From an uncultured Gemmatimonadales bacterium (lineage in GTDB: Bacteria > Gemmatimonadota > Gemmatimonadetes > Gemmatimonadales > GWC2-71-9): DNA of 64,000 nucleotides. Shown here in pieces: positions 1 through 64,000 of the stretch. The position numbers and the translations under genes are program-made. How positions within the stretch are numbered: the stretch's first letter is position 1; every line of letters begins with the position of its first letter. The notes below the pieces were generated by a model. That model worked only from the letters and a program-made list of their open reading frames with translations, did no database searches and was not told the origin of the DNA. The stretch lies in the NCBI GenBank assembly GCA_963695555.1, contig CAVOGR010000007.1, positions 795,216-859,215 of the forward strand. Direction: 5' to 3'.

Positions 1-330
1 CGCAATTGGCGGCGAAAGAGCGGGGCGATCGAGAACTTGGCGCTGTGGCGCGCGCTGGTCGAAACCGCTCAGTCGCATGAGGTCCAATGGACCTGGGTCC
101 GAGGCCACACGGGACACGTCAAGAACGAGTATGCCAACGATCTGGCGGTTGCGGCGGCGACGGAGCAGAAGACGTCGGATGGAGCGATGCCGTCCGGGCT
201 TTCGGCCTGGCTCGCTGCCAAACAGGCACGCGGCCTCTATCCCGACTCCGACCCGGATGCGTCGTTCGCCGCAGCAGAACGGTTGATGGCAAGCGATGAG
301 CCGCTACCCATAGCCGAGGCAGTCGAGTGA
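1..330 (+). CDS. rnhA: Ribonuclease HI, C-terminal part (5'-truncated by window edge)
   Basis: Frame open from base 1: NWRRKSGAIENLALWRAL...WTWVRGHTGHVKNEYANDLA matches the RNase HI N-x-x-LW and WV-x-GH-x-G...NE-x-A-x-x-LA motifs. Confidence 0.9.
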   Translation, partial: RNWRRKSGAIENLALWRALVETAQSHEVQWTWVRGHTGHVKNEYANDLAVAAATEQKTSDGAMPSGLSAWLAAKQARGLYPDSDPDASFAAAERLMASDEPLPIAEAVE

Positions 331-333
331 ACC

Positions 334-1017
334 ATGAGTGACGTGGAACGCATGTTTCGTCTCCTGGTACGCACGCTGGCGGACGTGGACCCCTCGTGGC
401 TTCATCGTCCGATCCCGCTCGGGGCGATGACCCGCGAGGTGATTCCGTATCGTGATGTCCGCAATCGCCTGAACCTGGCGTGCAACGAAGATTATGAGTC
501 GCTTCTGATTCGACTATGTGCCGGACAGGGAGGTCTGGCGGAACTCACGGACACAGATGCCCGGGAGCACTTCGCCCTGGCCGCAGCGAGTCCGCATCCC
601 GACTTGGACTTACTCCGCCGCTGGTCGGAGACCACCGTCAGTCTCGACGCTCGAGCCGTGGCACGGGCGCTCGGCGGAGAACCAGAGGACGAGTATGCAC
701 CGACACCCGAACCGGCCACGCCAGTCGACCAAGCTTCTCCGCCACCCGAGACGCTTCCGTCCGAGTCGGCGGCCTCGGGCCGCGACCGTCGCGTGCTCGA
801 CTTTCCGTTACCGCCCGCGTCATCCGCCCCAACCCCGGCCAGTCCGGCCGACCAATGCCTTTTCTGCGGTGGTGAGCTGCCGGCCGACCGTGAGACCAAG
901 TATTGCCCACATTGCGGCCAGAGCCAGGTCATACTCCGCTGTCCCAATTGCGACGCGGAGGTGGAGATCGGCTGGCGGCATTGCATCACGTGCGGGCAAC
1001 CGCTGCCGCATCTCTAG
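334..1017 (+). CDS. Double zinc-ribbon domain protein
   Basis: Four C-terminal CxxC pairs (CLFC, CPHC, CPNC, CITC) after a Pro-rich linker. Confidence 0.75.
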   Translation: MSDVERMFRLLVRTLADVDPSWLHRPIPLGAMTREVIPYRDVRNRLNLACNEDYESLLIRLCAGQGGLAELTDTDAREHFALAAASPHPDLDLLRRWSETTVSLDARAVARALGGEPEDEYAPTPEPATPVDQASPPPETLPSESAASGRDRRVLDFPLPPASSAPTPASPADQCLFCGGELPADRETKYCPHCGQSQVILRCPNCDAEVEIGWRHCITCGQPLPHL

Positions 1018-2064
1018 GTGACCCGCCACAACATCGCCGTCATTCCAGGCGACGGAATCGGACCGGAAGTCGTGGAGGCGGCCCTGCCCGTACTTGCCCG
1101 AGCCGCTCGCCTGGACGGCGTCGAGCTTGGCTTCGAGCGATTCCCCTACGGGGCCGAGCACTTTCTCGCAACCGGCGAAACCCTGCCCGAAGCGGCGTTT
1201 CAGCGTCTCGAGCGCGAGTTCGACGCAATCCTGGTCGGCGCGCTGGGCGACCCTCGCGTGCCCCAAAACGAGCACGCACGCGACATCCTACTTGGCCTCA
1301 GGTTCCGCCTCGACCTCTACATCAACTTCCGACCCGTCCGATTGCTGCATCCGCGGCTCACACCCCTCAAGAACTCACGGCCCATCGATTTCGTGGTCTT
1401 TCGTGAGAACACGGAGGGACCGTATGGCGGGCGGGGACGCGCGCTCATGGTCGGCACGCCGAACGAGGAACAGATTTCCGAGGAAGTGCACACCTGGCGG
1501 GGAGTGACGCGCATTCTGGAAGCCGCCTTCGCGTGGGCCGAGGCACACGGACGGACGCGAATCACCCTGTGCGACAAGGCAAATGCCATCCCGTTCCACC
1601 GGATCTGGGCCGAGCGCTTTCAGGACATCGGCGCCAACCATCCCGGAATCGAGCGCGAACACCGTTACATCGACGCGCTCGCGCTCGACCTGGTACGCTC
1701 GCCTGGGCATTTTCAGCTCATCGTGACCAACAACCTCTACGGCGATATCGTGTCAGACCTGGGCGCAGGCCTGGTCGGCGGGCTCGGGCTCGCACCGAGT
1801 GCCAACCTGCACCCTGGGCGGCCCGGCCTGTTCGAGCCGGTCCACGGGTCCGCGCCTCCCTTGGCCGGTACGGGAACTGCCAACCCCATGGCCGCCATCC
1901 TCACGGGCGCTCTCATGCTCGAATCACTCGGCTATCCCGGCACTCGGGCCAGGCTCGAGGCCGCCGTTCAGCGCGTCATAGCGAACGGGCCAACGACGCC
2001 GGACCTGGGCGGCGGGGCATCGACCGACCAGGTGGCGGAGGCCACCAAAACGGCCCTCGGCTAG
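1018..2064 (+). CDS. leuB: 3-isopropylmalate dehydrogenase (isocitrate/isopropylmalate dehydrogenase family)
   Basis: IAVIPGDGIGPEV, FRENTEG, NLYGDIVSDL, FEPVHGSAP, ANPMAAIL motifs; substrate not certain. Confidence 0.75.
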   Translation: MTRHNIAVIPGDGIGPEVVEAALPVLARAARLDGVELGFERFPYGAEHFLATGETLPEAAFQRLEREFDAILVGALGDPRVPQNEHARDILLGLRFRLDLYINFRPVRLLHPRLTPLKNSRPIDFVVFRENTEGPYGGRGRALMVGTPNEEQISEEVHTWRGVTRILEAAFAWAEAHGRTRITLCDKANAIPFHRIWAERFQDIGANHPGIEREHRYIDALALDLVRSPGHFQLIVTNNLYGDIVSDLGAGLVGGLGLAPSANLHPGRPGLFEPVHGSAPPLAGTGTANPMAAILTGALMLESLGYPGTRARLEAAVQRVIANGPTTPDLGGGASTDQVAEATKTALG

Positions 2065-2197
2065 GACTCGTCAGATAGGTCCAGCGCAGGACCTGATGCG
2101 GGGTTCGCCGGAGGTCTTCGCTTGAGAGAGTCTCTCGGTACGGGCATATTTCACCGCTCACCGACGATCATCCGCGAAGATTTGGAGCCAGTCTCTC

Positions 2198-3409
2198 ATG
2201 AAGACTCAAGGCCATGGTACCGACGTCGTCTTCCTCTCAGGCGTCCGGACGGGCTTCGGCGCCTTTGGCGGCGCCCTCAAGTCCTACAGCGCAATCCAAC
2301 TGGGCGCGATTGCCGCCAAATACGCCGTCGAGCGGTCCGGCACGGACCCTTCGGCCATCGATCACGTGGTGTTCGGCAACGCGCTTCAGACTTCGGCTGA
2401 TGCCATCTATCTGGCCCGGCATATCGGACTACAAGCCGGGCTGCCACTGGAGACGCCGGCCGTCACCGTAAATCGACTCTGCGGGTCGGGATTCGAGTCG
2501 ATCATTCAAGGCGCCCAGCAGATCCTGCTTGGCGAGTCCCAGGTCGTCCTGGCGGGGGGCACCGAGTCAATGAGCCAGGCCCCCCATATCGTCCGCGGCG
2601 CCAGGTGGGGCCTCAGGCTCGGCCCGGCTCCCCCGTTCGAGGACCTCCTGTGGGAGTCGCTGCAGGATCCACAGTGCGGCTTTTCCATGGCGGAAACGGC
2701 CGAGAACCTGGCCGACAAGCACGGGATCGCGCGGGAGGATGTCGATGCGTATGCCCTCAGGAGCCAGCAGGCGGCGGCGGCCGGGTGGAGCGAGGGGCAC
2801 TTCGCCGAAGAGGTCATCCCCGTGCCGGTCAAGAACCCGAAGACCCGCCAAATGGAAGACTGGGCCGCGGACGAACACATGCGCCCATCCACCACCGCCG
2901 AAGCGTTGGCAAAGTTGCCGCCCTACTTCAAGAAGGACGGCGTGGTTACCGCGGGGAACGCATCCGGTATCTGTGATGGTGGCGCCGCGGTCGTGATCGC
3001 GAACGAGAGCTACGCGTCGAAGAGCGGGCTCCGCCCCATTGGTCGGCTGGTGGCCTGGGGGGTGGCGGGCGTCGAGCCGAAGTACATGGGGATCGGGCCG
3101 GTGCCGGCGGCCCGCAAGGCGCTGGCGAAGGCGGGGATGACCTTGGATCAGATGGATCTCGTCGAGGTCAACGAAGCGTTTTCGGCCCAGTACCTCGCCG
3201 TTGAGCGCGAGCTCGGGCTCGACCGCGAACGAACCAACGTCGACGGAGGCGCCATCGCCATCGGCCATCCGTTGGCCGCGTCCGGCACCAGGATCACCCT
3301 GCATTTGCTGCACGCGCTACGTCGACGGGGCAAGCGAATCGGCCTCGGAAGCGCATGTATCGGCGGCGGGCAGGGCGCAGCCGTCATCGTCGAGGCGTTT
3401 CCAGCCTAA
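2198..3409 (+). CDS. Acetyl-CoA C-acyltransferase (thiolase)
   Basis: [20 protein letters not shown] and CIGGGQG thiolase motifs. Confidence 0.93.
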
Positions 3410-3426
3410 ATCATCAAGAGGACATC

Positions 3427-4302
3427 ATGGAACTCATTATCGCCGCCGCCATTGGATTGACCTACGTCGCGGCCAGCCTCCGGGTGCTAAAGCAGTACGA
3501 GCGAGGGGTCGTCTTCTTCTTGGGGAAATACATCGCCACCAAGGGACCCGGACTCATTTTCTTGCCTGCCGGCTTCGCGGCCCAGAAACGGGTCTCCCTC
3601 AGGATCATGGCGCTCGATATTCCGCCGCAGGACGTGATCACGCGGGACAACGTCTCCGTCAGGGTAAACGCCGTCCTGTACATGCGCGTCATCGATCCCG
3701 CGCGAGCCATCATCGACATCGAGGACTATCTCTATGCCTGTAGCCAGCTCGCGCAGACGACGCTCCGCGCGGTGCTGGGTGAGACGGAACTCGACGAACT
3801 CTTGGCCGACCGGGAAAAAATCAACGCCATCTTGAAGAAGATCATCGACGAGCGGACCGATCCCTGGGGCATCGAGGTGTCGGCGGTCGAGGTCAAGGAC
3901 GTGGACCTGCCGGAGACGATGAAGCGCGCAATGGCGCGGCAGGCCGAGGCGGAGCGCGAGCGGCGAGCCAAGGTGATCGCGGCACAGGGCGAGCTCCAGG
4001 CATCGCACACTCTCGCGCAGGCGGCGAATACAATGGCGAAGGAACCCATGTCGCTCCAGCTTCGCTACCTGCAGACCGTGATCGAGGTCGCCGCAGAGAA
4101 CAACTCGACGACGATCTTCCCGATCCCGATCGACATGATCACGCCATTCATGAAGCAGGGACTCTTCGGCGGGAGCACGGCGGCGGCCGCCATCGGCGAA
4201 GGAGAGAGTGCACCGGCCCTGTCCGAGCCCAATCCGCTTACCATGCTCCCCCAGATCAAGGTGGAGGAGTCCAAAGTGCCGAAGAAGGAGCAGAAGGACT
4301 AG
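3427..4302 (+). CDS. SPFH/band-7 (stomatin/slipin) family protein
   Basis: [55 protein letters not shown] before ATG 3427. Confidence 0.9.
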
Positions 4303-4304
4303 GG

Positions 4305-5141
4305 ATGTCCAACCTAGTACCGGCGCGACGGATCGATCGCGAAGCGCTCGAACGCATCATCCAGCGCGCCACCGAACTGCAGACCGGCGAACGGGAGATC
4401 GCGTCGGACTTGACGCCGACGGAGGTGTTGGCGCTCGGGAAGGACGTCGGCATTCCCGAACGCTACCTGCAGCAGGCGATTCTGGAGGAGCAGACGCGCC
4501 GCCCCGTTCCGGCAGCGGCCGGGCTCTGGAATCGGCTGGCCGGCCCCCAGACGATAGCCGCCGAGCGGGTGGTGCGCGGTGAGATCGAGGAGCTGGAGGC
4601 GGCGCTCGCGCGGTGGATGGAACAGAACGAGCTATTGACGGTGCAGCGGCAGCAGCGAGGGTGGATTACCTGGGAGCCGGTCACCGGATTCCAGGCGGCC
4701 ATTCGCCGGTCGTCGGCGGCCTTGGGCGGCGGCAAGCGCCCGTTCATGCTCTCGAGGGCCACGGTCGTCTCCGCCACCGTGACCCCGCTCGAAGAGGGCT
4801 ACTGCCTGGTCAGCCTCGAGGCGAGCCTCCGGCGGGAACGTGGCTCGCGCGTTGCCTTCGGATCGATCCTCTCCACGACCGGGCTGGCCGGCACTCTCAT
4901 TTTGGGTGCGCTCGGCGCCGTCTGGGCCGTGACCCCGCTGCCCCTCGTGCTCGGCTTGGCGGCGAGTTACGCCACGTTCCGTAGCTACCGGCCGGTCGCC
5001 GACCGGACCAAGCTCGGGCTCGAACGGGTCTTGGACCAGCTCGAGCGGGGCGAAGTCAAACCGGCACATCGAGTACCGGAAGGCGGGCATCGTGTGTGGG
5101 AAGTCTTGGCACACGAAGTCCGCAAGGCTCTCAAACCTTAA
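4305..5141 (+). CDS. Hypothetical membrane protein
   Basis: Long ORF within an operon, two C-terminal hydrophobic segments, coding-like codon use. Confidence 0.7.
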   Translation: MSNLVPARRIDREALERIIQRATELQTGEREIASDLTPTEVLALGKDVGIPERYLQQAILEEQTRRPVPAAAGLWNRLAGPQTIAAERVVRGEIEELEAALARWMEQNELLTVQRQQRGWITWEPVTGFQAAIRRSSAALGGGKRPFMLSRATVVSATVTPLEEGYCLVSLEASLRRERGSRVAFGSILSTTGLAGTLILGALGAVWAVTPLPLVLGLAASYATFRSYRPVADRTKLGLERVLDQLERGEVKPAHRVPEGGHRVWEVLAHEVRKALKP

Positions 5142-5159
5142 ATCTCGACGAGTGCCCTC

Positions 5160-6050
5160 ATGTCAGATATCAAGAAAGTCGGAGTGCTGGGCTGTGGGTT
5201 GATGGGGAGCGGTATCGCGCAGGTCGCGGCCACCGCCGGCTACTCCACGATGGTCCGGGAAATTGCCGACCCGATCCTCGAGCGCGGCAAGGCCGGGATT
5301 ACCAAATCGCTCGACAAGTTCGTCGAAAAGGAGAAACTGTCCGCGGCCGATCGCGATGCGACACTCGGCCGGCTGTCCTTTGTGACCGATCTCGCGCGCC
5401 TGCGCGACTGCGATATCATCATCGAAGCGGTCACCGAGGACCTGGAGCTCAAGAACAACCTGTGGAAGGAACTCGACGCGCTCTGCCCGGACCACACCAT
5501 CTTCGCGTCGAACACGTCCAGCCTCACCATCGCCGCGATGGCCGCGGCTACCAGGCGGCGCGAGCTGTTCGTCGGCCTCCACTTCTTCAATCCGGTCCCG
5601 CTGATGAAGTTGGTTGAGGTGGTCCGAACCGTCACCACGTCGCCGGAGACGTTCGACCGGGCGTTTGCCTTCGCCAAGCAACTCGGCAAGGAGCCGGTGG
5701 CGGCGAAGGACAGCTCCGGCTTCATCGTCAATCTACTGCTGGTGCCGTATCTGCTCGACGCCATCCGCGCCCTGGAGCATGGCGTGGCGACGACGGTCGA
5801 TATCGACACCGGCATGAAGCTGGGCTGTGGTCACCCGATGGGGCCCCTGACGCTGTTGGATTTTGTGGGCATCGATACGACGTACAAGATCGCGGAGATC
5901 ATGTTCGACGAGTATCGCGAAGCCCGCTATGCGCCACCGCCATTGCTCAAGCGGATGATGCTTGCCGGCATGTACGGCCGGAAGAGCGGCATGGGGTTCT
6001 ACGATTACTCGAATTCACCGCCAACGCCGGTTGACCTGGGAATCGGCTGA
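5160..6050 (+). CDS. 3-hydroxybutyryl-CoA / 3-hydroxyacyl-CoA dehydrogenase
   Basis: GCGLMGSGIA Rossmann motif, ASNTSSL, GLHFFNPVP, GHPMGPL. Confidence 0.92.
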   Translation: MSDIKKVGVLGCGLMGSGIAQVAATAGYSTMVREIADPILERGKAGITKSLDKFVEKEKLSAADRDATLGRLSFVTDLARLRDCDIIIEAVTEDLELKNNLWKELDALCPDHTIFASNTSSLTIAAMAAATRRRELFVGLHFFNPVPLMKLVEVVRTVTTSPETFDRAFAFAKQLGKEPVAAKDSSGFIVNLLLVPYLLDAIRALEHGVATTVDIDTGMKLGCGHPMGPLTLLDFVGIDTTYKIAEIMFDEYREARYAPPPLLKRMMLAGMYGRKSGMGFYDYSNSPPTPVDLGIG

Positions 6051-6091
6051 CCCGACACTAGCTACCGACCACTTACGACACGAGGCACCCT

Positions 6092-6733
6092 ATGCTACTG
6101 CTGAACGGCGACGCCGCCGCCACGTTCCTGGGCTTCGAGCTGGTCCGGCTCCACGCCATGTTGAATGACCTGCCAGCTGCCCTTCTGATCGTGGCCGTCG
6201 TCTTCGAGGCCCTTCATGTCTTCACCAAGCGTGAAGGATTCCGGTATGCCTCGTTCTGGACTCTGATGGCCGGGGCCATCGGGGCCGCCGTCGCCGTCCT
6301 CTCCGGCCTGCAGGCCGAAGCGTCGATCGAACACGGAACCGCCATCCACGAGTTGATGGAACGCCACGAAACCCTGGCGTTCATCACGCTCGGCGTCTTT
6401 GCCGTCTTGGCCGGATGGCGGCTCCTGCGGGAGCGGAAGATGGGCATGCTCGAGCGGCGGGTAGCCCTGATCGTGGCTCTCGTGGGAGCCGGCGTGCTCT
6501 ACACCACCGGGAAGCTCGGCGGCGAGATGGTCTTTCAGCATGCGGCCGGCATTTCCACCGACGTGATGGAGCACGAAATCCAGAACCGTGGGGCCGGGCA
6601 CGAGCATGAAGGCGCCGAAGCGGGCGTCGCTCCTGCGGCTATGCCAGACTCGACCGTCGATGCACCCGCAGCGGAACCAGATACGGTATCCGACCACGTC
6701 GATCCGCCGGGCGCGCCGCCGCACACGCACTGA
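6092..6733 (+). CDS. DUF2231-like membrane protein with His-rich tail
   Basis: LHAMLNDLP, four TM helices, HETLA, GGEMVFQH; pattern resembles DUF2231. Confidence 0.7.
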   Translation: MLLLNGDAAATFLGFELVRLHAMLNDLPAALLIVAVVFEALHVFTKREGFRYASFWTLMAGAIGAAVAVLSGLQAEASIEHGTAIHELMERHETLAFITLGVFAVLAGWRLLRERKMGMLERRVALIVALVGAGVLYTTGKLGGEMVFQHAAGISTDVMEHEIQNRGAGHEHEGAEAGVAPAAMPDSTVDAPAAEPDTVSDHVDPPGAPPHTH

Positions 6734-7206
6734 TGTATCGTCTTTTCGCCTTGGGTCTCTGCTGCGCGGCTGCGCTGTCCTGCAACCCCAACACCAGCCG
6801 GCCGCCGATCCATCCCATGCTCGGCGCCCTGACCGTCGACGTCGACCTGGACGTTCCCGCCGCCACCGTCACGGTGGCGAACGCGTTGCGCACTGACTCG
6901 ATTCCGGTGACCATCGAGGAGCCGCGTGACGGTTACCTCGAGACTCCATGGTTCGAAAGCGCCACGGGGGCGGCAACGTCCCGGCGCCCGCTGGGGCCGG
7001 AGGTTGTGCGCGCGAGAGCATGGATCGATCCGCTCCACCCCGGGCGTTCACGTATCCAGGTCGAGATCGCCTATCGACCCTGGGCGGATCCTTCACTCCC
7101 CGAGCGCGAATTGGAACGGCTGGTCCCGCTCAGCCATCCCGTGGTTGCTCGGGTCCAAGCCGCGCTCACCCGGATCGGCGGGCCCGAGGCAACAGAGCAG
7201 CAGTGA
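6733..7206 (+). CDS. Hypothetical lipoprotein
   Basis: Signal peptide ending AALSC; start overlaps the upstream stop. Confidence 0.65.
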   Translation: MYRLFALGLCCAAALSCNPNTSRPPIHPMLGALTVDVDLDVPAATVTVANALRTDSIPVTIEEPRDGYLETPWFESATGAATSRRPLGPEVVRARAWIDPLHPGRSRIQVEIAYRPWADPSLPERELERLVPLSHPVVARVQAALTRIGGPEATEQQ

Positions 7207-8450
7207 ACGCTGACCAAGCAGTCTCGGACCCCGTAGGAACGGCATCGCCTCCGGTTCAGTATCCGGTCGCGGAACTGGCCCAACGCCTCTTCGATGTGGT
7301 GATCGTCGGAGCGGGGCCGGCCGGTGTGACGGCAGCCATCCGACTCGCATCCGCCGGCCACCAGGTGGCCCTGGTGGACAAGCGCGTGTTTCCTCGAAGC
7401 AAGGCATGTGGCGATGGCTTGCTCGGTGACAGTCTCCGGATGCTGCGGCGGCTCGAGCTGTATGACCTCGTCAGGTCGCACGGACACCTGCTGGACGCGG
7501 TCAGGATCTTCAGCCCGTCGCAACACGCCACCGATATTCCCGGTGAGTTCATGACCATACGCCGGGACGTATTGGACTTCCTATTGGCGCAGGCCGCCGT
7601 GGAGCGAGGTGCCACCTTTGTCGCAGCCGAGGTCACGAACTTAGAAGAGCAACCCGATCGTGTCGTCGCCCGGTGCCGCAGCACCAGCGTTAGCATGGCT
7701 GGCAGACTAGCCGTCGTTGCGACCGGCGCGGACATCCGGCTCGTCCCGAGCCGCGCAAGGGCGAGGGGCGATGCACGCAGCGCCATGGCGCTGCGGTGCT
7801 ATGCGCGCTCGTCGATGTCGCTCGACCGGTTGATTGTCACATTCGATCGGTCCATTCTGCCGGGATACGGCTGGATCTTCCCGCTGGGCAACCAGGAGTT
7901 CAACCTCGGCTGCGGCGTATTTGATCGGGGTACGGGAAGTCCCAACCCGAACCTGCGCGACATGTTCCACACTCTCGTTGACCGTTTCCCTCCCGCACGG
8001 GAGTTGATCGCGCACGGGGCTCTTACTTCCCCGCTCAAGGGCGCCCCGCTCCGGTGCGGGCTCACGGGTGTACCCGCCTACGCGGGCGGGCGCATCGTGG
8101 TGGTGGGCGAAGCCACCGGCACCACGTTCCCGTTCACCGGCGAGGGCATCGGCAAGGCCATGGAGACGGGCGCACTCGCCGCCGATCACGTGAGCCAGGC
8201 GCTCACGGCGGGCTCGCTCGAGCCACTCTCCCACTTGCCGCACGTGCTCCAGACCACCCTCGAGCCCCGCTACCGTGGGTATCGTGTCGCCGAACGCTGG
8301 TTATCCCATGCCTGGATGAGCGATTTCTTGATCAAGCGGGCCGGCCGGAGCCCCTATCTGCAGCGCGCGGCCGCCGGGGTGTTAAATGAATCGATCGACC
8401 CCGAAGAGATCTTTTCATGGCGGGGCCTCGTGACATCGTTAGCCAATTAG
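7203..8450 (+). CDS. Geranylgeranyl reductase family FAD oxidoreductase
   Basis: GAGPAG, FPRSKACGDGL, PGYGWIFP, PFTGEGIGKAM; GTG start overlaps upstream TGA. Confidence 0.85.
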   Translation: MNADQAVSDPVGTASPPVQYPVAELAQRLFDVVIVGAGPAGVTAAIRLASAGHQVALVDKRVFPRSKACGDGLLGDSLRMLRRLELYDLVRSHGHLLDAVRIFSPSQHATDIPGEFMTIRRDVLDFLLAQAAVERGATFVAAEVTNLEEQPDRVVARCRSTSVSMAGRLAVVATGADIRLVPSRARARGDARSAMALRCYARSSMSLDRLIVTFDRSILPGYGWIFPLGNQEFNLGCGVFDRGTGSPNPNLRDMFHTLVDRFPPARELIAHGALTSPLKGAPLRCGLTGVPAYAGGRIVVVGEATGTTFPFTGEGIGKAMETGALAADHVSQALTAGSLEPLSHLPHVLQTTLEPRYRGYRVAERWLSHAWMSDFLIKRAGRSPYLQRAAAGVLNESIDPEEIFSWRGLVTSLAN

Positions 8451-8454
8451 CGCG

Positions 8455-9540
8455 ATGGCCGAGAACGGAGCCGGAACGGCGGCGAGCATCATGAGCCCCA
8501 ACGCAACCGGTCGCGGGCAAGGGGGTCGGGCGTCGTCGAGTGAAGGGCGTGCGTTCTGCGCCGCCATGCTGCCCAAGGTCTCTCGGACCTTTGCGCTCTG
8601 CATCCGGCTCTTGCCCCGATCGCTGTCCCACTCGGTCACGGTCGCGTACCTGCTCTGTCGTATCGCCGACACCATCGAAGATGCGACTGACCTGTCCGTG
8701 GCCGACAAGCAAGGACTCCTGCGGCACTTCGGTGGTTGCCTGGACGACAACGGCCCTGCCGCCGACTCGATTCGAACGGCCTTCCGAAGGCGGAGGAACG
8801 ACGAAGAGCGCTTGGCCGCCGACGCAGACATGATACTCGGCGAATTCTACGCGCTCTCGGCCCGCGAACGCGATGCTATACGGCCATGGGTGCAGGAGAT
8901 GTGCGCCGGAATGGCGGAGTTTGCCAGGGCGGGACGGCTGGTTGCCGGGCGTGAACTCGAAACGCTGGCCGATCTCCAGGCGCTGGACCGCTACTGTTAC
9001 TTCGTGGCAGGCACGGTGGGACATCTACTCACGGGGTTGTTCCGTCTCTCCGATTCCCGAGCCGATGCTGCGCGCTATGAGGCGCTCGACCGCCTCGCGG
9101 CGAGTTTCGGACTCGGACTCCAACTCACCAACATCATCAAGGACGTAGCCGACGATCACCGTCGAGGCTGGAGTTTCGTTCCCCGTGATTTGTGCCGCCA
9201 GGCAGGCGTGCCGCCGGAAAAGTTGTTCGATCCAGCATTCCGCACCGAGTCACTCCAAGTCATGGACGCGCTCATCGCCGAGGCGCGACGACATCTGGTC
9301 GATTCACTGCGCTATTGCACCATGCTGCCGCGGTACCAATATCGTATCCGGCTCTTCTGCCTGACCTCGTTCTACTTTGCCGTCCGGACGTTACGCCGCG
9401 CGGCATCCGACCAGCGCCTGCTGGAGCCCACTCACAAACTCAAGATCACCCGGGGCGAAGTGTACCGGACCGTGGCGGCGACGCACGTCGTCGCGCCCAG
9501 CAACTACCTCGTGCGTGCATATTATCGGCGCCTTGCATGA
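8455..9540 (+). CDS. Squalene/phytoene synthase family protein (squalene synthase-like)
   Basis: SRTFALCI, YLLCRIADTIED, YCYFVAGTVG, GLGLQLTNIIKDVADD. Confidence 0.85.
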   Translation: MAENGAGTAASIMSPNATGRGQGGRASSSEGRAFCAAMLPKVSRTFALCIRLLPRSLSHSVTVAYLLCRIADTIEDATDLSVADKQGLLRHFGGCLDDNGPAADSIRTAFRRRRNDEERLAADADMILGEFYALSARERDAIRPWVQEMCAGMAEFARAGRLVAGRELETLADLQALDRYCYFVAGTVGHLLTGLFRLSDSRADAARYEALDRLAASFGLGLQLTNIIKDVADDHRRGWSFVPRDLCRQAGVPPEKLFDPAFRTESLQVMDALIAEARRHLVDSLRYCTMLPRYQYRIRLFCLTSFYFAVRTLRRAASDQRLLEPTHKLKITRGEVYRTVAATHVVAPSNYLVRAYYRRLA

Positions 9541-9570
9541 CCACGACCTGCTCCGCGCAGCCCTAGCAGC

Positions 9571-11247
9571 ATGGTTCTTCCGCAGGTTCCAACACCTCCA
9601 CCCGGCTTCCGCGGGGTGTTTCGAACGGACCCGAGGGCCCGGGCGGCGTACGCCGAAGGCGCCGGCATCTATCGCATCATCCCCGCTGCCGTCGCGATCC
9701 CGGCCAACGACAAAGACCTCCGCCATCTGCTGACCTGGGCGGCGCGGTTGGGCATGCCGATCGTCCCTCGCGGAGCCGGCAGCGCCATGGGAGGCGGCAA
9801 TGTGGGCTCCGGAACGGTCATCGACCTCACCGGCTTCGGGGCCGACCGGCTGGAGGTGATGCCCGACCGGCGCATGGCCCTGACCGGCGCCGGTGTAGCC
9901 TATAGCGGCCTCAACGCCGCGGCCGCCCGGCATTCGCTCAGGCTTCCGCCGGACCCGTCGAGCGGACGCTGGGCCACCCTCGGTGGCATGGTCGCGACCA
10001 ACGCGGCCGGCGCTCGCTCGGTGCGCTTCGGCAGTGTGCGGGCATGGGTGCGGGGCGTCGAACTCATGACCGCCGACGGGTCGCACGGCTGGATCCGGCG
10101 CGGCGCGGCTGGCAAGGCGGAATCGGGGCTACCCGCCGTGGACCGATTCCACCAGCACGTCGCCCCAGCTATCCACGCGGCCGCACCCCTCGTTCGTCAA
10201 CGGTTTCCCCACACGCGGAAGAACTCGGCCGGATACGCGCTCGACGCGTACCTGGAGTCGGGCGACCTCGTCGAGCTCATCATCGGCTCGGAAGGCACCC
10301 TCGGCATTATCACCGGCATCGAGTGGCGGTTGGATGGAATTCCCGCATGTCGGGCCGGTGCCGGGATCGTACTCCACGATCTCGCGAGCTTGGCCGACAT
10401 CGTCCCGGCCATTCAGCAATACCAGCCCTCGGCGCTCGAACTGCTCGACCAGACCTTTCTCGATCTGGTGCGCTCGGGGTCCGAGCGCGGCACGGCCGCC
10501 GATTGGGTCCCGACGTCGGCAGCGGGGCTGCTCCTGGTCGAATTCGAGCGCGATACGCCGGCATCGCTCCGCGGCGTCTTGGGCGACGCGATACGCGCGG
10601 TGGATCACCTCGCAGCCGACGTGCGTACCGCCTTGGCCGAGGGCGAGACGGCTGAACTCTGGGCGTTACGCCATGCCGCGAGCCCTATTCTGGCTCGGCT
10701 GCCGGATCACCGACGCTCCCTTCAAGTAATCGAGGATGGGTGCGTGCCGGTGGCCGAACTTGGCAGGTACGTGAGTGCGGTGCGCCGCGCCGCAGCCGCT
10801 CGCGGACTGGAAGTGGTACTTTTCGGCCACGCCGGTGACGGCCACCTTCACGCGAATCTTCTGGTCGATGTGAGTCGTGAGGGGTGGGAAGGAGTGGTCG
10901 GCTCGTTGCTCGAAGAGGTGACCGCGGAGGTCATTCGGCTAGGTGGCACACCCGCGGGCGAACACGGCGCCGGTCGACTTCGCGCCGGATTTCTCGGTCA
11001 GCTCTACGGACCGGACATCCTGACCTTGTTCAGATCGGTCAAGCAGGCCTTCGATCCGGATGGGCTCTTGAACCCTGGCGTGCTCTTGCCGACATCGGCC
11101 GATGCGACGCCCATGAACCATCTCAAGATGGGCACACGAGCGGTCGCTCTCCCCGATGATATCGCCCAGGCCTTGCGCTCCATCGAACGGGAGGCAACGT
11201 ACCAACAGTTGCGGCTGGCCCTCGCGGACCGGAGTCCCACGCCATGA
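9571..11247 (+). CDS. FAD-binding oxidoreductase (GlcD/D-lactate dehydrogenase-like)
   Basis: [52 protein letters not shown]. Confidence 0.88.
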
Positions 11248-12038
11248 AGCAGTACCTCGATCTCTTGCGACATGTTCGCGATCACGGCCACTCTAAGAGC
11301 GACCGTACCGGAACCGGGACGTTGAGCATCTTCGGGTACCAGATGCGATTCGACCTGGCCCGGGGGTTCCCGTTGGTCACCACCAAACGGGTTCACTTCA
11401 AGTCCGTGGTGTATGAGCTCCTGTGGTTCCTCAGGGGTGATACCAACGTGCGGTATTTGCAGGAACATGGAATCCGAATCTGGAACGAGTGGGCCGATGC
11501 GGAAGGCAATCTGGGCCCGATCTACGGTCGGCAGTGGCGTTCCTGGCCGGCGCCCGATGGTAGGCATATCGACCAGCTCGGCCGCGTCATCGAGCAGATT
11601 CGACGGGATCCCGATTCCCGCCGTCACATGGTGTGCTCGTGGAACGTGGCGGAGCTTCCTGCCATGGCGCTCGCGCCGTGTCACGTCCTGTTTCAGTTCT
11701 ACGTGAGCGAAGGACGGCTGTCCTGTCAGCTGTATCAGCGGAGCGCCGATCTCTTTCTGGGCGTGCCATTCAACATTGCGTCCTATGCACTTCTCACCGC
11801 CATGGTGGCGCAGGTCACAGGCCTCGCTCCCGGCGAGTTCATCCATACGTTTGGGGATGCGCACGTTTATCGGAACCATCTTGCGGCCGTCGACCTGCAG
11901 CTGAGCCGCGAGCCACGCCGCCTCCCGACGCTCCGGCTGTCGCCGAACGTCGCGTCGATCGACGACTTCGCCTATGACGAGGTGACGCTCGAGGGGTACG
12001 AGCCGCACCCCCCGATCCGAGCGGAGGTGGCCGTATAA
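11244..12038 (+). CDS. thyA: Thymidylate synthase
   Basis: [40 protein letters not shown]. Confidence 0.97.
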
Positions 12039-12547
12039 TTCTGTCGCTGCTCGTCGCCATGGCCGAGAACGGCGTGATTGGAAAGAACAACGCCCTACCC
12101 TGGCATCTACCCAACGATCTCAAGCGCTTCAAGGCGCTGACGTCTGGCCACTCCATCGTGATGGGCCGGCGGACGTTCGACTCGATCGGTCGGGTGCTCC
12201 CGGACCGGCGCACAATCGTGATCACCCGCAACACGGATTTTCAGGCAGCCGGAGCCGAGGTGGCGCACACCCTCGACCGGGCATTGGAACTGACCGCAGG
12301 CGAGGACGAGGTCTTCGTGGTGGGCGGCGCCGAGCTCTACCGTGCGGCGTTGCCGCGCGCCGACCGAATCTACCTCACGATGGTGCATGCCGCTGTAGAG
12401 GGTGACGTCCGTTTTCCGGCATGGGAGCCCCCGGCGTGGCACCTGGTGGAGTTCGTCAGGTTCGCGCCGAACGATCGGCATGCGTATCCCTATAGCTTTC
12501 GCCGCTACGAGCGACTGAAACCTGCTGCTCCGGCTCGAGAGGGGTAG
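12035..12547 (+). CDS. folA: Dihydrofolate reductase (probable non-AUG start ATA at 12035; first ATG at 12059)
   Basis: (I)[54 protein letters not shown] at 12023-12028. Confidence 0.93.
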
Positions 12548-12720
12548 CGCACGGACGGCCCATCTTGCATCTCGGGACCGGGGTCATAAGACTTGAATCA
12601 GAATCATTGATCCAGAGGCGTTCGCAGGCGGAGCGAAGCGGTGTGAAGGACATGCCTGTCGAGCGTGCTGGCAACCGCCCGGTCGCTGCCGGGCGGTCGT
12701 TCTTTGAGTGTCCGGACCCG

Positions 12721-14388
12721 TTACCGCCCGATCGCAGAAGCCTGCGAATCCCGGGCAAGCGCCTGCCGGGGATCGATCGACCACTCGCTCAGGTGCGCCA
12801 GCCACGAATACGGATCGAGCCGCACCCCGCGGAGGCGGTGGTGGACCGCCGCCACGTTGGTGGGGCTATAGAGGAAAATGGCCGGCGCATCCGCATTCAG
12901 CAGACGCATCGCATCGCGCCACAGCGTCCTGGCTGCTTCGACCTCTGGTTCCTGGCCGGCCTGCCGGACGAGCGAATCGAACACCGGGTTGGCGTAGCGG
13001 CCGTAATTGAGCACCCCCCACCCGGCCCGGGTCCACTGATCGGAAAGGCCGCGCGGGCTCGGCTCGTCGAGCCAGGCACCGATGTAACTGTCGAACCGGC
13101 CGCTCCCCAAGCGCTCTTGGAAGACGGGGAAATCGACGGCCGCAATAGTGACCTCGACTCCGGCCCCGCGCCACATGGCCTGGGCCGCCTCGGCCAATTG
13201 CCGCCGGGTTCGACTGGTCGATGGCACCAAGATCTCGAACGCCAGCTTCCGACCGTTGCGCCTCCGGACGCCATCGGAGCTCCTGACCCAGCCACGTGCG
13301 TCCAACATCAGGCCTGCCGCCGACGTGTCATGGGGTAGCACAGCCATGCTATCGTCCCAGATCCACAAGAGTCGCGACATGGGCCCCGGTGGCACCGAGG
13401 TTTCCGGGCCGAACACCGATCGCGCGATGCTCGCCCGATCAAGTCCCATGGTGAGCGCGCGCCGAACGTCCCGGTCGCCCAAGACCGGATGCGGCAGGCC
13501 CGAGGGGTCGAGCATTCGGAACCCCAGGAACCCGTACACCGCGGACGGATAGGACTCGAGCCGAAACACCGGATCCCCGGCGAGTTGGGCTACCTGCGCG
13601 GGTCCGCCTGCGGCCTCCAGTAGGTCGGCCTCGTGACTCAAGAGGAGATTCACGGCCGCGAGCGGATCCTCGCCGAAGCGCCACACCACGCGAGGAATAC
13701 CCGGTGCATGCGAGGCGTTGGGCCAGGACTCGATGATGAGGAACTCGGGCCGGCGCCACTCGGCCAGGCGGTAGGGACCCGACCCGACGATCCGCGCCAG
13801 CACCGTATCGGTGGGCCATGCTTCGACAGGGACGTCCTGCCATACGTGACGGGGAATGATCCGCACATGGTAGGTGGCATCGTACAATTGCTCGGGAGAT
13901 GGTTCGACGAACCGGATGTCGACCGTGGCGGAGTCGACCACGAACGCCTCGAGCCTCCCCTCGATGGCGGTGCGTGCCAAGGCGTCGATGACGGGGTCGG
14001 CAAAGGCGGCAAAGCTGAACCGGACGTCCTCCGCCGTCACCGGGACGCCATCCTGCCAGAGAGCCCCCGGCCTCAAGTGAAAGCGCCACGTCAGCGAGTC
14101 GCGCCGCTCCCACCGCACGGCGAGTCCGGGTCGGTAGGCTGCAGTATCGATCGGTGCATGGCCCGACTCGAGATACGCCAGACGTTCGTAGATCTGGTCC
14201 GTGATGTCGCGGCCCACAGTCTCGAAGACCAGCGGCGGGAAGAGGCTCGATGGTTCGCCGGTGGCGGCGATTACCAGCGTGCCGCAGCCGTCGCAGCTCA
14301 GGTCGCGGCCCCGGCAGCCCACGGCGGCCCAGCACAGGCCAGCCAGCGCGGCTACCCGGACCCAATGTCCCCACCTGACTTGTAACAT
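12721..14388 (-). CDS. Peptide/nickel ABC transporter substrate-binding lipoprotein (family 5)
   Basis: Lipobox AVGC; FHLRPGALWQDGVPVTAEDVRFSF and GSGPYRL family-5 motifs; start approximate. Confidence 0.88.
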   Translation of the reverse strand: MLQVRWGHWVRVAALAGLCWAAVGCRGRDLSCDGCGTLVIAATGEPSSLFPPLVFETVGRDITDQIYERLAYLESGHAPIDTAAYRPGLAVRWERRDSLTWRFHLRPGALWQDGVPVTAEDVRFSFAAFADPVIDALARTAIEGRLEAFVVDSATVDIRFVEPSPEQLYDATYHVRIIPRHVWQDVPVEAWPTDTVLARIVGSGPYRLAEWRRPEFLIIESWPNASHAPGIPRVVWRFGEDPLAAVNLLLSHEADLLEAAGGPAQVAQLAGDPVFRLESYPSAVYGFLGFRMLDPSGLPHPVLGDRDVRRALTMGLDRASIARSVFGPETSVPPGPMSRLLWIWDDSMAVLPHDTSAAGLMLDARGWVRSSDGVRRRNGRKLAFEILVPSTSRTRRQLAEAAQAMWRGAGVEVTIAAVDFPVFQERLGSGRFDSYIGAWLDEPSPRGLSDQWTRAGWGVLNYGRYANPVFDSLVRQAGQEPEVEAARTLWRDAMRLLNADAPAIFLYSPTNVAAVHHRLRGVRLDPYSWLAHLSEWSIDPRQALARDSQASAIGR

Positions 14389-14397
14389 AGCGTTACA
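14381..14397. promoter_or_regulatory. Palindrome TGTAAC-N5-GTTACA, candidate enhancer (UAS) for the adjacent sigma54 activator
   Basis: Perfect 6-bp inverted repeat of TGT-N11-ACA form, about 100 bp upstream of a GG-N10-GC element. Confidence 0.5.
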
Positions 14398-14491
14398 CCA
14401 TGCTCTATTTCGTTGCATCAGACCGCGGTCACTGGCGTAGGTTCATGGACTTAAGATAACTATTCACAATGGTTTACACTATTTCAGCCCA

Positions 14492-14508
14492 CCGGCCTCA
14501 CCCTTGCA
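14492..14508 (+). promoter_or_regulatory. Candidate sigma54 (-24/-12) promoter
   Basis: CCGGCCTCACCCTTGCA: GG at 14494-95, exactly 10 nt, then GC at 14506-07 (TTGCA); AT-rich tract with an IHF-like CAA-N4-TTA upstream. Confidence 0.5.
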
Positions 14509-14554
14509 AGAACCATCCTCATGCGAAGATACGACCAGGGGCCGGGGTGGGGCG

Positions 14555-14662
14555 GTGCCGCCCAGCCTGGGGGCTCTCAAAGGTCGTGCTTTTTGGGACG
14601 AGGTCAACGACTTCCGCGTGCGCGCCGACAAGGACCGCGATTGCGACAGCCACGATCACTAA
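14555..14662 (+). CDS. Putative 35-aa peptide (MPPSLGALKGRAFWDEVNDFRVRADKDRDCDSHDH), not in ORF track
   Basis: GTG start, TAA stop, mostly G/C-ending codons, located between the sigma54 motif and the activator gene. Confidence 0.4.
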   Translation: MPPSLGALKGRAFWDEVNDFRVRADKDRDCDSHDH

Positions 14663-14712
14663 ACACGATGCAGCGCTCGGCGCGAGTAAGCCCGAACCCT
14701 GCCGGAGCCACC

Positions 14713-16050
14713 ATGGCCGATCCTAAGCCATGGATCACGGTGGTGCGGCTGTCGGACAGCTTCTGGACCACGATCCGGGAGCTGACCGGTGAACTCGGAG
14801 CGACCTCGCTGGAATGGGAACCTAGCGGCAGCGATGCGCCGCCGAGCGGCGGGGCGGCCATGGTGGTCCTGGCAGGCGGAATGGAGGCGGACGCGTTGGA
14901 GTTGCTCGATCGGCTGGGGCAAACGGATGGTGGTCCATTCGTCGTCGGGGCGACTGAGGATCACCGCCTGGCGAGCGGTCTCCTTCGCAAGGGCGCGCGG
15001 GATTATTTCGCGCTGCCGGCCGATCTCGATTTGCTCCGCCGATCGCTCGAGCGCGAGCTTCGCAGCGCAAAGGGGCGGGTGGAGGCGGAGCGGTACGCCT
15101 CAGATGAACGGCGAACGCGCGGTTTCGAGTCGATCATCGGCCGGAGCAAGGCGGTACGCCAAGTCATCGATCAGGCGGCTCGCGTAGCGGTCCACGGTGA
15201 GGTGACGGTGCTGATCGGCGGCGAGACTGGAACCGGCAAGGAGTTGTTGGCGCAGGCCATTCACTACCATAGCCCTCGCGCCGCGGCTCCGTTTGTCCCG
15301 GTCAACTGTGCCGCGATTCCGGCCAACCTACTGGAGAGCGAGCTGTTCGGCCACGAGCGCGGCGCGTTCACCGGTGCGGTTGCCGCTAAGCAGGGACTGT
15401 TCGAGGCCGCGCACGGCGGCACGCTGTTCCTCGACGAGATCGGACACATGCCGCTCGAGCTTCAAACCAAGTTGTTGCGGGCGCTCGAAAACGGCGAAGT
15501 GCGCCGCGTCGGCGGGCAGGCCAGCCGGCAGGTGAACGTGCGGGTGCTGGCAGCCACACATGTGAACCTGACCAAGGCCATCGCGGCAGGCATGTTTCGC
15601 GAGGACTTGTACTATCGATTGAACGTGGTGGCGTTGGAGCTGCCCGCCCTTCGCCATCGTGATGGCGACATCGAGCGACTGGCAGAGGCCTTCTTGAGCC
15701 AGCTCGCAACGCGCTACCGTGTCCCCGTGCCGCCACTCACGCCGGAAGTCCGGCAGCGATTGGCGGACCATTCCTGGCCAGGGAACGTTCGGGAGCTACG
15801 CAATGCGATGGAGCGCGCCCTGGTGCTGTCGCCGCCGGGGACGCTTTCGATCGACGAACTCCGGTTGGAGGCGGACGCGGGTGACCCGCCAGCAATGGGG
15901 CCGCTGCCCTTTCCCGCCGACCTCGAGACCATCACCCGCGCCGCCGCCCGGGCCATGCTCGAGTTGACCGGGAGCAATAAAAGTGAAGCGGCCCGGCGGC
16001 TTGGCATTTCACGCCCGCGGCTCAACCGCCTCTTGGACGATGACTCGTAA
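14713..16050 (+). CDS. Sigma54-dependent Fis-family transcriptional activator with degenerate N-terminal receiver-like domain
   Basis: [50 protein letters not shown]-terminal HTH; GGAG SD before ATG 14713. Confidence 0.93.
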
Positions 16051-16084
16051 ACGCCCCACGGGGCCTCGTGTGAAGGATATGGTT

Positions 16085-16717
16085 ATGCGCACCTGGAATA
16101 CGCGATTCCTCCTGCCCCTGGGCGTCGTCGTTGCGTTTGCCGTCGGCTGCGGCGACTCGAACGGCTCGGGACCCAACCCGCCGCCCGAGCAGCGGCCGCC
16201 CGCTGCGCTCAATATCCTGAAATTGGCGCAGGCGAGCCCGCCGGTCTTCAATCCGGTCGAGACGTTCTGGGCCAAGAAAGGCGAGCAGGCCGAAGCGCGC
16301 ATCTATTTCCAAGACGCCGTGGGAGGCCAGGGTGAGGAGTACCTCCGGCTCCGAATCGATGACATCTCGCTCGAGACGCTGCCCAACGGCACCCCGATCG
16401 CCATCGGGGATTCGGTGCTCATCACCATCCGCTCGGTGGATCCGACCCGGATCCTGTTCGAGCTCGAGCCCACCGGCCTCCAGTTCAACCCACTCAAGCC
16501 GGCCGAACTGGACATCAAATACCAGGAGGCGGACGACGACTTCAATGAAGACGGCGTGGTCGACCTGGAAGACGAGGCGATCGAAGACATTCTGGCCATC
16601 TGGCGGCAGGAGAACCCGGGGGATGACTTCGTCAAGATCGGCTCGTTCCTGATCGAGTCGCTCGAGGAGATCGAGGCCGAACTCACGGGCTTCAGCCGCT
16701 ACGCCATCGCCTACTGA
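16085..16717 (+). CDS. Lipoprotein with ZU5-like C-terminus and a Ca-binding-like loop
   Basis: Lipobox AVGC; LEPTGLQFNPLKPAELDIKY...ELTGFSRYAIAY; DFNEDGVVDLED loop. Confidence 0.7.
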   Translation: MRTWNTRFLLPLGVVVAFAVGCGDSNGSGPNPPPEQRPPAALNILKLAQASPPVFNPVETFWAKKGEQAEARIYFQDAVGGQGEEYLRLRIDDISLETLPNGTPIAIGDSVLITIRSVDPTRILFELEPTGLQFNPLKPAELDIKYQEADDDFNEDGVVDLEDEAIEDILAIWRQENPGDDFVKIGSFLIESLEEIEAELTGFSRYAIAY

Positions 16718-16734
16718 CCAAGGACTACTGACCC

Positions 16735-17730
16735 GTGACTGTACACCCCTCCGCCAACGATCCCAGCCGCGCCCTGCGGGATCTCGTGGCGGCCGGGCGC
16801 TTCCAGGAAGCCCTCGAGGCATTCGGAACCGGGAGCGGCGCGTCGCTCGATCGCGAACCGGGCATGCTCCTGCTCGCGGCCAAGGCGGCCACGCGGGTCG
16901 GACGGCTCGATCTCGCAGCCACCCTGGCCGCGCGGGCCCTCGAGGAATTCACGTCCAAGGCCGATGCCGACGGGCGGTTGCAGACGACCAACCTGCTCGG
17001 CGCCATCGCGTTCGAGCGCGGCTTCATTGCCGACGCGGAACATCACTTCGGGCAGGCGCTGCTCTTGGCCCAAGAATTGGACGACAGCCTGGTGGCGGCG
17101 CGCGCCAGTAACAATCTGGCTTCGGTGGCCCACTTGCGGGGTCGGCCGGATCTGGCCTTGAGCCTCTATCGCAGCGCGATGCTGTCGTATCAACGATTGG
17201 GCGACCGCCGCGGCACGGCGGAGACCTACCACAATCTGGGTCTCACGTTCCGTGACATGGCCGCGTTGGGCGACGCGGACGATGCCGCAACGGAGGCGGT
17301 GCGGCACGCGTCGATGGTCGGGGAGAAGGCGCTGATGGCGCTCACGCTCATGGGCCGGGCCGAAGTGCACCTGGCCAAGGACGACGTGCGCCTGGCCGGG
17401 TCGGAACTGGAGCAGGCCTGGAAGTTTGCCACGGAGGCCGGCGACGAACTGGGCACGGCGGAGGTTGGCAGGCTTCGCGCCCTCGTCGCGCTCGAAGAGG
17501 GCAAGTTTGCCGAGGCGCATCGGGCGGCGGAGGCCGCCCGAACCATCGCGGCCGGCTATGGCAGCACCTTACTCCAGGCCGAATCCGCGATGGCATCCGC
17601 CCGTGCGCTCCACGCCCTCGGCGACGTGCCGGCCATGGCGGAGCGGCGCGACGAGGCCAAGCGTCTCTTCGAATCGCTGGGTGCCAAGGCGCTGCTCGAC
17701 GAGCTCGAGCGCGTGCTTCCCTCGTCATAA
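16735..17730 (+). CDS. Tetratricopeptide-repeat protein
   Basis: Repeated TPR-like helices (TNLLGAIAFERG, SNNLASVAHLRG, YHNLGLTFRDM). Confidence 0.85.
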   Translation: MTVHPSANDPSRALRDLVAAGRFQEALEAFGTGSGASLDREPGMLLLAAKAATRVGRLDLAATLAARALEEFTSKADADGRLQTTNLLGAIAFERGFIADAEHHFGQALLLAQELDDSLVAARASNNLASVAHLRGRPDLALSLYRSAMLSYQRLGDRRGTAETYHNLGLTFRDMAALGDADDAATEAVRHASMVGEKALMALTLMGRAEVHLAKDDVRLAGSELEQAWKFATEAGDELGTAEVGRLRALVALEEGKFAEAHRAAEAARTIAAGYGSTLLQAESAMASARALHALGDVPAMAERRDEAKRLFESLGAKALLDELERVLPSS

Positions 17731-17732
17731 AG

Positions 17733-17768
17733 AGGGCGTCCCGCGCCGTGGGGGGCGCGGGACGTCCT
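17733..17768. terminator. GC-rich hairpin between convergent genes
   Basis: AGGGCGTCCCGCGCC / GGCGCGGGACGTCCT 15-bp stem with one G-T pair; no clear U-tract. Confidence 0.55.
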
Positions 17769-17792
17769 GCGTCGCAAGGTGATTCGCTCGGG

Positions 17793-19838
17793 CTAGGTGT
17801 TGACCAGCTCGGGCTTCTTTGATTCCGTCGCGACCTTGGCAGCCACGTCAGGCGGCGCCTCGACGTAGCCGTGGAACGATTTCCGGAACGTGCCACGGCC
17901 GTGCGTAATGGAGTGGAGGTCGGTAGAGTACTTGTACAGCTCCGCCTCCGGCACGATGGCCTTCACCTTGACCAACCGGCCGTCGGGCTCCGTACCGAGG
18001 ATCTGTCCCCGCCTGCCACTCAGATCGCCCAGGACATCGCCCAGGACTTCATCGGGCGCCCAGATCTCCAGATCCTGCAGTGGCTCGAGCAGCACTGGTC
18101 GACACATCGCGGACACATTCCGAAACGCCAGGATACCGGCCATCTTGAAAGACATCTCGTTGGAATCCACGTCGTGGTACGATCCGTCGTAACATTCGGC
18201 TCGAAAATCAACCAACGGAAACCCGGCGATCGGGCCACGCTGCGCGGCCTCTTGGATGCCTCGGTCCACGGCTGGGATGAACTTCTTGGGGATCACGCCG
18301 CCGACAATCTTGTCGGCGAACTCGTAGCCCGACCCGTGGGCCAAGGGTGCCAGCCGGATCCAGCACTCGCCGTATTGGCCACGGCCGCCGCTCTGCTTCT
18401 TGTGTTTGCCTTGGCCTTCGGCCTTCCCCTTGATCGTCTCCCGATAGGCCACTTTGGGGGGAATCAATTCCGCGTGGACACCGAATTTCCGTTCGAGCCG
18501 TTTGAGCAGGATCTCGAAGTGCCGCTCCCCCATGCCATGCATCAAGGTTTGGCTCAATTCGGAATTGTACTCGAAGTGGAAGGTCGGGTCTTCTTCATGC
18601 AGCTTGTGTAGCCCGCTCGCGAGCTTGTCCTCCTCGCCACGCTGCTTCACCACCACGGCGGACGTGGCCACCGCGTCGGGAAACGGGATGGGGTCGAGGT
18701 GGACCGGGTGCTCCACCAAGCAGAAGGTGTCGTTGGTGTGCGTGTCCCGCAGCTTGGCGACGGACCCGATGTCGCCCGCCTGTAGCTCCGGAACCTCGAA
18801 GCGCTCCTTGCCTTGTTGGATGGACAGGTGGTTGAGCTTCTCGGTGACCTCGTGCTCGGCGTTGAACACCTCGTCGCCGTTGCGGATCGTGCCCCGGTAA
18901 ATGCGAAAAAACGATACGTCCCCCACATGGGGCTCGGACATCGTCTTGAACACGCGGCCAACCAGGGGCGCCTCGGCCGGAGCGGCCACTTCGGCCGGCG
19001 ACGGCAGGAGCTCGACGATCTTGGTCAACAGGGCCTGGGTCCCGTAGGTCAGCTCGCCGCTGCCCACGAAGAGCGGCACGATCTCGCCTTCCGCGATCGC
19101 TTTCTTCACCACCGCAATGACTTCGTCCCGGCCAATCGTCTTCCCTTCTAGGTAGCGTTCGATCAGCCGATCGTCGGTGGCCGCCACCGTCTCGGTCAGC
19201 AGCTCGCTGTACTGTTCGTAGAGGGCCTGATACTCGTCCGGGATGGCCACCTCGTCGTATTCCCCCGACTTGGTGCCCGCCTTGAACATGTGGGCCTTGC
19301 CCGAGAACAGGTTGATGATGCCGTGGAAGGTCGGCCCGTTACCCACCGGGATCTCTACCGGGAGGACCTTGGGTGACAGATGCTCCTTCACGTCGGCAAA
19401 CACCCGCTCGAAATCCGCGTGCTCCTTGTCCATGAGCGACACGAAGAGCAGTCGGGGTAGGTGGAGGTCGTCGCATACGTCCCAGACCTTCTCGGTCCCG
19501 ACTTCGACGCCGCCGGTCCCGCTCAACACGACCACCGCCGCGTCGGCCGCATAGAGTCCGGTAATGGCTTCGCCGAAGAAATCGGAAAAGCCCGGCGTGT
19601 CGATCATGTTGATCTTGGTGTTCGCCCACTCGGCGTAGCCGAGGCCGAGGCCGATGGAGTATTGACGTTCGATTTCGTCGGGGGAGTAGTCGGTGAGGGT
19701 AGTGCCTTCTTTAATCGATCCGTGGCGACGGCTGGACCCGGAAACGAACGCCAGGGCATCCACCAAAGTCGTCTTGCCGCTGGCGCCGTGACCGACGAAG
19801 GCCACATTCCGGATATGTTTAGGGTCATAGACCTTCAT
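17793..19838 (-). CDS. Elongation factor G paralogue (EF-G2 type)
   Basis: GHGASGKTT, DTPG, GMGERHFE, HKKQSGGRGQYG, GSYHDVDS; RQYSI and SLMD replace the canonical RGITI and NKMD; stand-alone gene. Confidence 0.9.
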   Translation of the reverse strand: MKVYDPKHIRNVAFVGHGASGKTTLVDALAFVSGSSRRHGSIKEGTTLTDYSPDEIERQYSIGLGLGYAEWANTKINMIDTPGFSDFFGEAITGLYAADAAVVVLSGTGGVEVGTEKVWDVCDDLHLPRLLFVSLMDKEHADFERVFADVKEHLSPKVLPVEIPVGNGPTFHGIINLFSGKAHMFKAGTKSGEYDEVAIPDEYQALYEQYSELLTETVAATDDRLIERYLEGKTIGRDEVIAVVKKAIAEGEIVPLFVGSGELTYGTQALLTKIVELLPSPAEVAAPAEAPLVGRVFKTMSEPHVGDVSFFRIYRGTIRNGDEVFNAEHEVTEKLNHLSIQQGKERFEVPELQAGDIGSVAKLRDTHTNDTFCLVEHPVHLDPIPFPDAVATSAVVVKQRGEEDKLASGLHKLHEEDPTFHFEYNSELSQTLMHGMGERHFEILLKRLERKFGVHAELIPPKVAYRETIKGKAEGQGKHKKQSGGRGQYGECWIRLAPLAHGSGYEFADKIVGGVIPKKFIPAVDRGIQEAAQRGPIAGFPLVDFRAECYDGSYHDVDSNEMSFKMAGILAFRNVSAMCRPVLLEPLQDLEIWAPDEVLGDVLGDLSGRRGQILGTEPDGRLVKVKAIVPEAELYKYSTDLHSITHGRGTFRKSFHGYVEAPPDVAAKVATESKKPELVNT

Positions 19839-19983
19839 GGTCTTCACCTCCAGGGCAGTAGGAATGTGGAGTTTGCATGCGGGACGGAGGGTTGTCAAAT
19901 GCCCAGGGGAGGACGCGTGCAAACCGCCCCTGAAGGCCGCCGTTTGGTACGCCGAACGCCCGGCGGTGGCCCAAGTTTGCACC

Positions 19984-20280
19984 ATGCGATTCGTCACCGA
20001 CTGGGTGCTGCCCCGCCACACCGCGGATCTCGAGGCACGGCTCGAGGCCGTGCTGCCAAAGCTCCCGATCCAGCGGCGGCGGGGTCTTCAGCGCCTGCTC
20101 CGCCAGCCACTCGAGTCGCGCGGCCTGAGCGCACTCCACGCCTTCGCCACCCTGGCGGAGGCCGAGGGGTGGCTCGACGCCGCGGAGGTCATCACCATCC
20201 GGAAGTTGGCGTACCGCGTATCGTTCTACCTCCGGCGGGCCGAGTCGCACGGCAAGCCGCGATCCCCCAACATGCCGTAA
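19984..20280 (+). CDS. Hypothetical protein
   Basis: 98-codon ORF with coding-like codon use, divergent from EF-G2. Confidence 0.5.
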   Translation: MRFVTDWVLPRHTADLEARLEAVLPKLPIQRRRGLQRLLRQPLESRGLSALHAFATLAEAEGWLDAAEVITIRKLAYRVSFYLRRAESHGKPRSPNMP

Positions 20281-20324
20281 CCGGCGGCGTCCATCTTTCG
20301 TGCCCAGCCTGTTAGTATTCCGGC

Positions 20325-21035
20325 ATGGCAGCCACATCCACCGCATTCGTCACCGGGGCCACCGAGGGCATCGGCCGCGCCATTGCGTTTGCGCTGGCTC
20401 GGGCCGGGTATAACGTCGGGGTATGCGCCCGAAACGAGCCGCGAGTCGAGTTACTGGTCACGGAACTGCGTTCGCTCGGCGTAGCTGCGGCCGGTGCAGG
20501 CGCGGACGTGAGTTCCGAACGCGATGTCGCCCGGGTCATCGGGCAGGTCGTCGAGACCCTGGGCCCTATTGAAGTCCTGATCAACAATGCGGGCATCGGC
20601 ATCGTCAAACGGATCGAGGATCTCGAGCTCGACGAGTGGGATGCGACAATGGCCACCAACGTACGTTCCTTGTTTCTCACCACCCGCCAGGTGCTCCCCG
20701 GCATGCGGCAGCGGCGCGCGGGGACCATTGTGAACATCGCAAGCCTCGCCGGCCGCAACGGATTTGTGGGGGGAACGGCCTATGCCGCCTCGAAACATGC
20801 CGTGCTGGGGTTCAGCCGGTCGTTAATGCTCGAGACGCGACAAGACAATATTCGCGTCATCGCCTTGTGTCCGGGTTCGGTCGACACCGCCATGCTCATG
20901 AACCAACCCTTGCTCGCGCGAGACGCCAGTAGCATTCTCCAGCCGGAGGACGTCGCCCATTTGGTGTTACAGAGCTTGGCGCTGCCGGTTCGGGCGCTCG
21001 TCAGCGAACTCGACCTCCGGCCGACCAATCCGTAA
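20325..21035 (+). CDS. SDR family oxidoreductase
   Basis: TGATEGIG, NNAGIG, YAASK. Confidence 0.92.
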   Translation: MAATSTAFVTGATEGIGRAIAFALARAGYNVGVCARNEPRVELLVTELRSLGVAAAGAGADVSSERDVARVIGQVVETLGPIEVLINNAGIGIVKRIEDLELDEWDATMATNVRSLFLTTRQVLPGMRQRRAGTIVNIASLAGRNGFVGGTAYAASKHAVLGFSRSLMLETRQDNIRVIALCPGSVDTAMLMNQPLLARDASSILQPEDVAHLVLQSLALPVRALVSELDLRPTNP

Positions 21036-21056
21036 TCACGTGTCCGTCGCCACGAG

Positions 21057-21275
21057 GTGCCCCTGAGCGGTGTCCGCATTTCTCGGTGCGTCTGCCTCCG
21101 AGCACCCTTTGCGGGGCTGCTGACCCGCGCCCGGGCGTCGGCTTGGAACTTGCAATCGCTCATGCGTGAAACGGGGTGCGGCGCCCAGTGCGGGCTCTGC
21201 CGGCCGTATCTCCGCAGAATGCTCGAGACGGGAGAGACGGTGTTCGCGGAAATCCTGACCGAGGACGCACCCTGA
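21057..21275 (+). CDS. BFD-like [2Fe-2S]-binding protein
   Basis: CVC...TGCGAQCGLCRPYL cysteine spacing typical of BFD domains. Confidence 0.7.
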   Translation: MPLSGVRISRCVCLRAPFAGLLTRARASAWNLQSLMRETGCGAQCGLCRPYLRRMLETGETVFAEILTEDAP

Positions 21276-21340
21276 GTCTGCCAACCAGCCCACCCACCAC
21301 GACCGAGGGCCGTCCCACCGGCTCCTGGCGCATCGAGGCG

Positions 21341-22882
21341 GTGCCCCAGTCCGCTCGCGAGTGGTGGAAACGGCTATACTCGACCACGGGGCTCACCTTT
21401 TGGACCGTCGTCCTGGGCTGGGCAGCCATCGTTCTCATCCGACGGGAACGGTTGGAGGGGTACGCATTGGCAGTCGCGGCCACGGGCTTGGGCGTCTTCG
21501 CGCTCCAACGCAATTTGCTCCTCAGGAGACGCTACGAATCCCGGGTCCGCACCGCGCTCGGCACGGCCGCCGCACGGAACCGGGAGCTCGAGACCCTCCG
21601 TCGCCTCGCCTCGAGCCTCTTGGCCGGAAGAGAGTTGCCGGAACTCTTCAGGGAAATCGCGGTTGCCGCCACCGAACTCATCCAGGCCAAGGTGGGCCTC
21701 GTGTGCATGCTGGTCGAGGAAGGGCGATTCCTCAAGGTGGTGGCGGCCGCGGGTGGGCCGCCCGACATCGTCGGACAGCTGGTGCCGACGGATCATTCGC
21801 TCGTCGGGTGGGTGGCCACCACAGAAGAGCCCCTGGTGTCCGAGAACATCGAGGAGGACCCCCGGAATTATCACATCACCGCCCAGGGCGTCACCCTCCA
21901 AACATGTGCAATCGTCCCGCTTCGGTCCGCAGGGGTCGTGATCGGGACCGTCAGCGTGTACGACCGCGCTGACGGTCAGTCATTCGATCCCTCCGACGTC
22001 AATCTCCTGAATACGCTTGGCCACCAAGTTGTGGTGGGGCTCGATCGCACCAACATGCTGAACGAGTCTCGGCAGTACGCCAAGGCCCTCGCCGCCAAGA
22101 ACGTGGAGCTCCTCCGCACCACCCAGCTCAAGGACCAGTTCCTCGCCAACATGTCCCACGAGCTCCGGACCCCGCTGAACGCAATCATCGGCTTTTCCGA
22201 CCTCCTCCTCACAGAGGAACTCGGCTCGGTGAACTCGCAGCAACGGGACTTCCTCGATTCGGTGTCGCGCAATGGACAACACCTCCTCGAACTGATCAAT
22301 GAGGTTCTCGATCTCTCGAAGATCGAAGCCGGACGCATGAAGCTCGACTTCGCCCGCACCGAGCTGGCCGACGCCATCCGGGGTGCCGTTGCCGACACGG
22401 AGAGCCTGCGAGCCTCCAGGCAGCAGACCTGCGCTCTCCACCTGGAGGATGCCCCTTTCGCCGTCGTCGCGGATGGGACCCGGGTGCGGCAGATCCTCTA
22501 CAACCTGCTGTCCAATGCGTCCAAGTACACCACCACCGGCGGGCACATCAACATCTCGGCGGTGAAGACCCGGGCCCCGCTTCCCTACTCGATCGACGGG
22601 GCCGTGGGCGATACCCGCCTGGTCACCCGCGACGCCATCTGGGTATCGGTCATGGACAACGGCATCGGAATCCGGCCGGACGACCTTGGGACGCTCTTTA
22701 GCGAATTCACGCAGGTAGATAGCTCAGCCAGCCGAGATCAACAGGGCACCGGCCTTGGCCTCGCCTTGTGCAAGCGGCTCGTGGAGCTTCACGGAGGCGC
22801 GATCGGGGTGGAGTCGATTTACGGGACGGGCAGCGCGTTCTGGTTCATCCTGCCGGTCGAGGGGCCGCGCACCACCGCCTGA
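21341..22882 (+). CDS. GAF-domain sensor histidine kinase
   Basis: Two TM segments, GAF domain, FLANMSHELRTPLN H-box, NLLSNA, DNGIGI, GTGLGL; start approximate. Confidence 0.92.
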   Translation: MPQSAREWWKRLYSTTGLTFWTVVLGWAAIVLIRRERLEGYALAVAATGLGVFALQRNLLLRRRYESRVRTALGTAAARNRELETLRRLASSLLAGRELPELFREIAVAATELIQAKVGLVCMLVEEGRFLKVVAAAGGPPDIVGQLVPTDHSLVGWVATTEEPLVSENIEEDPRNYHITAQGVTLQTCAIVPLRSAGVVIGTVSVYDRADGQSFDPSDVNLLNTLGHQVVVGLDRTNMLNESRQYAKALAAKNVELLRTTQLKDQFLANMSHELRTPLNAIIGFSDLLLTEELGSVNSQQRDFLDSVSRNGQHLLELINEVLDLSKIEAGRMKLDFARTELADAIRGAVADTESLRASRQQTCALHLEDAPFAVVADGTRVRQILYNLLSNASKYTTTGGHINISAVKTRAPLPYSIDGAVGDTRLVTRDAIWVSVMDNGIGIRPDDLGTLFSEFTQVDSSASRDQQGTGLGLALCKRLVELHGGAIGVESIYGTGSAFWFILPVEGPRTTA

Positions 22883-22885
22883 CGC

Positions 22886-23533
22886 TCAGCCGCGCGCGGC
22901 CGCCCGCCGCACCGCCAGTTCCTTCTCGACGCGGGCGCGGATCATCTCAATCCCAATCTGGTTTTGGCCGCCCTCCGGCAGGATCACGTCGGCATAGCGC
23001 TTCGAGGGCTCGACGAACTCCAGGTGCATGGGCCGGACCGTCGACAAGTACTGCTCGATCACGCTGTCGAGCGAACGTCCCCGCTCTTGGATATCACGTC
23101 GCAATCGGCGAATGAACCGGATATCCTCGGCCACATCCACAAACACCTTGATGTCGAACAAGGACCTGAGCCGGGCGTCGGCAAAGAGCAGGATGCCGTC
23201 GACCAGAATGACCTCGCGCGGCTCGACATGCATCCGCGTCTGGGCGCGGGTATGCAGCGCGTAGTCGTACGTCGGCTTTTGAACCGCATGGCCGCGCGCC
23301 AGCTGATCGAGTTGCTCCACCAGCAGTGGGACGTCGAAGGCATCGGGATGGTCGTAGTTGACCGCCTTCCGCTCGTCGAACCCGAGATCGGAAAGGTCGC
23401 AGTAATAGGAATCGGCATCCAACAGCACGGCATCCACGCCGAGGGGCTCGTGGATCGCCCGGGCCACGGTGGTTTTGCCGGAGCCGCTCCCGCCCGCCAC
23501 TCCGACGATCAGGGAGCGCGCGACCGGGGTCAA
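22886..23533 (-). CDS. udk: Uridine kinase
   Basis: GVAGGSGSGKTT, NYDHPDAFD, RRDIQERGRS, PMHLEFVEPSKRYAD. Confidence 0.93.
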   Translation of the reverse strand: MTPVARSLIVGVAGGSGSGKTTVARAIHEPLGVDAVLLDADSYYCDLSDLGFDERKAVNYDHPDAFDVPLLVEQLDQLARGHAVQKPTYDYALHTRAQTRMHVEPREVILVDGILLFADARLRSLFDIKVFVDVAEDIRFIRRLRRDIQERGRSLDSVIEQYLSTVRPMHLEFVEPSKRYADVILPEGGQNQIGIEMIRARVEKELAVRRAAARG

Positions 23534-23644
23534 CGAGGCTCCCGGGTCCGTGGAGGCCTGCCGGCCGGTACGGGGCACATAGCGTGAAACTGCCCGGTGC
23601 GGGGGCGCTCGCAAGGGCCACCGGCTGCGGAGTGCGGAGTGGGC

Positions 23645-24037
23645 CTACGCATCATCAAGAAGAGCCTCGGCCTCGATCTCGACTAGGATGTCCGGTGCGA
23701 TGAGCCGCTGTACCTCCACCATGCTGGTGGCCGGCCGGATATCGCCGAAGAAGGCGCGATGCGCATCACCGACGGCCTCCCACGCGGTGATATCGACGAC
23801 GTAGATGCGCGTTCGGACGACATCGGCAAGCGTGGCACCGAGGCCGCGCAGGGCGGTTTCGATGTTCTTGATGGCTTGAATGGTCTGGGCGTACGGGTCA
23901 TCCAGCCCGACGATGTTGCCATCGGCTCCGGTAGCTGTTGTACCGGACACATAGACATGGGGTCCCATCCGTACCGCCCGGGAGTAGCCGACGAGCGGCT
24001 CCCACGTCGTCCCGCTCGATAGGTTCCTGCGTTCCAT
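23645..24037 (-). CDS. RidA/YjgF family protein
   Basis: [36 protein letters not shown]. Confidence 0.9.
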
Positions 24038-24058
24038 CTGGTACCTCCAAGCGCTGCC

Positions 24059-24541
24059 TCATACCTCCTGAGCGGAATGCACCACCACGGGGTCGAGCGG
24101 CACGTCGTCGTGTCCCGCACGCGCACCGCAGGAAACGGCAGCGATCGTGTCCACCACGTCCATTCCTTCCACCACCTCACCGAAGACGGCGTACCCAAAG
24201 TCCCGCGCTCCATGATCGAGAAAGGCATTATCCGCCAGATTCACGAAGAACTGCGAGGTGGCGCTGTTCACGTCCGCCGTCCGGGCCATCGAGAGCGTGC
24301 CGCGCGTATTCTTCACTCCATTGTCCGCCTCGTTCTTGATCCCGCCGCGAGCCGGCTTTTGCGACATCGCCGGGGTGAAGCCTCCGCCTTGAATCATGAA
24401 GCCCGGCAACACGCGATGGAAGATGGTGCCGTCGTAGAAGCCCTCGCGCACATAGGTCAGGAAGTTCTCCGTCGTGATCGGAGCCCGGTCGGTATAGAGC
24501 TCGACCGTGAAGGTGCCACGCGACGTGCGGAATTCAACCAT
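24059..24541 (-). CDS. Cyclophilin-type peptidyl-prolyl isomerase
   Basis: [40 protein letters not shown]. Confidence 0.95.
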
Positions 24542-24568
24542 CGGAAGCCTCCAGGGGTGACGATCCGA

Positions 24569-25237
24569 TCAGCGAAAGGAGACGATCTCTTCGAGCGACT
24601 TCCGCCGAATGTCCGGGACCCTCGCATCTGCCGCGGGATATCCCACCACCAACAGAAGAAAGGGGCGTTCGTGCGCCGGTCGCTCGAGGATGTCGTTCAG
24701 GAATTTCATGGGACTCGGGGTATGGGTCAGGGTGGCCAACCCCGCATGATGGAGCGCCGTGATCAAGATGCCCGTGGCGATGCCAACCGATTCCGTCACA
24801 TAATAATGCTGCAGCGAATGTCCATCGGGGTCCAGGCCGTGGCGCTCGGCGAAGATGGCGATGAGCGCGGGTGCCTCTTCCAAGAATGGCTTCCGCTCAT
24901 CGGTGCCGAGCGGTTCCAGCGCCTCCAACCACTCGGGCGGGGCGCGCCTGGTGTAGAACGCGTGCTCCTCCCGCTCCGCCGCTTCGCGAATCCGGCGCTT
25001 GACGGCCGGATCTTCGACTACCACGAAGTGCCAGGGCTGATGATTGGCTCCGCTCGGTGCGGTGCCCGCCGCTCGCAGGCACTCCTCGAGAACGGGCCGC
25101 GGCACCGGACGGGTCGAGAAGTGCCGCACGCTGCGCCGTCGGCCCATGGCCGCGGCGAAGGACGCGGCGCGGCGCTCCATTTCCTCAGGTGGGTGCTCCT
25201 CGTATCCGGCCAGGGGAACAAAGGATGGTCGCGTCAT
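24569..25237 (-). CDS. Nitroreductase superfamily, iodotyrosine deiodinase-like
   Basis: [48 protein letters not shown]. Confidence 0.8.
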
Positions 25238-25389
25238 AGCTGCCGTTCTTTCCGGATGACGGATTGGTGGCGTCGCTGGCCCAAACGAGGCGGTCCCGCC
25301 GATATTCCATCGACTCCAAGGACAGTCATTCCCTGACGGGGGGCGCGAGCCGCCACGCCCCGGCAGCGACATTCAACCGGAGACCCCTG

Positions 25390-26280
25390 ATGCAAGATCT
25401 CCTCGCGTACTTCAATCTATCCAACGTGCTGGGCGTGGCCATTACCTTCGCGCCAAAGGTGATTGCCGCCATCCTGGTCATCGCCGTCTTCTGGATGCTG
25501 ACGCGGGTGACCACGCCCGGTATTCGGCGACTGCTCGTCCGGGCGCGGTTCGCCGAGCCGCTGATCCACCTTCTGGTCGACAACGTGTACCGCTGGACGC
25601 TCTTCACCGTCGCCTTGGTGATGGCGGCGAGCCAGCTCGGTATCGATGTCGCCGCCGCCCTGGCCGGCATCGGCGTGGTGGGCATCGCGGTCGGGTTCGC
25701 AGCCCAGGAGACGATCGCCAACATGATTGCCGGCTTCCTGATCTTCTGGGACCGGCCATTCGAAGTCGGAGACTACGTCACCACCTTGGGCAAGTACGGT
25801 CAAGTGCGGGACATCACGATGCGCACCACGCGTATCCGGACGCCGGAGAATACCTTTGTCGTCCTCCCCAATAAACAAATCATCGGCGAATTGCTGGTGA
25901 ACCATTCCATGCTCGGTCACATGCGCGTGAACATCCCGCTGGGAATCGCGTACAAGGAGGACATCCGCCGCGCCAGGCCGATACTGCTGGAAGCAGCCCG
26001 CGCCACGCCGGGCGTGCTGGCCGATCCCGCTCCTGACGTGGTCACCAGCGAGCTGGGCGGATCGAGCGTCAACCTGCAGGTCCGGGTGTGGATCCATGAC
26101 GCCAAGGAGGAGTTGTCGGTGTTCTTCAATACCCTCGAGGCCTGCAAGATCGCGCTCGACACCGCGGGCATCGAAATCCCCTACCCGCACCTCCAGCTGT
26201 TCATCGACGACGTGCGCCCACAGGTATGGGACAAGCTCGCGGCGTGGAGCGCCGGATCGCCTGGCCCGGGCGGCACGTAG
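25390..26280 (+). CDS. Small-conductance mechanosensitive channel (MscS family)
   Basis: GIAVGFAAQETIANMIAG, RPFEVGD, GIEIPYP. Confidence 0.9.
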   Translation: MQDLLAYFNLSNVLGVAITFAPKVIAAILVIAVFWMLTRVTTPGIRRLLVRARFAEPLIHLLVDNVYRWTLFTVALVMAASQLGIDVAAALAGIGVVGIAVGFAAQETIANMIAGFLIFWDRPFEVGDYVTTLGKYGQVRDITMRTTRIRTPENTFVVLPNKQIIGELLVNHSMLGHMRVNIPLGIAYKEDIRRARPILLEAARATPGVLADPAPDVVTSELGGSSVNLQVRVWIHDAKEELSVFFNTLEACKIALDTAGIEIPYPHLQLFIDDVRPQVWDKLAAWSAGSPGPGGT

Positions 26281-26307
26281 CCGCGCGCGCGCCATCGGCC
26301 GCCACGG

Positions 26308-27576
26308 TCACCCGGAGATGGGCAGCCGCACCGGCATTTCCGCCACGGGCCGGTGCTCGGTCTCGACGGAGGCCCGCACGGCGATGTGGTCGTGATACCA
26401 CTTCGCGGCCGGAAACGCCGTGATGCCATGAGCGAAGATGCTGAAGAGCACGGTGATCACGGCGGCCGCCAGGATCGTCTGCTCCCCCACGAGGTCGAAC
26501 TCTTCGACCAGGATGAGCGCGAAGAGAAGCGAGGCGATGCCGCGGGGCCCGAACCAGCCGATGAACAGGGTCGTGGCCGGGCGCAGTCTCAGGCCAGCCA
26601 GACTCAGGGCTACCGGCACCATGCGAACGACGGTCAAGCTGAGAAATGCGTAGCTCGCCAGCTGCCAGGTCATGTGCGCGAAGGCAAGCGGCACCATGAC
26701 CAGGCCGAAGATCAAGAACATGAGGAGGGTCAGGAGTTGCCCTTCGGCCTCGGCGAATTCGTAGAGGCAGGTGCAGATTGATCGGCAACAGTTGCCGACG
26801 GTGATGCCGGCGGTGAATGCCGCGATGAATCCGTTCCCGCCAACGAGCTCCGCGAGACCGAAGGCCATGAGTGACAGCCCCAGGGCCGAGAGATCCTGGA
26901 AGCTGTGCGTCATCCAGCCGGTTCGACCGCACCACTCGACCAGACGGCCGCCGAAATATCCGACGCCCAGACCGATCAGCGGTCCGAGCGTGAGTTGGAG
27001 CACCACGAAGCGCCCCCAGTACCCTGCCCCGCCTCCTTGCTCGGACATACCGGCGAAGGACAAGGCCAGGAGGAGGACGGGCAGGACGATTCCGTCGTTC
27101 AGGCCGCTTTCCACATTCAGCGCCTGACGGATCCGCACCGGCACCAGGCTGCTGGACACGACGGCCTGTCCCAGAGCCGCATCGGTCGGCGCGAGCAGGA
27201 CCGCCAGGGCTGCCGCTTCCCAGAACTCGAGCCGTGCGCCGAAGATGCCAAGCGCCAGGACGGCGCCGAGCAGAATCGTCAGTGGCAATCCGACAGCCAG
27301 GAGACGGACCGGGATGTCGTGCTCACGTCGGAGCACCCCTAGGTCGATACGCGCCGCATCGGTGAACAAGACCAGGATGAGCGTCAACTCAGCCAATCCA
27401 TGGATCCACGGCGCATCGATGCTGAAGCTCTGCAAGCCGAGCAGCGAGGGTCCGATGACAAACCCATACGCCGCAAACACCATCGGCGGGGTGATGATAC
27501 TCCGCTGGGCCCGTCCGGACACGGCCCCAAAGCCGATGATCCCGGCCGCGAGAAGGACGAACCCTACAATCTGCAT
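26308..27576 (-). CDS. Cation:proton antiporter (CPA1/NhaP-like)
   Basis: LAPTDAALG, NVESGLNDG, GWFGPRGIAS; multiple TM segments. Confidence 0.9.
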   Translation of the reverse strand: MQIVGFVLLAAGIIGFGAVSGRAQRSIITPPMVFAAYGFVIGPSLLGLQSFSIDAPWIHGLAELTLILVLFTDAARIDLGVLRREHDIPVRLLAVGLPLTILLGAVLALGIFGARLEFWEAAALAVLLAPTDAALGQAVVSSSLVPVRIRQALNVESGLNDGIVLPVLLLALSFAGMSEQGGGAGYWGRFVVLQLTLGPLIGLGVGYFGGRLVEWCGRTGWMTHSFQDLSALGLSLMAFGLAELVGGNGFIAAFTAGITVGNCCRSICTCLYEFAEAEGQLLTLLMFLIFGLVMVPLAFAHMTWQLASYAFLSLTVVRMVPVALSLAGLRLRPATTLFIGWFGPRGIASLLFALILVEEFDLVGEQTILAAAVITVLFSIFAHGITAFPAAKWYHDHIAVRASVETEHRPVAEMPVRLPISG

Positions 27577-27607
27577 GCGCCCGAGGAGTGTGAGGCTCAC
27601 CGCCCGG

Positions 27608-28021
27608 TCATCGGGCGTGCGCCAGTGCCGCGGCGACCCGTTCCAGCCGGGCGTGTGCCTCGCCGGCGATTTCGCGCACGACGGGATCCGCATCGAGATT
27701 CCCAACCTTCATGAGCACGGTGGGGTCGCCGATGCGGACGATACTTCCGCCCTCCGGCAGTGCCTCGACGGTCACGTTACACGGCAGCATGAGCCCCACT
27801 TCCGCCGAGTGGTTGAGCGCCCGGTGCGCCAGCACCGGGTTGCAGGCACCGAGGATGACGTACGGGCGGAACTCTTCGTTGAGCTTCTCCTTGAGCGTCG
27901 CCTTGACGTCAATAGTCGTGAGCACACCGAACCCCTCGGCCTTGAGCGCCGCCCGGGCCCGGTCGATCGCGGTTTGATACGGGGCATCGAGCTGGACTTC
28001 GAATCCGAGTCTTTCGGGCAT
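27608..28021 (-). CDS. DUF302 domain protein
   Basis: EGFGVLTTIDV, YVILGACNP, GLMLPCNV. Confidence 0.88.
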   Translation of the reverse strand: MPERLGFEVQLDAPYQTAIDRARAALKAEGFGVLTTIDVKATLKEKLNEEFRPYVILGACNPVLAHRALNHSAEVGLMLPCNVTVEALPEGGSIVRIGDPTVLMKVGNLDADPVVREIAGEAHARLERVAAALAHAR

Positions 28022-28033
28022 GGCGAGTTGTCC

Positions 28034-29278
28034 TTATGAAACTGGTGACTGGTCTCCCTGCCCCATGGTTGACACCACCTTCACTTCCGAGTGCAGGGTC
28101 CGGTGGACGGGGCAGCGGTCGGCGATCTCCAGGAGCCTTGCCCGCTGGGCGTCATCCAGGGGACCGGCGACCTCGATGTTGCGCGTGATCCGATCGATCC
28201 GGCCTTCCTTGGTTTCACAATCGCCGCAATCCTTCGCGTGGACCTTGCCGTGGGCAAGTTGCACCCGGATCCCCTCGAGAGGCCAGCCTTTCCGGTCGGC
28301 ATACATGCGAAGCGTCATCGACGTGCACGCCCCGAGCGCAGCCAGCAAGAATTCGTAGGGGTTGGGGCCGGTGTCGGTGCCCCCCAGATTGACCGGCTCG
28401 TCCGCCAGCAGATGGTGCGCGCCAGCCCACACTGAATTGGCAAAACCGGACGGACCACCCTCCACCAGGACCTCGCCGTGGGGCAGCCCTGCCAGCGGCC
28501 GGACCGCTGGCTCCGTGGGGCGGACATACCGGGTCATCCACGCGGCCAGGGTCCGGCCGATGAACGCGGCATCATCCGGATTTTGAAGCAGGAGATGATC
28601 GGCACCATCGAGCGAGATGAAGCTCTTGGGGTGCTTGGCTGCGTCGTAGATCTGCCGCGCATGCTCGATGCCGACTATGGCATCGGTCGGCGAATGGAAG
28701 ATGAGCAACGGGCGGCCGAGGGTTGTAATGGCAGCGTGGAGGCGCTGCGCGCGCAGGTCCTCGAGGAGTTGCCGACGGATTCGGAAGGGACGCCCGCCAA
28801 GCGAGACCTGGGCAACCGCCTCGCTTTCCAGCTGCGGCGCGGCCCGCTCCAACTTTTCGGCGAGGTGCGCCGGGTCGCTCGGCGCCCCGATCGTGGCCAC
28901 CGCCTTCACCGCGGGAAGCCGCTGTGCCACCGCGAGAACCGCGGAGCCGCCGAGGCTGTGGCCCAAGAGAAGTGACGGGGCCTCCAGGATCGTGCCGAGG
29001 TGACGGCACGCGGCTTCCAGATCCGCGAGATTGGACGAGAAATTCGTGTCGGCAAAGTCGCCTTCGCTCTCGCCCAGTCCGGTAAAGTCGAACGAGAAGA
29101 CGGCCACGCCTTCATCGACCAGGGCGCGGCTGATCCGGCGGACGGCCTTCAGGTCCTTGGAGCAGGTGAAGCAGTGCGCGAACAGTGCGGTAGCCCAGTG
29201 CCCGTCGTCGGGCCGCTCCAAGCGGGCCACCAGCTGATCGCCGGACGTGCCGGGAAAGCTGAGCGTTTCGCTGATCAT
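28034..29278 (-). CDS. Bifunctional alpha/beta hydrolase / OsmC family protein
   Basis: AHCFTCSK, GHSLGG, HPKSFISLDGADHLL; ALGACTSMT, CPVHRTL. Confidence 0.9.
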   Translation of the reverse strand: MISETLSFPGTSGDQLVARLERPDDGHWATALFAHCFTCSKDLKAVRRISRALVDEGVAVFSFDFTGLGESEGDFADTNFSSNLADLEAACRHLGTILEAPSLLLGHSLGGSAVLAVAQRLPAVKAVATIGAPSDPAHLAEKLERAAPQLESEAVAQVSLGGRPFRIRRQLLEDLRAQRLHAAITTLGRPLLIFHSPTDAIVGIEHARQIYDAAKHPKSFISLDGADHLLLQNPDDAAFIGRTLAAWMTRYVRPTEPAVRPLAGLPHGEVLVEGGPSGFANSVWAGAHHLLADEPVNLGGTDTGPNPYEFLLAALGACTSMTLRMYADRKGWPLEGIRVQLAHGKVHAKDCGDCETKEGRIDRITRNIEVAGPLDDAQRARLLEIADRCPVHRTLHSEVKVVSTMGQGDQSPVS

Positions 29279-29455
29279 CCTCGACCTCGTGGTGGGGCGG
29301 ACCGCATCGCTGCGGCTCCGGGGAAGCTAACCGGCTTCGACGGGTGCGGCGAGACGGGAGCCCTTGACCCGTGCACAACTTGGGGATAACTCCGACGCTT
29401 GCCGATTTGTCGGCGGCGAAACACCATGAACGTTCGCCATTGAGGCCTGCGCACG

Positions 29456-30628
29456 ATGTTACAACCCCGTAATCGAAGCCTGCACCGTGCAATCCACTTT
29501 GGCATCACGGCGCTCGTGGTGGCCGCCGCGGCCTGCGCCACCCGCGCACGCCCGGTCGCCGCACCGGCCCCGGTTCCTGCCCTCGAGGAGATCTCCTCGA
29601 GCCTGATTCTCATCGGCGATGCTGGGGCACCTGACCCCCGCGGCGAACCGGTATTCCAGGCGCTCAGGTCCAACATCGCCGATCGGGACGTCGAAACGCT
29701 CGTGGTGTTCCTGGGGGATCTGCTGTACCCCCGAGGCCTCCCCGAGGCCGGAGCCGTCGACCGCGCGGAAGGGGAACGCCGGCTCGCCGCCCAAGCCGAT
29801 GTCGTGACGGGCACCGACGCGCGCGCGATCCTGATCCCGGGCAATCACGATTGGGCCAAGGGCGGCGACGGCGGCTGGCAATCGGTGCTCCGCGAGCAGG
29901 CCTTCATCGGCAACCGCGGCAACCCTCGGGTCGAATATCTCCCGGGTGACGGCTGTCCGGGCCCGGCCGTTCGCGACGTCGGGGCCCACCTGCGCGTCAT
30001 CGTGCTGGACACCCAGTGGTTGCTCCACGGCGGTCCGAAGCCCATGGACTCGGCTCCGCCCTGTGCCACCGACGCTCCCGGAGGCTGGGTGGCTCTGCTT
30101 CGATCGGCCCTCGCGGCGGCGGGCGAACGGCACGTGGCCGTCGTGTCGCACCACCCGCTCCGCTCCACCGGGCCGCATGGCGGGCATTTCCCGTGGACCG
30201 ATCACATCTTTCCGCTTCGGGCGTGGAAGAAGTGGCTCTGGGTGCCATTGCCCGTGATCGGCTCGATCTATCCCCTGTCGCGCAAGTGGGGCATCTCGTC
30301 CCAGGACGAATCCAGCGGCGAGTATCGGGCGCTCATCGACACGTTGGAGCAGGCATTCGCCGAGCACCGCCCGCTCATCTATGCCGCGGGCCACGAGCAT
30401 GTGCTGGAGATCCTGGACGGAGAGGCGGCGCGTTTTCTCTTGGTGAGCGGAGCCGGATACTACGGCCATACGAGCCCGGTCGGCTGGCGCGATGAGACGC
30501 GCTTCGCCGCGTCGAAGTCTGGTTTCATGCGGGTCGATGTGCTGACATCCAACCGGGTGCGCCTCGGCGTCTGGATCGCCGACGAAACCGGCCGGGCGGA
30601 AGAAGCATTCTCGATGTGGCTCGAATGA
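29456..30628 (+). CDS. Secreted/lipoprotein metallophosphoesterase
   Basis: IGDAG, FLGD, PGNHDW, HHP, GHEH calcineurin-like motifs; AAAC lipobox. Confidence 0.88.
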   Translation: MLQPRNRSLHRAIHFGITALVVAAAACATRARPVAAPAPVPALEEISSSLILIGDAGAPDPRGEPVFQALRSNIADRDVETLVVFLGDLLYPRGLPEAGAVDRAEGERRLAAQADVVTGTDARAILIPGNHDWAKGGDGGWQSVLREQAFIGNRGNPRVEYLPGDGCPGPAVRDVGAHLRVIVLDTQWLLHGGPKPMDSAPPCATDAPGGWVALLRSALAAAGERHVAVVSHHPLRSTGPHGGHFPWTDHIFPLRAWKKWLWVPLPVIGSIYPLSRKWGISSQDESSGEYRALIDTLEQAFAEHRPLIYAAGHEHVLEILDGEAARFLLVSGAGYYGHTSPVGWRDETRFAASKSGFMRVDVLTSNRVRLGVWIADETGRAEEAFSMWLE

Positions 30629-30644
30629 GCGGGAGGACAACGCG

Positions 30645-33215
30645 ATGAAACAGGAGCCGAGAGACCTGCGGGCCACGGCGCGCGCCGGGCTGGTGCTGGT
30701 GTCGAGCATGATCGCTGCCGCCGCCGGGCCCGCCGCGGCCCAGGATGTCGCGGCTCCCGAGGTTCAGCGTGTGACGCCGTCGAGCCGCTATGCCGCGAGC
30801 GGCGCCCATCGGTTCTTCTTCGGCACCGACTACCGGCAGCTCTGGACGATGCCGATAGCGGTGGACGTGCTCGACCTCCGCACCTACGCCGGCGGACTCA
30901 CACCGGTTGGGACCGGCGGTGGGCAGCAGACAGAGGCCCTTCGTTTCGTCTCGACCGATGGCCGGCCCTTCACGTTCCGCTCGCTCGACAAGGACCCATC
31001 CGCGGTCCTCCCGCCCGATCTCCAGGACACCTTCGCGGCGCGCCTGGTGCAAGACCAGGTGAGCTCGGCCTATCCGACCGCGCCGCTCGTGGTGGACCGG
31101 ATCCTGGATGCGGCCGCCGTGCTGCACTCGAAACCCCGCATCGTGGTGCTGCCCGACGACGATCGCTTGGGTGAGTATCGCGCGCAATTTGCCGGGCGGC
31201 TGGGGACGCTCGAGCAATGGCCCAACGCGCCGGGCGACGCGCCGGCATTTGCCGGTGCGGCGGAGATCGTGAGCACCGATGACCTGTTCGAGCGACTGGA
31301 GACGGACCCCGCCAACCGGGTCGATGTCCGAGCGTACCTGACGGCGCGGCTGGTGGATGTCCTCATCGGCGACTGGGACCGCCACCGCGGGCAATGGCGG
31401 TGGGCCCGGTTCCCGGGGGAGCCCAACGTGTGGGTCCCGATTCCCGAGGATCGCGATCAGGCGTTCGCCCGCTTCGACGGCCTGTTCCTTCACCTGGCGC
31501 GGGTGCACGCACCGCAACTCGTCAAGTTCGGGAAAACGATCCCGGGAATGCTGGGTATGGCATGGAACGGCCGTGATGTCGACCGCCGCCTCCTGGCCGG
31601 ACTCGAGCACCCGGCGTGGGATTCCGTGACTGCCGCGTTGGTGGCCCGCATCACCGACAGCGCGATCGACTCGGCGGTGCGCATGCTGCCCGATGCGCAC
31701 TATGAACTCAATGGGGCCTGGCTCGCGGCAACACTCAAACAGCGGCGCGACGCGCTGCCGGCTGCCGCGGTGGCTTTCTTCCGCCACCTCGCGGGCGAAG
31801 TGGATGTCCTGGCCAGCACCCAGGACGATTCAGTCCACGTGATCCGGCGGCGCGACACGCTGGAGCTGTCCATCGTGCCCCGCGGAACTGGTGCCGTGCC
31901 GTATTATCGACGGCGATTCACTTCTTCCGCCACCAGTGAAGTGCGCCTGTACCTCATGGGGGGCGACGATCGTGTCGCGGTCGACGGAGATGGCAATGCG
32001 GGTGTCCTCTTCCGGGTCGTGAGCGGCACAGGCGATGACCGTGTCACCGACGATTCGCGCACTGGCGGCACTCGCGCGTACGACTCGCGTGCGGCCGGCG
32101 GCGTTCCGGACAGCCGGGGCGTGTCGGTCGACCGGCGACCGTACACCCCACCCGAGGTGCCGGAGGGCATGGTCCCGCCCCGGGATTGGGGCACACGGTG
32201 GTATCCGCTCACCACGGTCAGCTTCGCGCGCGACGTGGGTATGCTCGTGGGAGGCGGGTTCATCTTCCAGCGCCACGGCTTTCGTACGTATCCGTACAAG
32301 CGCCAACACACCTTCCGCGCGGGCTACGCCACGGAAGCACAGACGTTTCGCGCCGAGTACGTCGCCGACTTTCGGCGAATGAATTCCGGGGTCAGCGCAA
32401 CGTTTCGTACGCTCGCGTCGGGAATCGAGATTCTCCAGTTCCACGGTTTCGGCAACGAAACCTCTATCATCGACGACGATGATTTTTACCGGGTGAAGCA
32501 AGAGCAGTACATCATCGAGCCCACCCTGCACGTGCCGCTGGCACACAACCTGGTGTTCTCGGTCGGTCCGACGCTCAAGTACCTCTCCAGCGACCTCGAC
32601 CCCACACGACTGATCGGCCAGGCGCGCCCGTACGGATCGGACAATTTCGGCCAGGTGGGCGGCCATGCAGATCTGACGCTCGATTTGCGCGACCAACCCA
32701 GAGCACCGCGGAGCGGCATCTTCATGCAGGCCGGGGGGAGTTACTACCCATCGGCCTGGGACGTCGACAGCGGGGCCTTCGGCGAAGTGCACGGCGAAGT
32801 AGCGACCTACCTCACGGCGCCCATGCCGCTCCAGCCGACGCTGGCGCTCCGGGTCGGCGGGAAGAAGGTTTGGGGCACCTTCCCGTTCCATGAGGCGGCC
32901 TTCATCGGCGGCGAGTCGACCGTGCGCGGCTTTCATGAGCAGCGCTTTGCCGGCGACGCATCGCTCTACGGCAACGCCGAGCTCCGGCTCTTCCTCTCCA
33001 AGTTCTTCGTGCTGTTGCCGGGGGAATTCGGCGTCTTCGGCCTGGGGGATGTCGGGCGGGTGTACCTCGACGGCGAGACGTCCGACAAGTGGCATCGCGC
33101 CTTTGGTGGTGGGATCTGGTTCGCCTACCTCAACCGGCGGAACACCCTCAGCGTGGCCATTGCCGACAGTGACGAGCGTACCGGAGTGTACGTCCGGGCA
33201 GGGTTCATGTTCTGA
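30645..33215 (+). CDS. Omp85/BamA-TamA family outer-membrane protein with N-terminal kinase-like domain
   Basis: Signal peptide; GGGQQT, IGDWDRH, EDRDQAF; C-terminal barrel with VRGF motif and terminal Phe. Confidence 0.8.
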   Translation: MKQEPRDLRATARAGLVLVSSMIAAAAGPAAAQDVAAPEVQRVTPSSRYAASGAHRFFFGTDYRQLWTMPIAVDVLDLRTYAGGLTPVGTGGGQQTEALRFVSTDGRPFTFRSLDKDPSAVLPPDLQDTFAARLVQDQVSSAYPTAPLVVDRILDAAAVLHSKPRIVVLPDDDRLGEYRAQFAGRLGTLEQWPNAPGDAPAFAGAAEIVSTDDLFERLETDPANRVDVRAYLTARLVDVLIGDWDRHRGQWRWARFPGEPNVWVPIPEDRDQAFARFDGLFLHLARVHAPQLVKFGKTIPGMLGMAWNGRDVDRRLLAGLEHPAWDSVTAALVARITDSAIDSAVRMLPDAHYELNGAWLAATLKQRRDALPAAAVAFFRHLAGEVDVLASTQDDSVHVIRRRDTLELSIVPRGTGAVPYYRRRFTSSATSEVRLYLMGGDDRVAVDGDGNAGVLFRVVSGTGDDRVTDDSRTGGTRAYDSRAAGGVPDSRGVSVDRRPYTPPEVPEGMVPPRDWGTRWYPLTTVSFARDVGMLVGGGFIFQRHGFRTYPYKRQHTFRAGYATEAQTFRAEYVADFRRMNSGVSATFRTLASGIEILQFHGFGNETSIIDDDDFYRVKQEQYIIEPTLHVPLAHNLVFSVGPTLKYLSSDLDPTRLIGQARPYGSDNFGQVGGHADLTLDLRDQPRAPRSGIFMQAGGSYYPSAWDVDSGAFGEVHGEVATYLTAPMPLQPTLALRVGGKKVWGTFPFHEAAFIGGESTVRGFHEQRFAGDASLYGNAELRLFLSKFFVLLPGEFGVFGLGDVGRVYLDGETSDKWHRAFGGGIWFAYLNRRNTLSVAIADSDERTGVYVRAGFMF

Positions 33216-33227
33216 GCGCAGAGGAGG

Positions 33228-33509
33228 CTACGGGACGACGCGGATGCCCTTCCAGAACGCGACGTGGTCCTTGATTTCCGCCGCTGCTGGTTTTGGATCG
33301 GGGTAGTACCACGCGGCGCCGGCATTCACCTGGTCGTCGGTTGCCACGTCGTAGTAGCTCGCCTGCCCCTTCCACGGGCAGGTCGACTGCTTCGCGCTCG
33401 GCCGCAGATACTCGCGCTTGACCGAGTCGGGCGGAAAGTAGTGGTTCCCTTCGACGACCACGGTGGCATCGCTCTCCGCGATGACCACGTCGTTCCACAG
33501 AGCCTTCAT
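33228..33509 (-). CDS. DUF427 domain protein
   Basis: VEGNHYFP, CPWKGQASYY, AAWYYPDP, VAFW. Confidence 0.9.
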   Translation of the reverse strand: MKALWNDVVIAESDATVVVEGNHYFPPDSVKREYLRPSAKQSTCPWKGQASYYDVATDDQVNAGAAWYYPDPKPAAAEIKDHVAFWKGIRVVP

Positions 33510-33594
33510 CGCGTTACCCCTTCAGGTGTAGTTGAAGCAACCCAGCGCGATCGCAGATCGCGAGATGCACGATCGCGCTGGGCCGCCAAAGACA

Positions 33595-34626
33595 TTAGAA
33601 AATCGTGTACTGGATCCCCGCCGTGATGGTCCAGTCCGTTTCGAGTTGCGGGCCGTCCAAGTTCTGGTAGATGGGCACCATGCCCTCGACCGCGAGCCGG
33701 GTGGCCTTGAAGAGGCCGCGCCGGATGTAGACGTTCACGCCGAGGCCTGCATCGACCCGTGATCCGCCACGCAGATCGGGCCGTGCGGTCGGAACCATGA
33801 GCGCGCCCGGTCCCGGCAGGCGCGGATCGGCACCCTCGATATTGCCCCAGGTGGTCCCTTCGATTCGCGCCGAGGCGCTCACCCAATTGTTGAACCGCCG
33901 GGCGCCCCAGAAGGTTCCCGAGAACCGGTCGCCCAGGCTGTAGTCGTTACCGTTGGTGCCGGTGCGGATCGTGGCCGAGGCCTGCCCACCCCACGACCAC
34001 CAGTCGGTCTGACCGAGATAGGTGATCGACGGCAGGAGGTCGAAGGTCCCCGATCCGGTTTGCATCGGATAGGGCAGCAGCGTGTAGCTGGGAGCACTCG
34101 CGGGCGTCACGCCGGTTTCGTCGGTGGCGCCGATGGGTAGAGCGACCAGGGCACCAGCATGCACGCTCTGGTTGCCGAACTTGGCCAATTGAATGAGCCC
34201 GCCGAGCCGCAGGTCGCCCACATTTGCCGACGTGGTGGTGAACGCGACTCCGGTGCGTGTGACATGGTCCATGGATAGGTCCACCACCGGCAGCGTGGCA
34301 ACCAAGGTCACCTGGTCGATCGGTGCGTACATGGCCCCGAACATGTGCATCTGCATGGACATTTGGGTCGGTGCAATCATGAATCGATAGGGTCCGGCCG
34401 CATCGAAGATCTCGGCAATCGAGAGTCGGTCGGTCCCGTCCCGATTCCCCACCATGTCCATGTACATATACCGGTACGACAACATGATCTCGCCCTTTTC
34501 GTGGCCATGGTCGCCCATGACCCCGATCGGGGCATGCCCGTCGGGTCGGCTCGACGTCCACTGTGCCAGAAGACCGGCCGGCGCCAACATGGCGAGGCCG
34601 AGCACGAGTCCCAAGAATCTGCGCAT
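33595..34626 (-). CDS. Outer-membrane beta-barrel transporter with His/Met-rich N-terminus (putative metal uptake)
   Basis: RPDGHAPIGVMGDHGH, MYMDM, MSMQMHM, YPMQTGSG; terminal aromatic residue. Confidence 0.7.
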   Translation of the reverse strand: MRRFLGLVLGLAMLAPAGLLAQWTSSRPDGHAPIGVMGDHGHEKGEIMLSYRYMYMDMVGNRDGTDRLSIAEIFDAAGPYRFMIAPTQMSMQMHMFGAMYAPIDQVTLVATLPVVDLSMDHVTRTGVAFTTTSANVGDLRLGGLIQLAKFGNQSVHAGALVALPIGATDETGVTPASAPSYTLLPYPMQTGSGTFDLLPSITYLGQTDWWSWGGQASATIRTGTNGNDYSLGDRFSGTFWGARRFNNWVSASARIEGTTWGNIEGADPRLPGPGALMVPTARPDLRGGSRVDAGLGVNVYIRRGLFKATRLAVEGMVPIYQNLDGPQLETDWTITAGIQYTIF

Positions 34627-34693
34627 TGTAGAACCTCCACTTCACCGTGTCGAAGTTGGCTGATACCCGCGCAGCGTGCGCGGGCACGATCTG

Positions 34694-35074
34694 TCACATC
34701 AACGCGGGACGAGCGGGAGGAGCAGTGGCAAAGGGAAGGAGAAACGGCGATGGCCCCGCGGCTGGGCGGTCGGGAACGAGGAGGGTAACGCCGAGGCCAG
34801 CCTGGGGTGGTGGCGCGGAGTCGGGGCCGTCGCTTACCAGCCCCGCGTCGAGCACACTGCAGCAGCTCATGCCGATGCACCGGCACTCGTCCTGGGGTTG
34901 ACTCGACGGCCCATGGCCGGCATGGTGACCCGGCGACGACACGGACTCCTGCGACCGGCTCGCACGCGCCAGGCAGCCGTGCCTTCCTTGCGGGACGAGC
35001 ACTCCCACGAGAAGGCACAACGCGAGGGCTGCGGACTTGACAGTCCGGCCGGCGGAGAATGGCATGCGAGTCAT
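34694..35074 (-). CDS. Small exported Cys/His-rich protein (DUF2946-like leader)
   Basis: Signal-like N-terminus, GHHAGH, CRCIGMSCC, C-terminal PFATAPP. Confidence 0.55.
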   Translation of the reverse strand: MTRMPFSAGRTVKSAALALCLLVGVLVPQGRHGCLARASRSQESVSSPGHHAGHGPSSQPQDECRCIGMSCCSVLDAGLVSDGPDSAPPPQAGLGVTLLVPDRPAAGPSPFLLPFATAPPARPALM

Positions 35075-35168
35075 GTGGTTTCCGGGCGTCGAATTCTAAC
35101 CGGCCTCCCACAAGACGCAATCATCTGTCCCGCGGTTTCGAAACGAGGGTGAATCGAGGGGCATTTCG

Positions 35169-36263
35169 TTACTCGGGAAAGCGCGTGCGGTCGATGCCCG
35201 GGATGATCCGGAGGGCGTTCTGGTAGTAGAGTTTCTTTAGCACCTCGTCCGGCAGATCCAGACCATACAACTTCCAAAATGCATGTCGCTTGCGATAGTA
35301 GTCGAAGTACTCGTCCGCCGTCTCGAGCGTACGGAAGTAGACGTGATACTCGTCGGGCGCCCACGCATCTTTGCCAAACAGCACCCGGTCTTGGTATCGG
35401 ATGAACCACTCGCGCGCAAAGCGGGGCTGCCGGCCCAGCTCGGCCAGGACGGCGCCGATCTCGGTATAGACGTTCGGCAACGAATCCATGACGCGCCCCA
35501 ACCGCGCCAGATCGCCACCGAGCCAGCCGAGATGCGCGGCGATGAAGATGGTGTTGCCATGTTTGGCGAACAGCCGGTGCTGCTCGGCGATGAGGCTCTC
35601 CCACAAGGGATAGCGATCGGGCGGGCGGGCCCGATCGGGAAATTGCTCGAGCTCGAGCCACCGCTCGTTCCACCGATCCTTCGGCTCGAAGAACGACCTG
35701 GGCTCGGCCGTATGAATCAGCACCGGAATGCCGAGCGCCGCACACGCCTCCCAAATCGGATCGAAGCGCGGGTCGTCGACCGCAATACGCCTGCCCTGCC
35801 TGTCTTTGAGCGTCATCCCAAAGTTCTTGAAGATCTTGAGCCCCTGGGCCCCGGCCTCGACGTCTCGCGTGAGCTGTCGTGCCGCCCGCTCACCGTAGTC
35901 CGGGGAATCGACGCCGCTGAAATCGAGATTGGCAAACAACACGAAGCGCGAGGGATGGCGACCCTTGAACCGACGCACTCCCTCTATCAAGCGGTCGCCC
36001 TGTCGTCCACTCAAGTTCACCAACACCGCCATGTTCAGCCGATCCATCTCGGCGACGAGGCCATCGATGTCTGCTGACGGCAAGTCGAGACGGTGATGGC
36101 TGTGCACGTCGACGAAGGGATACTTGGCCCTGGTGACCGAATGCTCCGGCACCACCAGGGTCGAGCGGGGCTCGTAGTCCTCGATGGTCATCGAGCGAGA
36201 CTGACAGGACGCGACCGCCGGCAGCGCCACGAGCGTCAGGCCAAGGAGCAGGTCCCGCCTCAC
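35169..36263 (-). CDS. Amidohydrolase family protein (exported)
   Basis: DVHSH, GLKIFK, VLIHTA, AAHLG, LFGKD. Confidence 0.85.
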   Translation of the reverse strand: MRRDLLLGLTLVALPAVASCQSRSMTIEDYEPRSTLVVPEHSVTRAKYPFVDVHSHHRLDLPSADIDGLVAEMDRLNMAVLVNLSGRQGDRLIEGVRRFKGRHPSRFVLFANLDFSGVDSPDYGERAARQLTRDVEAGAQGLKIFKNFGMTLKDRQGRRIAVDDPRFDPIWEACAALGIPVLIHTAEPRSFFEPKDRWNERWLELEQFPDRARPPDRYPLWESLIAEQHRLFAKHGNTIFIAAHLGWLGGDLARLGRVMDSLPNVYTEIGAVLAELGRQPRFAREWFIRYQDRVLFGKDAWAPDEYHVYFRTLETADEYFDYYRKRHAFWKLYGLDLPDEVLKKLYYQNALRIIPGIDRTRFPE

Positions 36264-36775
36264 AGATCCTCCCTGACTAGTTCGATGTCGTCCACCCACA
36301 CGGTGCCGGTCCCGTCGACCACGATGTTGAGCTGCACCAGATCGGGTGTCTGTCCCGCCTGGAGAATGAACGGCGCCTGGAGCGTGGTCCAGCCAACCGT
36401 GCCGGACAATGCTTGGTCCAGCGCGCGCGAGAAATACTCGCCCTTGCCCGGGAACCGGCACCACATCTCCAGGAACACGCGCCCGGTGACGTTCTCGGTC
36501 CGCACCCGGGCCCGATAGACCAGGCGGGCTTCTTCGATGTCGATGCTGTCCACGTCGTAGAGTCGTACCGTTACCGGTTCCCCGGCCACGATCCTGACCG
36601 ATCCGTTGCCGTCACTCGATGTGGTCGCATCGAAGGCCACGCCGGACTGCGCGATGATGCCGGTGAGATCGTCCATCGGAAAATGCCGCAACGTGGGATC
36701 GCGGAAGGTTCCCGACGAACATCCGAGGCCGAGCGCGGCCGAAGCCAGCACGACGTGCCGCAAGGACTGAAACAT
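36260..36775 (-). CDS. Hypothetical lipoprotein (beta-sandwich-like)
   Basis: LGLGC lipobox; FLEMWC, GTGTVWVDDIEL; stop overlaps the next start. Confidence 0.65.
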   Translation of the reverse strand: MFQSLRHVVLASAALGLGCSSGTFRDPTLRHFPMDDLTGIIAQSGVAFDATTSSDGNGSVRIVAGEPVTVRLYDVDSIDIEEARLVYRARVRTENVTGRVFLEMWCRFPGKGEYFSRALDQALSGTVGWTTLQAPFILQAGQTPDLVQLNIVVDGTGTVWVDDIELVREDL

Positions 36776-36789
36776 GGATGCTCTCACGG

Positions 36790-38709
36790 TTAGGGAGTCA
36801 ACGGGTTCCGCTGATACTTAGTGACCCAGAGTCCGGAGTGCAGGTCCGACGAGAAGATATTGCCCTTGAAGACCTGCGCGCCCCAGGCCATCGGCCAGTT
36901 CGGCACGGTCGTGTGCTCGTCCGTTGTGAGCAGCATGCCGACTTCCCGGCCCTGCTGGTACAGGTCGCCCCGCAGCTCGCCCGAGATGTCGACCACTCGA
37001 AGGCCGCCTTGGTAGTAACCCACGTACAGGAGATCACCTTCGGCCCACAGGTTGTGCGCCCCGGCCTCGGGAACTTCGTAGCGCGCCACCTCGACCGGCT
37101 GCTCCGGGTCGGCGTAGTCCAGCACGTGGATATACCCACGGGCGTCGATCCGCCGATCGGCATCGCCGTTCCAGTCGCTGGGATAGATCTCGTCGCCCAC
37201 GAACAGATACCGCCCCTGGCGCCACGCGGTGTGGGTGTTGCCCGGCACCGGGTAACGGTATTGGCTCACCAAGGTCGGCGCGGCCGGCGTGCCGCCATGG
37301 GTGCCGGCGCCGGCGTCCAGCATGACCAACCCATCGTTCCAGTAGGACAGGTAGGCGTAGCCGTCGTGCACGTACACGTCGTGTAGCACCTTGCGTTGCT
37401 TGGGTAGGCCCCAGCGGCCAACCTCGCGCGGTGCGCGCGGGTCCGAGATGTCGATGATATGGATGTCGCCGGTGCCGTTGTGGGCGGCATAGACCAGATC
37501 GTGATCGCCGAGGATCCACACGTTGTGCACCCCGCCGGTGACGGTCTCGGTGTACTCGGAAAGCACCGACGGATGGGCGGGCACCGACAGGTCTAACAGC
37601 ACGATGCCGTTCCGGCGGGTCGACGCGCCCTCCCGCGTCGCCACGGAGAGCCGGTTGTTCGGGTGGATCTTCACGTCGTTGATGCGACGGGCATCCATCT
37701 GAACCGAATCCGTGAGCGTGGGATGCGTCGGATCGCTGACGTCCCAGACCTTGAGCCAATCGTACATGTAGGTGCCGATATAGACGTAGTCACGGCCGTC
37801 GACGCCCTCGAATGCCCACATGTCCCCGGTATGATGGCGGCTCTCGGGGCCACGCCCGACGAGGATCACTTTCCCGGGCACGGGGCGAGCCTCCACGTGA
37901 ATGATCTGACTCGCCGTGGCTCCCTCACCCACCAGCGCCACCACCCGGTAGGTGCCGGGCCGCTCGGCCACGAACACGCCTTCCGCTCCGTCCGCCTCGA
38001 CCGTCGCCCCGCTTCCCGCAACCGACCACTCCGGATAGAAACCGGAGATCTCGGCATCGCTCGCGGAGCGTCCGGCCACGGTGAATCGCGCGACGTCTCC
38101 GGTGCGGATGATCCCGACTTCGGGCAGGATGGTGTACTCGACAGCCGGGTTCGGGACCACCCTCACCTCGAGCCGTGCCGTCTGATTGCCGGCCCGAGCC
38201 GTGAGCTGCGCCCGGCCGGGGCGTCGCGCGTAGACACGGCCCCCGGCGTCCACCGTGGCCACATCCGGCTGTTCACTCCGGAAGGTGATCGGCACGGACA
38301 CCGTGTCCCCCAAGCGGGTGATGGCAGCCACCACGAGCGGCGCGCTTGTGCCGGCGCGAAGTTCGCCGCCGCCTTCGAGCGAGAGCGCCACCTCCGACGG
38401 AGGAAGCTCCGAGACTGTCACCGTGGCCGTGGCCATTGGCGCGTCGCCCACATGGACCATGACCCGCACGGTGCCAGGCCGCTCAGCCCGGACCACACCC
38501 GCCGAGTCCACCGTCACGATGTCCGGATCGAGCGAAAACCACCGGACCGGCCCGCTCGCCGGCCGGCCGAGGGAATCGGTGGCTTCGACCCGGAGATGGT
38601 GGGTGGCGCCGACAGCGAGCTGAATCGCGTCGGGTCGTATGACGACGCGCGACGCGGCGGCCTGGCCCTGCAGCGCGCCGAGCAGGATGGTGCCAGTCAG
38701 AAGCAACAT
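36790..38709 (-). CDS. Secreted Ig-like (Big_2) plus LVIVD-repeat protein
   Basis: WFSLDPDIVTVD and SEQPDVATVD Ig motifs; repeated VWDVSDP, LLDLSVP, IIDISDP, VVDIS. Confidence 0.8.
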   Translation of the reverse strand: MLLLTGTILLGALQGQAAASRVVIRPDAIQLAVGATHHLRVEATDSLGRPASGPVRWFSLDPDIVTVDSAGVVRAERPGTVRVMVHVGDAPMATATVTVSELPPSEVALSLEGGGELRAGTSAPLVVAAITRLGDTVSVPITFRSEQPDVATVDAGGRVYARRPGRAQLTARAGNQTARLEVRVVPNPAVEYTILPEVGIIRTGDVARFTVAGRSASDAEISGFYPEWSVAGSGATVEADGAEGVFVAERPGTYRVVALVGEGATASQIIHVEARPVPGKVILVGRGPESRHHTGDMWAFEGVDGRDYVYIGTYMYDWLKVWDVSDPTHPTLTDSVQMDARRINDVKIHPNNRLSVATREGASTRRNGIVLLDLSVPAHPSVLSEYTETVTGGVHNVWILGDHDLVYAAHNGTGDIHIIDISDPRAPREVGRWGLPKQRKVLHDVYVHDGYAYLSYWNDGLVMLDAGAGTHGGTPAAPTLVSQYRYPVPGNTHTAWRQGRYLFVGDEIYPSDWNGDADRRIDARGYIHVLDYADPEQPVEVARYEVPEAGAHNLWAEGDLLYVGYYQGGLRVVDISGELRGDLYQQGREVGMLLTTDEHTTVPNWPMAWGAQVFKGNIFSSDLHSGLWVTKYQRNPLTP

Positions 38710-38746
38710 GAAGCGGTCTCCGGCAGGGGGAAGACAGACCCGCGCG

Positions 38747-39211
38747 TCAGCGGGGCCGGTCGGGATGTGTCAGGTCGAGATCAAAGCAGTCGGCCGCAGC
38801 CCGCAACAGCTCGGCGGTGGTTCGGACGCCGCGGAGGATGCACGGCGCTCGGCTGGGCTCGACAAAATAGTACATCACCTGAACTGAGTCGGGTGGGGCC
38901 GCATAGGCGGCGGTGCCCGACTCGCTCTCGAGCCTGAGCTCGGGAGCATACCATTCGTAGAGCGCGATGCCTGCACGTGTCAACTCGCCGCGAGCCCCAT
39001 CGAGATGCGATTGGAAATCATGCAGCAACCGCCCCGCCTGCTCGTCCGTTTCGAGCTGATCGTTCGACACCGCCGGAAATGCCGCCACGACGGTCGGGCC
39101 GCGTACGGCTACACCGCGGCCGTCGCGCGTCGTTTGGCCGCAGCCCCCAATCGCACTGGCAAGCAGCAGCGCCGCCAGGCTCCCGCGAAACATGATGGTC
39201 GCATCAGACAT
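38747..39211 (-). CDS. Hypothetical lipoprotein
   Basis: AIGGC lipobox; lies in a co-directional run of genes. Confidence 0.6.
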   Translation of the reverse strand: MSDATIMFRGSLAALLLASAIGGCGQTTRDGRGVAVRGPTVVAAFPAVSNDQLETDEQAGRLLHDFQSHLDGARGELTRAGIALYEWYAPELRLESESGTAAYAAPPDSVQVMYYFVEPSRAPCILRGVRTTAELLRAAADCFDLDLTHPDRPR

Positions 39212-40274
39212 TCACGTATTTCCGCATTGCGAGCGACACTTTCTCCAAGACCTGCTCGGCGGTGACGCGCTTCATCCCATCGCGGTACACAGGCGAGATG
39301 GGGTAATCCTCGCCGGGATACATGGCGTAGCCGTCGACGACCAGATCTTCCCATATCCGGTACGGGCCCGACCGCTTCGGGTTGGTATAGCCGAAGAGGC
39401 TCACCGCCGGCGTGCCGAGCGCGCGCCCGATGTGGAGCGGCCCGGTGTCGGGCGCGATGAGGAGCGCGCTTCCGCCGATGAGCCAGGTGAGTCTCCGGAG
39501 GTCGCCGCCCAGCATGTCGACCACGTCGGCCTTGGTGGTCGCAATGATCTCGTCGGCGATGCGGCGTTCGACTACCGAGGGTCCGCCGACGATGACGGGC
39601 CGGAGACCGTGCACGCGATCCACCTCGTCGAGCACGCGCGCATACCCGGCGGGCGTCCAGTTCTTCTCCAGCTTACTCGTCCCGACCACCACCGCACATG
39701 CGGGGCGGTCGAGCTGGTCGAAGAATTGCTGCTGCGCCGCCCGTTCCTCCTCGGTGAAGCGGATGTTCCACGTAACCGGATCGGGGTCGACACCGAGAAA
39801 ACGCAAAAATTCGAAGTACTGGTCCTGCACGTGTTGCTGGGCGTGGGGCGGGATGCGCCGGTTAGTGAAGAGCCATTGCGCGTCGCGGGCGCGCGCGCGA
39901 TCGAAGCCGAGCTTGACCGGGGCCGGGGTGAGTGCCGTGATGAGCCCCGCTTTCAAGTACACCTGGAGTCCTAGCAGCAGATCGAACCGGCGTCCTCGCA
40001 TCGTGCGTCTGAGCTCGCCGAAGCCGGTGAGTGCCGAAAGCCCGCGCCGCCGCTGGAACAGGATGAACTCGTCGATCGCCGGGTGATCCTTTACCAGTGT
40101 GTGAGCCACCGGTTGGATGATCCAGGTGATCCGCGAGCCCGGCCAGGCCCGCTTGAGAGCGTTCGCCACGGGCAGGACGTGGACCGCGTCGCCGATTGCG
40201 CTCAGCATGACGATGCAGATCTCTCGGGGCGGCGGCCCGCTCCATCCCGGGGCGTCCCACTGATCCGCGCTCAT
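39204..40274 (-). CDS. Glycosyltransferase family 9 (LPS heptosyltransferase-like)
   Basis: MLSAIGDAVH, APDTGPLHI, LFGYTNP. Confidence 0.9.
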   Translation of the reverse strand: MSADQWDAPGWSGPPPREICIVMLSAIGDAVHVLPVANALKRAWPGSRITWIIQPVAHTLVKDHPAIDEFILFQRRRGLSALTGFGELRRTMRGRRFDLLLGLQVYLKAGLITALTPAPVKLGFDRARARDAQWLFTNRRIPPHAQQHVQDQYFEFLRFLGVDPDPVTWNIRFTEEERAAQQQFFDQLDRPACAVVVGTSKLEKNWTPAGYARVLDEVDRVHGLRPVIVGGPSVVERRIADEIIATTKADVVDMLGGDLRRLTWLIGGSALLIAPDTGPLHIGRALGTPAVSLFGYTNPKRSGPYRIWEDLVVDGYAMYPGEDYPISPVYRDGMKRVTAEQVLEKVSLAMRKYVNV

Positions 40275-41038
40275 GCCGTGTGCTCGAATGCGACTCTGAG
40301 CGCAGACCACTCCGCTTCCGACAGCGGGCGACCGGACGAAGCGCCCAGCTTGCGAAGCGACCGGTCGAGCCGGTCCAGCATCGACCTACCCAGCGCAACT
40401 CCCGGCGTCTCGGACATGGTCGCGCGGTCGAGATCAATCACGGAGGCTTTCGGCGCCTCGGTGTCCCAACCCAACAGGACGTTCATCGCGTTCAGGTCGG
40501 CGTGCCGGAGGCCCTTCTCGCCAAGCTCGCGGACCAGTCGTCCGGCGGCCGCGAGAGCCCGGATCCGCTGTGGACTCCGTTGACTCGCAAAGAGCGCATC
40601 GGCGAGACTGGTCGCGTCGGGAATCAGCTCGGTCACCAGGTCGGCCCGGTAGAAGAGGCCGGCCGGATACCACGCGCCAGCGATCACGGCAGGGGTCGGG
40701 ATCGTTCGGGCGCGCGCCTCACAACTCGCCCGGATTTCCAATTCGGGGCGGGTGGGTCCGCCCGCCAGATACCGGTCGCCGAGGAAGGAGGCCACCGCAC
40801 CACCCCGATGGTAGTGGCGCACCGCCCAGCGGGCTCGACGGTCCGGGCCTCCGACCGGTGCTTCGACCGCGTAGACCGTACCCCGCCCCGAAAGGGTCCG
40901 ACGCCGGGGCTGATTGCTCGCCCAACCATACAGCGTGAGCCCCGCGGCCAAGATCTGCTCCAGCCAGTCGGTTGCCGCGGCCAAGACCAGCACCTCGCCG
41001 GACTTCGATGACCGACGCTCATACGCGGGAGGCGTCAC
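40271..41038 (-). CDS. Kdo kinase / LPS kinase (KdkA-like)
   Basis: GRGTVY, VRHYHRGG, YRADLVTE, HADLNAMNVL, IDLDR. Confidence 0.85.
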   Translation of the reverse strand: MTPPAYERRSSKSGEVLVLAAATDWLEQILAAGLTLYGWASNQPRRRTLSGRGTVYAVEAPVGGPDRRARWAVRHYHRGGAVASFLGDRYLAGGPTRPELEIRASCEARARTIPTPAVIAGAWYPAGLFYRADLVTELIPDATSLADALFASQRSPQRIRALAAAGRLVRELGEKGLRHADLNAMNVLLGWDTEAPKASVIDLDRATMSETPGVALGRSMLDRLDRSLRKLGASSGRPLSEAEWSALRVAFEHTA

Positions 41039-41655
41039 TGGCCGGGCGCCGGCGCCGGCCGGATGGGAATCACCACCCGGGTCGATTCCCATTCCAAGGT
41101 GAGATGGACCTCGTCGCCAGAGGCCGGAGCGGTACGGATAGTGAACGCTTCCACATATGAGCTGGAGGAGTCGCTGGGCACCTCCGCGTGACCGATCTCT
41201 CGCGATTGGACCGCGGGTGAGATGTCGTTACCCCAATGGAGAATCGAGGGGCTTAGTCTGACCTCCCACTTGTCCGGGCCCGGCACCGTGTACAGCGCAT
41301 AGCGACCGCGCGGAACCTGGATGCCGGCGATCGAGAGATCGGTATCGGTGTAGAGCCGGGTCGGCTCGTTGGCGCCGGTGCGCCACAGCTGGCCGAACGG
41401 AACCAGGCCGCCGAACACCGGGCGGCCACGCGCAGCGGGGCGGCCATAGCAGACCCGCACCGTACCGGACCCGACCCGGAACGTGGTGGAGGCGAGCGGG
41501 CTCGCGCGGGTGCCGTACGACGAGGGGCTGGTCCAATCCCTGAGACACGGGCCCAGCGCGATTGAGACCGGCAGGTACGCCACACCGGTCACCCCGACCA
41601 AGACACCAAGAGCCAGCGCAACAGCCGCCACGGCCAGCACCACTATCTTCTTCAT
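41035..41655 (-). CDS. DUF2911 domain protein
   Basis: YGRPAARGR, LVPFGQLWRTGANE, GRYALYTVP. Confidence 0.85.
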   Translation of the reverse strand: MKKIVVLAVAAVALALGVLVGVTGVAYLPVSIALGPCLRDWTSPSSYGTRASPLASTTFRVGSGTVRVCYGRPAARGRPVFGGLVPFGQLWRTGANEPTRLYTDTDLSIAGIQVPRGRYALYTVPGPDKWEVRLSPSILHWGNDISPAVQSREIGHAEVPSDSSSSYVEAFTIRTAPASGDEVHLTLEWESTRVVIPIRPAPAPGQ

Positions 41656-42341
41656 TCTGCAATCCCCACATGATCCCGAGCCCACGCCGCCATGGAGTCC
41701 CCCAGTTCTTCCAATACGTCTTCGTCTTGCCGGCCCGACCGTTTGAGCACATGAAACGAATGGTCGGCGCCCTCGACCACGTGCAATGTGGCCCGCTCAC
41801 CAAGCGACCGGGCAAGCGGCTCGAGCAGCGTCAGGTCGGCCAAGGTGTCCCGGGTGCCTTGCAGAAAGAGCATGGGCACCGGCACCGCGGCCAAGTGTGC
41901 TCCCCGTTCCGTCGAGGGCTTCTTGCCCGCCGCGTGGAGCGGGAATCCGAGGAACGCGAGCCCCACGACCTCCTCAATCGGCGCCTCGGCCATGGCCAGT
42001 GACGTCATCCGCCCGCCCATCGACTTCCCTCCCGCGATGACCGGAAGGCCGGGACCGGTGCGGGCCGCTTCGCGGGCCGCGGCCCGAACGGTGGCGAGTA
42101 GCGTCGGCCGCGCGTCGGGGCGGCGGCTGCCGCGTTCCATATAGGGAAACTGATACCGGAAGGTCGCGACGCCGCGCCGGGCGAGTACCGCGGTCATCGC
42201 CGCCATGAACCGGTGCCGCATGCCGGCTCCCGCGCCATGCCCGAACAGGTACAACCAGCGCGCCCCATCCGGCTGGACCACGAGGCCGGAGACCTCCACG
42301 CCGTCCGCGTCAAAGCGTATCTCCCGCGGCTCGAGCCCCAT
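41652..42341 (-). CDS. Alpha/beta hydrolase family protein
   Basis: HGAGAGM, GGKSMGGR, QGTRD, GADHSF. Confidence 0.88.
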   Translation of the reverse strand: MGLEPREIRFDADGVEVSGLVVQPDGARWLYLFGHGAGAGMRHRFMAAMTAVLARRGVATFRYQFPYMERGSRRPDARPTLLATVRAAAREAARTGPGLPVIAGGKSMGGRMTSLAMAEAPIEEVVGLAFLGFPLHAAGKKPSTERGAHLAAVPVPMLFLQGTRDTLADLTLLEPLARSLGERATLHVVEGADHSFHVLKRSGRQDEDVLEELGDSMAAWARDHVGIAE

Positions 42342-42349
42342 GGCGGATA

Positions 42350-42691
42350 CTACTTCTTCCGCCGGGCCCGCGCGGTTCGCGCCACGGCGACCGCCTTGGC
42401 GACCCAGCCGTCGAGGGTCTCAGCGTCTTCCAGCACATCCGGCGGAACCTCGTAGTACTGCATGGCGGCTCCGTCGTATCCCGTTGGCCTGAACGGCCCC
42501 ATTCCGGCGGCTTCGAAATCCGGCCGATTGGTATCGTCCACTTTGAAGTAGAGCCGGTTGTTGTCCATCACCGCGAAAAAGAGCCCACCGGCGTAAATCC
42601 CCACGCCGCCGAACATCCGCCGCGCGCTGACCGGCGTAACCCGGCCGAGCTGGTCAAGGGCAAACTCGCGGAAGGCGTCGCTCACGCTCAT
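42350..42691 (-). CDS. TfoX/Sxy N-terminal domain protein
   Basis: RRMFGGVGIY, LYFKVD, MQYYEVP. Confidence 0.88.
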   Translation of the reverse strand: MSVSDAFREFALDQLGRVTPVSARRMFGGVGIYAGGLFFAVMDNNRLYFKVDDTNRPDFEAAGMGPFRPTGYDGAAMQYYEVPPDVLEDAETLDGWVAKAVAVARTARARRKK

Positions 42692-43164
42692 GTCTCGATG
42701 TCCTCGATATCGGCCAGATCAACCGGGCGCTGGAGGCGGCGCTTGTAGGCAAGCAGCCGCTCCCGCGTGATGACCGGCACCCGGAGGCCGAATATTTCCT
42801 TCAGCTCAGCCGCTCCCAGGTCCACCGGCTCTGGGGCCCACCGCCCGGTCGCCTCATCACGGATGCGGACGTCCTCGGCGGCTCCCAACTCGATGCATTG
42901 GCCGGCGTATTCGAGCTTCATGAACGTGATGTCCCAGTGGGCGCTGACCGCGCGCTCGGGGCCAGCGGTCACGAACTCCGATGCCGCTCGGGCAATGTCG
43001 GGCAATCGTTCGCCGGGGACGTAGAAATCGATATCGGCGAGCTCGCGGCGGCCGCCATAGGCGCGAGCCGCGAGTCCGCCGACGAGCAGGAAGGGAACGG
43101 CCTGATCTTCCAGCAGCCCCACGATCCAGCGGAAGGCCCGTTCGGGGTCCCGCCTGTCCGTCAC
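42688..43164 (-). CDS. Nucleotidyltransferase-like protein
   Basis: VGGLAARAYG..RELADIDF; YK..LQRPVDLAD. Confidence 0.7.
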   Translation of the reverse strand: MTDRRDPERAFRWIVGLLEDQAVPFLLVGGLAARAYGGRRELADIDFYVPGERLPDIARAASEFVTAGPERAVSAHWDITFMKLEYAGQCIELGAAEDVRIRDEATGRWAPEPVDLGAAELKEIFGLRVPVITRERLLAYKRRLQRPVDLADIEDIET

Positions 43165-43193
43165 GATGGGTCGTGGGGCTCGATGGTCGGGCG

Positions 43194-43364
43194 TTAGGCC
43201 ATGCCCGACATGTCGCCCTGAAGCAGCCGGTTCCAGGACCATTCCGGGCCCTTCCGGCCGCCCTTGGGCGTGATCTTGAGTCCGGCGGGGGAGATCTGGA
43301 CGGTGTACAACTGGTCGCCGATGGCGATTTCGCGCTTGATCACCTTGTCGAGTTTGGTCGTCAT
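43194..43364 (-). CDS. Small hypothetical protein (56 aa)
   Basis: MTTKLDKVIKREIAIG...KGGRKG..SW; strongly coding-like codons; purine-rich SD. Confidence 0.65.
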   Translation of the reverse strand: MTTKLDKVIKREIAIGDQLYTVQISPAGLKITPKGGRKGPEWSWNRLLQGDMSGMA

Positions 43365-43549
43365 GGAACCCTTCCCGTTCTGAGTGCGTTGAATCCTGCT
43401 CCTGCCAAGACGGCCGGATGAGGCTGGGGGGAAGCTAGAGAAATGGGGGCCCCGACACCAGACCCCTCCCGGATACGGCCTCCCGGGCGGGTTCGCGGCC
43501 TCCCGACCGTGCAAGTCTTTTCACTGGGCTCGGAAATGCCGGACTGGGG

Positions 43550-44083
43550 CTACTTCCGCTCGTCGAGCACCGGCAAATAGGCGCCCCAGGGGCCTACCTC
43601 GAGGGCGTATTGCCTGGCCAGGACCCGCGCGATCTGCAGGACATGGCTCTGGTCGTGCACCACCCAGGTGGCCAAGAGCTGCCTCAAGGTGACCGGTCCG
43701 AGCTCGGGGTGGCGCCCCGGTAATGCGAGCTGGGCCCGGTCGAGGTTCCAAGCCCCGACCGTCCGCAGGTTGTCCCGTCTGAGCGCGCCAAACTCCTCGA
43801 GCAGCGCCCCGATCGGCCGGTTGGGCCGGTCGAACTGCGCCAGCCGGTCGAACGGCTCGAACGTGGGCGGATCCCCGGCCGGCGCCGAGAGAATGAGCCG
43901 GGCCCGCGGCACCCAATCGGTCCGCTCGCCATGGATCAGGTGCCCGACGATGGTGTACGTGCTCCAGGAATCGCCGCCCTCGGTTGCGTGGAGCCCGTCG
44001 TCAGGCAAACCCGCGACCAGCGCATCGAGCACCGATGGGGTTTGGCCCAGCAGGCGGAGGGCTTCCGCGAGCCTGAACTCCAT
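43550..44083 (-). CDS. DinB family protein
   Basis: VGHLIHGE..DW..R, HPELG, WVVHDQSH. Confidence 0.88.
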   Translation of the reverse strand: MEFRLAEALRLLGQTPSVLDALVAGLPDDGLHATEGGDSWSTYTIVGHLIHGERTDWVPRARLILSAPAGDPPTFEPFDRLAQFDRPNRPIGALLEEFGALRRDNLRTVGAWNLDRAQLALPGRHPELGPVTLRQLLATWVVHDQSHVLQIARVLARQYALEVGPWGAYLPVLDERK

Positions 44084-44091
44084 GACCAGGC

Positions 44092-44577
44092 TCAGCCGCT
44101 TCGCGGCGGGACCGAGCAACTGGCCAGGCCGTGCTTTTCGAGGTAGCGCTGGTGGTATTCCTCGGCCCGGTAGAATGTCGTGGCCGGAGTGATTTCGGTG
44201 ACGATGGGCCGGGTGAACCGCCCGCTCTCTCCCACGGCCCGTTTGGAACTCGCAGCAAGCTCGGCCTGCTCGGGCGTGTGATAGAAGATGGCCGAGCGAT
44301 ACTGCGCCCCAACGTCGGGCCCCTGGCGATTGAGGGTGGTTGGGTCGTGGCTCTGCCAGAACACGTCGAGCAGCTCAGCATAGGACACGACGGCAGGATC
44401 GAATTCGACCTGTACTACTTCGGCGTGACCTGTCTTACCGCTGCACACATCTTCATAGGTCGGGTTCTCGAGATGGCCGCCCAAGTAGCCCGCGGCAGCG
44501 CCGGTGACGCCATTCACCTGCCGGAACGCCACCTCGACCCCCCAGAAGCATCCCGCGCCAAAGGTTGCCAGTGCCAT
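44092..44577 (-). CDS. msrA: Peptide methionine sulfoxide reductase A
   Basis: [31 protein letters not shown]. Confidence 0.96.
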
Positions 44578-44634
44578 CGCTGAGTGCTCCCGTCTCGTAG
44601 GCCGCCGCCCGGCGGGCGGCCGTGGTTGGATGGA

Positions 44635-45087
44635 TTATCCCTCGCTCTGCCCGCTCGACGCAATGCCACCCGCACGAGCGGGCGATGAATCGTCCGGTTT
44701 GGGCGGAGCCCGGTTTGCCATACGCTCAAACCAATTATCCCGATAGAAGTTCCCGCGTCGGAACACGGCCAGCAGGCTCGCCGCCAGGTAGGCGGGCAGG
44801 AAGAGCGGCCCCCATTGCTCGCACTGCCGAACGTGGGCCCGCTCGTGAGCCCGGGTTCGCTCCGCGCACTGATCGTCCCGGGCCAGCACCACATGGCCCA
44901 GGGTCAGGGCCGAGACCCCGCCTCGCAAAACGGTGACCCGGCGGAGGACCGCGCCGAGCAGTCCGCCGCTGGCCTCAACGACGCCGCCGACCACCGTTAC
45001 CCGTCCCGCTCCGACCCAGGCGAGAGGCACGAGCATGAGTCCGAGACAAGTAACCGGCCCAGCCCAGAGATAGCGAAACAGTTTCAT
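44635..45087 (-). CDS. Hypothetical protein with HExxH motif
   Basis: LTLGHVV, HERAHVRQ, YRDNWFE. Confidence 0.7.
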   Translation of the reverse strand: MKLFRYLWAGPVTCLGLMLVPLAWVGAGRVTVVGGVVEASGGLLGAVLRRVTVLRGGVSALTLGHVVLARDDQCAERTRAHERAHVRQCEQWGPLFLPAYLAASLLAVFRRGNFYRDNWFERMANRAPPKPDDSSPARAGGIASSGQSEG

Positions 45088-45219
45088 GAAGCGGCCTCAG
45101 CACTCGCTGAACACTTTTTCCACCATTAGTTTACATGGATCGCGTTCGGGCGTGCTCGATGCCTTGTGCACTCTCCCCGGGCGCTTTTATACCGAACGTA
45201 TACCAAAAACAGGCCGAAA

Positions 45220-46107
45220 ATGAACCGAATACGGGTCGCATCACTTCAGTATTTCATCCGTCCTGTCCTCAAGTTCGAGGACTTCCAGGCCCAGGTAGAG
45301 GCCCTGATCGAGACGGCGGCCGACTACAAGTGCGACCTGGTGGTGTTCCCCGAGTACTTCACGGTCCAGCTCCTCACCCTCGGCAACGTCAAGCGCCCCA
45401 TCATGGAGCAGATCCGGGATCTGGCCCGGCAGGTGCCGCGTTACCTCGAGCTGTTCACCCAGCTGTCGCGGCAGCACGGGATCTATGTGGTGGGCGGCAC
45501 CATCCCCGTCATGGACGACGGCGACGACCGGGTGTTCAACCAGTGCTACTTCTTCTCGCCGAATGGGGCTGTGGGCGTCCAGGGCAAGCTCCACATGACC
45601 CGGTTCGAGGTGGAGGACTGGAAGATCTCGCAGCGGAACAAGCTCAGGGTGTTCGAGACGCCCTTCGGGCGCGTGGCCATCACGATCTGTTATGACGTCG
45701 AGTTCCCCGAGATCGCCCGCACCGCAGCCCGACTCGGCGCGCACATCCTGGTCGTGCCGAGCTGCACCGACGACCGGCAGGGCTACCTCAGGGTCCGATA
45801 CTGCGCCCACGCCCGGAGCATCGAGAACCAGATGTACGTGATCACGTCGCACACGGTGGGATCGCTGCCGATGGTCCCGGCGGTGCACCTGAACTATGGC
45901 CAGGCGGCGATCCTCACGCCCAGCGATTTCCAGTTCTCCCGCGATGGTATTCTCGCCGAGGGGAACCCGAATCAGGAAATGATGATCATCGGTGAGCTCA
46001 ACCTAGAGACCATCGAGACCACCCGGACCACCGGCACCGTGCTGCCGCTCGAGGATTCCAAGCGAACGGCAGAGCTCATAGCCGCGCCGGAGATCGTGAC
46101 GCTATGA
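45220..46107 (+). CDS. Carbon-nitrogen hydrolase (nitrilase superfamily)
   Basis: VFPEYF, KLH, ICYDVEFPE (E-K-C triad). Confidence 0.92.
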   Translation: MNRIRVASLQYFIRPVLKFEDFQAQVEALIETAADYKCDLVVFPEYFTVQLLTLGNVKRPIMEQIRDLARQVPRYLELFTQLSRQHGIYVVGGTIPVMDDGDDRVFNQCYFFSPNGAVGVQGKLHMTRFEVEDWKISQRNKLRVFETPFGRVAITICYDVEFPEIARTAARLGAHILVVPSCTDDRQGYLRVRYCAHARSIENQMYVITSHTVGSLPMVPAVHLNYGQAAILTPSDFQFSRDGILAEGNPNQEMMIIGELNLETIETTRTTGTVLPLEDSKRTAELIAAPEIVTL

Positions 46108-46793
46108 AGCAGCCACCGTCAGTTCGGGTTCGACCAACAAGGCACGAGGACTTCCCCGGAATCATCGCGCTCTGCCGGGCGACGTATCTGGAGAGCCTGC
46201 CGTGGGGGGAGGAGCAACTCACCTCGCACCTCGAAGTGTTCCCCGAGGGCCAGCTGGTGGCATTGGACTCACAGAGCGGCGAGATCGTGGGAACGACGGC
46301 CAGTCTCATCGTGCTGTGGGATGACTACGACATCGACACGAATTGGCGGGACATGACCGACCACGGCATGTTCACCAACCACGACCCGGAGGGCCACACC
46401 CTCTACGGTGCCGAGGTCATGGTACATCCCGAGCGGCGCCGCATGGGCATCGGTCGCGCGCTCTATCAAGCGCGCCGAGACCTGGTCAGGCGTCTCCGAC
46501 TGCTCAGGATCCGGGCCGGCGCCCGGCTCCGCGGCTACGGGAAGTACGCCGCACAAATGAGCGTCGAGGAGTATGTGCTCCAAGTCATCGAGAGACGCAT
46601 CGCCGATCCTACCCTGACTTTCCAGCTCAGGGAGCGATTCCGGGTGCTCGCGGTCGTTTCCGGATACCTGCAGCACGACCCGGAGAGTCTGGGACATGCG
46701 GCCGTGATCGAGTGGCTCAACCACGACGTGGCCAAGCCCAAGCACTACGCGCGCCGCAATCGGCTGTTCCTGCGCCGGCGGGCGGTGCACTAG
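46104..46793 (+). CDS. GNAT family N-acetyltransferase
   Basis: FPEGQLVA, LYGAEVMVHPERRRMGIGRALY; ATGA overlap with upstream gene. Confidence 0.9.
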   Translation: MKQPPSVRVRPTRHEDFPGIIALCRATYLESLPWGEEQLTSHLEVFPEGQLVALDSQSGEIVGTTASLIVLWDDYDIDTNWRDMTDHGMFTNHDPEGHTLYGAEVMVHPERRRMGIGRALYQARRDLVRRLRLLRIRAGARLRGYGKYAAQMSVEEYVLQVIERRIADPTLTFQLRERFRVLAVVSGYLQHDPESLGHAAVIEWLNHDVAKPKHYARRNRLFLRRRAVH

Positions 46794-47108
46794 CGGCGGC
46801 CTGCTCGCTTGCCGCCGGGAGGCGTTAGTTTTCGTGGCACCTCCACGAGGAGCGATCATGAGCAGGGATGCCGGTGCATGTCTGCGCGCTTCAGACTGCG
46901 TGCTCGCCGCGCTCAGGCACGTGCTGCTGAGGAGATTCCTCCCCAGGAACGCCCGTCCGGGAATCTTTGCCCCACCCAACTGACGGCGCGGATGCAGCCG
47001 CGCAAAAACCCTGACATACCAATGACGACCGAGCCGCGCGGGCACCAGCCGCGTGGCGAGTGACTCTGCAGCAGGCCCTCGAATCCACTGACGTGGTGGG
47101 GAGGCGAC

Positions 47109-48411
47109 ATGGCGAAGATATCCGTTCCGGCCGACCAGGTATTCCCGACGCTCGAGAGCAACATCCTGGTCGACGGCTTCCATATCGTGATCGACCTGGA
47201 GCAATCGCATGGCACGACGATGGTCGATGCCCTGACCGGCAAGGAGTACCTCGACTGCTACTCCTACTTCGCATCGCTGCCGATCGGGCACAATCACCCG
47301 AAGATGGCAGACGAGGCCTTTCGGTCGTCGCTCATGACCGCGGCGCTCAGCAACCCGGCCAACAGCGACGTCTACAGCCGGGAGTTCGCGGCCTTCGTCA
47401 AGACGTTCCGGGAGATCGCGGTCCCGCCGGAGTTCCGCTACCTGTTCTTCATTGCCGGCGGCGCGCTGGCGGTGGAGAACGCCATGAAGGCGGCGTTCGA
47501 TTGGAAGGTGCAGCACAACCGGGCCCGTGGCATCGAAGGCGGCGGCAAGGATCCTACATTTCCGCGACGCGTTCCACGGACGGAGCGGCTATACGCTGTC
47601 GGTCACCAATACCGATCCGGTCAAGATCGCCGACTTCCCCAAGTTCGACTGGCCGCGCATCTCGAACCCCACGCTCCGGTTCCCGGTCGATGGCGCGACG
47701 GCCCAGGCCGCCGAAGACCAGGCACTGCGCGAGATCGACGCGGCATTTCGCCGAGACCCGCACGGCATCGCCGCCATCCTGATCGAGCCGATCCAGTGCG
47801 AGGGCGGTGACAATCACTTCCGTCCCGAGTTCTTTCAACGCCTGCGGAAGGTCGCGGACGAACGCCAGGCACTGCTCATTTTCGACGAGGTTCAGACGGG
47901 CATGGGTGTCACCGGCACGATGTGGGCATTCCAGCAGCTCGGCGTGGTGCCCGATCTGGTCGCGTTCGGCAAGAAGACGCAGGTCTGCGGCATCATGAGC
48001 ACCACCCGCATCGACGAGGTCGAGAAGAACGTGTTCCACGTCTCGGGTCGGATCAACTCGACCTGGGGCGGGAATCTGGTGGATATGGTTCGCTGCGCCC
48101 GCTATCTCGAGATCATGCGGCAGGACCGCCTGGTCGAGAACGCGGCCACGATCGGCACGATGTTCAAACAGGAGCTGGAGGCGGTCGAAGCCGACTTCCC
48201 CTACATCACCAACGTGCGAGGCCGCGGTTTACTCCTGGCGTTCGATCTGCCGGACGGGAAGAGCCGGAATGACCTTCGCCAACGCTGTTGGGATGCTGGG
48301 TTCGCGACATTGACGTGCGGCCCTCGGTCGCTCCGCTTCAGGCCGTCGCTGGCGTTCACCGAGGAGGATGTCGCCGAGGCAATCCGGTTGCTGCGTTCGG
48401 TGTTGACGTAG
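47109..48411 (+). CDS. lat: L-lysine 6-transaminase (class III aminotransferase), one apparent frameshift near 47550
   Basis: GALAVENAMKAAFDWK, then in the next frame AFHGRSGYTLS, EPIQCEGGD, DEVQTG, FGKKTQV, STWGGN. Confidence 0.85.
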
Positions 48412-48424
48412 GCCCGGCGGACGC

Positions 48425-49246
48425 TCAGCAGCCGCGGGTCGCGTACCATACGGCCGGCCGGCCGGCCTCGGTCAGGTACCGGAGCCAGGCCGTCGTCTCC
48501 CGAACCAGCGCATCGGGGTCACCGCAGCCGGTGGGAGTCCGGATGCGGGCGTGCATCCAGGGGCCATCGAACGCAATCGCCTCCACCTCGAAGTTGAAGC
48601 TCCCACCCTCACTCCGCGCCAGATCCAGTTGGATGGGCGCGCCACCCGGGCCGTCGGCGAATTCCGGCTCCAGTTCGTCCGCGTTCCAGAGGAAGCCGCC
48701 CATCTCGCGAAAGTGATCCGGCCAGAGCACCCACTCGGTTCGCCCGGCGTCGAGCACGACCCAGCCGCGCTCCGGAGTGCTGTCACGACCGAAACCGAAG
48801 ATCACACGCGCCCAATTATTCGACGAGGTCAGGCTGTCGAGCGGCAGTCCGACGCTTTCGTAGCCGACCTCGAGCGAGTTGTCGGTCATTCCTTCGGTGG
48901 ACACTTCCATGCGGTAGCACCAGGAGTACTCCGGCACGGAGCGCAGGATGTAGCGCGCGATGATGGGCGCCTCATTACCCGGTGCGGCACGAATCGTCAT
49001 CGTGTCGCTCCGCCGGCCGACCACCGAGTCCGGGAAGGTGACCACCCCGATGCCCCGGTCGATCGGAGCTATCGTCGCCCGCCACGCGGCGCGGTAACCC
49101 GCCCCGGAATCGCACGGGTCGCGCATGACCGCGGTGGAGCGCTGGGCAACGAGGCCTGCCTGTTGGGGCAGCGGCACGTCGTGAGCCGGCCGGTCGCCCG
49201 GCGTACAGGCAACGACAGCGAGAGCCAGGAGCGACGTGCGATGCAT
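48425..49246 (-). CDS. Hypothetical lipoprotein
   Basis: LAVVAC lipobox; long ORF ending WYATRGC. Confidence 0.65.
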   Translation of the reverse strand: MHRTSLLALAVVACTPGDRPAHDVPLPQQAGLVAQRSTAVMRDPCDSGAGYRAAWRATIAPIDRGIGVVTFPDSVVGRRSDTMTIRAAPGNEAPIIARYILRSVPEYSWCYRMEVSTEGMTDNSLEVGYESVGLPLDSLTSSNNWARVIFGFGRDSTPERGWVVLDAGRTEWVLWPDHFREMGGFLWNADELEPEFADGPGGAPIQLDLARSEGGSFNFEVEAIAFDGPWMHARIRTPTGCGDPDALVRETTAWLRYLTEAGRPAVWYATRGC

Positions 49247-49271
49247 AAGGGTCACAAGTACACTCCGGGAA

Positions 49272-49580
49272 TCAGATGAGCATGCCGCGAGCGAGGGCAC
49301 GGAATAGGTAGAAGAGGGCCACCGAGCCGGCGAGCACGGTCGCGGCCAGCAGTAGTGGATCGCGCCCCCGCCCTTGCCCCCGCCCCCGTCCCTGGTACCA
49401 GAACGCGAGCCCGGTCAGGAACATGCCCAGACTGAGCATGATCGCGGGGAGCAAGAGCGGTGCTGCGGCCCAGGCGCCCCAGCCATCGTACCGCCCGACG
49501 TACCAGAGCGCCACGAAATGAAGCAGGAGCGGCAGGGGGGAGGTCCAGAGGAAGACCCGGCGGCCTCGCTCAGCGGTCAC
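49272..49580 (-). CDS. Small hypothetical membrane protein
   Basis: Three hydrophobic segments; GTG overlaps the upstream stop. Confidence 0.6.
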   Translation of the reverse strand: MTAERGRRVFLWTSPLPLLLHFVALWYVGRYDGWGAWAAAPLLLPAIMLSLGMFLTGLAFWYQGRGRGQGRGRDPLLLAATVLAGSVALFYLFRALARGMLI

Positions 49581-49849
49581 CGGCCGGGACCCAGGCGCTC
49601 GCGCGCCATCTGCTCGACCGCCCGCTTGGCTTCCTGGAGGCCGGTGCCGAAGTGTTGTCGGTGATGCTTGATCGCCTGGATCTTGTGGCCCGACCTGAGG
49701 AGCCGGAGGATGGTCTCTTCGGGATCGGCGGAGGGAAGAGCCGAGTCCCGACTGGGTGGCAAGGAGGTTCGTTCCTCCCGCCGCGACCGGGTCAGCAGCC
49801 ACAAGACCAGCCCGATGAACAGCGCGGTGAGGACGATCTTCATGGCCAA
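49577..49849 (-). CDS. Membrane-anchored protein with ribosomal L7/L12 C-terminal-like domain
   Basis: N-terminal TM; KIQAIK..R..G.GLQEAK.AVE motif. Confidence 0.65.
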   Translation of the reverse strand: MAMKIVLTALFIGLVLWLLTRSRREERTSLPPSRDSALPSADPEETILRLLRSGHKIQAIKHHRQHFGTGLQEAKRAVEQMARERLGPGR

Positions 49850-50051
49850 GACTCTCGAAGGTGAGTGTGACGGATCGATCGGCCGAGGCCGGTGCCTCGA
49901 TCAAAGGTAACAACCAGCTCGCCGCTGCATGGTGCCCGTGAGCCTGTGGAGTGGCCGAGATATAGGTGGCGCTCTGCTGGCAATCGTTCTACCCTTTTCT
50001 TCTATCGGCCGCCTGTGATGACCACCCGACCCGCGAGCCGGAGGCGATTAC

Positions 50052-50954
50052 TTGACTGCGCCTAGCGAATCGAAACCAGCGAGCCCCACCCTGCTCGTGC
50101 TCGCGGCCGGGCTCTCCAGCCGGTACGGCTCGCTCAAGCAGCTGGCGGGGATCGGCCCCGGCGGGGAGACGCTGCTCGAGTATGCCGTGTTCGATGCCCT
50201 TCGGGCCGGGTTCGATCGGGTGGTGATCATCGCGCAGCCAGCATTCCGCCCGGCGCTCGAGCAACGCCTCGAGCGTGCCCCGTGTCCCGTCACCATCTGC
50301 GAACAACCTGCGGACGGGCTGCCGCCGGGCCGCCGGAAGCCGTGGGGCACCGCGCATGCGGTCCTCGCCGCGGAGGCCAGTCTGCCCCACCCGTTTGCCG
50401 TGATCAACGCCGACGATTTTTACGGCCAGAAGGCGTACCAGTTACTCGGCGACTTCCTTCGAACCGACCCGCACGAGCCCACTCCGGTGTTCGCCCTGGT
50501 GGGCTATCGCCTGCGCGATACCCTGTCCGACGTGGGGGGCGTTGGGCGTGCCGTCTGCCGGCACCTGAACCAACGGCTGACGACAATCGCCGAGGTGACC
50601 GAAGTCCGCGAGACCACGAGCGGCATCACGGGCCGCGGCGAGGATGGCGAGGCCCTTCGCCTGACCGGCGAGGAAACCATTTCGATGAATGCTTGGGGCT
50701 TCACACCGGCCCTGTTTCTTCTCCTCAAACACCGGTTCGACGCCTTCCGAAGCGAGCATGGGCAGGACACCGACGCCGAATTCCGGCTGAGCACCGAGGT
50801 GAACGGCTTGGTGCGGGCGGGCGAGGCGGCGGTCGAGATCTTGCCGACGACCGGGACGTGGACCGGCATGACCCATGCGGGTGACCATGCCCGGGTCCAG
50901 GCATTCATGGCGGAGCAGGTGGCGGCAGGGCGGTATCCCCCTTCCCTCTTTTAG
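50052..50954 (+). CDS. Sugar-phosphate nucleotidyltransferase family protein
   Basis: LAAGLSSRYGSLKQ, KPWGTAHA, INADDFYG, SMNAWGF. Confidence 0.88.
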   Translation: MTAPSESKPASPTLLVLAAGLSSRYGSLKQLAGIGPGGETLLEYAVFDALRAGFDRVVIIAQPAFRPALEQRLERAPCPVTICEQPADGLPPGRRKPWGTAHAVLAAEASLPHPFAVINADDFYGQKAYQLLGDFLRTDPHEPTPVFALVGYRLRDTLSDVGGVGRAVCRHLNQRLTTIAEVTEVRETTSGITGRGEDGEALRLTGEETISMNAWGFTPALFLLLKHRFDAFRSEHGQDTDAEFRLSTEVNGLVRAGEAAVEILPTTGTWTGMTHAGDHARVQAFMAEQVAAGRYPPSLF

Positions 50955-50967
50955 CGCCGGGTAGCTC

Positions 50968-52739
50968 ATGCAACTCGATCGACTGGATTGGGCCGTGGTC
51001 GCCGTCTACGGCGTGGTGGCACTGGCGGTGGGCCTCATGTTCACCCGCCGGGCCGGACAGGGAGTTCAGGAGTTCTTCCTCTCGGGCCGGAAGCTCCCGT
51101 GGTGGCTGCTGGGCACGTCGATGGTGGCGACGACCTTCTCGACCGACACGCCGAATCTCGTCACCGACCTGGTCCGAAACGGCGGCGTGAGCCAGAACTG
51201 GCTCTGGTGGGCTTTCCTCATTACCGGCATGTTGACCGTCTTCATCTACGCCAAGCTCTGGCGCCGCTCGGGCGTGCTCACCGACATCGGCTTCTACGAG
51301 CTGCGCTACTCCGGCAAGCCGGCCGCCTTCCTGCGCGGGTTCCGGGCGCTCTACCTGGGCATCTTCTTCAACGTGATGATCATGGCCACCGTTACCCTGG
51401 CGGCCATCAAGATCGGGAACGTGCTGCTTGGGCGTCGACAAGGTCACGACGGTCGTGCTGGCCGGCGGGGTGACCGTCATCTACTCCGCCACCGCGGGCC
51501 TCTGGGGCGTGGTGGTGACCGACTTGTTGCTGTTCGCCATCGCCATGACCGGCTCGATCGCCGCGGCGTACTACGCCTTGAACCTGCCCGAGGTGGGCGG
51601 GTTGGCCGGTATGGTGCAGCATCCGGCGCTCGAGGGAAAGCTGAGCCTGCTACCCGATTTCTCGGACGGCACCACCGTGCTCGCCGTCCTTGATCGTCCC
51701 GATCGCGGTGCAGTGGTGGAGCACCTGGTATCCCGGCGCCGAGCCGGGGGGCGGCGGCTACATCGCCCAACGGATGCTGGCGGCACGGACCGAGCGCGAC
51801 TCGTTGCTGGGCACGCTCTGGTTCAACGTCGCCCATTACGCGCTCCGGCCCTGGCCCTGGGTGATCGTGGCGCTCTGCTCGCTCATCGTGTATCCCAGCC
51901 TCGACTCGATCATACTGCGGTTCCCGAACCTCGATCCGTCGATCGTGCGGCACGATCTGGCCTATCCCGCCATGCTGGTCTTCCTGCCGCACGGGCTCCT
52001 GGGGCTCGCGGTGGCGTCGCTCGCCGCGGCCTATATGTCCACCATCAGTACCCATCTCAACTGGGGCTCGTCCTACATCGTGGACGACTTCTACCGCCGC
52101 TTCATCGCCCCGAACGAGAGCGACAAGCACTACGTCATGGTCGGCCGGGTGTCGACGGTGCTGCTTATCGTGCTCGCCTCACTCGTGGCACTCGTGCTCC
52201 AGAACGCGCTCCAGGCGTTCCAGATCCTGCTCCAGGTGGGCGCGGGCACCGGCCTGATCTTCCTGTTGCGCTGGTTCTGGTGGCGGGTCAACGCGTGGAG
52301 CGAGATCACCGCGATCTCGGTCTCGTTCCTGGTGGCGGTGTACTTCCAGTTCGTGCACCAGGCCTTGGGCTTTCCGGCGCTCGACCCATCGCTGACCCTG
52401 GTGATCGGTGTGGCCATCACCACACTCACCTGGGTCGGCGTCACCTTCATGACGCCGGCCACCGACCGGGCGACCCTGCAGAGCTTCTACGACCTGATCC
52501 ACCCCATGGGCCGCGGATGGGATAACGCGGTCGAGACGGACCCGAGCGCGCAGACGGGAAGCCTGAGCGCCGGTCTCCTCTGCTGGTTTTTGGGATGCGT
52601 TGCAGTCTACTCGGCGCTATTCTGCACCGGGTACTTCCTTTATGGCAACCTGCTGGCCGCGGCCGTAGCGTTGGTGATGCTGGTCCTGGCCGCGGCATCG
52701 CTCATCAAGTTGTTCCCGCGGGTCGGCTTGATAAGCTAA
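50968..52739 (+). CDS. Sodium:solute symporter, two apparent frameshifts (~51430, ~51690)
   Basis: SMVATTFSTDTP; GLWGVVVTD; GGGYIAQRMLAA, AAYMSTISTHLNWG spread over three consecutive frames. Confidence 0.85.
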
Positions 52740-52755
52740 GCGCCGGTACGGGGGG

Positions 52756-53973
52756 CTACAGGGTGGTGCTGGAGGCGCCGCCGGACGGCACGGCGATGAA
52801 CAGCTCGCGGGCCGAGGGCGGCCCGTCGAGCCGGGACGCGTAGTAGCCCTCCCCCAGCGCCGAGAGGATGTCGGCGGCGCGGTCTTTCGCCGTGAGCGCG
52901 ACCATGCACCCGCCGAAGCCCGCGCCGGTGAGCCGCGCACCGTAGGCACCGGCGGACAGGCAGAGTTCCACGAGTTGATCCAGCTCCGCGCAGCTCACTT
53001 CGTAGTCATCCCGCAGACTCTCGTGCGACCCTATCATCAACCTGCCGAACTGCGCCGGGTCGTTTCGGTGCATGGCGTCGATCGCCTGCGCCAGCCGGTC
53101 TGCCTCGGTGACCACGTGCCGAAACCGCTCGAGCAACGGAGCGTCGAGCGCGCGGTCGGCGACGGCCAGCAGCTCTTCCACCGACCGGCCGTTCATGAGC
53201 GCCGCATAGTTTGTCCGTCGCTCACCGTCCAGTGCTTCGCTCACCCGATCGAGCGCGGCGCGGCATTCTTCGGTGCGTTGATTGTATGCCGCCTTGGCCG
53301 CACCCGATTTCTCCGCCCGGATCAGGGTCGACCCCACGACGAAGGTCCAGCCGTCGGGGATGGGCACGTGCTGGAGCCTGAGTGGGGCGAAGTCGATTCG
53401 GCAGGCGTGGCCCGGCTTGGCGCCGACGCAGATGGCCTGGTCCATCCCGCCGCTCTTGGTGCCGACGTACACTTCGGCGCGGGCAAACTCATCCATGAGT
53501 TGCATCCGGTCGACCGTGGTGCCGTTGTGCGAGAGCAACGTGAGGCCGCTCGACACCACCAGGGCGGACGACGAGCTCAGGCCGGTCGCGACCGGCACCG
53601 TGCTCTCGAGCACCCCGTCGAACCCGTGGCGGACGCCGTGGTCGCGGTAGAGCGCCTGGGCCGCCGCCTTCACGTAGTTGCCCCAATGCCCCGGAGCGGA
53701 ATGGGGGATGTCATCGGCCAGCTCGAACTCGACCGCATCGAATTGGGCGTCGCGGTTCACCAGATGCACCCGCGAGTCCGGCCGCGGCCGCGACAAAATC
53801 GAAATGGCGTATTGAATGGCGATGGGAAAGACCGGCAGACCGTTATAGTCGGTGTGCTCGCCGATCAGGTTGACCCGGCCCGGCGCGCGGATCAGGTGTT
53901 TCGGGTCGGCACCGCCGAAGCTTTTGCGGAAGGTGTCGGTGAGCCCCGTGAGCTGATCGGCCTGGTCGGTCAT
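52756..53973 (-). CDS. galK: Galactokinase (GHMP kinase)
   Basis: APGRVNLIGEHTDYN, GLSSSSAL, GGMDQ, GARLTGAGFGG. Confidence 0.9.
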   Translation of the reverse strand: MTDQADQLTGLTDTFRKSFGGADPKHLIRAPGRVNLIGEHTDYNGLPVFPIAIQYAISILSRPRPDSRVHLVNRDAQFDAVEFELADDIPHSAPGHWGNYVKAAAQALYRDHGVRHGFDGVLESTVPVATGLSSSSALVVSSGLTLLSHNGTTVDRMQLMDEFARAEVYVGTKSGGMDQAICVGAKPGHACRIDFAPLRLQHVPIPDGWTFVVGSTLIRAEKSGAAKAAYNQRTEECRAALDRVSEALDGERRTNYAALMNGRSVEELLAVADRALDAPLLERFRHVVTEADRLAQAIDAMHRNDPAQFGRLMIGSHESLRDDYEVSCAELDQLVELCLSAGAYGARLTGAGFGGCMVALTAKDRAADILSALGEGYYASRLDGPPSARELFIAVPSGGASSTTL

Positions 53974-54175
53974 GGCGTCCTATGATCCGGGTGTGGTGAC
54001 GCAGCGGGACAGATGATCCTCCCACGCGTGGGTGGCGATCCGCCGGAGGCAGCGCGGGCACCGCATGCAGCACGGGGCCACGTGCACGATGCCCGGCTTC
54101 TCATGACACGGGCAGCGACAGTCCTTGCTGGTGGGATCGAACGGTGGGATGGTCAACGGTTACCCTTTACCTGCT

Positions 54176-54650
54176 TCAGGGACTATCGCTGTTCCCGATG
54201 TCCACGGCCACCCGCCACACGCCGGTCGAGTCGCGCCGCCAGATGGTAACGTAATGCCCCGAGGCGACGGTCGAGTCGCCGCCCTCCGAGGTCTTCACGC
54301 GGCTGACCCAGCGTCCGAGGGTGTATCCCATGTCGCCGCCAGCACCCACCGCCGCGTCGGTCGGGGTCCATTCGAGGCTCGGCCCGTCGGGGGTGAGGTA
54401 GGGGCGTCATCGACTCCCGGATGGCTTGTTGTCCGTCAATGCGGTCGCTCGAGGTATACATCACCCCATCGGGCAGGAAGTAGGCGGCCCACCCATCGGC
54501 CCCGCGCTCGGCGGTCTCGTAGGCGAACAGGCTGTCGGCGCGGAATAGGGATAGCCGATCGGCCTCGGTCGACCGGGGCTCCTCGCGGCCGACGCACGCG
54601 CCGAGCACGGCCAGGATGGCTGGCAGGGCAAGCCGTCCGATGCGAATCAT
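54176..54650 (-). CDS. DUF4440/NTF2-like lipoprotein, apparent frameshift near 54400
   Basis: LGAC lipobox; the shifted frame continues LEWTP..GDMGYTLG..GHYVTIWRR..WRVAVDIG. Confidence 0.7.
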
Positions 54651-54664
54651 GGAAGTCTCCGGGT

Positions 54665-55039
54665 TCAGCGTATGCCGGTGTCGAAGTCGAGTGTCACCTG
54701 AAGGGTGGTGCGCGGCTCCACCCGGACGGCGCGGGTCTGCGAGGTCGGCGCCATGAGCGGGGCGCTCGCATCGGGTACGATGGTGTAGTCGCCGGCGGGA
54801 AGTGCGATGGTGAAGCGTCCGGCCGCGTCGCTTCGGAATTGTGCCACCTCCCGCCCGCCGCTTCGTACGTGGAACAAGGCCGCAAACGGCGCGTCGCAGG
54901 GCACGCCGACCGTGCAGACCGGCTGGATGGGGCCTCGCAGCACCGTGCCGTCGATACCCGATCCGTCTTCCTCCAAGGCCGTGCCGCCGCAGGCGAGTGA
55001 AGCCACGAGCAGGGTGGCCAGGAGCTTGGGTCCGGACAT
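54665..55039 (-). CDS. Lipoprotein with carboxypeptidase-regulatory-like domain
   Basis: SLAC lipobox; GPIQPVC...SDAAGRFTIALPAGDY...DTGIR. Confidence 0.7.
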   Translation of the reverse strand: MSGPKLLATLLVASLACGGTALEEDGSGIDGTVLRGPIQPVCTVGVPCDAPFAALFHVRSGGREVAQFRSDAAGRFTIALPAGDYTIVPDASAPLMAPTSQTRAVRVEPRTTLQVTLDFDTGIR

Positions 55040-55161
55040 AAGACCTCCGACTACGTCTTGCTATAGGGTGGCTTGGAACGACCTGCGGACCTGGGTTCGG
55101 GCCGCGCCGACAGCCATGGAGACGAGTACGAGCGATTCCACCCCCACAATGGGCTCTGTCG

Positions 55162-55959
55162 TCATCGGTTGAGCCCTGCCACCAGCCGGCGCACGGACCG
55201 CCGCGGCAGGAGCCGCACTGCCCAGGTGCCGAACTTATTCGCCATACCGGGGACCACCAGGGCCTGGCCGCGCCGCCAGCCGCGGTAGCCCGCTTCCGCT
55301 ACGGCGCGGGCCGACATCGACGAGGTGCGGCGCAGGAGCTTCGACCCTTCGGTGCCGGCGCGGGCGGCGAACTCCGTCGCGGTAGGCCCGGGCGAGAGGC
55401 ACGACACCTTGAGGTTACTGTCCGCCACCTCCACGGCCAGCGCCTCGGTGAACGACTGCACGTAGGCCTTGGTGGCGTAGTACACCGCCATGAAGGGACC
55501 CGGCTGGAAGGCCGCGGTGGACGCCACGTTCAGGATACCACCCCGGTTCCGGGCCAGCATGCCGGGCAAAAACAGCCTGGTGAGCACGGTCAGGGCGGTG
55601 ACGTTGAGCTGGATCATGTCCAGTTGGCGTTGGAACTCGAGCTCCGCGAACGGGCCGCGGGCGCCGAAGCCGGCGTTGTTCACCAGCACGTCGACGTCGA
55701 TTCCGTCGGCCAGCATCATCTCGTGGATGTCGCGCGCGGCCGACGAGCGGACCAGGTCGCGGGCCAGGACCCGCACCGTAACGCCGTGGCGGGCGCGGAG
55801 TTCCTCGGCCAGGGCCAGAAGTACGTCGTTCCGCCGGGCCACGAGCACCAGGGTGTACCCGTCGGCGGCAAACAGCCGGGCCAGCTCGAGCCCGATGCCC
55901 GACGATGCGCCGGTGATGAGTGCGGTTTCCGGGGCAGCCGTCTGCTCAGTTTCCGTCAT
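55162..55959 (-). CDS. SDR family oxidoreductase
   Basis: TGASSGIG, NNAGFG, YYATK. Confidence 0.92.
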   Translation of the reverse strand: MTETEQTAAPETALITGASSGIGLELARLFAADGYTLVLVARRNDVLLALAEELRARHGVTVRVLARDLVRSSAARDIHEMMLADGIDVDVLVNNAGFGARGPFAELEFQRQLDMIQLNVTALTVLTRLFLPGMLARNRGGILNVASTAAFQPGPFMAVYYATKAYVQSFTEALAVEVADSNLKVSCLSPGPTATEFAARAGTEGSKLLRRTSSMSARAVAEAGYRGWRRGQALVVPGMANKFGTWAVRLLPRRSVRRLVAGLNR

Positions 55960-56047
55960 CGCCTTTCCTCGCGTCGCTTGCCACCTCGGTCTCTAGGCTG
56001 CAGCTTGGGGCCCTGGTGCACGAGTCCAACCCACATCGGAGGCTGTT

Positions 56048-56488
56048 ATGGCCCAGAAGGAACCGCAGAACTTTGCCAACCATGCCCGCTTGGTGCCGGG
56101 CTATCACTTCGTCGCTTTCGGTCTGTTGGCGATCAACCTCGTCTGGTCCATCCGCAACATCATCAAGGTACCGAGTTGGGACACCGCGGTCATGCTCGGC
56201 CTCGCGGTCGCGCTGGTGCTCCTCTTCTTCTATGCCCGACTCTTTGCGCTTGCGGCTCAGGATCGCCTGATACGATTGGAGGAGCGACTCCGGATGGCGA
56301 CGCTCTTGCCGGCGGACTTGAAGCCTCGCATCGGCGATTTTACCACGGCCCAGCTCATCGCGCTTCGTTTCGCGTCGGATGCCGAGCTTCCGGACCTCGC
56401 TCGCCGGGTGTTGGACGAGGGCTTGACCGACCGGAAGGCGATCAAGCGCCTGATCAAGGACTGGCGGGCCGACTACTGCCGGGTGTAG
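56048..56488 (+). CDS. Conserved hypothetical membrane protein (DUF6526-like)
   Basis: QNFANH, QDRLIRLEE, QLIALRFASD.E, WRAD..RV. Confidence 0.75.
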   Translation: MAQKEPQNFANHARLVPGYHFVAFGLLAINLVWSIRNIIKVPSWDTAVMLGLAVALVLLFFYARLFALAAQDRLIRLEERLRMATLLPADLKPRIGDFTTAQLIALRFASDAELPDLARRVLDEGLTDRKAIKRLIKDWRADYCRV

Positions 56489-56526
56489 GGTCGAGCTGGC
56501 CGATGGCGGCTTCCAATATATATAGA

Positions 56527-56566
56527 GGCACGGCAGCCCTCAGTGGGCTGCCGTGCCGTTCTTCTT
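56527..56566 (+). terminator. Intrinsic terminator (possibly bidirectional)
   Basis: Perfect 13-bp stem GGCACGGCAGCCC/GGGCTGCCGTGCC followed by GTTCTTCTT; between convergent genes. Confidence 0.75.
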
Positions 56567-56603
56567 CCGGATGTGACGCGCGGAAGGGCAGTTATCCTCC
56601 GGC

Positions 56604-57083
56604 TCAGCTTCCCGGCTCGACTGGAGTTTCTTCTAGCGCCTTCTTTTCTTGGATGAGCCGGTCCGCCAGCTGTTGGTCGGTGAGGCCGGCCTTGGCGCGG
56701 ATCTGCTTGATCACGTCGACCATGTGGGCTTCGATGGTTTCCATTTCCTTCATGGCTGCGTCGCTGTCGCGGAAGCCGCGGGTGGCGTCGATGGCGAGGC
56801 CGTTGAGCCGGCGGACGTCGGCGATCAGGAGATCGACCGTACCGCGCAGGTTCCGGTGCCGGCGGCGCTCTTCGACCGGTTCGATTCGCACCGACTCGAG
56901 CACCATCTCCACCACCCTGAGGCGGCCTGCCGCCCAGATGATCGCGGCCAGGAACAGGAGTCCAGCGCCGACCCGGGTTGCCGGATCGTCCACGTAGTAG
57001 AGGGTCAGCCCCAGGCCGATCACGGCCACGGCGAGGCCGACTGAGAACAGAATGGTCTGGAAAGTCCAGCGGAAGGATGCCAT
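56604..57083 (-). CDS. Hypothetical membrane protein
   Basis: Two N-terminal TM segments then a helical region; coding-like codons. Confidence 0.65.
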   Translation of the reverse strand: MASFRWTFQTILFSVGLAVAVIGLGLTLYYVDDPATRVGAGLLFLAAIIWAAGRLRVVEMVLESVRIEPVEERRRHRNLRGTVDLLIADVRRLNGLAIDATRGFRDSDAAMKEMETIEAHMVDVIKQIRAKAGLTDQQLADRLIQEKKALEETPVEPGS

Positions 57084-57358
57084 GGACGTCCCCGCCTGCT
57101 TGGGTCGGTAAGGAACAGCCCCGTACGAAGGTAAGAATCCGGGCCGAAAGCCGCCAGCGAGCGGCCCCGGGGGCCGCAGACCTGGCCGCAGCGGATAATG
57201 GGGTGGCAAGACTGAGGCCACCGCCTCGACCAGGCCAATACCGCTATCGGGCGGGCTCCGACCGGGCGGTGTTGCAGATCGCTCCGGTTGGATTCCGATG
57301 CCCCGAGCGGTGATTTGGTGCCGCATGAAGGCGGGGGACCGGCATATACCTCTTGCGT

Positions 57359-58323
57359 ATGACCATGGAGGCTGTGCTCGAGCGGGCGCGGCGGCTCATG
57401 CGGCTCCGGCATTACAGCCACCGCACCGAGGCGACCTATGTGGGCTGGATGGTCCGTTATCTCCGGTTCCACCGGTATCGCAATCCTATCGAGCTTGGCG
57501 GGGCCGGCATTGCGGCCTTTCTCAGCCACCTGGCCGAGCGGGGGCGGGTGAGCGCGTCGACGCAGAACCAGGCGTTGAGCGCCCTGCTCTTTCTCTATCG
57601 CGACGTGCTGGGCGTTCCGCCGGGGCACATCGGTGGGATCGTCCGGGCCAAGCGTCCCAAGAAGCTGCCGGTGGTGCTCACCAAGGCGGAGGTGCGGCTG
57701 GTGTTGGCGGAGCTGTCTGGTGCCAAGCGTTTGATTGCGGCGCTGCTTGTATGGCAGTGGGCTTCGACTGATGGAGTGTTTGCGGCTTCGGGTGAAGGAC
57801 ATCGACTTCGATTCCAACCGGATCATCGTGCGCGAGGCCAAGGGCGGGCGTGACCGGGTGACCATGCTGCCGGCGCGTCTCAAGCCGGCTCCTTCGTGCC
57901 CATCTCGAGCGGGTTCGAGCCGTTCACGCGCGGGACAAGGCCGAGGGGGCGGGTGGGGTGGAGTTGCCGGCGGCGCTCGGGCGGAAGTATCCGCGGGCCG
58001 GGGCCGAGTGGGGGTGGCAGTGGGTGTTTCCTGCGGCGCGCAAGTATTGGGATCGCACGACTGGCGAGCGGCGGCGCCATCATCTCGACCCGTCGGCGGT
58101 GCAGCGGAGTGTGACGGTGGCGGTCCGGGCGAGCGGGATAGCGAAGCGGGCCAGCTGTCACACGCTCAGGCACTCGTTCGCAACCCATCTCCTGGAGGAC
58201 GGGTACGACATTCGGACCATTCAGGAGCTATTGGGCCATAAGGACGTGAGCACGACGATGATCTACACCCATGTATTGAATCGAGGCGGCCGCGGGGTGC
58301 GGAGCCCGATGGACGTGATATGA
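57359..58323 (+). CDS. intI: Integron integrase, two apparent +1 frameshifts (~57748, ~57891)
   Basis: [42 protein letters not shown], IntI-specific insert [41 protein letters not shown]. Confidence 0.95.
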
Positions 58324-58483
58324 AGAGCTACCAAACTAGGTGGCGGTTTCTGCAGTCCATCTTGCCACCGTCCATCCCCTAGGGTTTCCCCTAGTCGGGT
58401 GGGGTTGTGAATGTGCCGAGGCGGTGGACCAGGTTAGGTGGGCGAGAGATTGTGGCGGAACTTGCCGGGACGTGGCATTTTTG

Positions 58484-58505
58484 TGCAGTCCATATCTCGT
58501 TAGAC
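58484..58505 (+). other. Putative attI recombination site (core GTTAGAC 58499-58505)
   Basis: GTTRRRY core not preceded by an attC arm; 6/7 complementary to cassette 1's own inverse core CTCTAAC. Confidence 0.55.
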
Positions 58506-58548
58506 GGACGGCCGTTAAGCTGACTAGATCAGCCACTAGAATCGAGAA

Positions 58549-58734
58549 ATGAACGTGATAACAGGGTTTCAATGCTGCTTCTGTGGCGAGCCAATCACGA
58601 AGCGGGAAGACGATCCCGTGACGATGGTGATTCCGCTCAGGGGTGGTGGGACGCAAGACCTCCGTGTCACGCGGAATGTCTCGAAGCGACACTTGCACCC
58701 TTCCTTTCCTACGGCATTCGGGGGCAGCCTCTAA
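58549..58734 (+). CDS. Cassette 1: small Cys-rich protein (probable Zn-binding)
   Basis: CCFC motif; the stop codon is the TAA of attC1; an overlapping frame reads CHAECL. Confidence 0.55.
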   Translation: MNVITGFQCCFCGEPITKREDDPVTMVIPLRGGGTQDLRVTRNVSKRHLHPSFPTAFGGSL

Positions 58735-58835
58735 CCGCCGCGTGCAGTGGGCGGGCCTTGCTGGTTTGAAGGAAGTCGTTGATTTGTGGGCAGGCGGGCT
58801 GAGATGGCCCGCAACTGACACGGGATTCGTTAGAC
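58729..58835 (+). repeat. attC site 1 (107 bp)
   Basis: CTCTAAC...imperfect inverted arms...GTTAGAC. Confidence 0.92.
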
Positions 58836-58843
58836 AGCAACGA

Positions 58844-59317
58844 ATGAGATTCTTTCTACCAAGCTGTATCGTAGCAGTAATGCCCTTTCTCGGGGCCGCA
58901 TGTGGGCCAGACTTGCGCCACGATGAGGCAATCGCGGAGAAGATCGCCCAAGTCGTCAGTGGTGGTGACTCCACGATAGTCGATCTAGCAGAGATTGCCG
59001 ACTTCCCCTGGGACCGAGCATTCATCTTTGGTCCGTACACCGCTACAAGCATGATCGACAGCTCCCTTGGGTTCCAATGCAACTGCGGGTCGCTGATTCA
59101 CAGCTATGATGGTGTTGCGCTTCTTGTCTTTGTGGAGTCTGGGACAGTGAAGTTCTACACAGACGTTTGGAGTAGCCAGGCCAACATCCAGCAGTTATCC
59201 GTTCCCGAGGGATACAGGCCCAGCGAGGCCTCGTTCTGCGTGAGGACAGAGGGGGTGCTGACGGACGGCTCTCTTAACCGGGTGCTTTACCACATAGGTT
59301 CGGACAAGTGCCGATAG
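58844..59317 (+). CDS. Cassette 2: hypothetical lipoprotein (157 aa)
   Basis: FLGAAC lipobox; FPWDRAFIFGPY; ORF fills the cassette; visibly lower GC. Confidence 0.8.
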   Translation: MRFFLPSCIVAVMPFLGAACGPDLRHDEAIAEKIAQVVSGGDSTIVDLAEIADFPWDRAFIFGPYTATSMIDSSLGFQCNCGSLIHSYDGVALLVFVESGTVKFYTDVWSSQANIQQLSVPEGYRPSEASFCVRTEGVLTDGSLNRVLYHIGSDKCR

Positions 59318-59327
59318 GGAAGTTGCT

Positions 59328-59434
59328 GTCTAACCACCGCGTGCAGTGGCCGGGCCTTGCCGGGGCTGAAGGAAGTCGTTGATTAGTGCAGGGGCGGGCG
59401 AGACGGCCCGCCACTGACGCGGGATTCGTTAGGC
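59328..59434 (+). repeat. attC site 2 (107 bp)
   Basis: GTCTAAC...GTTAGGC. Confidence 0.93.
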
Positions 59435-59460
59435 GCACGGCTCCATGTGGAGATCGAATC

Positions 59461-59871
59461 ATGCAGCTCCTGAGGCTGCGGACCTGGTCCGGCAAAGGGG
59501 TTGCGGTACTTTGGCTCGTGGTCGCCATCTACATGGCCATCCCGATTGTCCTCGCTGCCGTATCTCAAGAACCGCAGTCTCCCGACCCTGCCTGGCTTGA
59601 TGATTCGGCGCTCACACCCCAGGAGCGTGCAATTCGGGACTCACTAGTGGATTCTCTCAAGGCTCTCCTGCTCGTGGCTGCTGACAATCCTGAAGCTCAG
59701 AAGATGATTGGCGGGATCGTGGACGGTATAGGGCGGGCCGTTGACAAGACTGTCGTCGCATTCCTTGTACTATACTTCGGTCCGCTCACGGCGGCGGGAG
59801 CACTAACAGCCCTTTGGGTTCGAAGTCGGCCCCGGGATAGACGCGCAGTTCAAACAGAGGCCGGCGCCTAA
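59461..59871 (+). CDS. Cassette 3: hypothetical membrane protein (136 aa)
   Basis: GGAG SD, two TM segments, stop is the TAA of attC3. Confidence 0.75.
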   Translation: MQLLRLRTWSGKGVAVLWLVVAIYMAIPIVLAAVSQEPQSPDPAWLDDSALTPQERAIRDSLVDSLKALLLVAADNPEAQKMIGGIVDGIGRAVDKTVVAFLVLYFGPLTAAGALTALWVRSRPRDRRAVQTEAGA

Positions 59872-59970
59872 CCACCGCGTGCAGTGGCCGGGCCGTGCGG
59901 GTCTAAAGGAAGTCGTTGATTTGCTCACGGTGGGCGAGCTGGCCCGCCACTGACGCGGGATCCGTTAGGC
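59866..59970 (+). repeat. attC site 3 (105 bp)
   Basis: GCCTAAC...GTTAGGC. Confidence 0.92.
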
Positions 59971-60246
59971 AGACCGACGAGGCTCCTGCGCTCAGACGGG
60001 TTGCACAACTCCGCACTGGTTCGCCGTTCCCACCTGGTTCTCACGAGGCGATGAGGCTGTTCGTCAAGCCGCCGCGCGCGACGTTCCCGTGGACAACGGG
60101 TGCCTCGCTCCGGGTCGACGCCCGTGGGTGAGCGTACTCGGATGTCACGTCTCGCTGCAGCGCTTCTGCGCCGACTCGGATCTCGGCGGTCGGCCTCTGT
60201 GGAGCGAGCCATGAGCGCGCTGACGTAGCGATCGGCACTGCGGCTG

Positions 60247-60350
60247 CCCTAACCACCGTGTGCAGTGGGCGGGCCTTGCTGGGTTCAAAGGAAGTCGTTG
60301 AATTGTGAGCGGGCGGGCTAGAGCCCGCCACTGACACGGATTCGTTAGTA
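60247..60350 (+). repeat. attC site 4 (104 bp)
   Basis: CCCTAAC...GTTAGTA; same arms and loop as the other copies. Confidence 0.88.
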
Positions 60351-60918
60351 GCGGACAGGTCTCAAGTCTCTCGACTCGAGCACTTAACCGAGCGCACCAG
60401 TCGTTGCATGATCCGCTAGTCTGCGACATCTCGGCATCGACCGGCGTCTTCAACGGCGAGGATAGCCCACTCGCGGCTGAACCAGCCCGAGAGCCGTGGC
60501 GTTGACGGCTCCCTACTCGAGCAATGGACTGCGGGCGCTCGACGAACTCGGAGCGGAACCGACGACGTGCTCGCGGGATCCCGCGAGCAGGACAGCTTCG
60601 GTCAACGACAGTAGTGCACTTGGTCGGAACCTCAAGGCCGGCTGGAAGATCGACGTTCGCGATCCTGGTATCACCAGCGGTTCTGAGGTGGATCCGGCAA
60701 CCCGAGGCGCTGGCGGCACCATCTCCGGGATTGCTCGATGGCGCGGCTCGCAGGACCGCCGATCCAGACGACCACACGGACACTTGCGCCGACGTTCGGC
60801 ATGACCGGCAGGCGCGAACGATATTGCAGCTGAGTTCCGTCGCCGCGACGGCGCCAGTCGCCAATCTGAATGCGAGTCACCGTCGCCGGGGAAAAGGCGC
60901 TGCGGTAACCGGCTAGCG

Positions 60919-61025
60919 CTCTAACAACCGCGTGCAGTGGCCGGGCCTTGCTGGTTTCAAAGGAAGTCGTTGATTAGTGAGAGGGCGGGCGAGACGGCCC
61001 GCCACTGACGCGGGATTCGTTAGGC
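60919..61025 (+). repeat. attC site 5 (107 bp)
   Basis: CTCTAAC...GTTAGGC. Confidence 0.92.
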
Positions 61026-61468
61026 GGCATGCGGGCGAACATCCAGAGCTGGCACTCGTCAGTAGAGCGATCGACGAGTGCGCGCTCACCGGGCCTACGC
61101 AGCTTCCTCAGCGATGCGCAAGACCATCGTTGCGTCGCGTCGGCCCGACGATGCGTGCCCGAGTCGTCTCTAGACCGGCATGCATTGGCTCGTCGGGCTC
61201 GACGGCGACCATCGCTTCCTTCGGGCACGAGGCCGCTCGCGACGCTGCGTCCAAGCGAGACCGGGAGTCGCTCACGAACTATCGCGGAGCTGCGATCGGC
61301 GTCACTGCTGGGGAGTCGCCAGATCAGGCCGAGTGCCGAGGCTCGCGGTGGCAGCGACGTCGTCTGACAGGGGACTCGAGTAGCGTCATCGTTCATCGGC
61401 GTCCGAGACATCGAGGTGCAGTTCATTCGACGAGCAGCGCCATCTGGACAGTGCGAGGACATCGAGCC

Positions 61469-61575
61469 GCCTAACCACCGCGTGCAGTGGCCGGGCCTTG
61501 CCGGGTTCAAAGGAAGTCATTGATTTGTGAGAGGGCGGGCGAGATGGCCCGCCACTGACGCGGGATTCGTTAGGC
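61469..61575 (+). repeat. attC site 6 (107 bp)
   Basis: GCCTAAC...GTTAGGC. Confidence 0.93.
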
Positions 61576-62093
61576 GGCTCGATCTAGGTTCCAGCCCAAT
61601 TCCACTGCTGGAGGCCTCGTGCACCGTGTCAGCAGTCTCCTTCACCAATGGCAGATGTCGCTGCTGTCTGACGCCAACCTGTACCGGACGCCTACCCACG
61701 TTGTCGCCTGGTAAGCGCTCGAACCCGGGCGCTCGCGACAAGGCCAAGCCACGAGCGAGGCTCGCTCATTCCTCACGAGGACCATAGCCACGGTTTAAGG
61801 CTCGGGGGCGTGCGTCTTGCAGGTCGGTTATCGAGCTGACAGTCCGAGTGATCGCTCGCTCGAAGATCAGCATCGGGGAGGTCAGTGCGTTCAGGAGCTC
61901 TACGGGCTCCGCGACGCCGGATCGGCAGCGACTCGTACACGTACAGGCCCGATTGACTTACTGCGTGAATGGTCCAGAAGCTGGGACGTCTGGGAACGCA
62001 AGACGAGATTGGCATCGCGGGCGCGCGAACGGCAAATGGACCGCGGACATCGGGAACCAATCACAGGCACGCTCGGTGAATCGCCAAGGAGCC

Positions 62094-62200
62094 GTCTAAC
62101 CACCGCGTGCAGTGGCCGGGCCTTGCTGGTTTCAACGGAAGTCGTTGATTTGTGAGTGGGCGGGCTTGCTGGCCCGCCACTGACGCGGGATTCGTTAGGC
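62094..62200 (+). repeat. attC site 7 (107 bp)
   Basis: GTCTAAC...GTTAGGC. Confidence 0.93.
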
Positions 62201-62391
62201 AGTCTAGGCCTTCACGTCTTCGCAGCTCCGTTCCAGTTCCAACTCCTCAACGGACTATGTGGTTGTTCGTCTCTGTCGGTCGGCTCCTTGGGGCCAGCGG
62301 GTCCGCTCCGGGTTCGCGCCGGTGGGTTAGGGTTTTCCCTAGTGCTCCGAGCAGTCCCGGAGCCGACCGGGCCGAGGTCGTGCGGCCGGGG

Positions 62392-62498
62392 CCCTAACGC
62401 CGTGTGCAGCTGACGGGCGGGCGCTTGTGTTTTGAAGGAAGTCGTTGAATTGTGTGAGCGGCGGGCATAGAGCCCGCAGCTACACGGATTCGTTAGGC
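62392..62498 (+). repeat. attC site 8 (107 bp, variant arms)
   Basis: CCCTAAC...GTTAGGC; arms CAGCTG/CAGCT replace CAGTGG/CCACTG. Confidence 0.85.
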
Positions 62499-62683
62499 GG
62501 CCAAGGCCTTGGTTGGTTTAGGCAGCTGCGGGGTCATGCCTGGATTGCGGTCAAGTGGGGACGGGAACCATGGGTTGGCCGCATGACCAACCACGGACGG
62601 GGCTTGGTGCACGCGAACTGGGGACCCCACCGCTCTCCCGAAACAATACACAGGGACGTAGATGGGCTGGGGAAGCTTTTAGC

Positions 62684-62801
62684 CTCCAACCACCGCGTGC
62701 AGGCTGGCCGGGCCTTGCTGGTTCTTGAGAGGAAGGTCGGGTTGATTAATGGAATGGGCGGCCCGAGATGTGCCCGCCACTGACCAGGGATTTCGTTAGA
62801 C
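62684..62801 (+). repeat. attC site 9 (118 bp, degenerate or error-rich)
   Basis: CTCCAAC...GTTAGAC; several small insertions relative to consensus. Confidence 0.8.
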
Positions 62802-63595
62802 GGCGGGGAATTTGGATTGTTCTGGGTAGTGGATGGCACTTGCATGCACTTGGAGGTTTCGGTGAACCGCATGGGGGCGAATCTCGGGCGTCTCAGCTCT
62901 TCTATGCAGCGTTATCGGCTGTGGGGACTCAGATGTCGGACCGCCTCATTTCAGTTGGATACACCACCGGAGGTAGTGAGCCAGCGAGTTCACATTTGAC
63001 ACGTTGGCCCGCACTGCGCACATTCGTGCTGCAAGCTCCAAGACCCCCGATGGCCCGGTGGAACGTTGACTGCAAATTCGGGTTTCGAGGGCACTGGGGC
63101 TAATTCCGGTCAGCAATTGTGGAGTCGTTTGCCGATCTAAGATGGCGAGGCACTGTTACCCAATGCCTACTCACGCAGAGTGATACCACAGTTGAGCATT
63201 GGACCGCAGCGAGATTTCGACTGCCCAGTGGTTCGATCATCCTCCTGAGCCTTCTCTGAGCATCCCAGCGACCGCTCTGATCGCCGGTTACCCCCAGCCA
63301 CGTTTTAACGTTACTGCACAGGATGATTGGGGAATTGACGTATACTGGTTGAGCATAGCACCGGGGAACGTATCTCGAGTTGCACGCTGAACTGGACGCG
63401 CATTACGACGCGCAAATCGCAGAAGCGCATCGCCCTGGCCTTGGTTCCATTCGATTGACGTTGTATCTCCCCGGGCCAGGGGGTTCACTTGCATTGTGGG
63501 TTCGCGGTGAGAGATGATTTTGGTCACAATGGTAGGAGTAGGCGGCGAGCTCACAGTCGGCCCCTGACGTGTATCGGGCATGTTTGGCTGCCGCC

Positions 63596-63702
63596 GTCTA
63601 ACCACCGCGTGCAGTGGCCGGGCCTTGCTGGCACTCAAGGAAGTCGTTGATTAGTGCACAGGCGGGCGAGACGGCCCGCCACTGACGCGGGATTCGTTAG
63701 AC
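63596..63702 (+). repeat. attC site 10 (107 bp)
   Basis: GTCTAAC...GTTAGAC. Confidence 0.93.
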
Positions 63703-63714
63703 AGCGCCAAAGAA

Positions 63715-64000
63715 ATGGCAATGGAACCCGACGCTCCTCGCCTGCGAGCCTACCTGCGACGTGCTGTGAACAGGCCAGTGCTCATCATGCCGCGGCAGGA
63801 TTGGAACCAACTCGGCCTCCAGCCAGGCGGACAATTGGTGCCCGTGGACCTGGCTACAACGCCGATGTCGAAGGTCAGTAGCGATGCATCCATTCTCGGA
63901 GCCGTTGCACAGCAGTTCTCAAATGCCACTGCAGAGGTCATGATCTACAGGGATGACCCCAACGATGCGCCCAAGCGCGTGAATGCAGATCCATACCTTG
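63715..64000 (+). CDS. Cassette 11: hypothetical protein (3'-truncated by window edge)
   Basis: ATG 12 nt after the attC10 core; frame MAMEPDAPRLRAYLRRAVNRPVLIMPRQDW... stays open to the window end. Confidence 0.6.
   Translation, partial: MAMEPDAPRLRAYLRRAVNRPVLIMPRQDWNQLGLQPGGQLVPVDLATTPMSKVSSDASILGAVAQQFSNATAEVMIYRDDPNDAPKRVNADPYL

Follow-up and report, generated by a model that had tools for sequence, protein, structure and literature searches.

A chromosomal reverse integron in an uncultured Gemmatimonadales bacterium and copies of its attI platform without an integrase gene

The window, a stretch of 64,000 nucleotides from an uncultured Gemmatimonadales bacterium, carries a chromosomal reverse integron: the integrase gene intI precedes attI and ten cassettes and points the same way as they do. 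Action of this integrase in trans is also likely. Comparison of the genomes directly showed the layout, the crossover point, the turnover of cassettes among three congeners and a conserved second platform behind a tRNA-Pro gene. The reverse layout has been described before and can be understood with established mechanisms; the less ordinary part of the system is the set of integrase-free platform copies outside the window. The source genome of the window (G000; contigs named C2, C5, C8, C10 and C14) is 87% complete and was compared at the integron locus with a 98%-complete sister genome (G002) and a further congener (G004). Short-read contigs from close relatives were obtained from the public runs X2, X3 and X11. 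The features of the window are as follows.

57359..58323, + strand: intI, integron integrase (TIGR02249 pieces, 2a3v alignment, unbroken G004 ortholog)
58324..58499, + strand: attI platform, a 176-bp spacer with the attI core at its end (91% in G002, 83% in G004)
58351..58360, + strand: 10-bp direct repeat of the start of the attI core (from sequence; kept in G002, one change in G004)
58379..58394, no strand: 16-bp palindrome of the TAGGG-N4-CCCTA family (genome-wide copy count)
58463..58477, + strand: 5-bp hairpin followed by a T-run, directly before attI (weak terminator-like match)
58484..58503, + strand: attI core with crossover G58499|T58500 (divergence of G002 and G004, ends of X2 and X11 contigs)
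58500..58829, + strand: cassette 1, 330 bp; 61-aa ORF 58549-58734 with its stop in TAAC; attC 58730-58835
58830..59428, + strand: cassette 2, 599 bp; 157-aa ORF 58844-59317; attC 59329-59434
59429..59964, + strand: cassette 3, 536 bp; 136-aa ORF 59461-59871 with its stop in TAAC; attC 59867-59970
59965..62194, + strand: cassettes 4-7 (380, 675, 550 and 625 bp), without a clean ORF
62195..62492, + strand: cassette 8, 298 bp, gene-less; attC 62393-62498, palindrome 62328-62341
62493..63696, + strand: cassettes 9-10 (303 and 901 bp); garbled sequence in cassette 9, including its attC; no long ORF in cassette 10
63697..64000, + strand: cassette 11, truncated where the contig ends (homolog in the G002 satellite array behind tRNA-Pro)

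The intI gene is read in three frames (57359-57748, 57750-57887 and 57892-58320, with the stop ending at 58323), whose products covered positions 1-125, 126-170 and 173-314 of TIGR02249 in a profile search. Every single piece scored below the TIGR02249 cut-off, and the whole G004 ortholog scored above it with 437.6 bits. The C-terminal piece aligned with residues 190-318 of VchIntIA (PDB 2a3v) across the integron-specific insertion and the H-x-x-R...H...Y motifs, so that both the insertion and the catalytic residues of an IntI-type tyrosine recombinase are present. The two frameshifts, near 57749 and 57890, are likely consensus errors, because public contigs from relatives lack the extra bases, the G004 gene is unbroken and recA is also broken in the G000 assembly. 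One base fewer was found at both 57749 and 57890 in X11 record 14, two gaps across the span of both breaks in X2 record 18, and a loose end without the extra base in X3 record 27, which begins at 57747. It is very unlikely that intI is instead a real pseudogene, both in this species and in G002, with an array that is frozen or served by another integrase. Besides the two frameshifts, this reading draws on the three extra bases of G002 intI, one of which coincides with the break near 57749 and could be a shared real lesion instead of a shared consensus error, and on a survey in which nearly a third of intI genes were pseudogenes (PMC2426708). It conflicts with the short-read contigs and the equally broken recA, and with the cassette arrays, which differ wholly between G000 and G002. 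In living cells, intI would be expected to be intact. Profile searches detected one IntI in G000 and one in G002; a second intI serving this array, considered in advance as a threat to the proposed layout, was not found in G000, from which, at 87% completeness, another IntI could be missing.

The crossover G58499|T58500 lies 176 bp after the intI stop. This agrees with the original prediction, made from the window alone, that intI is on the + strand and ends about 175 bp before the first cassette, with attI at its 3' end. A G|TT crossover is present beside intI, intI is co-oriented with the cassettes, attI is downstream of intI, and three genomes are alike through G58499 and different beyond. 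G002 matched window positions 51878-58509 with 90% over 6.6 kb and diverged just past the crossover, and G004 likewise matched up to the crossover and continued with other cassettes. The same flank in both genomes places the integron at a fixed chromosomal locus, as expected for the sedentary platform that had been proposed. In G001, an IntI piece was located at another locus. X2 record 19 covers 57901-58503 in a single contig and X11 record 15 covers 58317-58503, both stopping at 58503. As public contigs bridge the intI-attI junction, the misassembly at 58.3-58.5 kb against which the prediction had cautioned can be dismissed. The assembly is error-prone and its contig ends inside the array, but a chimera is scarcely conceivable for a junction that recurs in G002 and G004 and is bridged by the X2 contig.

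Within the platform, the 10-bp repeat is possibly an accessory IntI-binding site. The palindrome is likely a protein-binding site, judging from its 28 genomic copies, whereas changing the spacer length gave 0-1 copies and ten rearrangements of the arms gave 0-7; a literature search on it found no paper. A LexA box was rejected, as no perfect copy of the palindrome lies upstream of lexA (C5:150234). Terminator-like matches numbered three in 1.6 kb versus 0.9 ± 1.1 in shuffles. No sigma-70-like promoter was detected in 57100-58700 with a consensus that may not be that of the host, and an Rfam scan of 56000-64000 gave no match at E ≤ 1.

Ten attC sites, starting at 58730, 59329, 59867, 60248, 60920, 61470, 62095, 62393, 62685 and 63597, were seen before the contig end. 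Sites of this kind are defined by inverted R boxes, an extrahelical base and a bottom-strand hairpin. Our home-made caller reads orientation from the arm carrying the extra base (left arm, +) and called eight of the ten, all as +, which bears out the predicted cassette orientation; it called none in window positions 1-57000. Matching cassette ends were rejected as an orientation test because that test is symmetric. When the bottom strands were folded and compared with mononucleotide shuffles, nine of ten formed a long hairpin (z −1.8 to −4.5), and the garbled ninth attC had a z of +0.7. The sites are about 103-106 bp long and belong to one homogeneous, host-specific family. They had been described as near-identical, which is too strong: over the ten sites, pairwise identity averaged 79% (51-93%), and among the eight main-type sites the mean was 86% (78-93%), the remaining two being one separate subtype and one garbled site. 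Across several loci, G000 contains 43 family attC matches at E<1e-4. A search with cassette 8 plus the subtype attC yielded matches in all four congeners and one weak 38-base match among 36 other relatives. The attC family thus appears to be genus-restricted, consistent with the host-specific repeats that had been anticipated. In RNA runs the depth over attC was high, a value that sums many copies.

Gene stops were expected in the left TAAC, which holds for two of the three clean ORFs; that of cassette 2 stops about 12 bp earlier. None of the ORFs of cassettes 1, 2, 3 and 11 matched Pfam or NCBIfam. By eye, the N-terminus of the cassette 2 ORF is lipoprotein-like, and the cassette 3 ORF has hydrophobic stretches. 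The bodies of cassettes 4-7 are poor in repeated bases, ranking at the 0.2, 2.3, 0.0 and 8.4 percentiles among 3000 windows of the genome, and likely represent garbled consensus. Cassette 11 and its homolog in the G002 satellite array were 85% alike over 282 aligned bases with 23 gaps.

Cassette 8 contains no gene, occurs in many copies and carries an attC subtype of its own (subtype B). The subtype-B attC stands directly right of the gene-less body in 17 of 18 copies and the left neighbour varies, so that the cassette consists of the body plus its right attC. One of the 17 ends inside the subtype-B attC at a contig end, and the 18th copy is a truncated remnant. This cassette occupies the first position at three of the eight attI sites of the genus, a small sample, and in G004 gene-less cassettes stand in tandem immediately at a satellite attI. 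The palindrome of the attI platform is also present within cassette 8. A consensus RNA fold of 12 copies of this cassette did not support a structured RNA (long hairpin, covariation term only −0.29, double change in 4 of 64 pairs).

A profile search of G000 for the attI platform matched C10:31811-31993, a member of the training set, and C2:289147-289310 outside it (E 7e-7), the latter a degenerate copy. The attI core at C10:31972 is located 243 bp behind tRNA-Pro and is identical to the intI-linked core over 18 bases, although the upstream spacer aligns poorly, which suggests selection on the site. It heads a larger array of about 27 family attCs whose cassettes differ from those of G002. The tRNA-Pro locus of G002 is 88.6% alike over 1.5 kb to the crossover and continues with a different first cassette; two cassettes of the G002 satellite array match contig C8 of G000 at 99.5% and 96.7%. 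Linkage of C8 and C10, which are separated by an assembly gap, is taken solely from synteny with G002. A congener holds two further integrase-free platforms, behind tRNA-Asn and tRNA-Arg. Three of the integrase-free arrays lie directly behind tRNA genes, and one belongs to an islet whose far end is a tRNA 3' duplicate; a tRNA-Pro 3' duplicate closing the tRNA-Pro array was not found. The intI locus of G004 is present in two versions; hence G004 may mix strains, and its three attI sites may come from different cells. No tyrosine recombinase matched on C10, C8, C14 or C2:270-310 kb, and the C10 and C8 arrays, with at least two attC and no nearby intI, are CALINs by definition. Among congeners, G004 showed no attI in the 229 bases of its tRNA-Pro locus before the contig end, and G001 and G003 had no platform match at this locus. 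A second platform copy occurred in one of five other relatives having a matching spacer (G034, G027, G025 and G020 had one copy each); the platform queries were unmatched in G026, G039 and G023 and gave one 22-base match in G028. A literature search on orphan or duplicated chromosomal attI returned no fitting title, as judged by titles.

Since one IntI was found in an 87%-complete genome, it likely works in trans on the integrase-free platform copies. CALINs are described as mobilisable in trans (PMC4889954 and 10.1101/2025.06.18.660453). Alternatively, with the reverse integron itself real, the tRNA-linked arrays could be leftovers of integrons that lost intI, changing by cassette loss, attC × attC or homologous recombination and not by attI insertion. 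Loss of intI and rearrangement are among the CALIN origins given in PMC4889954, drift of the attI core is seen both at C2 and behind tRNA-Pro in G002, and the palindrome is absent from the tRNA-Pro platform. However, no intI remnant was found near the satellite sites, and relic arrays fit poorly with the 18-base core identity beside a diverged spacer, with the unlike front cassettes of G000 and G002 and with the tandem gene-less cassettes at the G004 satellite attI. We therefore regard this alternative as improbable. Less improbable, but still unlikely, is that co-orientation serves to let transcription from the intI promoter run on into the front cassettes and so to tie their expression to the induction of the integrase. 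The stretch from the intI stop to attI contains only the weak 5-bp hairpin, and an RNA-library contig spans intI-attI, where DNA carry-in is possible and a contig does not equal a single transcript. Yet the platform also heads arrays without intI, a BrnT/BrnA toxin-antitoxin pair separates intI from the platform in G004, and the reverse integron of Treponema has its own measured Pc (PMC6557892). Read-through from intI is not needed for cassette expression; the array may instead be expressed from a predicted promoter within the 176-bp platform, independently of the intI transcript.

For the preferred reading, a reverse integron whose IntI likely also acts in trans, integron biochemistry suggests that IntI would excise cassettes as circles via folded bottom-strand attC and that the circles would be inserted at the G|TT of attI. 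Cassettes might in this way pass between the intI-linked and satellite arrays; the evidence of recombination here is comparative, namely cassette turnover between genomes. As the attI platform of reverse integrons lies wholly outside intI, it could be copied as a portable module of less than 200 bp. More tentatively, and with somewhat less than even confidence, we propose a distributed integron with one IntI, several live docking sites and one cassette pool, in which some sites are on integrase-less tRNA-targeting islets and a gene-less cassette spreads an operator-like palindrome. If the satellites are live, some arrays scored as integrase-less leftovers would be working insertion sites, and the integron would be a genome-wide network instead of one locus. 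Because three congeners share the crossover, the attI of this uncultured lineage is defined exactly, and the idea can be tested directly.

The co-oriented integrase had been regarded as a minority form in a little-studied lineage. This rarity was overstated, as members of this IntI clade normally have the reverse layout and Gemmatimonadota are among the integron carriers listed in PMC8618304. All 13 callable Gemmatimonadales loci were reverse, as was cultured Gemmatirosa. An IntI tree based on about 140 residues, which left out Treponema, Chlorobium and Blastopirellula references, placed the window in an 82-tip clade (support 0.85) that contains 42 of the 43 reverse tips and none of the 4 canonical ones. 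The published inverted-integrase group is paraphyletic (PMC4889954). Our results suggest that Gemmatimonadales and the nearest integrases have the reverse layout by default and not as an oddity.

A Vibrio superintegron is one array of 100-200 attC. The integron described here shares with it a fixed locus, a dominant attC family and toxin-antitoxin as well as gene-less cassettes (PMC8618304), and differs from it by the reverse layout and by 43 attC spread over several loci with an identity of 79-86%. The reverse integrons of Treponema denticola, Chlorobium phaeobacteroides and Blastopirellula marina likewise have intI along the cassettes with attI past its 3' end, and contain ORF-less cassettes, sometimes first (PMC6557892 and PMC4889954); unlike them, the present system has a Gemmatimonadales host, a genus-restricted attC of ~103-106 bp and extra attI platforms without intI. 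The gene-less promoter cassettes of Vibrionaceae and Treponema (10.1101/2023.11.21.568050 and PMC6557892) are also short, ORF-less and found in chromosomal arrays, whereas here one multicopy family has its own attC subtype and a palindrome in common with the attI platform. CALINs, including those at conserved loci in Xanthomonas, are also attC arrays without a neighbouring integrase (PMC4889954 and 10.1101/2025.06.18.660453). Their definition ignores attI, whereas each array found here has at its head a recognisable copy of the attI platform of the host itself.

The window is the final 64 kb of contig C7 of the source genome (3.57 Mb, 14 contigs, 87% complete) and contains the following integron features:

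57359–58323, + strand: intI, in three frames that jointly span TIGR02249 positions 1–314.
3′ of intI, + strand: ten attC sites and cassettes 1–10 of 330, 599, 536, 380, 675, 550, 625, 298, 303 and 901 bp; an eleventh cassette is incomplete in the window.

The C-terminal IntI piece could be aligned to VchIntIA, and the alignment takes in the integron-specific insertion as well as the catalytic motifs. Its closest species-genome match, labelled Gemmatimonadales, was 98% identical, and the host is accordingly assigned to this order. The original prediction of a reverse layout, with + oriented cassettes and attI at the 3′ end of intI, was borne out; the interpretation built on it held up in part. 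Our own attC detector, which missed two of the ten window sites and made no calls in the remaining 57 kb, placed the extra base in the left arm at 8/8 called sites. The sister genome G002 was 90% identical to positions 51878–58509 and diverged just past G58499|TTAG, the same point at which the congener G004 diverged. This shared sequence followed by divergence locates attI there, with the crossover 176 bp past the intI stop, and demonstrates cassette turnover. The right attC of a gene-less cassette (the cassette 8 family) belonged to one subtype in 17 of 18 copies, and the left neighbour was variable. Together, the left-arm base, the congener divergence point and this constant right attC settle the cassette direction. 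Misassembly at the intI–attI junction, set beforehand as a refuting condition, was excluded by contigs from two public sequencing runs that cross it (X2, 57901–58503; X11, 58317–58503). The attC sites had also been called near-identical; their mean identity was 79% across all ten and 86% across the eight main-type sites, and they thus form one family whose copies are not near-identical. The claim that gene stops fall in the left TAAC was correct for two of the three clean ORFs and failed for the remaining one.

The intI breaks are probably consensus errors; one extra intI base common to G002 and the window counts against this. One X11 contig (record 14) has one base fewer at each of two breaks, and contigs from runs X2 and X3 agree with it, all of them coming from relatives at ~93–97% rather than from the source strain; intI of G004 is unbroken. 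In the source assembly recA is likewise broken (C4:129914–130884, split over two frames). Cassettes 4–6 were poor in repeated bases (0.0–2.3 percentile among 3000 genomic windows) and cassette 9 was enriched in them, as expected of a poor consensus, which makes the absence of ORFs in these cassettes uninterpretable. By eye, a membrane transporter-like gene at window positions 50968–52739 also lies in two frames, which fits an error-prone assembly.

IntI matches at E ≤ 1e-40 were present in 24 of 40 relatives. Among 29 fetched loci, 27 contained the C-terminal half; with flanks of ≤1.5 kb, 13 of these (11 genomes) were reverse, none was canonical and 14 were uncalled. Of the best 80 species-genome loci, 26 were called reverse and three canonical, one was ambiguous and 50 received no call. 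The cultured Gemmatirosa kalamazoonensis has six + attC sites 3′ of intI. In a tree of 108 C-terminal IntI segments, built from a short alignment with non-independent kin and no named reverse-integron reference, the window clustered with G002 and G004 (support 0.99), and an 82-tip clade around it (support 0.85) included 42 of the 43 reverse tips but none of the four canonical ones. Available excerpts of the literature report the reverse layout in Treponema, Chlorobium and Blastopirellula (PMC6557892), treat reverse integrons as a paraphyletic group (PMC4889954) and include Gemmatimonadota among integron carriers (PMC8618304). Based on these counts and published cases, the window adds a further member to an already known type of integron; the layout prevails in this lineage and is unremarkable within the clade.

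A second integrase did not appear: the genome search found a single IntI, and three further tyrosine-recombinase loci matched only over a short catalytic stretch. A genome-wide attC profile search gave 45 rows, of which 43 had E < 1e-4: 10 in the window, 10 on C10, 17 on C8, three decayed on C14 and three single. Copies of the platform (the 176-bp spacer 58324–58499 between the intI stop and the attI crossover) also occur without intI, as satellites or their remnants:

C10:31811–36937 and C8:39200–53009: integrase-free array 3′ of tRNA-Pro, probably continuous over both contigs.
C2:289147–289985: degenerate third platform (profile match 289147–289310, E 7e-7) with two tandem palindromes.
C7:384290–386695, − strand: remnant at tRNA-Asn with two tRNA 3′ duplicates, a clipped attC and one cassette.
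L176 (G004:C417) 7906–12600: ~4.6-kb islet that starts at tRNA-Arg(CCT) and finishes at a second copy of the 3′ portion of this tRNA.

The C10 array begins 243 bp past tRNA-Pro with an 18-base core identical to the window attI, behind a spacer only loosely homologous to that of the window; no recombinase gene was found near it. At the equivalent G002 site (88.6% over 1.5 kb) the core has drifted, another cassette comes first and the family attCs number 17. Since the far flank of the G002 array matches C8, C8 is likely the continuation of C10, giving ~27 family attCs for the integrase-free array, whose distal end carries other attC types and large cassettes. Toxin-antitoxin-like pairs (by eye) in the tRNA-Pro array are common to G002 at 99.5% and 96.7%, and the G002 satellite array contains a homolog of window cassette 11. 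The C2 copy, found with a platform profile built without it, heads one ORF cassette and one attC. G004, which may be a strain mixture, has platforms 3′ of tRNA-Asn and tRNA-Arg: the former is a full satellite array at the locus of the C7 remnant, which also retains half a gene-less cassette, and the latter has attI together with some five cassettes, whose attC sites are of mixed type, with no integrase seen in the islet. A relative from another family (G032) carries a 76% copy of its own attI spacer at a contig end past a metabolic gene (L182, G032:C8, 1440–1662), with neither intI nor tRNA in the preceding 1.4 kb, and four other relatives showed one platform copy each. As side observations, a second tRNA-bounded islet succeeds the tRNA-Arg islet, three decayed attCs among intact-looking genes at C14:4050–7150 are likely old fixed cassettes, and a purine-rich short repeat behind tRNA-Pro (C10:31750–31795) recurs in many places, with dozens of look-alikes within the genus.

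Read-through from intI into the cassettes is possible, yet not needed, because platforms without intI exist and in G004 a gene pair separates intI from the platform:

L015 (G004:C42) 714–1360: BrnT/BrnA pair that follows the intI stop and precedes the platform, with half an attC at its end.

A similar joint occurs in X3 and X11 contigs. Within 57100–58700 no sigma-70 consensus match was found, and nothing stronger than a weak hairpin lies ahead of attI. The gene-less cassette (~297 bp) has eight near-full copies and two partial matches in the source genome, at least five copies in G002, where it fills the first four positions, and at least four in G004; among 40 relatives it was not found outside the genus except for one weak 38-base match. 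Its copies share no conserved reading frame and show negligible covariation. It contains the palindrome TAGGG-N4-CCCTA, which it shares with the attI platform and which occurs 28 times in the genome (e.g., C7:243977, C7:577902 and C1:716228) versus 0–7 times for controls; our literature search found no paper on this palindrome. Outside arrays, palindromes often lie 40–270 bp ahead of long ORFs, some of which look by eye like regulators or kinases. By analogy with the cassettes of Vibrio and Treponema, as far as the accessible text describes them (10.1101/2023.11.21.568050; PMC6557892), the gene-less cassette is a plausible candidate for a regulated promoter cassette.

On the simplest reading, a single IntI would act in trans on several docking sites. 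Literature searches for a duplicated chromosomal attI, judged by title, gave no fitting paper. Mobilisation in trans of CALINs, attC arrays without a neighbouring integrase, is already discussed in the available parts of two sources (PMC4889954; 10.1101/2025.06.18.660453), and the multi-platform arrangement is a variant worth testing.

Follow-up and report, generated by a model that had tools for sequence, protein, structure and literature searches.

A sedentary chromosomal integron in the Gemmatimonadales window

The window, a 64,000-nt stretch of the genome of an uncultured Gemmatimonadales bacterium (assembly GCA_963695555.1, contig CAVOGR010000007.1, positions 795,216-859,215, forward strand), carries an integron integrase gene, intI (57359-58323), on the same strand as the cassettes behind it, the orientation of a reverse integron. 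The assembly contains indel errors that blur reading frames, and the intI frame is broken twice; TIGR02249 was the best match for both end pieces of the gene, although the pieces score under the cut-off, and in a congener (G004) the frame is intact and encodes 365 aa. Between intI and the attI region (58470-58505, forward strand, with the core GTTAGAC at 58499-58505) lies a palindrome, CTAGGG-N4-CCCTAG (58379-58394; the pattern TAGGG-N3-6-CCCTA occurs 29 times genome-wide). The integrase gene adjoining attI identifies a sedentary chromosomal integron of the reverse type, and a homogeneous attC family with 37 array matches on three contigs (C7, C8 and C10) and a co-oriented intI identifies a long array. 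A near-identical attI is found behind a tRNA-Pro gene on contig C10. The integron locus is likewise present in a second congener (G002), and congeners carry differing cassettes behind one and the same attI, a pattern indirectly in line with recombination by IntI. Assembled contigs from four sequencing runs of other strains (6-7% of words each) cover intI, attC sites and the gene-less cassette family described below; the other cassettes were absent from them.

Ten attC sites, all on the forward strand, are located between positions 58729 and 63702, and nine of them combine RYYYAAC and GTTRRRY ends with a bottom-strand hairpin bearing a terminal loop. In attC1 (58729-58835), the loop motif occupies 58769-58788, and its GTG, 44 nt 5' of the crossover, opens a frame that stops after 10 codons. 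The GTG of attC2 (59328-59434) is at 59386, 43 nt 5' of the crossover, and its frame is fused to the cassette 3 gene. GCT replaces GTG in attC3 (59866-59970); the frame of attC4 (60247-60350) stops after 9 codons; that of attC6 (61469-61575) covers 86 aa and stops within the cassette; and that of attC10 (63596-63702) covers 75 aa, with the gene starting at 63715 in another frame. The GTGs of attC5 (60919-61025) and attC7 (62094-62200) are at 60977 and 62152, respectively. attC8 (62392-62498) represents a second subtype, with TGA directly after GTG, and attC9 (62684-62801) is garbled by many single-base insertions and does not fold. The general attC finder misses these last two noisy sites, so that many genome-wide counts omit both; the frame, gene-less-cassette and site-list counts include them. 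Genes were called by ORF heuristics rather than taken from annotation, and cassettes of >2500 nt or <100 nt, attC sites under 78-85 nt and duplicates were dropped.

The loop motif in this genus

The loops of this genus share the layout GG-AAGTCG-7 nt-GTG. Across 75 distinct sites of this attC type, column conservation within the motif was 0.84-1.0, as opposed to 0.41-0.84 at flanking loop positions, with the GGAA and TTGA.T columns fixed by the search anchor; four near-duplicate cassettes were dropped in recounting conservation, boxes and cassette families. The strong conservation that the sequence-only reading had remarked on, given that attC loops normally vary, is therefore real, but the arms are conserved equally, as expected within one sedentary attC family. 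The core TTGATT(A/T)GT recurs in 21 subfamilies defined by their flanks, 83-170 bp in length. Together, the arm-like conservation and this recurrence suggest that the motif has some present function.

The motif offers three potential start codons, TTG(A), TTG(TG) and GTG, in three different frames and 5, 10 and 12 nt, respectively, behind AGGA, whereas spacing in the host peaks at 5-9 nt. The Shine-Dalgarno (SD) match is moderate, with a median of -6.3 kcal/mol, and 12 of 17 distinct upstream sequences reach -6 or below; these energies were computed with a generic anti-SD, as a convincing match to the host 16S tail was not found in the assembly. The distance from GTG to the crossover is 43 nt in 50 sites, 42 in 13, 44 in 12, 41 in 11, and 40 and 45 in one each. 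Since it is mostly 43 rather than 41 nt, a leader starting at GTG in this genus reads on and stops anywhere. The proposal that such a leader crosses the right arm without a stop held for 42 of 63 sites of the genus, which read through rather than ending at the TAG of the core site; the frame stopped inside attC in 12, and the remaining 9 had no start codon. Conversely, the TTG(A) frame stops inside attC in 53 of the 63. The loops of this genus display neither a stop bias nor an indel bias.

No sigma-70 layout (TAnnnT 5-8 nt before the start codon) was found in this genus: TAnnnT followed by a start codon occurred in 0 of 36 array attC sites, TAnnnT-type boxes had 0 matches in five genomes of the genus, and no attC in the window contained a consensus promoter. 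Rfam yielded no match at E<=1 between 57000 and 64000. Sigma-54 and ECF layouts misfit in spacing (judged by eye against the consensus), and a CsrA/RsmA site (ANGGA) was discarded, with PF02599 in 0 of 5 genomes and no csrA.

A putative promoter and mini-ORF in attC loops of sister genera

In sister genera of the same family, the homologous loop position has the form GG-TAnnnT-7 nt-GTG or TAnnnT-5 nt-ATG. Translation frames opened there stop at the TAG of the GTTAG core, which is supplied by the next cassette. TAnnnT was present at this place in 42 of 60 distinct loops, as ten different hexamers that differ only at the free positions of a -10 box, and a search without the box requirement still returned hexamers of the TAGAAT/TAGTCT type in other genera. 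Among 92 representatives, TAnnnT occurred on the top strand in 50 (28.4 +/- 3.9 when shuffled) and on the bottom strand in 18 (20.3 when shuffled), although the control pattern TAnnnnT was also raised at the 72% cut (40/92 versus 28.3). The spacing is that of leaderless genes in the host, in which TAnnnT lies 6, 7 and 8 nt before 35, 25 and 28 of 3284 candidate ATGs, respectively, against a background of 13.5. The relatives' sites thus conform to a sigma-70 layout, often with TGn and with a -35-like hexamer 17 nt upstream, albeit a weak one (CTGRCG, 3-4 of 6 positions of the consensus). The related pattern GG(A/T)A-N9-TTGT, chosen after inspecting the data, was found in 13 of 48 subfamily representatives, always on the top strand (0.09 on average in shuffles). 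It was rejected as a regulon motif of the host, with 17 intergenic matches compared to 8-23 for other spacings.

The frame is constrained as well. Promoter-type sites were in the TAG frame in 75 of 84 cases, and in-frame stops were found in 0/43 and 0/30 distinct loop segments, whereas the other frames had 9/12 and 8/15 (P=0.03 each by column shuffle); stop avoidance in the long class of the discovery set was not significant (P=0.15). Indels in the relatives fell left of GTG in 12 of 54 and right of it in 2 of 54. With the prediction fixed in advance, 26 new genomes provided 63 hold-out sites, of which 55 were in frame, at distances of 41, 77 and 80, and 8 out of frame; 51 ended at the core TAG, as did 45 of 51 sites of the unselected ATG subtype (distances 41 and 44). 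Stop avoidance in the hold-out set was not significant (1/41 versus 2.8 expected, P=0.135; 0/9 versus 1.4, P=0.18). Within the 41-nt class, SDs are strong at the sites that lack a -10 box (median -8.5 versus -3.7 kcal/mol). Genes behind TAG-terminating attC sites carry an SD of their own in 10 of 25 cases, about as often as those behind other sites (11/22 and 17/52). All P values are overstated, because attC subfamilies are related, and the frame rule was established on few length classes (41, 44, 77 and 80). Judging from these sequence patterns, the module of promoter and mini-ORF in the relatives is probably real.

Interpretation of the loop motif

We lean towards reading the loop motif of this genus as a promoter-less, frame-shifted form of the attC-loop expression module of the family, produced by loss here or gain there. 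In its present state it is likely a relic, or else a weak ribosome entry site indifferent to frame, and not a means of making fusion proteins. Transcription by sigma-70 RNA polymerase would, in the relatives, begin at or beside the start codon, yielding a transcript that lacks the left arm and could not form the hairpin; ribosomes would load in leaderless mode, terminate at TAG after about 14 codons and start again at the cassette gene. In this genus, no transcription would start in the loop, and any initiation at GTG would lead into the following cassette, in no particular frame, and to a random stop. The proposal that the loop is a translation-start element is supported by the relatives, in which the same GTG opens a visibly constrained short frame, but not in the fusion role assigned to it. 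A relic, for its part, should decay, yet the motif is conserved like the arms.

It is possible, if doubtful, that an SD-led start remains active in the motif. The TTG 5 nt behind AGGA would then open a 12-codon leader ending at the right-arm TGA, in the manner of ORF-11, or else read-through from GTG would keep ribosomes on non-coding cassettes and limit polarity, the frame being irrelevant. The strength of the SD, the stops of the TTG(A) frame within attC and the strong conservation of the motif are consistent with such a start, as is the outcome of a rule of fixed SD and codon, by which 24 of 46 subfamilies without a box fall in the TAG frame (P=0.006, not independent); furthermore, expression of downstream cassettes is described in PMC11511950 as shaped by upstream translation. 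However, the same rule selects the read-through GTG in 40 of 48 sites of the main subfamily of the genus, the 12 nt from AGGA to GTG exceed the host peak, GTG is missing from some sites and followed directly by TGA in the second subtype, and conservation of the spacer equals that of the SD. The three candidate codons cover all three frames, so that one of them is bound to fit. Moreover, the loop closes a hairpin of -51 to -64 kcal/mol on read-through RNA.

The IHF box has the consensus WATCAA-N4-TTR with fixed spacing. A DNA-binding site of this kind (bottom strand AATCAA-N4-TT), which would bend the centre of the palindrome and affect cruciform extrusion, lost support with wider sampling. AA-N4-TTGA(T/A) is present in 33 of 35 attC sites of this genome, matches 12 of 13 positions of the consensus, with the last base off, and the genome encodes one IHF-beta-like protein. 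Nevertheless, the pattern occurred in 0 of 15 genomes outside the genus, AA at that spacing in only 5 of the 21 flank-defined subfamilies with a TTGATT core, and the N4 spacing was not clearly enriched in host intergenic DNA (15, versus 4-15 for other spacings); all three HU/IHF proteins scored below curated cut-offs, and the genome showed no clear alpha subunit. We consider this reading unlikely.

Very unlikely is the original proposal of the sequence-only reading, in which the loop acts as a portable start, fusing a leader of 15-25 residues to the next gene or making new proteins from empty cassettes. Its two examples of in-frame genes differ. The cassette 3 gene (59461-59871, forward strand, 136 aa), the sole database relative of which is its own 136-aa record, is indeed in frame with the GTG, and it has its own SD (GGAG, 8 nt upstream of its ATG, -6.4 kcal/mol). 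The cassette 2 gene (58844-59317, forward strand, 157 aa), which has a signal-peptide-like start, no SD and no NCBIfam or Pfam match, shares its frame with the overlapping TTG at 58784 and not with the GTG, whose frame ends after 10 codons. Allowing either GTG or TTG inflates the match rate, because the three start codons of the motif fall in three frames. The frame statistics that had been proposed, with a fraction near 1/3 named in advance as speaking against the idea, gave in-frame fractions for the loop GTG of 2/11 in this genome, 5/18 for this attC type (P=0.80, null 1/3), 2/11 for genes lacking an SD and 14/59 across the order. Thus, the 5 open fusions among 18 junctions notwithstanding, fusions of the loop frame to downstream genes occur at chance. 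By eye, several fused genes have signal-peptide-like N-termini at their own ATG. Furthermore, the constrained frame in the relatives ends at the core-site TAG, which implies termination and re-initiation, the opposite of fusion.

The gene-less cassettes lead to a similar conclusion. The frames after attC5 and attC7 do remain open up to the TAA of the next attC (60977-61474, 165 aa, and 62152-62397, 81 aa), and those after attC3, attC6, attC8 and attC10 do not, as had been noted. Frames open to the exact TAA were found in 2 of 17 gene-less cassettes, compared to 0.41 in shuffles (P=0.042), and in 2 of 13 once each family was represented by a single cassette (P=0.049), a borderline excess over chance in which both cases had been chosen before the test. 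The 165-aa frame (forward strand) spans a cassette without a recognisable gene and has no codon bias (GC by codon position 0.66/0.66/0.64), no protein-level homologue in a search among near lengths, no family match and a low Atlas recognition score (best, 0.78); in 200 genomes of the family only scraps of 27-40 nt were found. The 81-aa frame runs through one copy of a multi-copy gene-less cassette family of about 201 nt (62195-62397, forward strand, palindrome at 62327-62342) and stops at TAA in 1 of the 10 copies of the family that have a GTG upstream, that one being a 203-nt copy with private indels. The gene-birth claim is not supported.

The least probable explanation, plain homogeneity of attC sites sharing ancestry within one sedentary integron, with the promoter and frame patterns of the relatives as inherited accidents, fits the equal conservation of the arms, the few independent length classes and the non-significant stop avoidance in the hold-out set, but not the conservation of the motif above the surrounding loop, the confinement of hexamer variation to free -10 positions or the separate ATG subtype that follows the same rule with another spacing and a 3-nt indel.

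Relation to known integron expression signals

In the standard model, cassettes are promoterless, a single promoter lies at attI, and attC hairpins are barriers. If the module of the relatives works as its sequence suggests, the recombination site would also provide its neighbour with transcription and ribosomes, a long array would not have to be silent, and the type of the upstream attC would set cassette expression. The module makes exact predictions, namely a start at the loop GTG or ATG, a 14-codon leader and a stop at the core TAG, and the genome studied here is useful as its natural negative form. A bolder extension, which we regard as improbable, is that attC sites of Gemmatimonadales act as portable expression switches, with 'on' sites carrying a promoter and leaderless mini-ORF that serve the next cassette and 'off' sites lacking them, such that shuffling would rewire expression without a move to attI; the 2-base shift of the leader in this genus would then let SD-loaded ribosomes cross the crossover and translate any downstream DNA, including non-coding cassettes, as raw material for new genes.

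A search for earlier reports of conserved promoters, IHF boxes or leaders within attC, in a literature collection with few subscription papers, returned only the following precedents. ORF-11 of attI1 in class 1 integrons (Hanau-Bercot 2002, as described in PMC8876359) is a short SD-led leader spanning the crossover. It terminates at the TAG within the GTTRRRY core that the inserted cassette brings and couples rather than fuses, and the attC frames of the relatives end there too, unlike the loop frame of this genome. In contrast to ORF-11, which resides in attI, the relatives' module is in attC, recurs from site to site through the array and has a -10 box placed for leaderless initiation. Short ORFs lying inside attC, which relieve the barrier posed by the hairpin (Jacquier 2009, as described in PMC8876359), were likewise proposed to carry ribosomes to the next cassette; according to that account, they concern single sites of mobile integrons and re-initiation after an upstream stop, whereas here the feature is family-wide, in the loop, and has its own putative initiation signal. 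PMC11511950 calls such cases anecdotal. In DAT722, a promoter overlapping attC raises expression of the next cassette about 40-fold in qPCR, but it is described as a single junction-specific promoter without a leader ORF rather than a conserved loop element (PMC2945992). Finally, in Vibrionaceae and Treponema, gene-less cassettes with a promoter are reported to start transcription from within long arrays (PMC11014356, PMC6557892). Their promoter is located in the body of the cassette rather than in the attC loop; the present genus has a multi-copy gene-less cassette and, like Treponema, a reverse integron.

Integron setting of the attC sites

The end of the window is a chromosomal integron of the Gemmatimonadales bacterium, with intI at 57359-58323, cassettes pointing the same way, attI at 58499 and ten attC sites downstream. 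In the window assembly intI is broken twice; since comparison of congeners found it broken in one genome (G002) too and intact in another (G004), we regard the assembly as indel-prone. A membrane transporter gene (51428-52739) is apparently split by a frameshift, a further sign of assembly indels. Upstream of intI (57340-57361) there is apparently no SD, and an AT-rich stretch directly precedes the ATG; in G002, TAACCT lies 6 nt before the intI ATG, a leaderless layout. The window genome has 37 array hits, spread over three contigs (C7, C8 and C10), as well as decayed copies. Away from the arrays, further attC copies stand alone or are decayed (contigs C14, C7:268397, C7:384816 and C2:289878), several with a recognisable loop motif, and a second attI-like site with an array is found behind tRNA-Pro, with no intI nearby, both here (contig C10, ~31650-32000) and in G002 (locus L016, 18540-18860).

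Loop motif and fusion to the next gene

The loop motif, ending TTGATT(A/T)GTG-like, and the open frames that the sequence-only reading drew from it are present in the window. Across 75 distinct sites of this attC type, the motif columns are conserved at 0.84-1.0, the same as the arms, compared with 0.41-0.84 in the surrounding loop, part of the motif being fixed by the alignment anchor. The candidate starts TTG(A), TTG(TG) and GTG lie in three different frames. The suggested fusion of a loop start to the genes behind attC1 and attC2 holds through GTG for the latter (cassette 3), which has an SD of its own, and for the former (cassette 2) only through the overlapping TTG(TG), in another frame.

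The frame statistics do not support fusion as a function of these sites. For this attC type a set of 88 distinct junctions was compared; a long ATG frame follows 31, of which 26 are coding-like and 18 of those carry the loop GTG; the gene was in frame with this GTG in 5 of the 18 (P=0.80 against the null of 1/3), and in 2/11 where the gene lacks an SD. The gene was in frame at 2/11 junctions of the window genome and at 14/59 order-wide. Out-of-frame leaders in the window genome stop 40-167 nt beyond the gene start. The fusions and open frames seen here are a mechanical result of the GC-rich arm, in which both stops fall in a single frame.

A probably homologous promoter-like module in sister genera

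The wider pattern GG(A/T)A-N9-TTGT occurs in 13 of 48 subfamily representatives, exclusively on the top strand. A search of 301 genomes with this pattern, which demands no promoter, led to loops elsewhere in the family, in other genera, for example TGTGG-TAGAAT-TGCATTT-GTG, which by eye share 12/18 bases, ungapped, with the window motif. A TAnnnT box occupies that position in 42/60 distinct loops of this class, in ten variants differing solely at the middle three positions; it is a candidate promoter element of the -10 type. In the host genome, TAnnnT occurs 6-8 nt before ATG at about twice background, with similar hexamers. When 401 family genomes were searched, the box-type patterns matched 16 and 32 of them, frequently more than once per genome, compared with single matches in 7 and 6 genomes for the controls. 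GUG is described in PMC9031893 as a working leaderless start in some GC-rich bacteria, with Mycobacterium smegmatis and Streptomyces coelicolor reported to translate it efficiently.

In these relatives, the GTG opens a frame of 14 codons (27 in long sites) that stops at the TAG of the GTTAG core, and 75/84 promoter-type sites are in this TAG frame. Two sets of 43 and 30 distinct sequences of the variable loop segment are free of in-frame stops, and indels are rarer within the frame segment (2/54) than upstream of it (12/54). In the 41-nt class, box-less sites instead place a strong SD 10 nt ahead of the GTG (median -8.5 vs -3.7 kcal/mol), a contrast partly built in because box and SD share positions. 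A predefined hold-out of 165 new attC from 26 further genomes, with search patterns that required the box and left the frame free, placed 55/63 box sites in frame, 51 ending at TAG, and 17/53 box-less sites; stop avoidance in the hold-out, taken alone, was not significant. Another subtype, of 86/89 bp, carries TAnnnT-5 nt-ATG and played no part in the selection; its frame also stops at TAG (distances 41 and 44). Overall, 45/51 ATG sites end at TAG; attC subfamilies being related, these frame counts are not independent, and at subfamily level the figure is 19/24.

Some single arrays mix attC with and without the box (L140 in G094, L138 in G063, L379 in G340). In about 14 sites of G094, a GGAGG SD replaces the box, and the frame to TAG is mostly kept. 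Apparent start-codon compensation was seen at L138, L148-L149 and L370: GTG became ATG in two sites, and in one GTG became GCG with an in-frame ATG immediately after. Some promoter-type loops (L154, L151, L138) have a short GTGAAC-GTTCAC-type palindrome overlapping the predicted start; it could be an operator.

The relatives' attC leader would work like attI1 ORF-11 and the short ORFs in attC (Jacquier 2009), both as presented in PMC8876359; for Vibrio DAT722, PMC2945992 reports one demonstrated promoter bridging an attC. The literature searched, incomplete in coverage and without supplements, yielded no description of a promoter and leader shared family-wide by attC loops.

Status of the motif in this genus

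From sequence comparison, a promoter-plus-leader module in the relatives is a well-supported prediction, and the motif of the window genome's genus would be a variant of this wider attC-borne expression module. The frame constraint appears to have been released in this genus: box plus start occurs in 0/36 array attC sites of the window genome, and box-type patterns had no match in four congeners searched; the SD match has moderate strength (-6.3 kcal/mol); the GTG-to-crossover distance is 43 nt in 50/88 junctions and ranges from 40 to 45; and a sizeable minority of sites have lost the loop GTG or carry TGA directly after it.

The main rival is that the motif here is an active SD-led translation start. 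Under a fixed SD rule the TAG frame is favoured across box-less subfamilies as a whole (24/46), but not in this genus's subfamily. An IHF box, the initial reading, fits 33/35 attC sites of the window genome but has no match in 15 genomes outside the genus, and it fits only 5/21 subfamilies sharing the TTGATT core. Some attC sites of 167-170 bp from a more AT-rich source (L165, L179, L200 and others) share up to ~20 identical loop bases with the window motif, with different arms.

Gene-less cassettes

Birth of new proteins from empty cassettes, the further proposal of the sequence-only reading, is not supported. The 165-aa frame after attC5 (60977-61474) has flat codon-position GC, and homologue and family searches found no relative. 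The gene-less cassette crossed by the 81-aa frame after attC7 (62152-62397) was aligned in 15 copies, 10 with an upstream loop GTG; of these 10, the TAA-ending frame exists in the window copy alone, which measures 203 nt and has private indels. Counting against our own reading, exact-TAA endings occur in 2/17 gene-less cassettes vs 0.41 in shuffled sequence (P=0.042). Open frames cross 4 cassettes vs 1.47 in shuffled sequence (P=0.021), and a single family supplies three of these 4; when each family is counted once, the values are P=0.049 for exact-TAA endings and 0.13 for open frames.

The cassette crossed by the 81-aa frame belongs to a ~201-nt gene-less family with at least 15 copies across three genomes (window 62195-62397, contigs C8 and C10, loci L016, L041, L024 and L026). 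In G002 this cassette takes up four or more successive positions from the attI linked to intI onwards, as well as the first position after the tRNA-Pro attI; the idea that it substitutes for the absent attC promoter is speculative. Its CTAGGG-N4-CCCTAG palindrome recurs at 58379 and at about 20 further sites in the genome.
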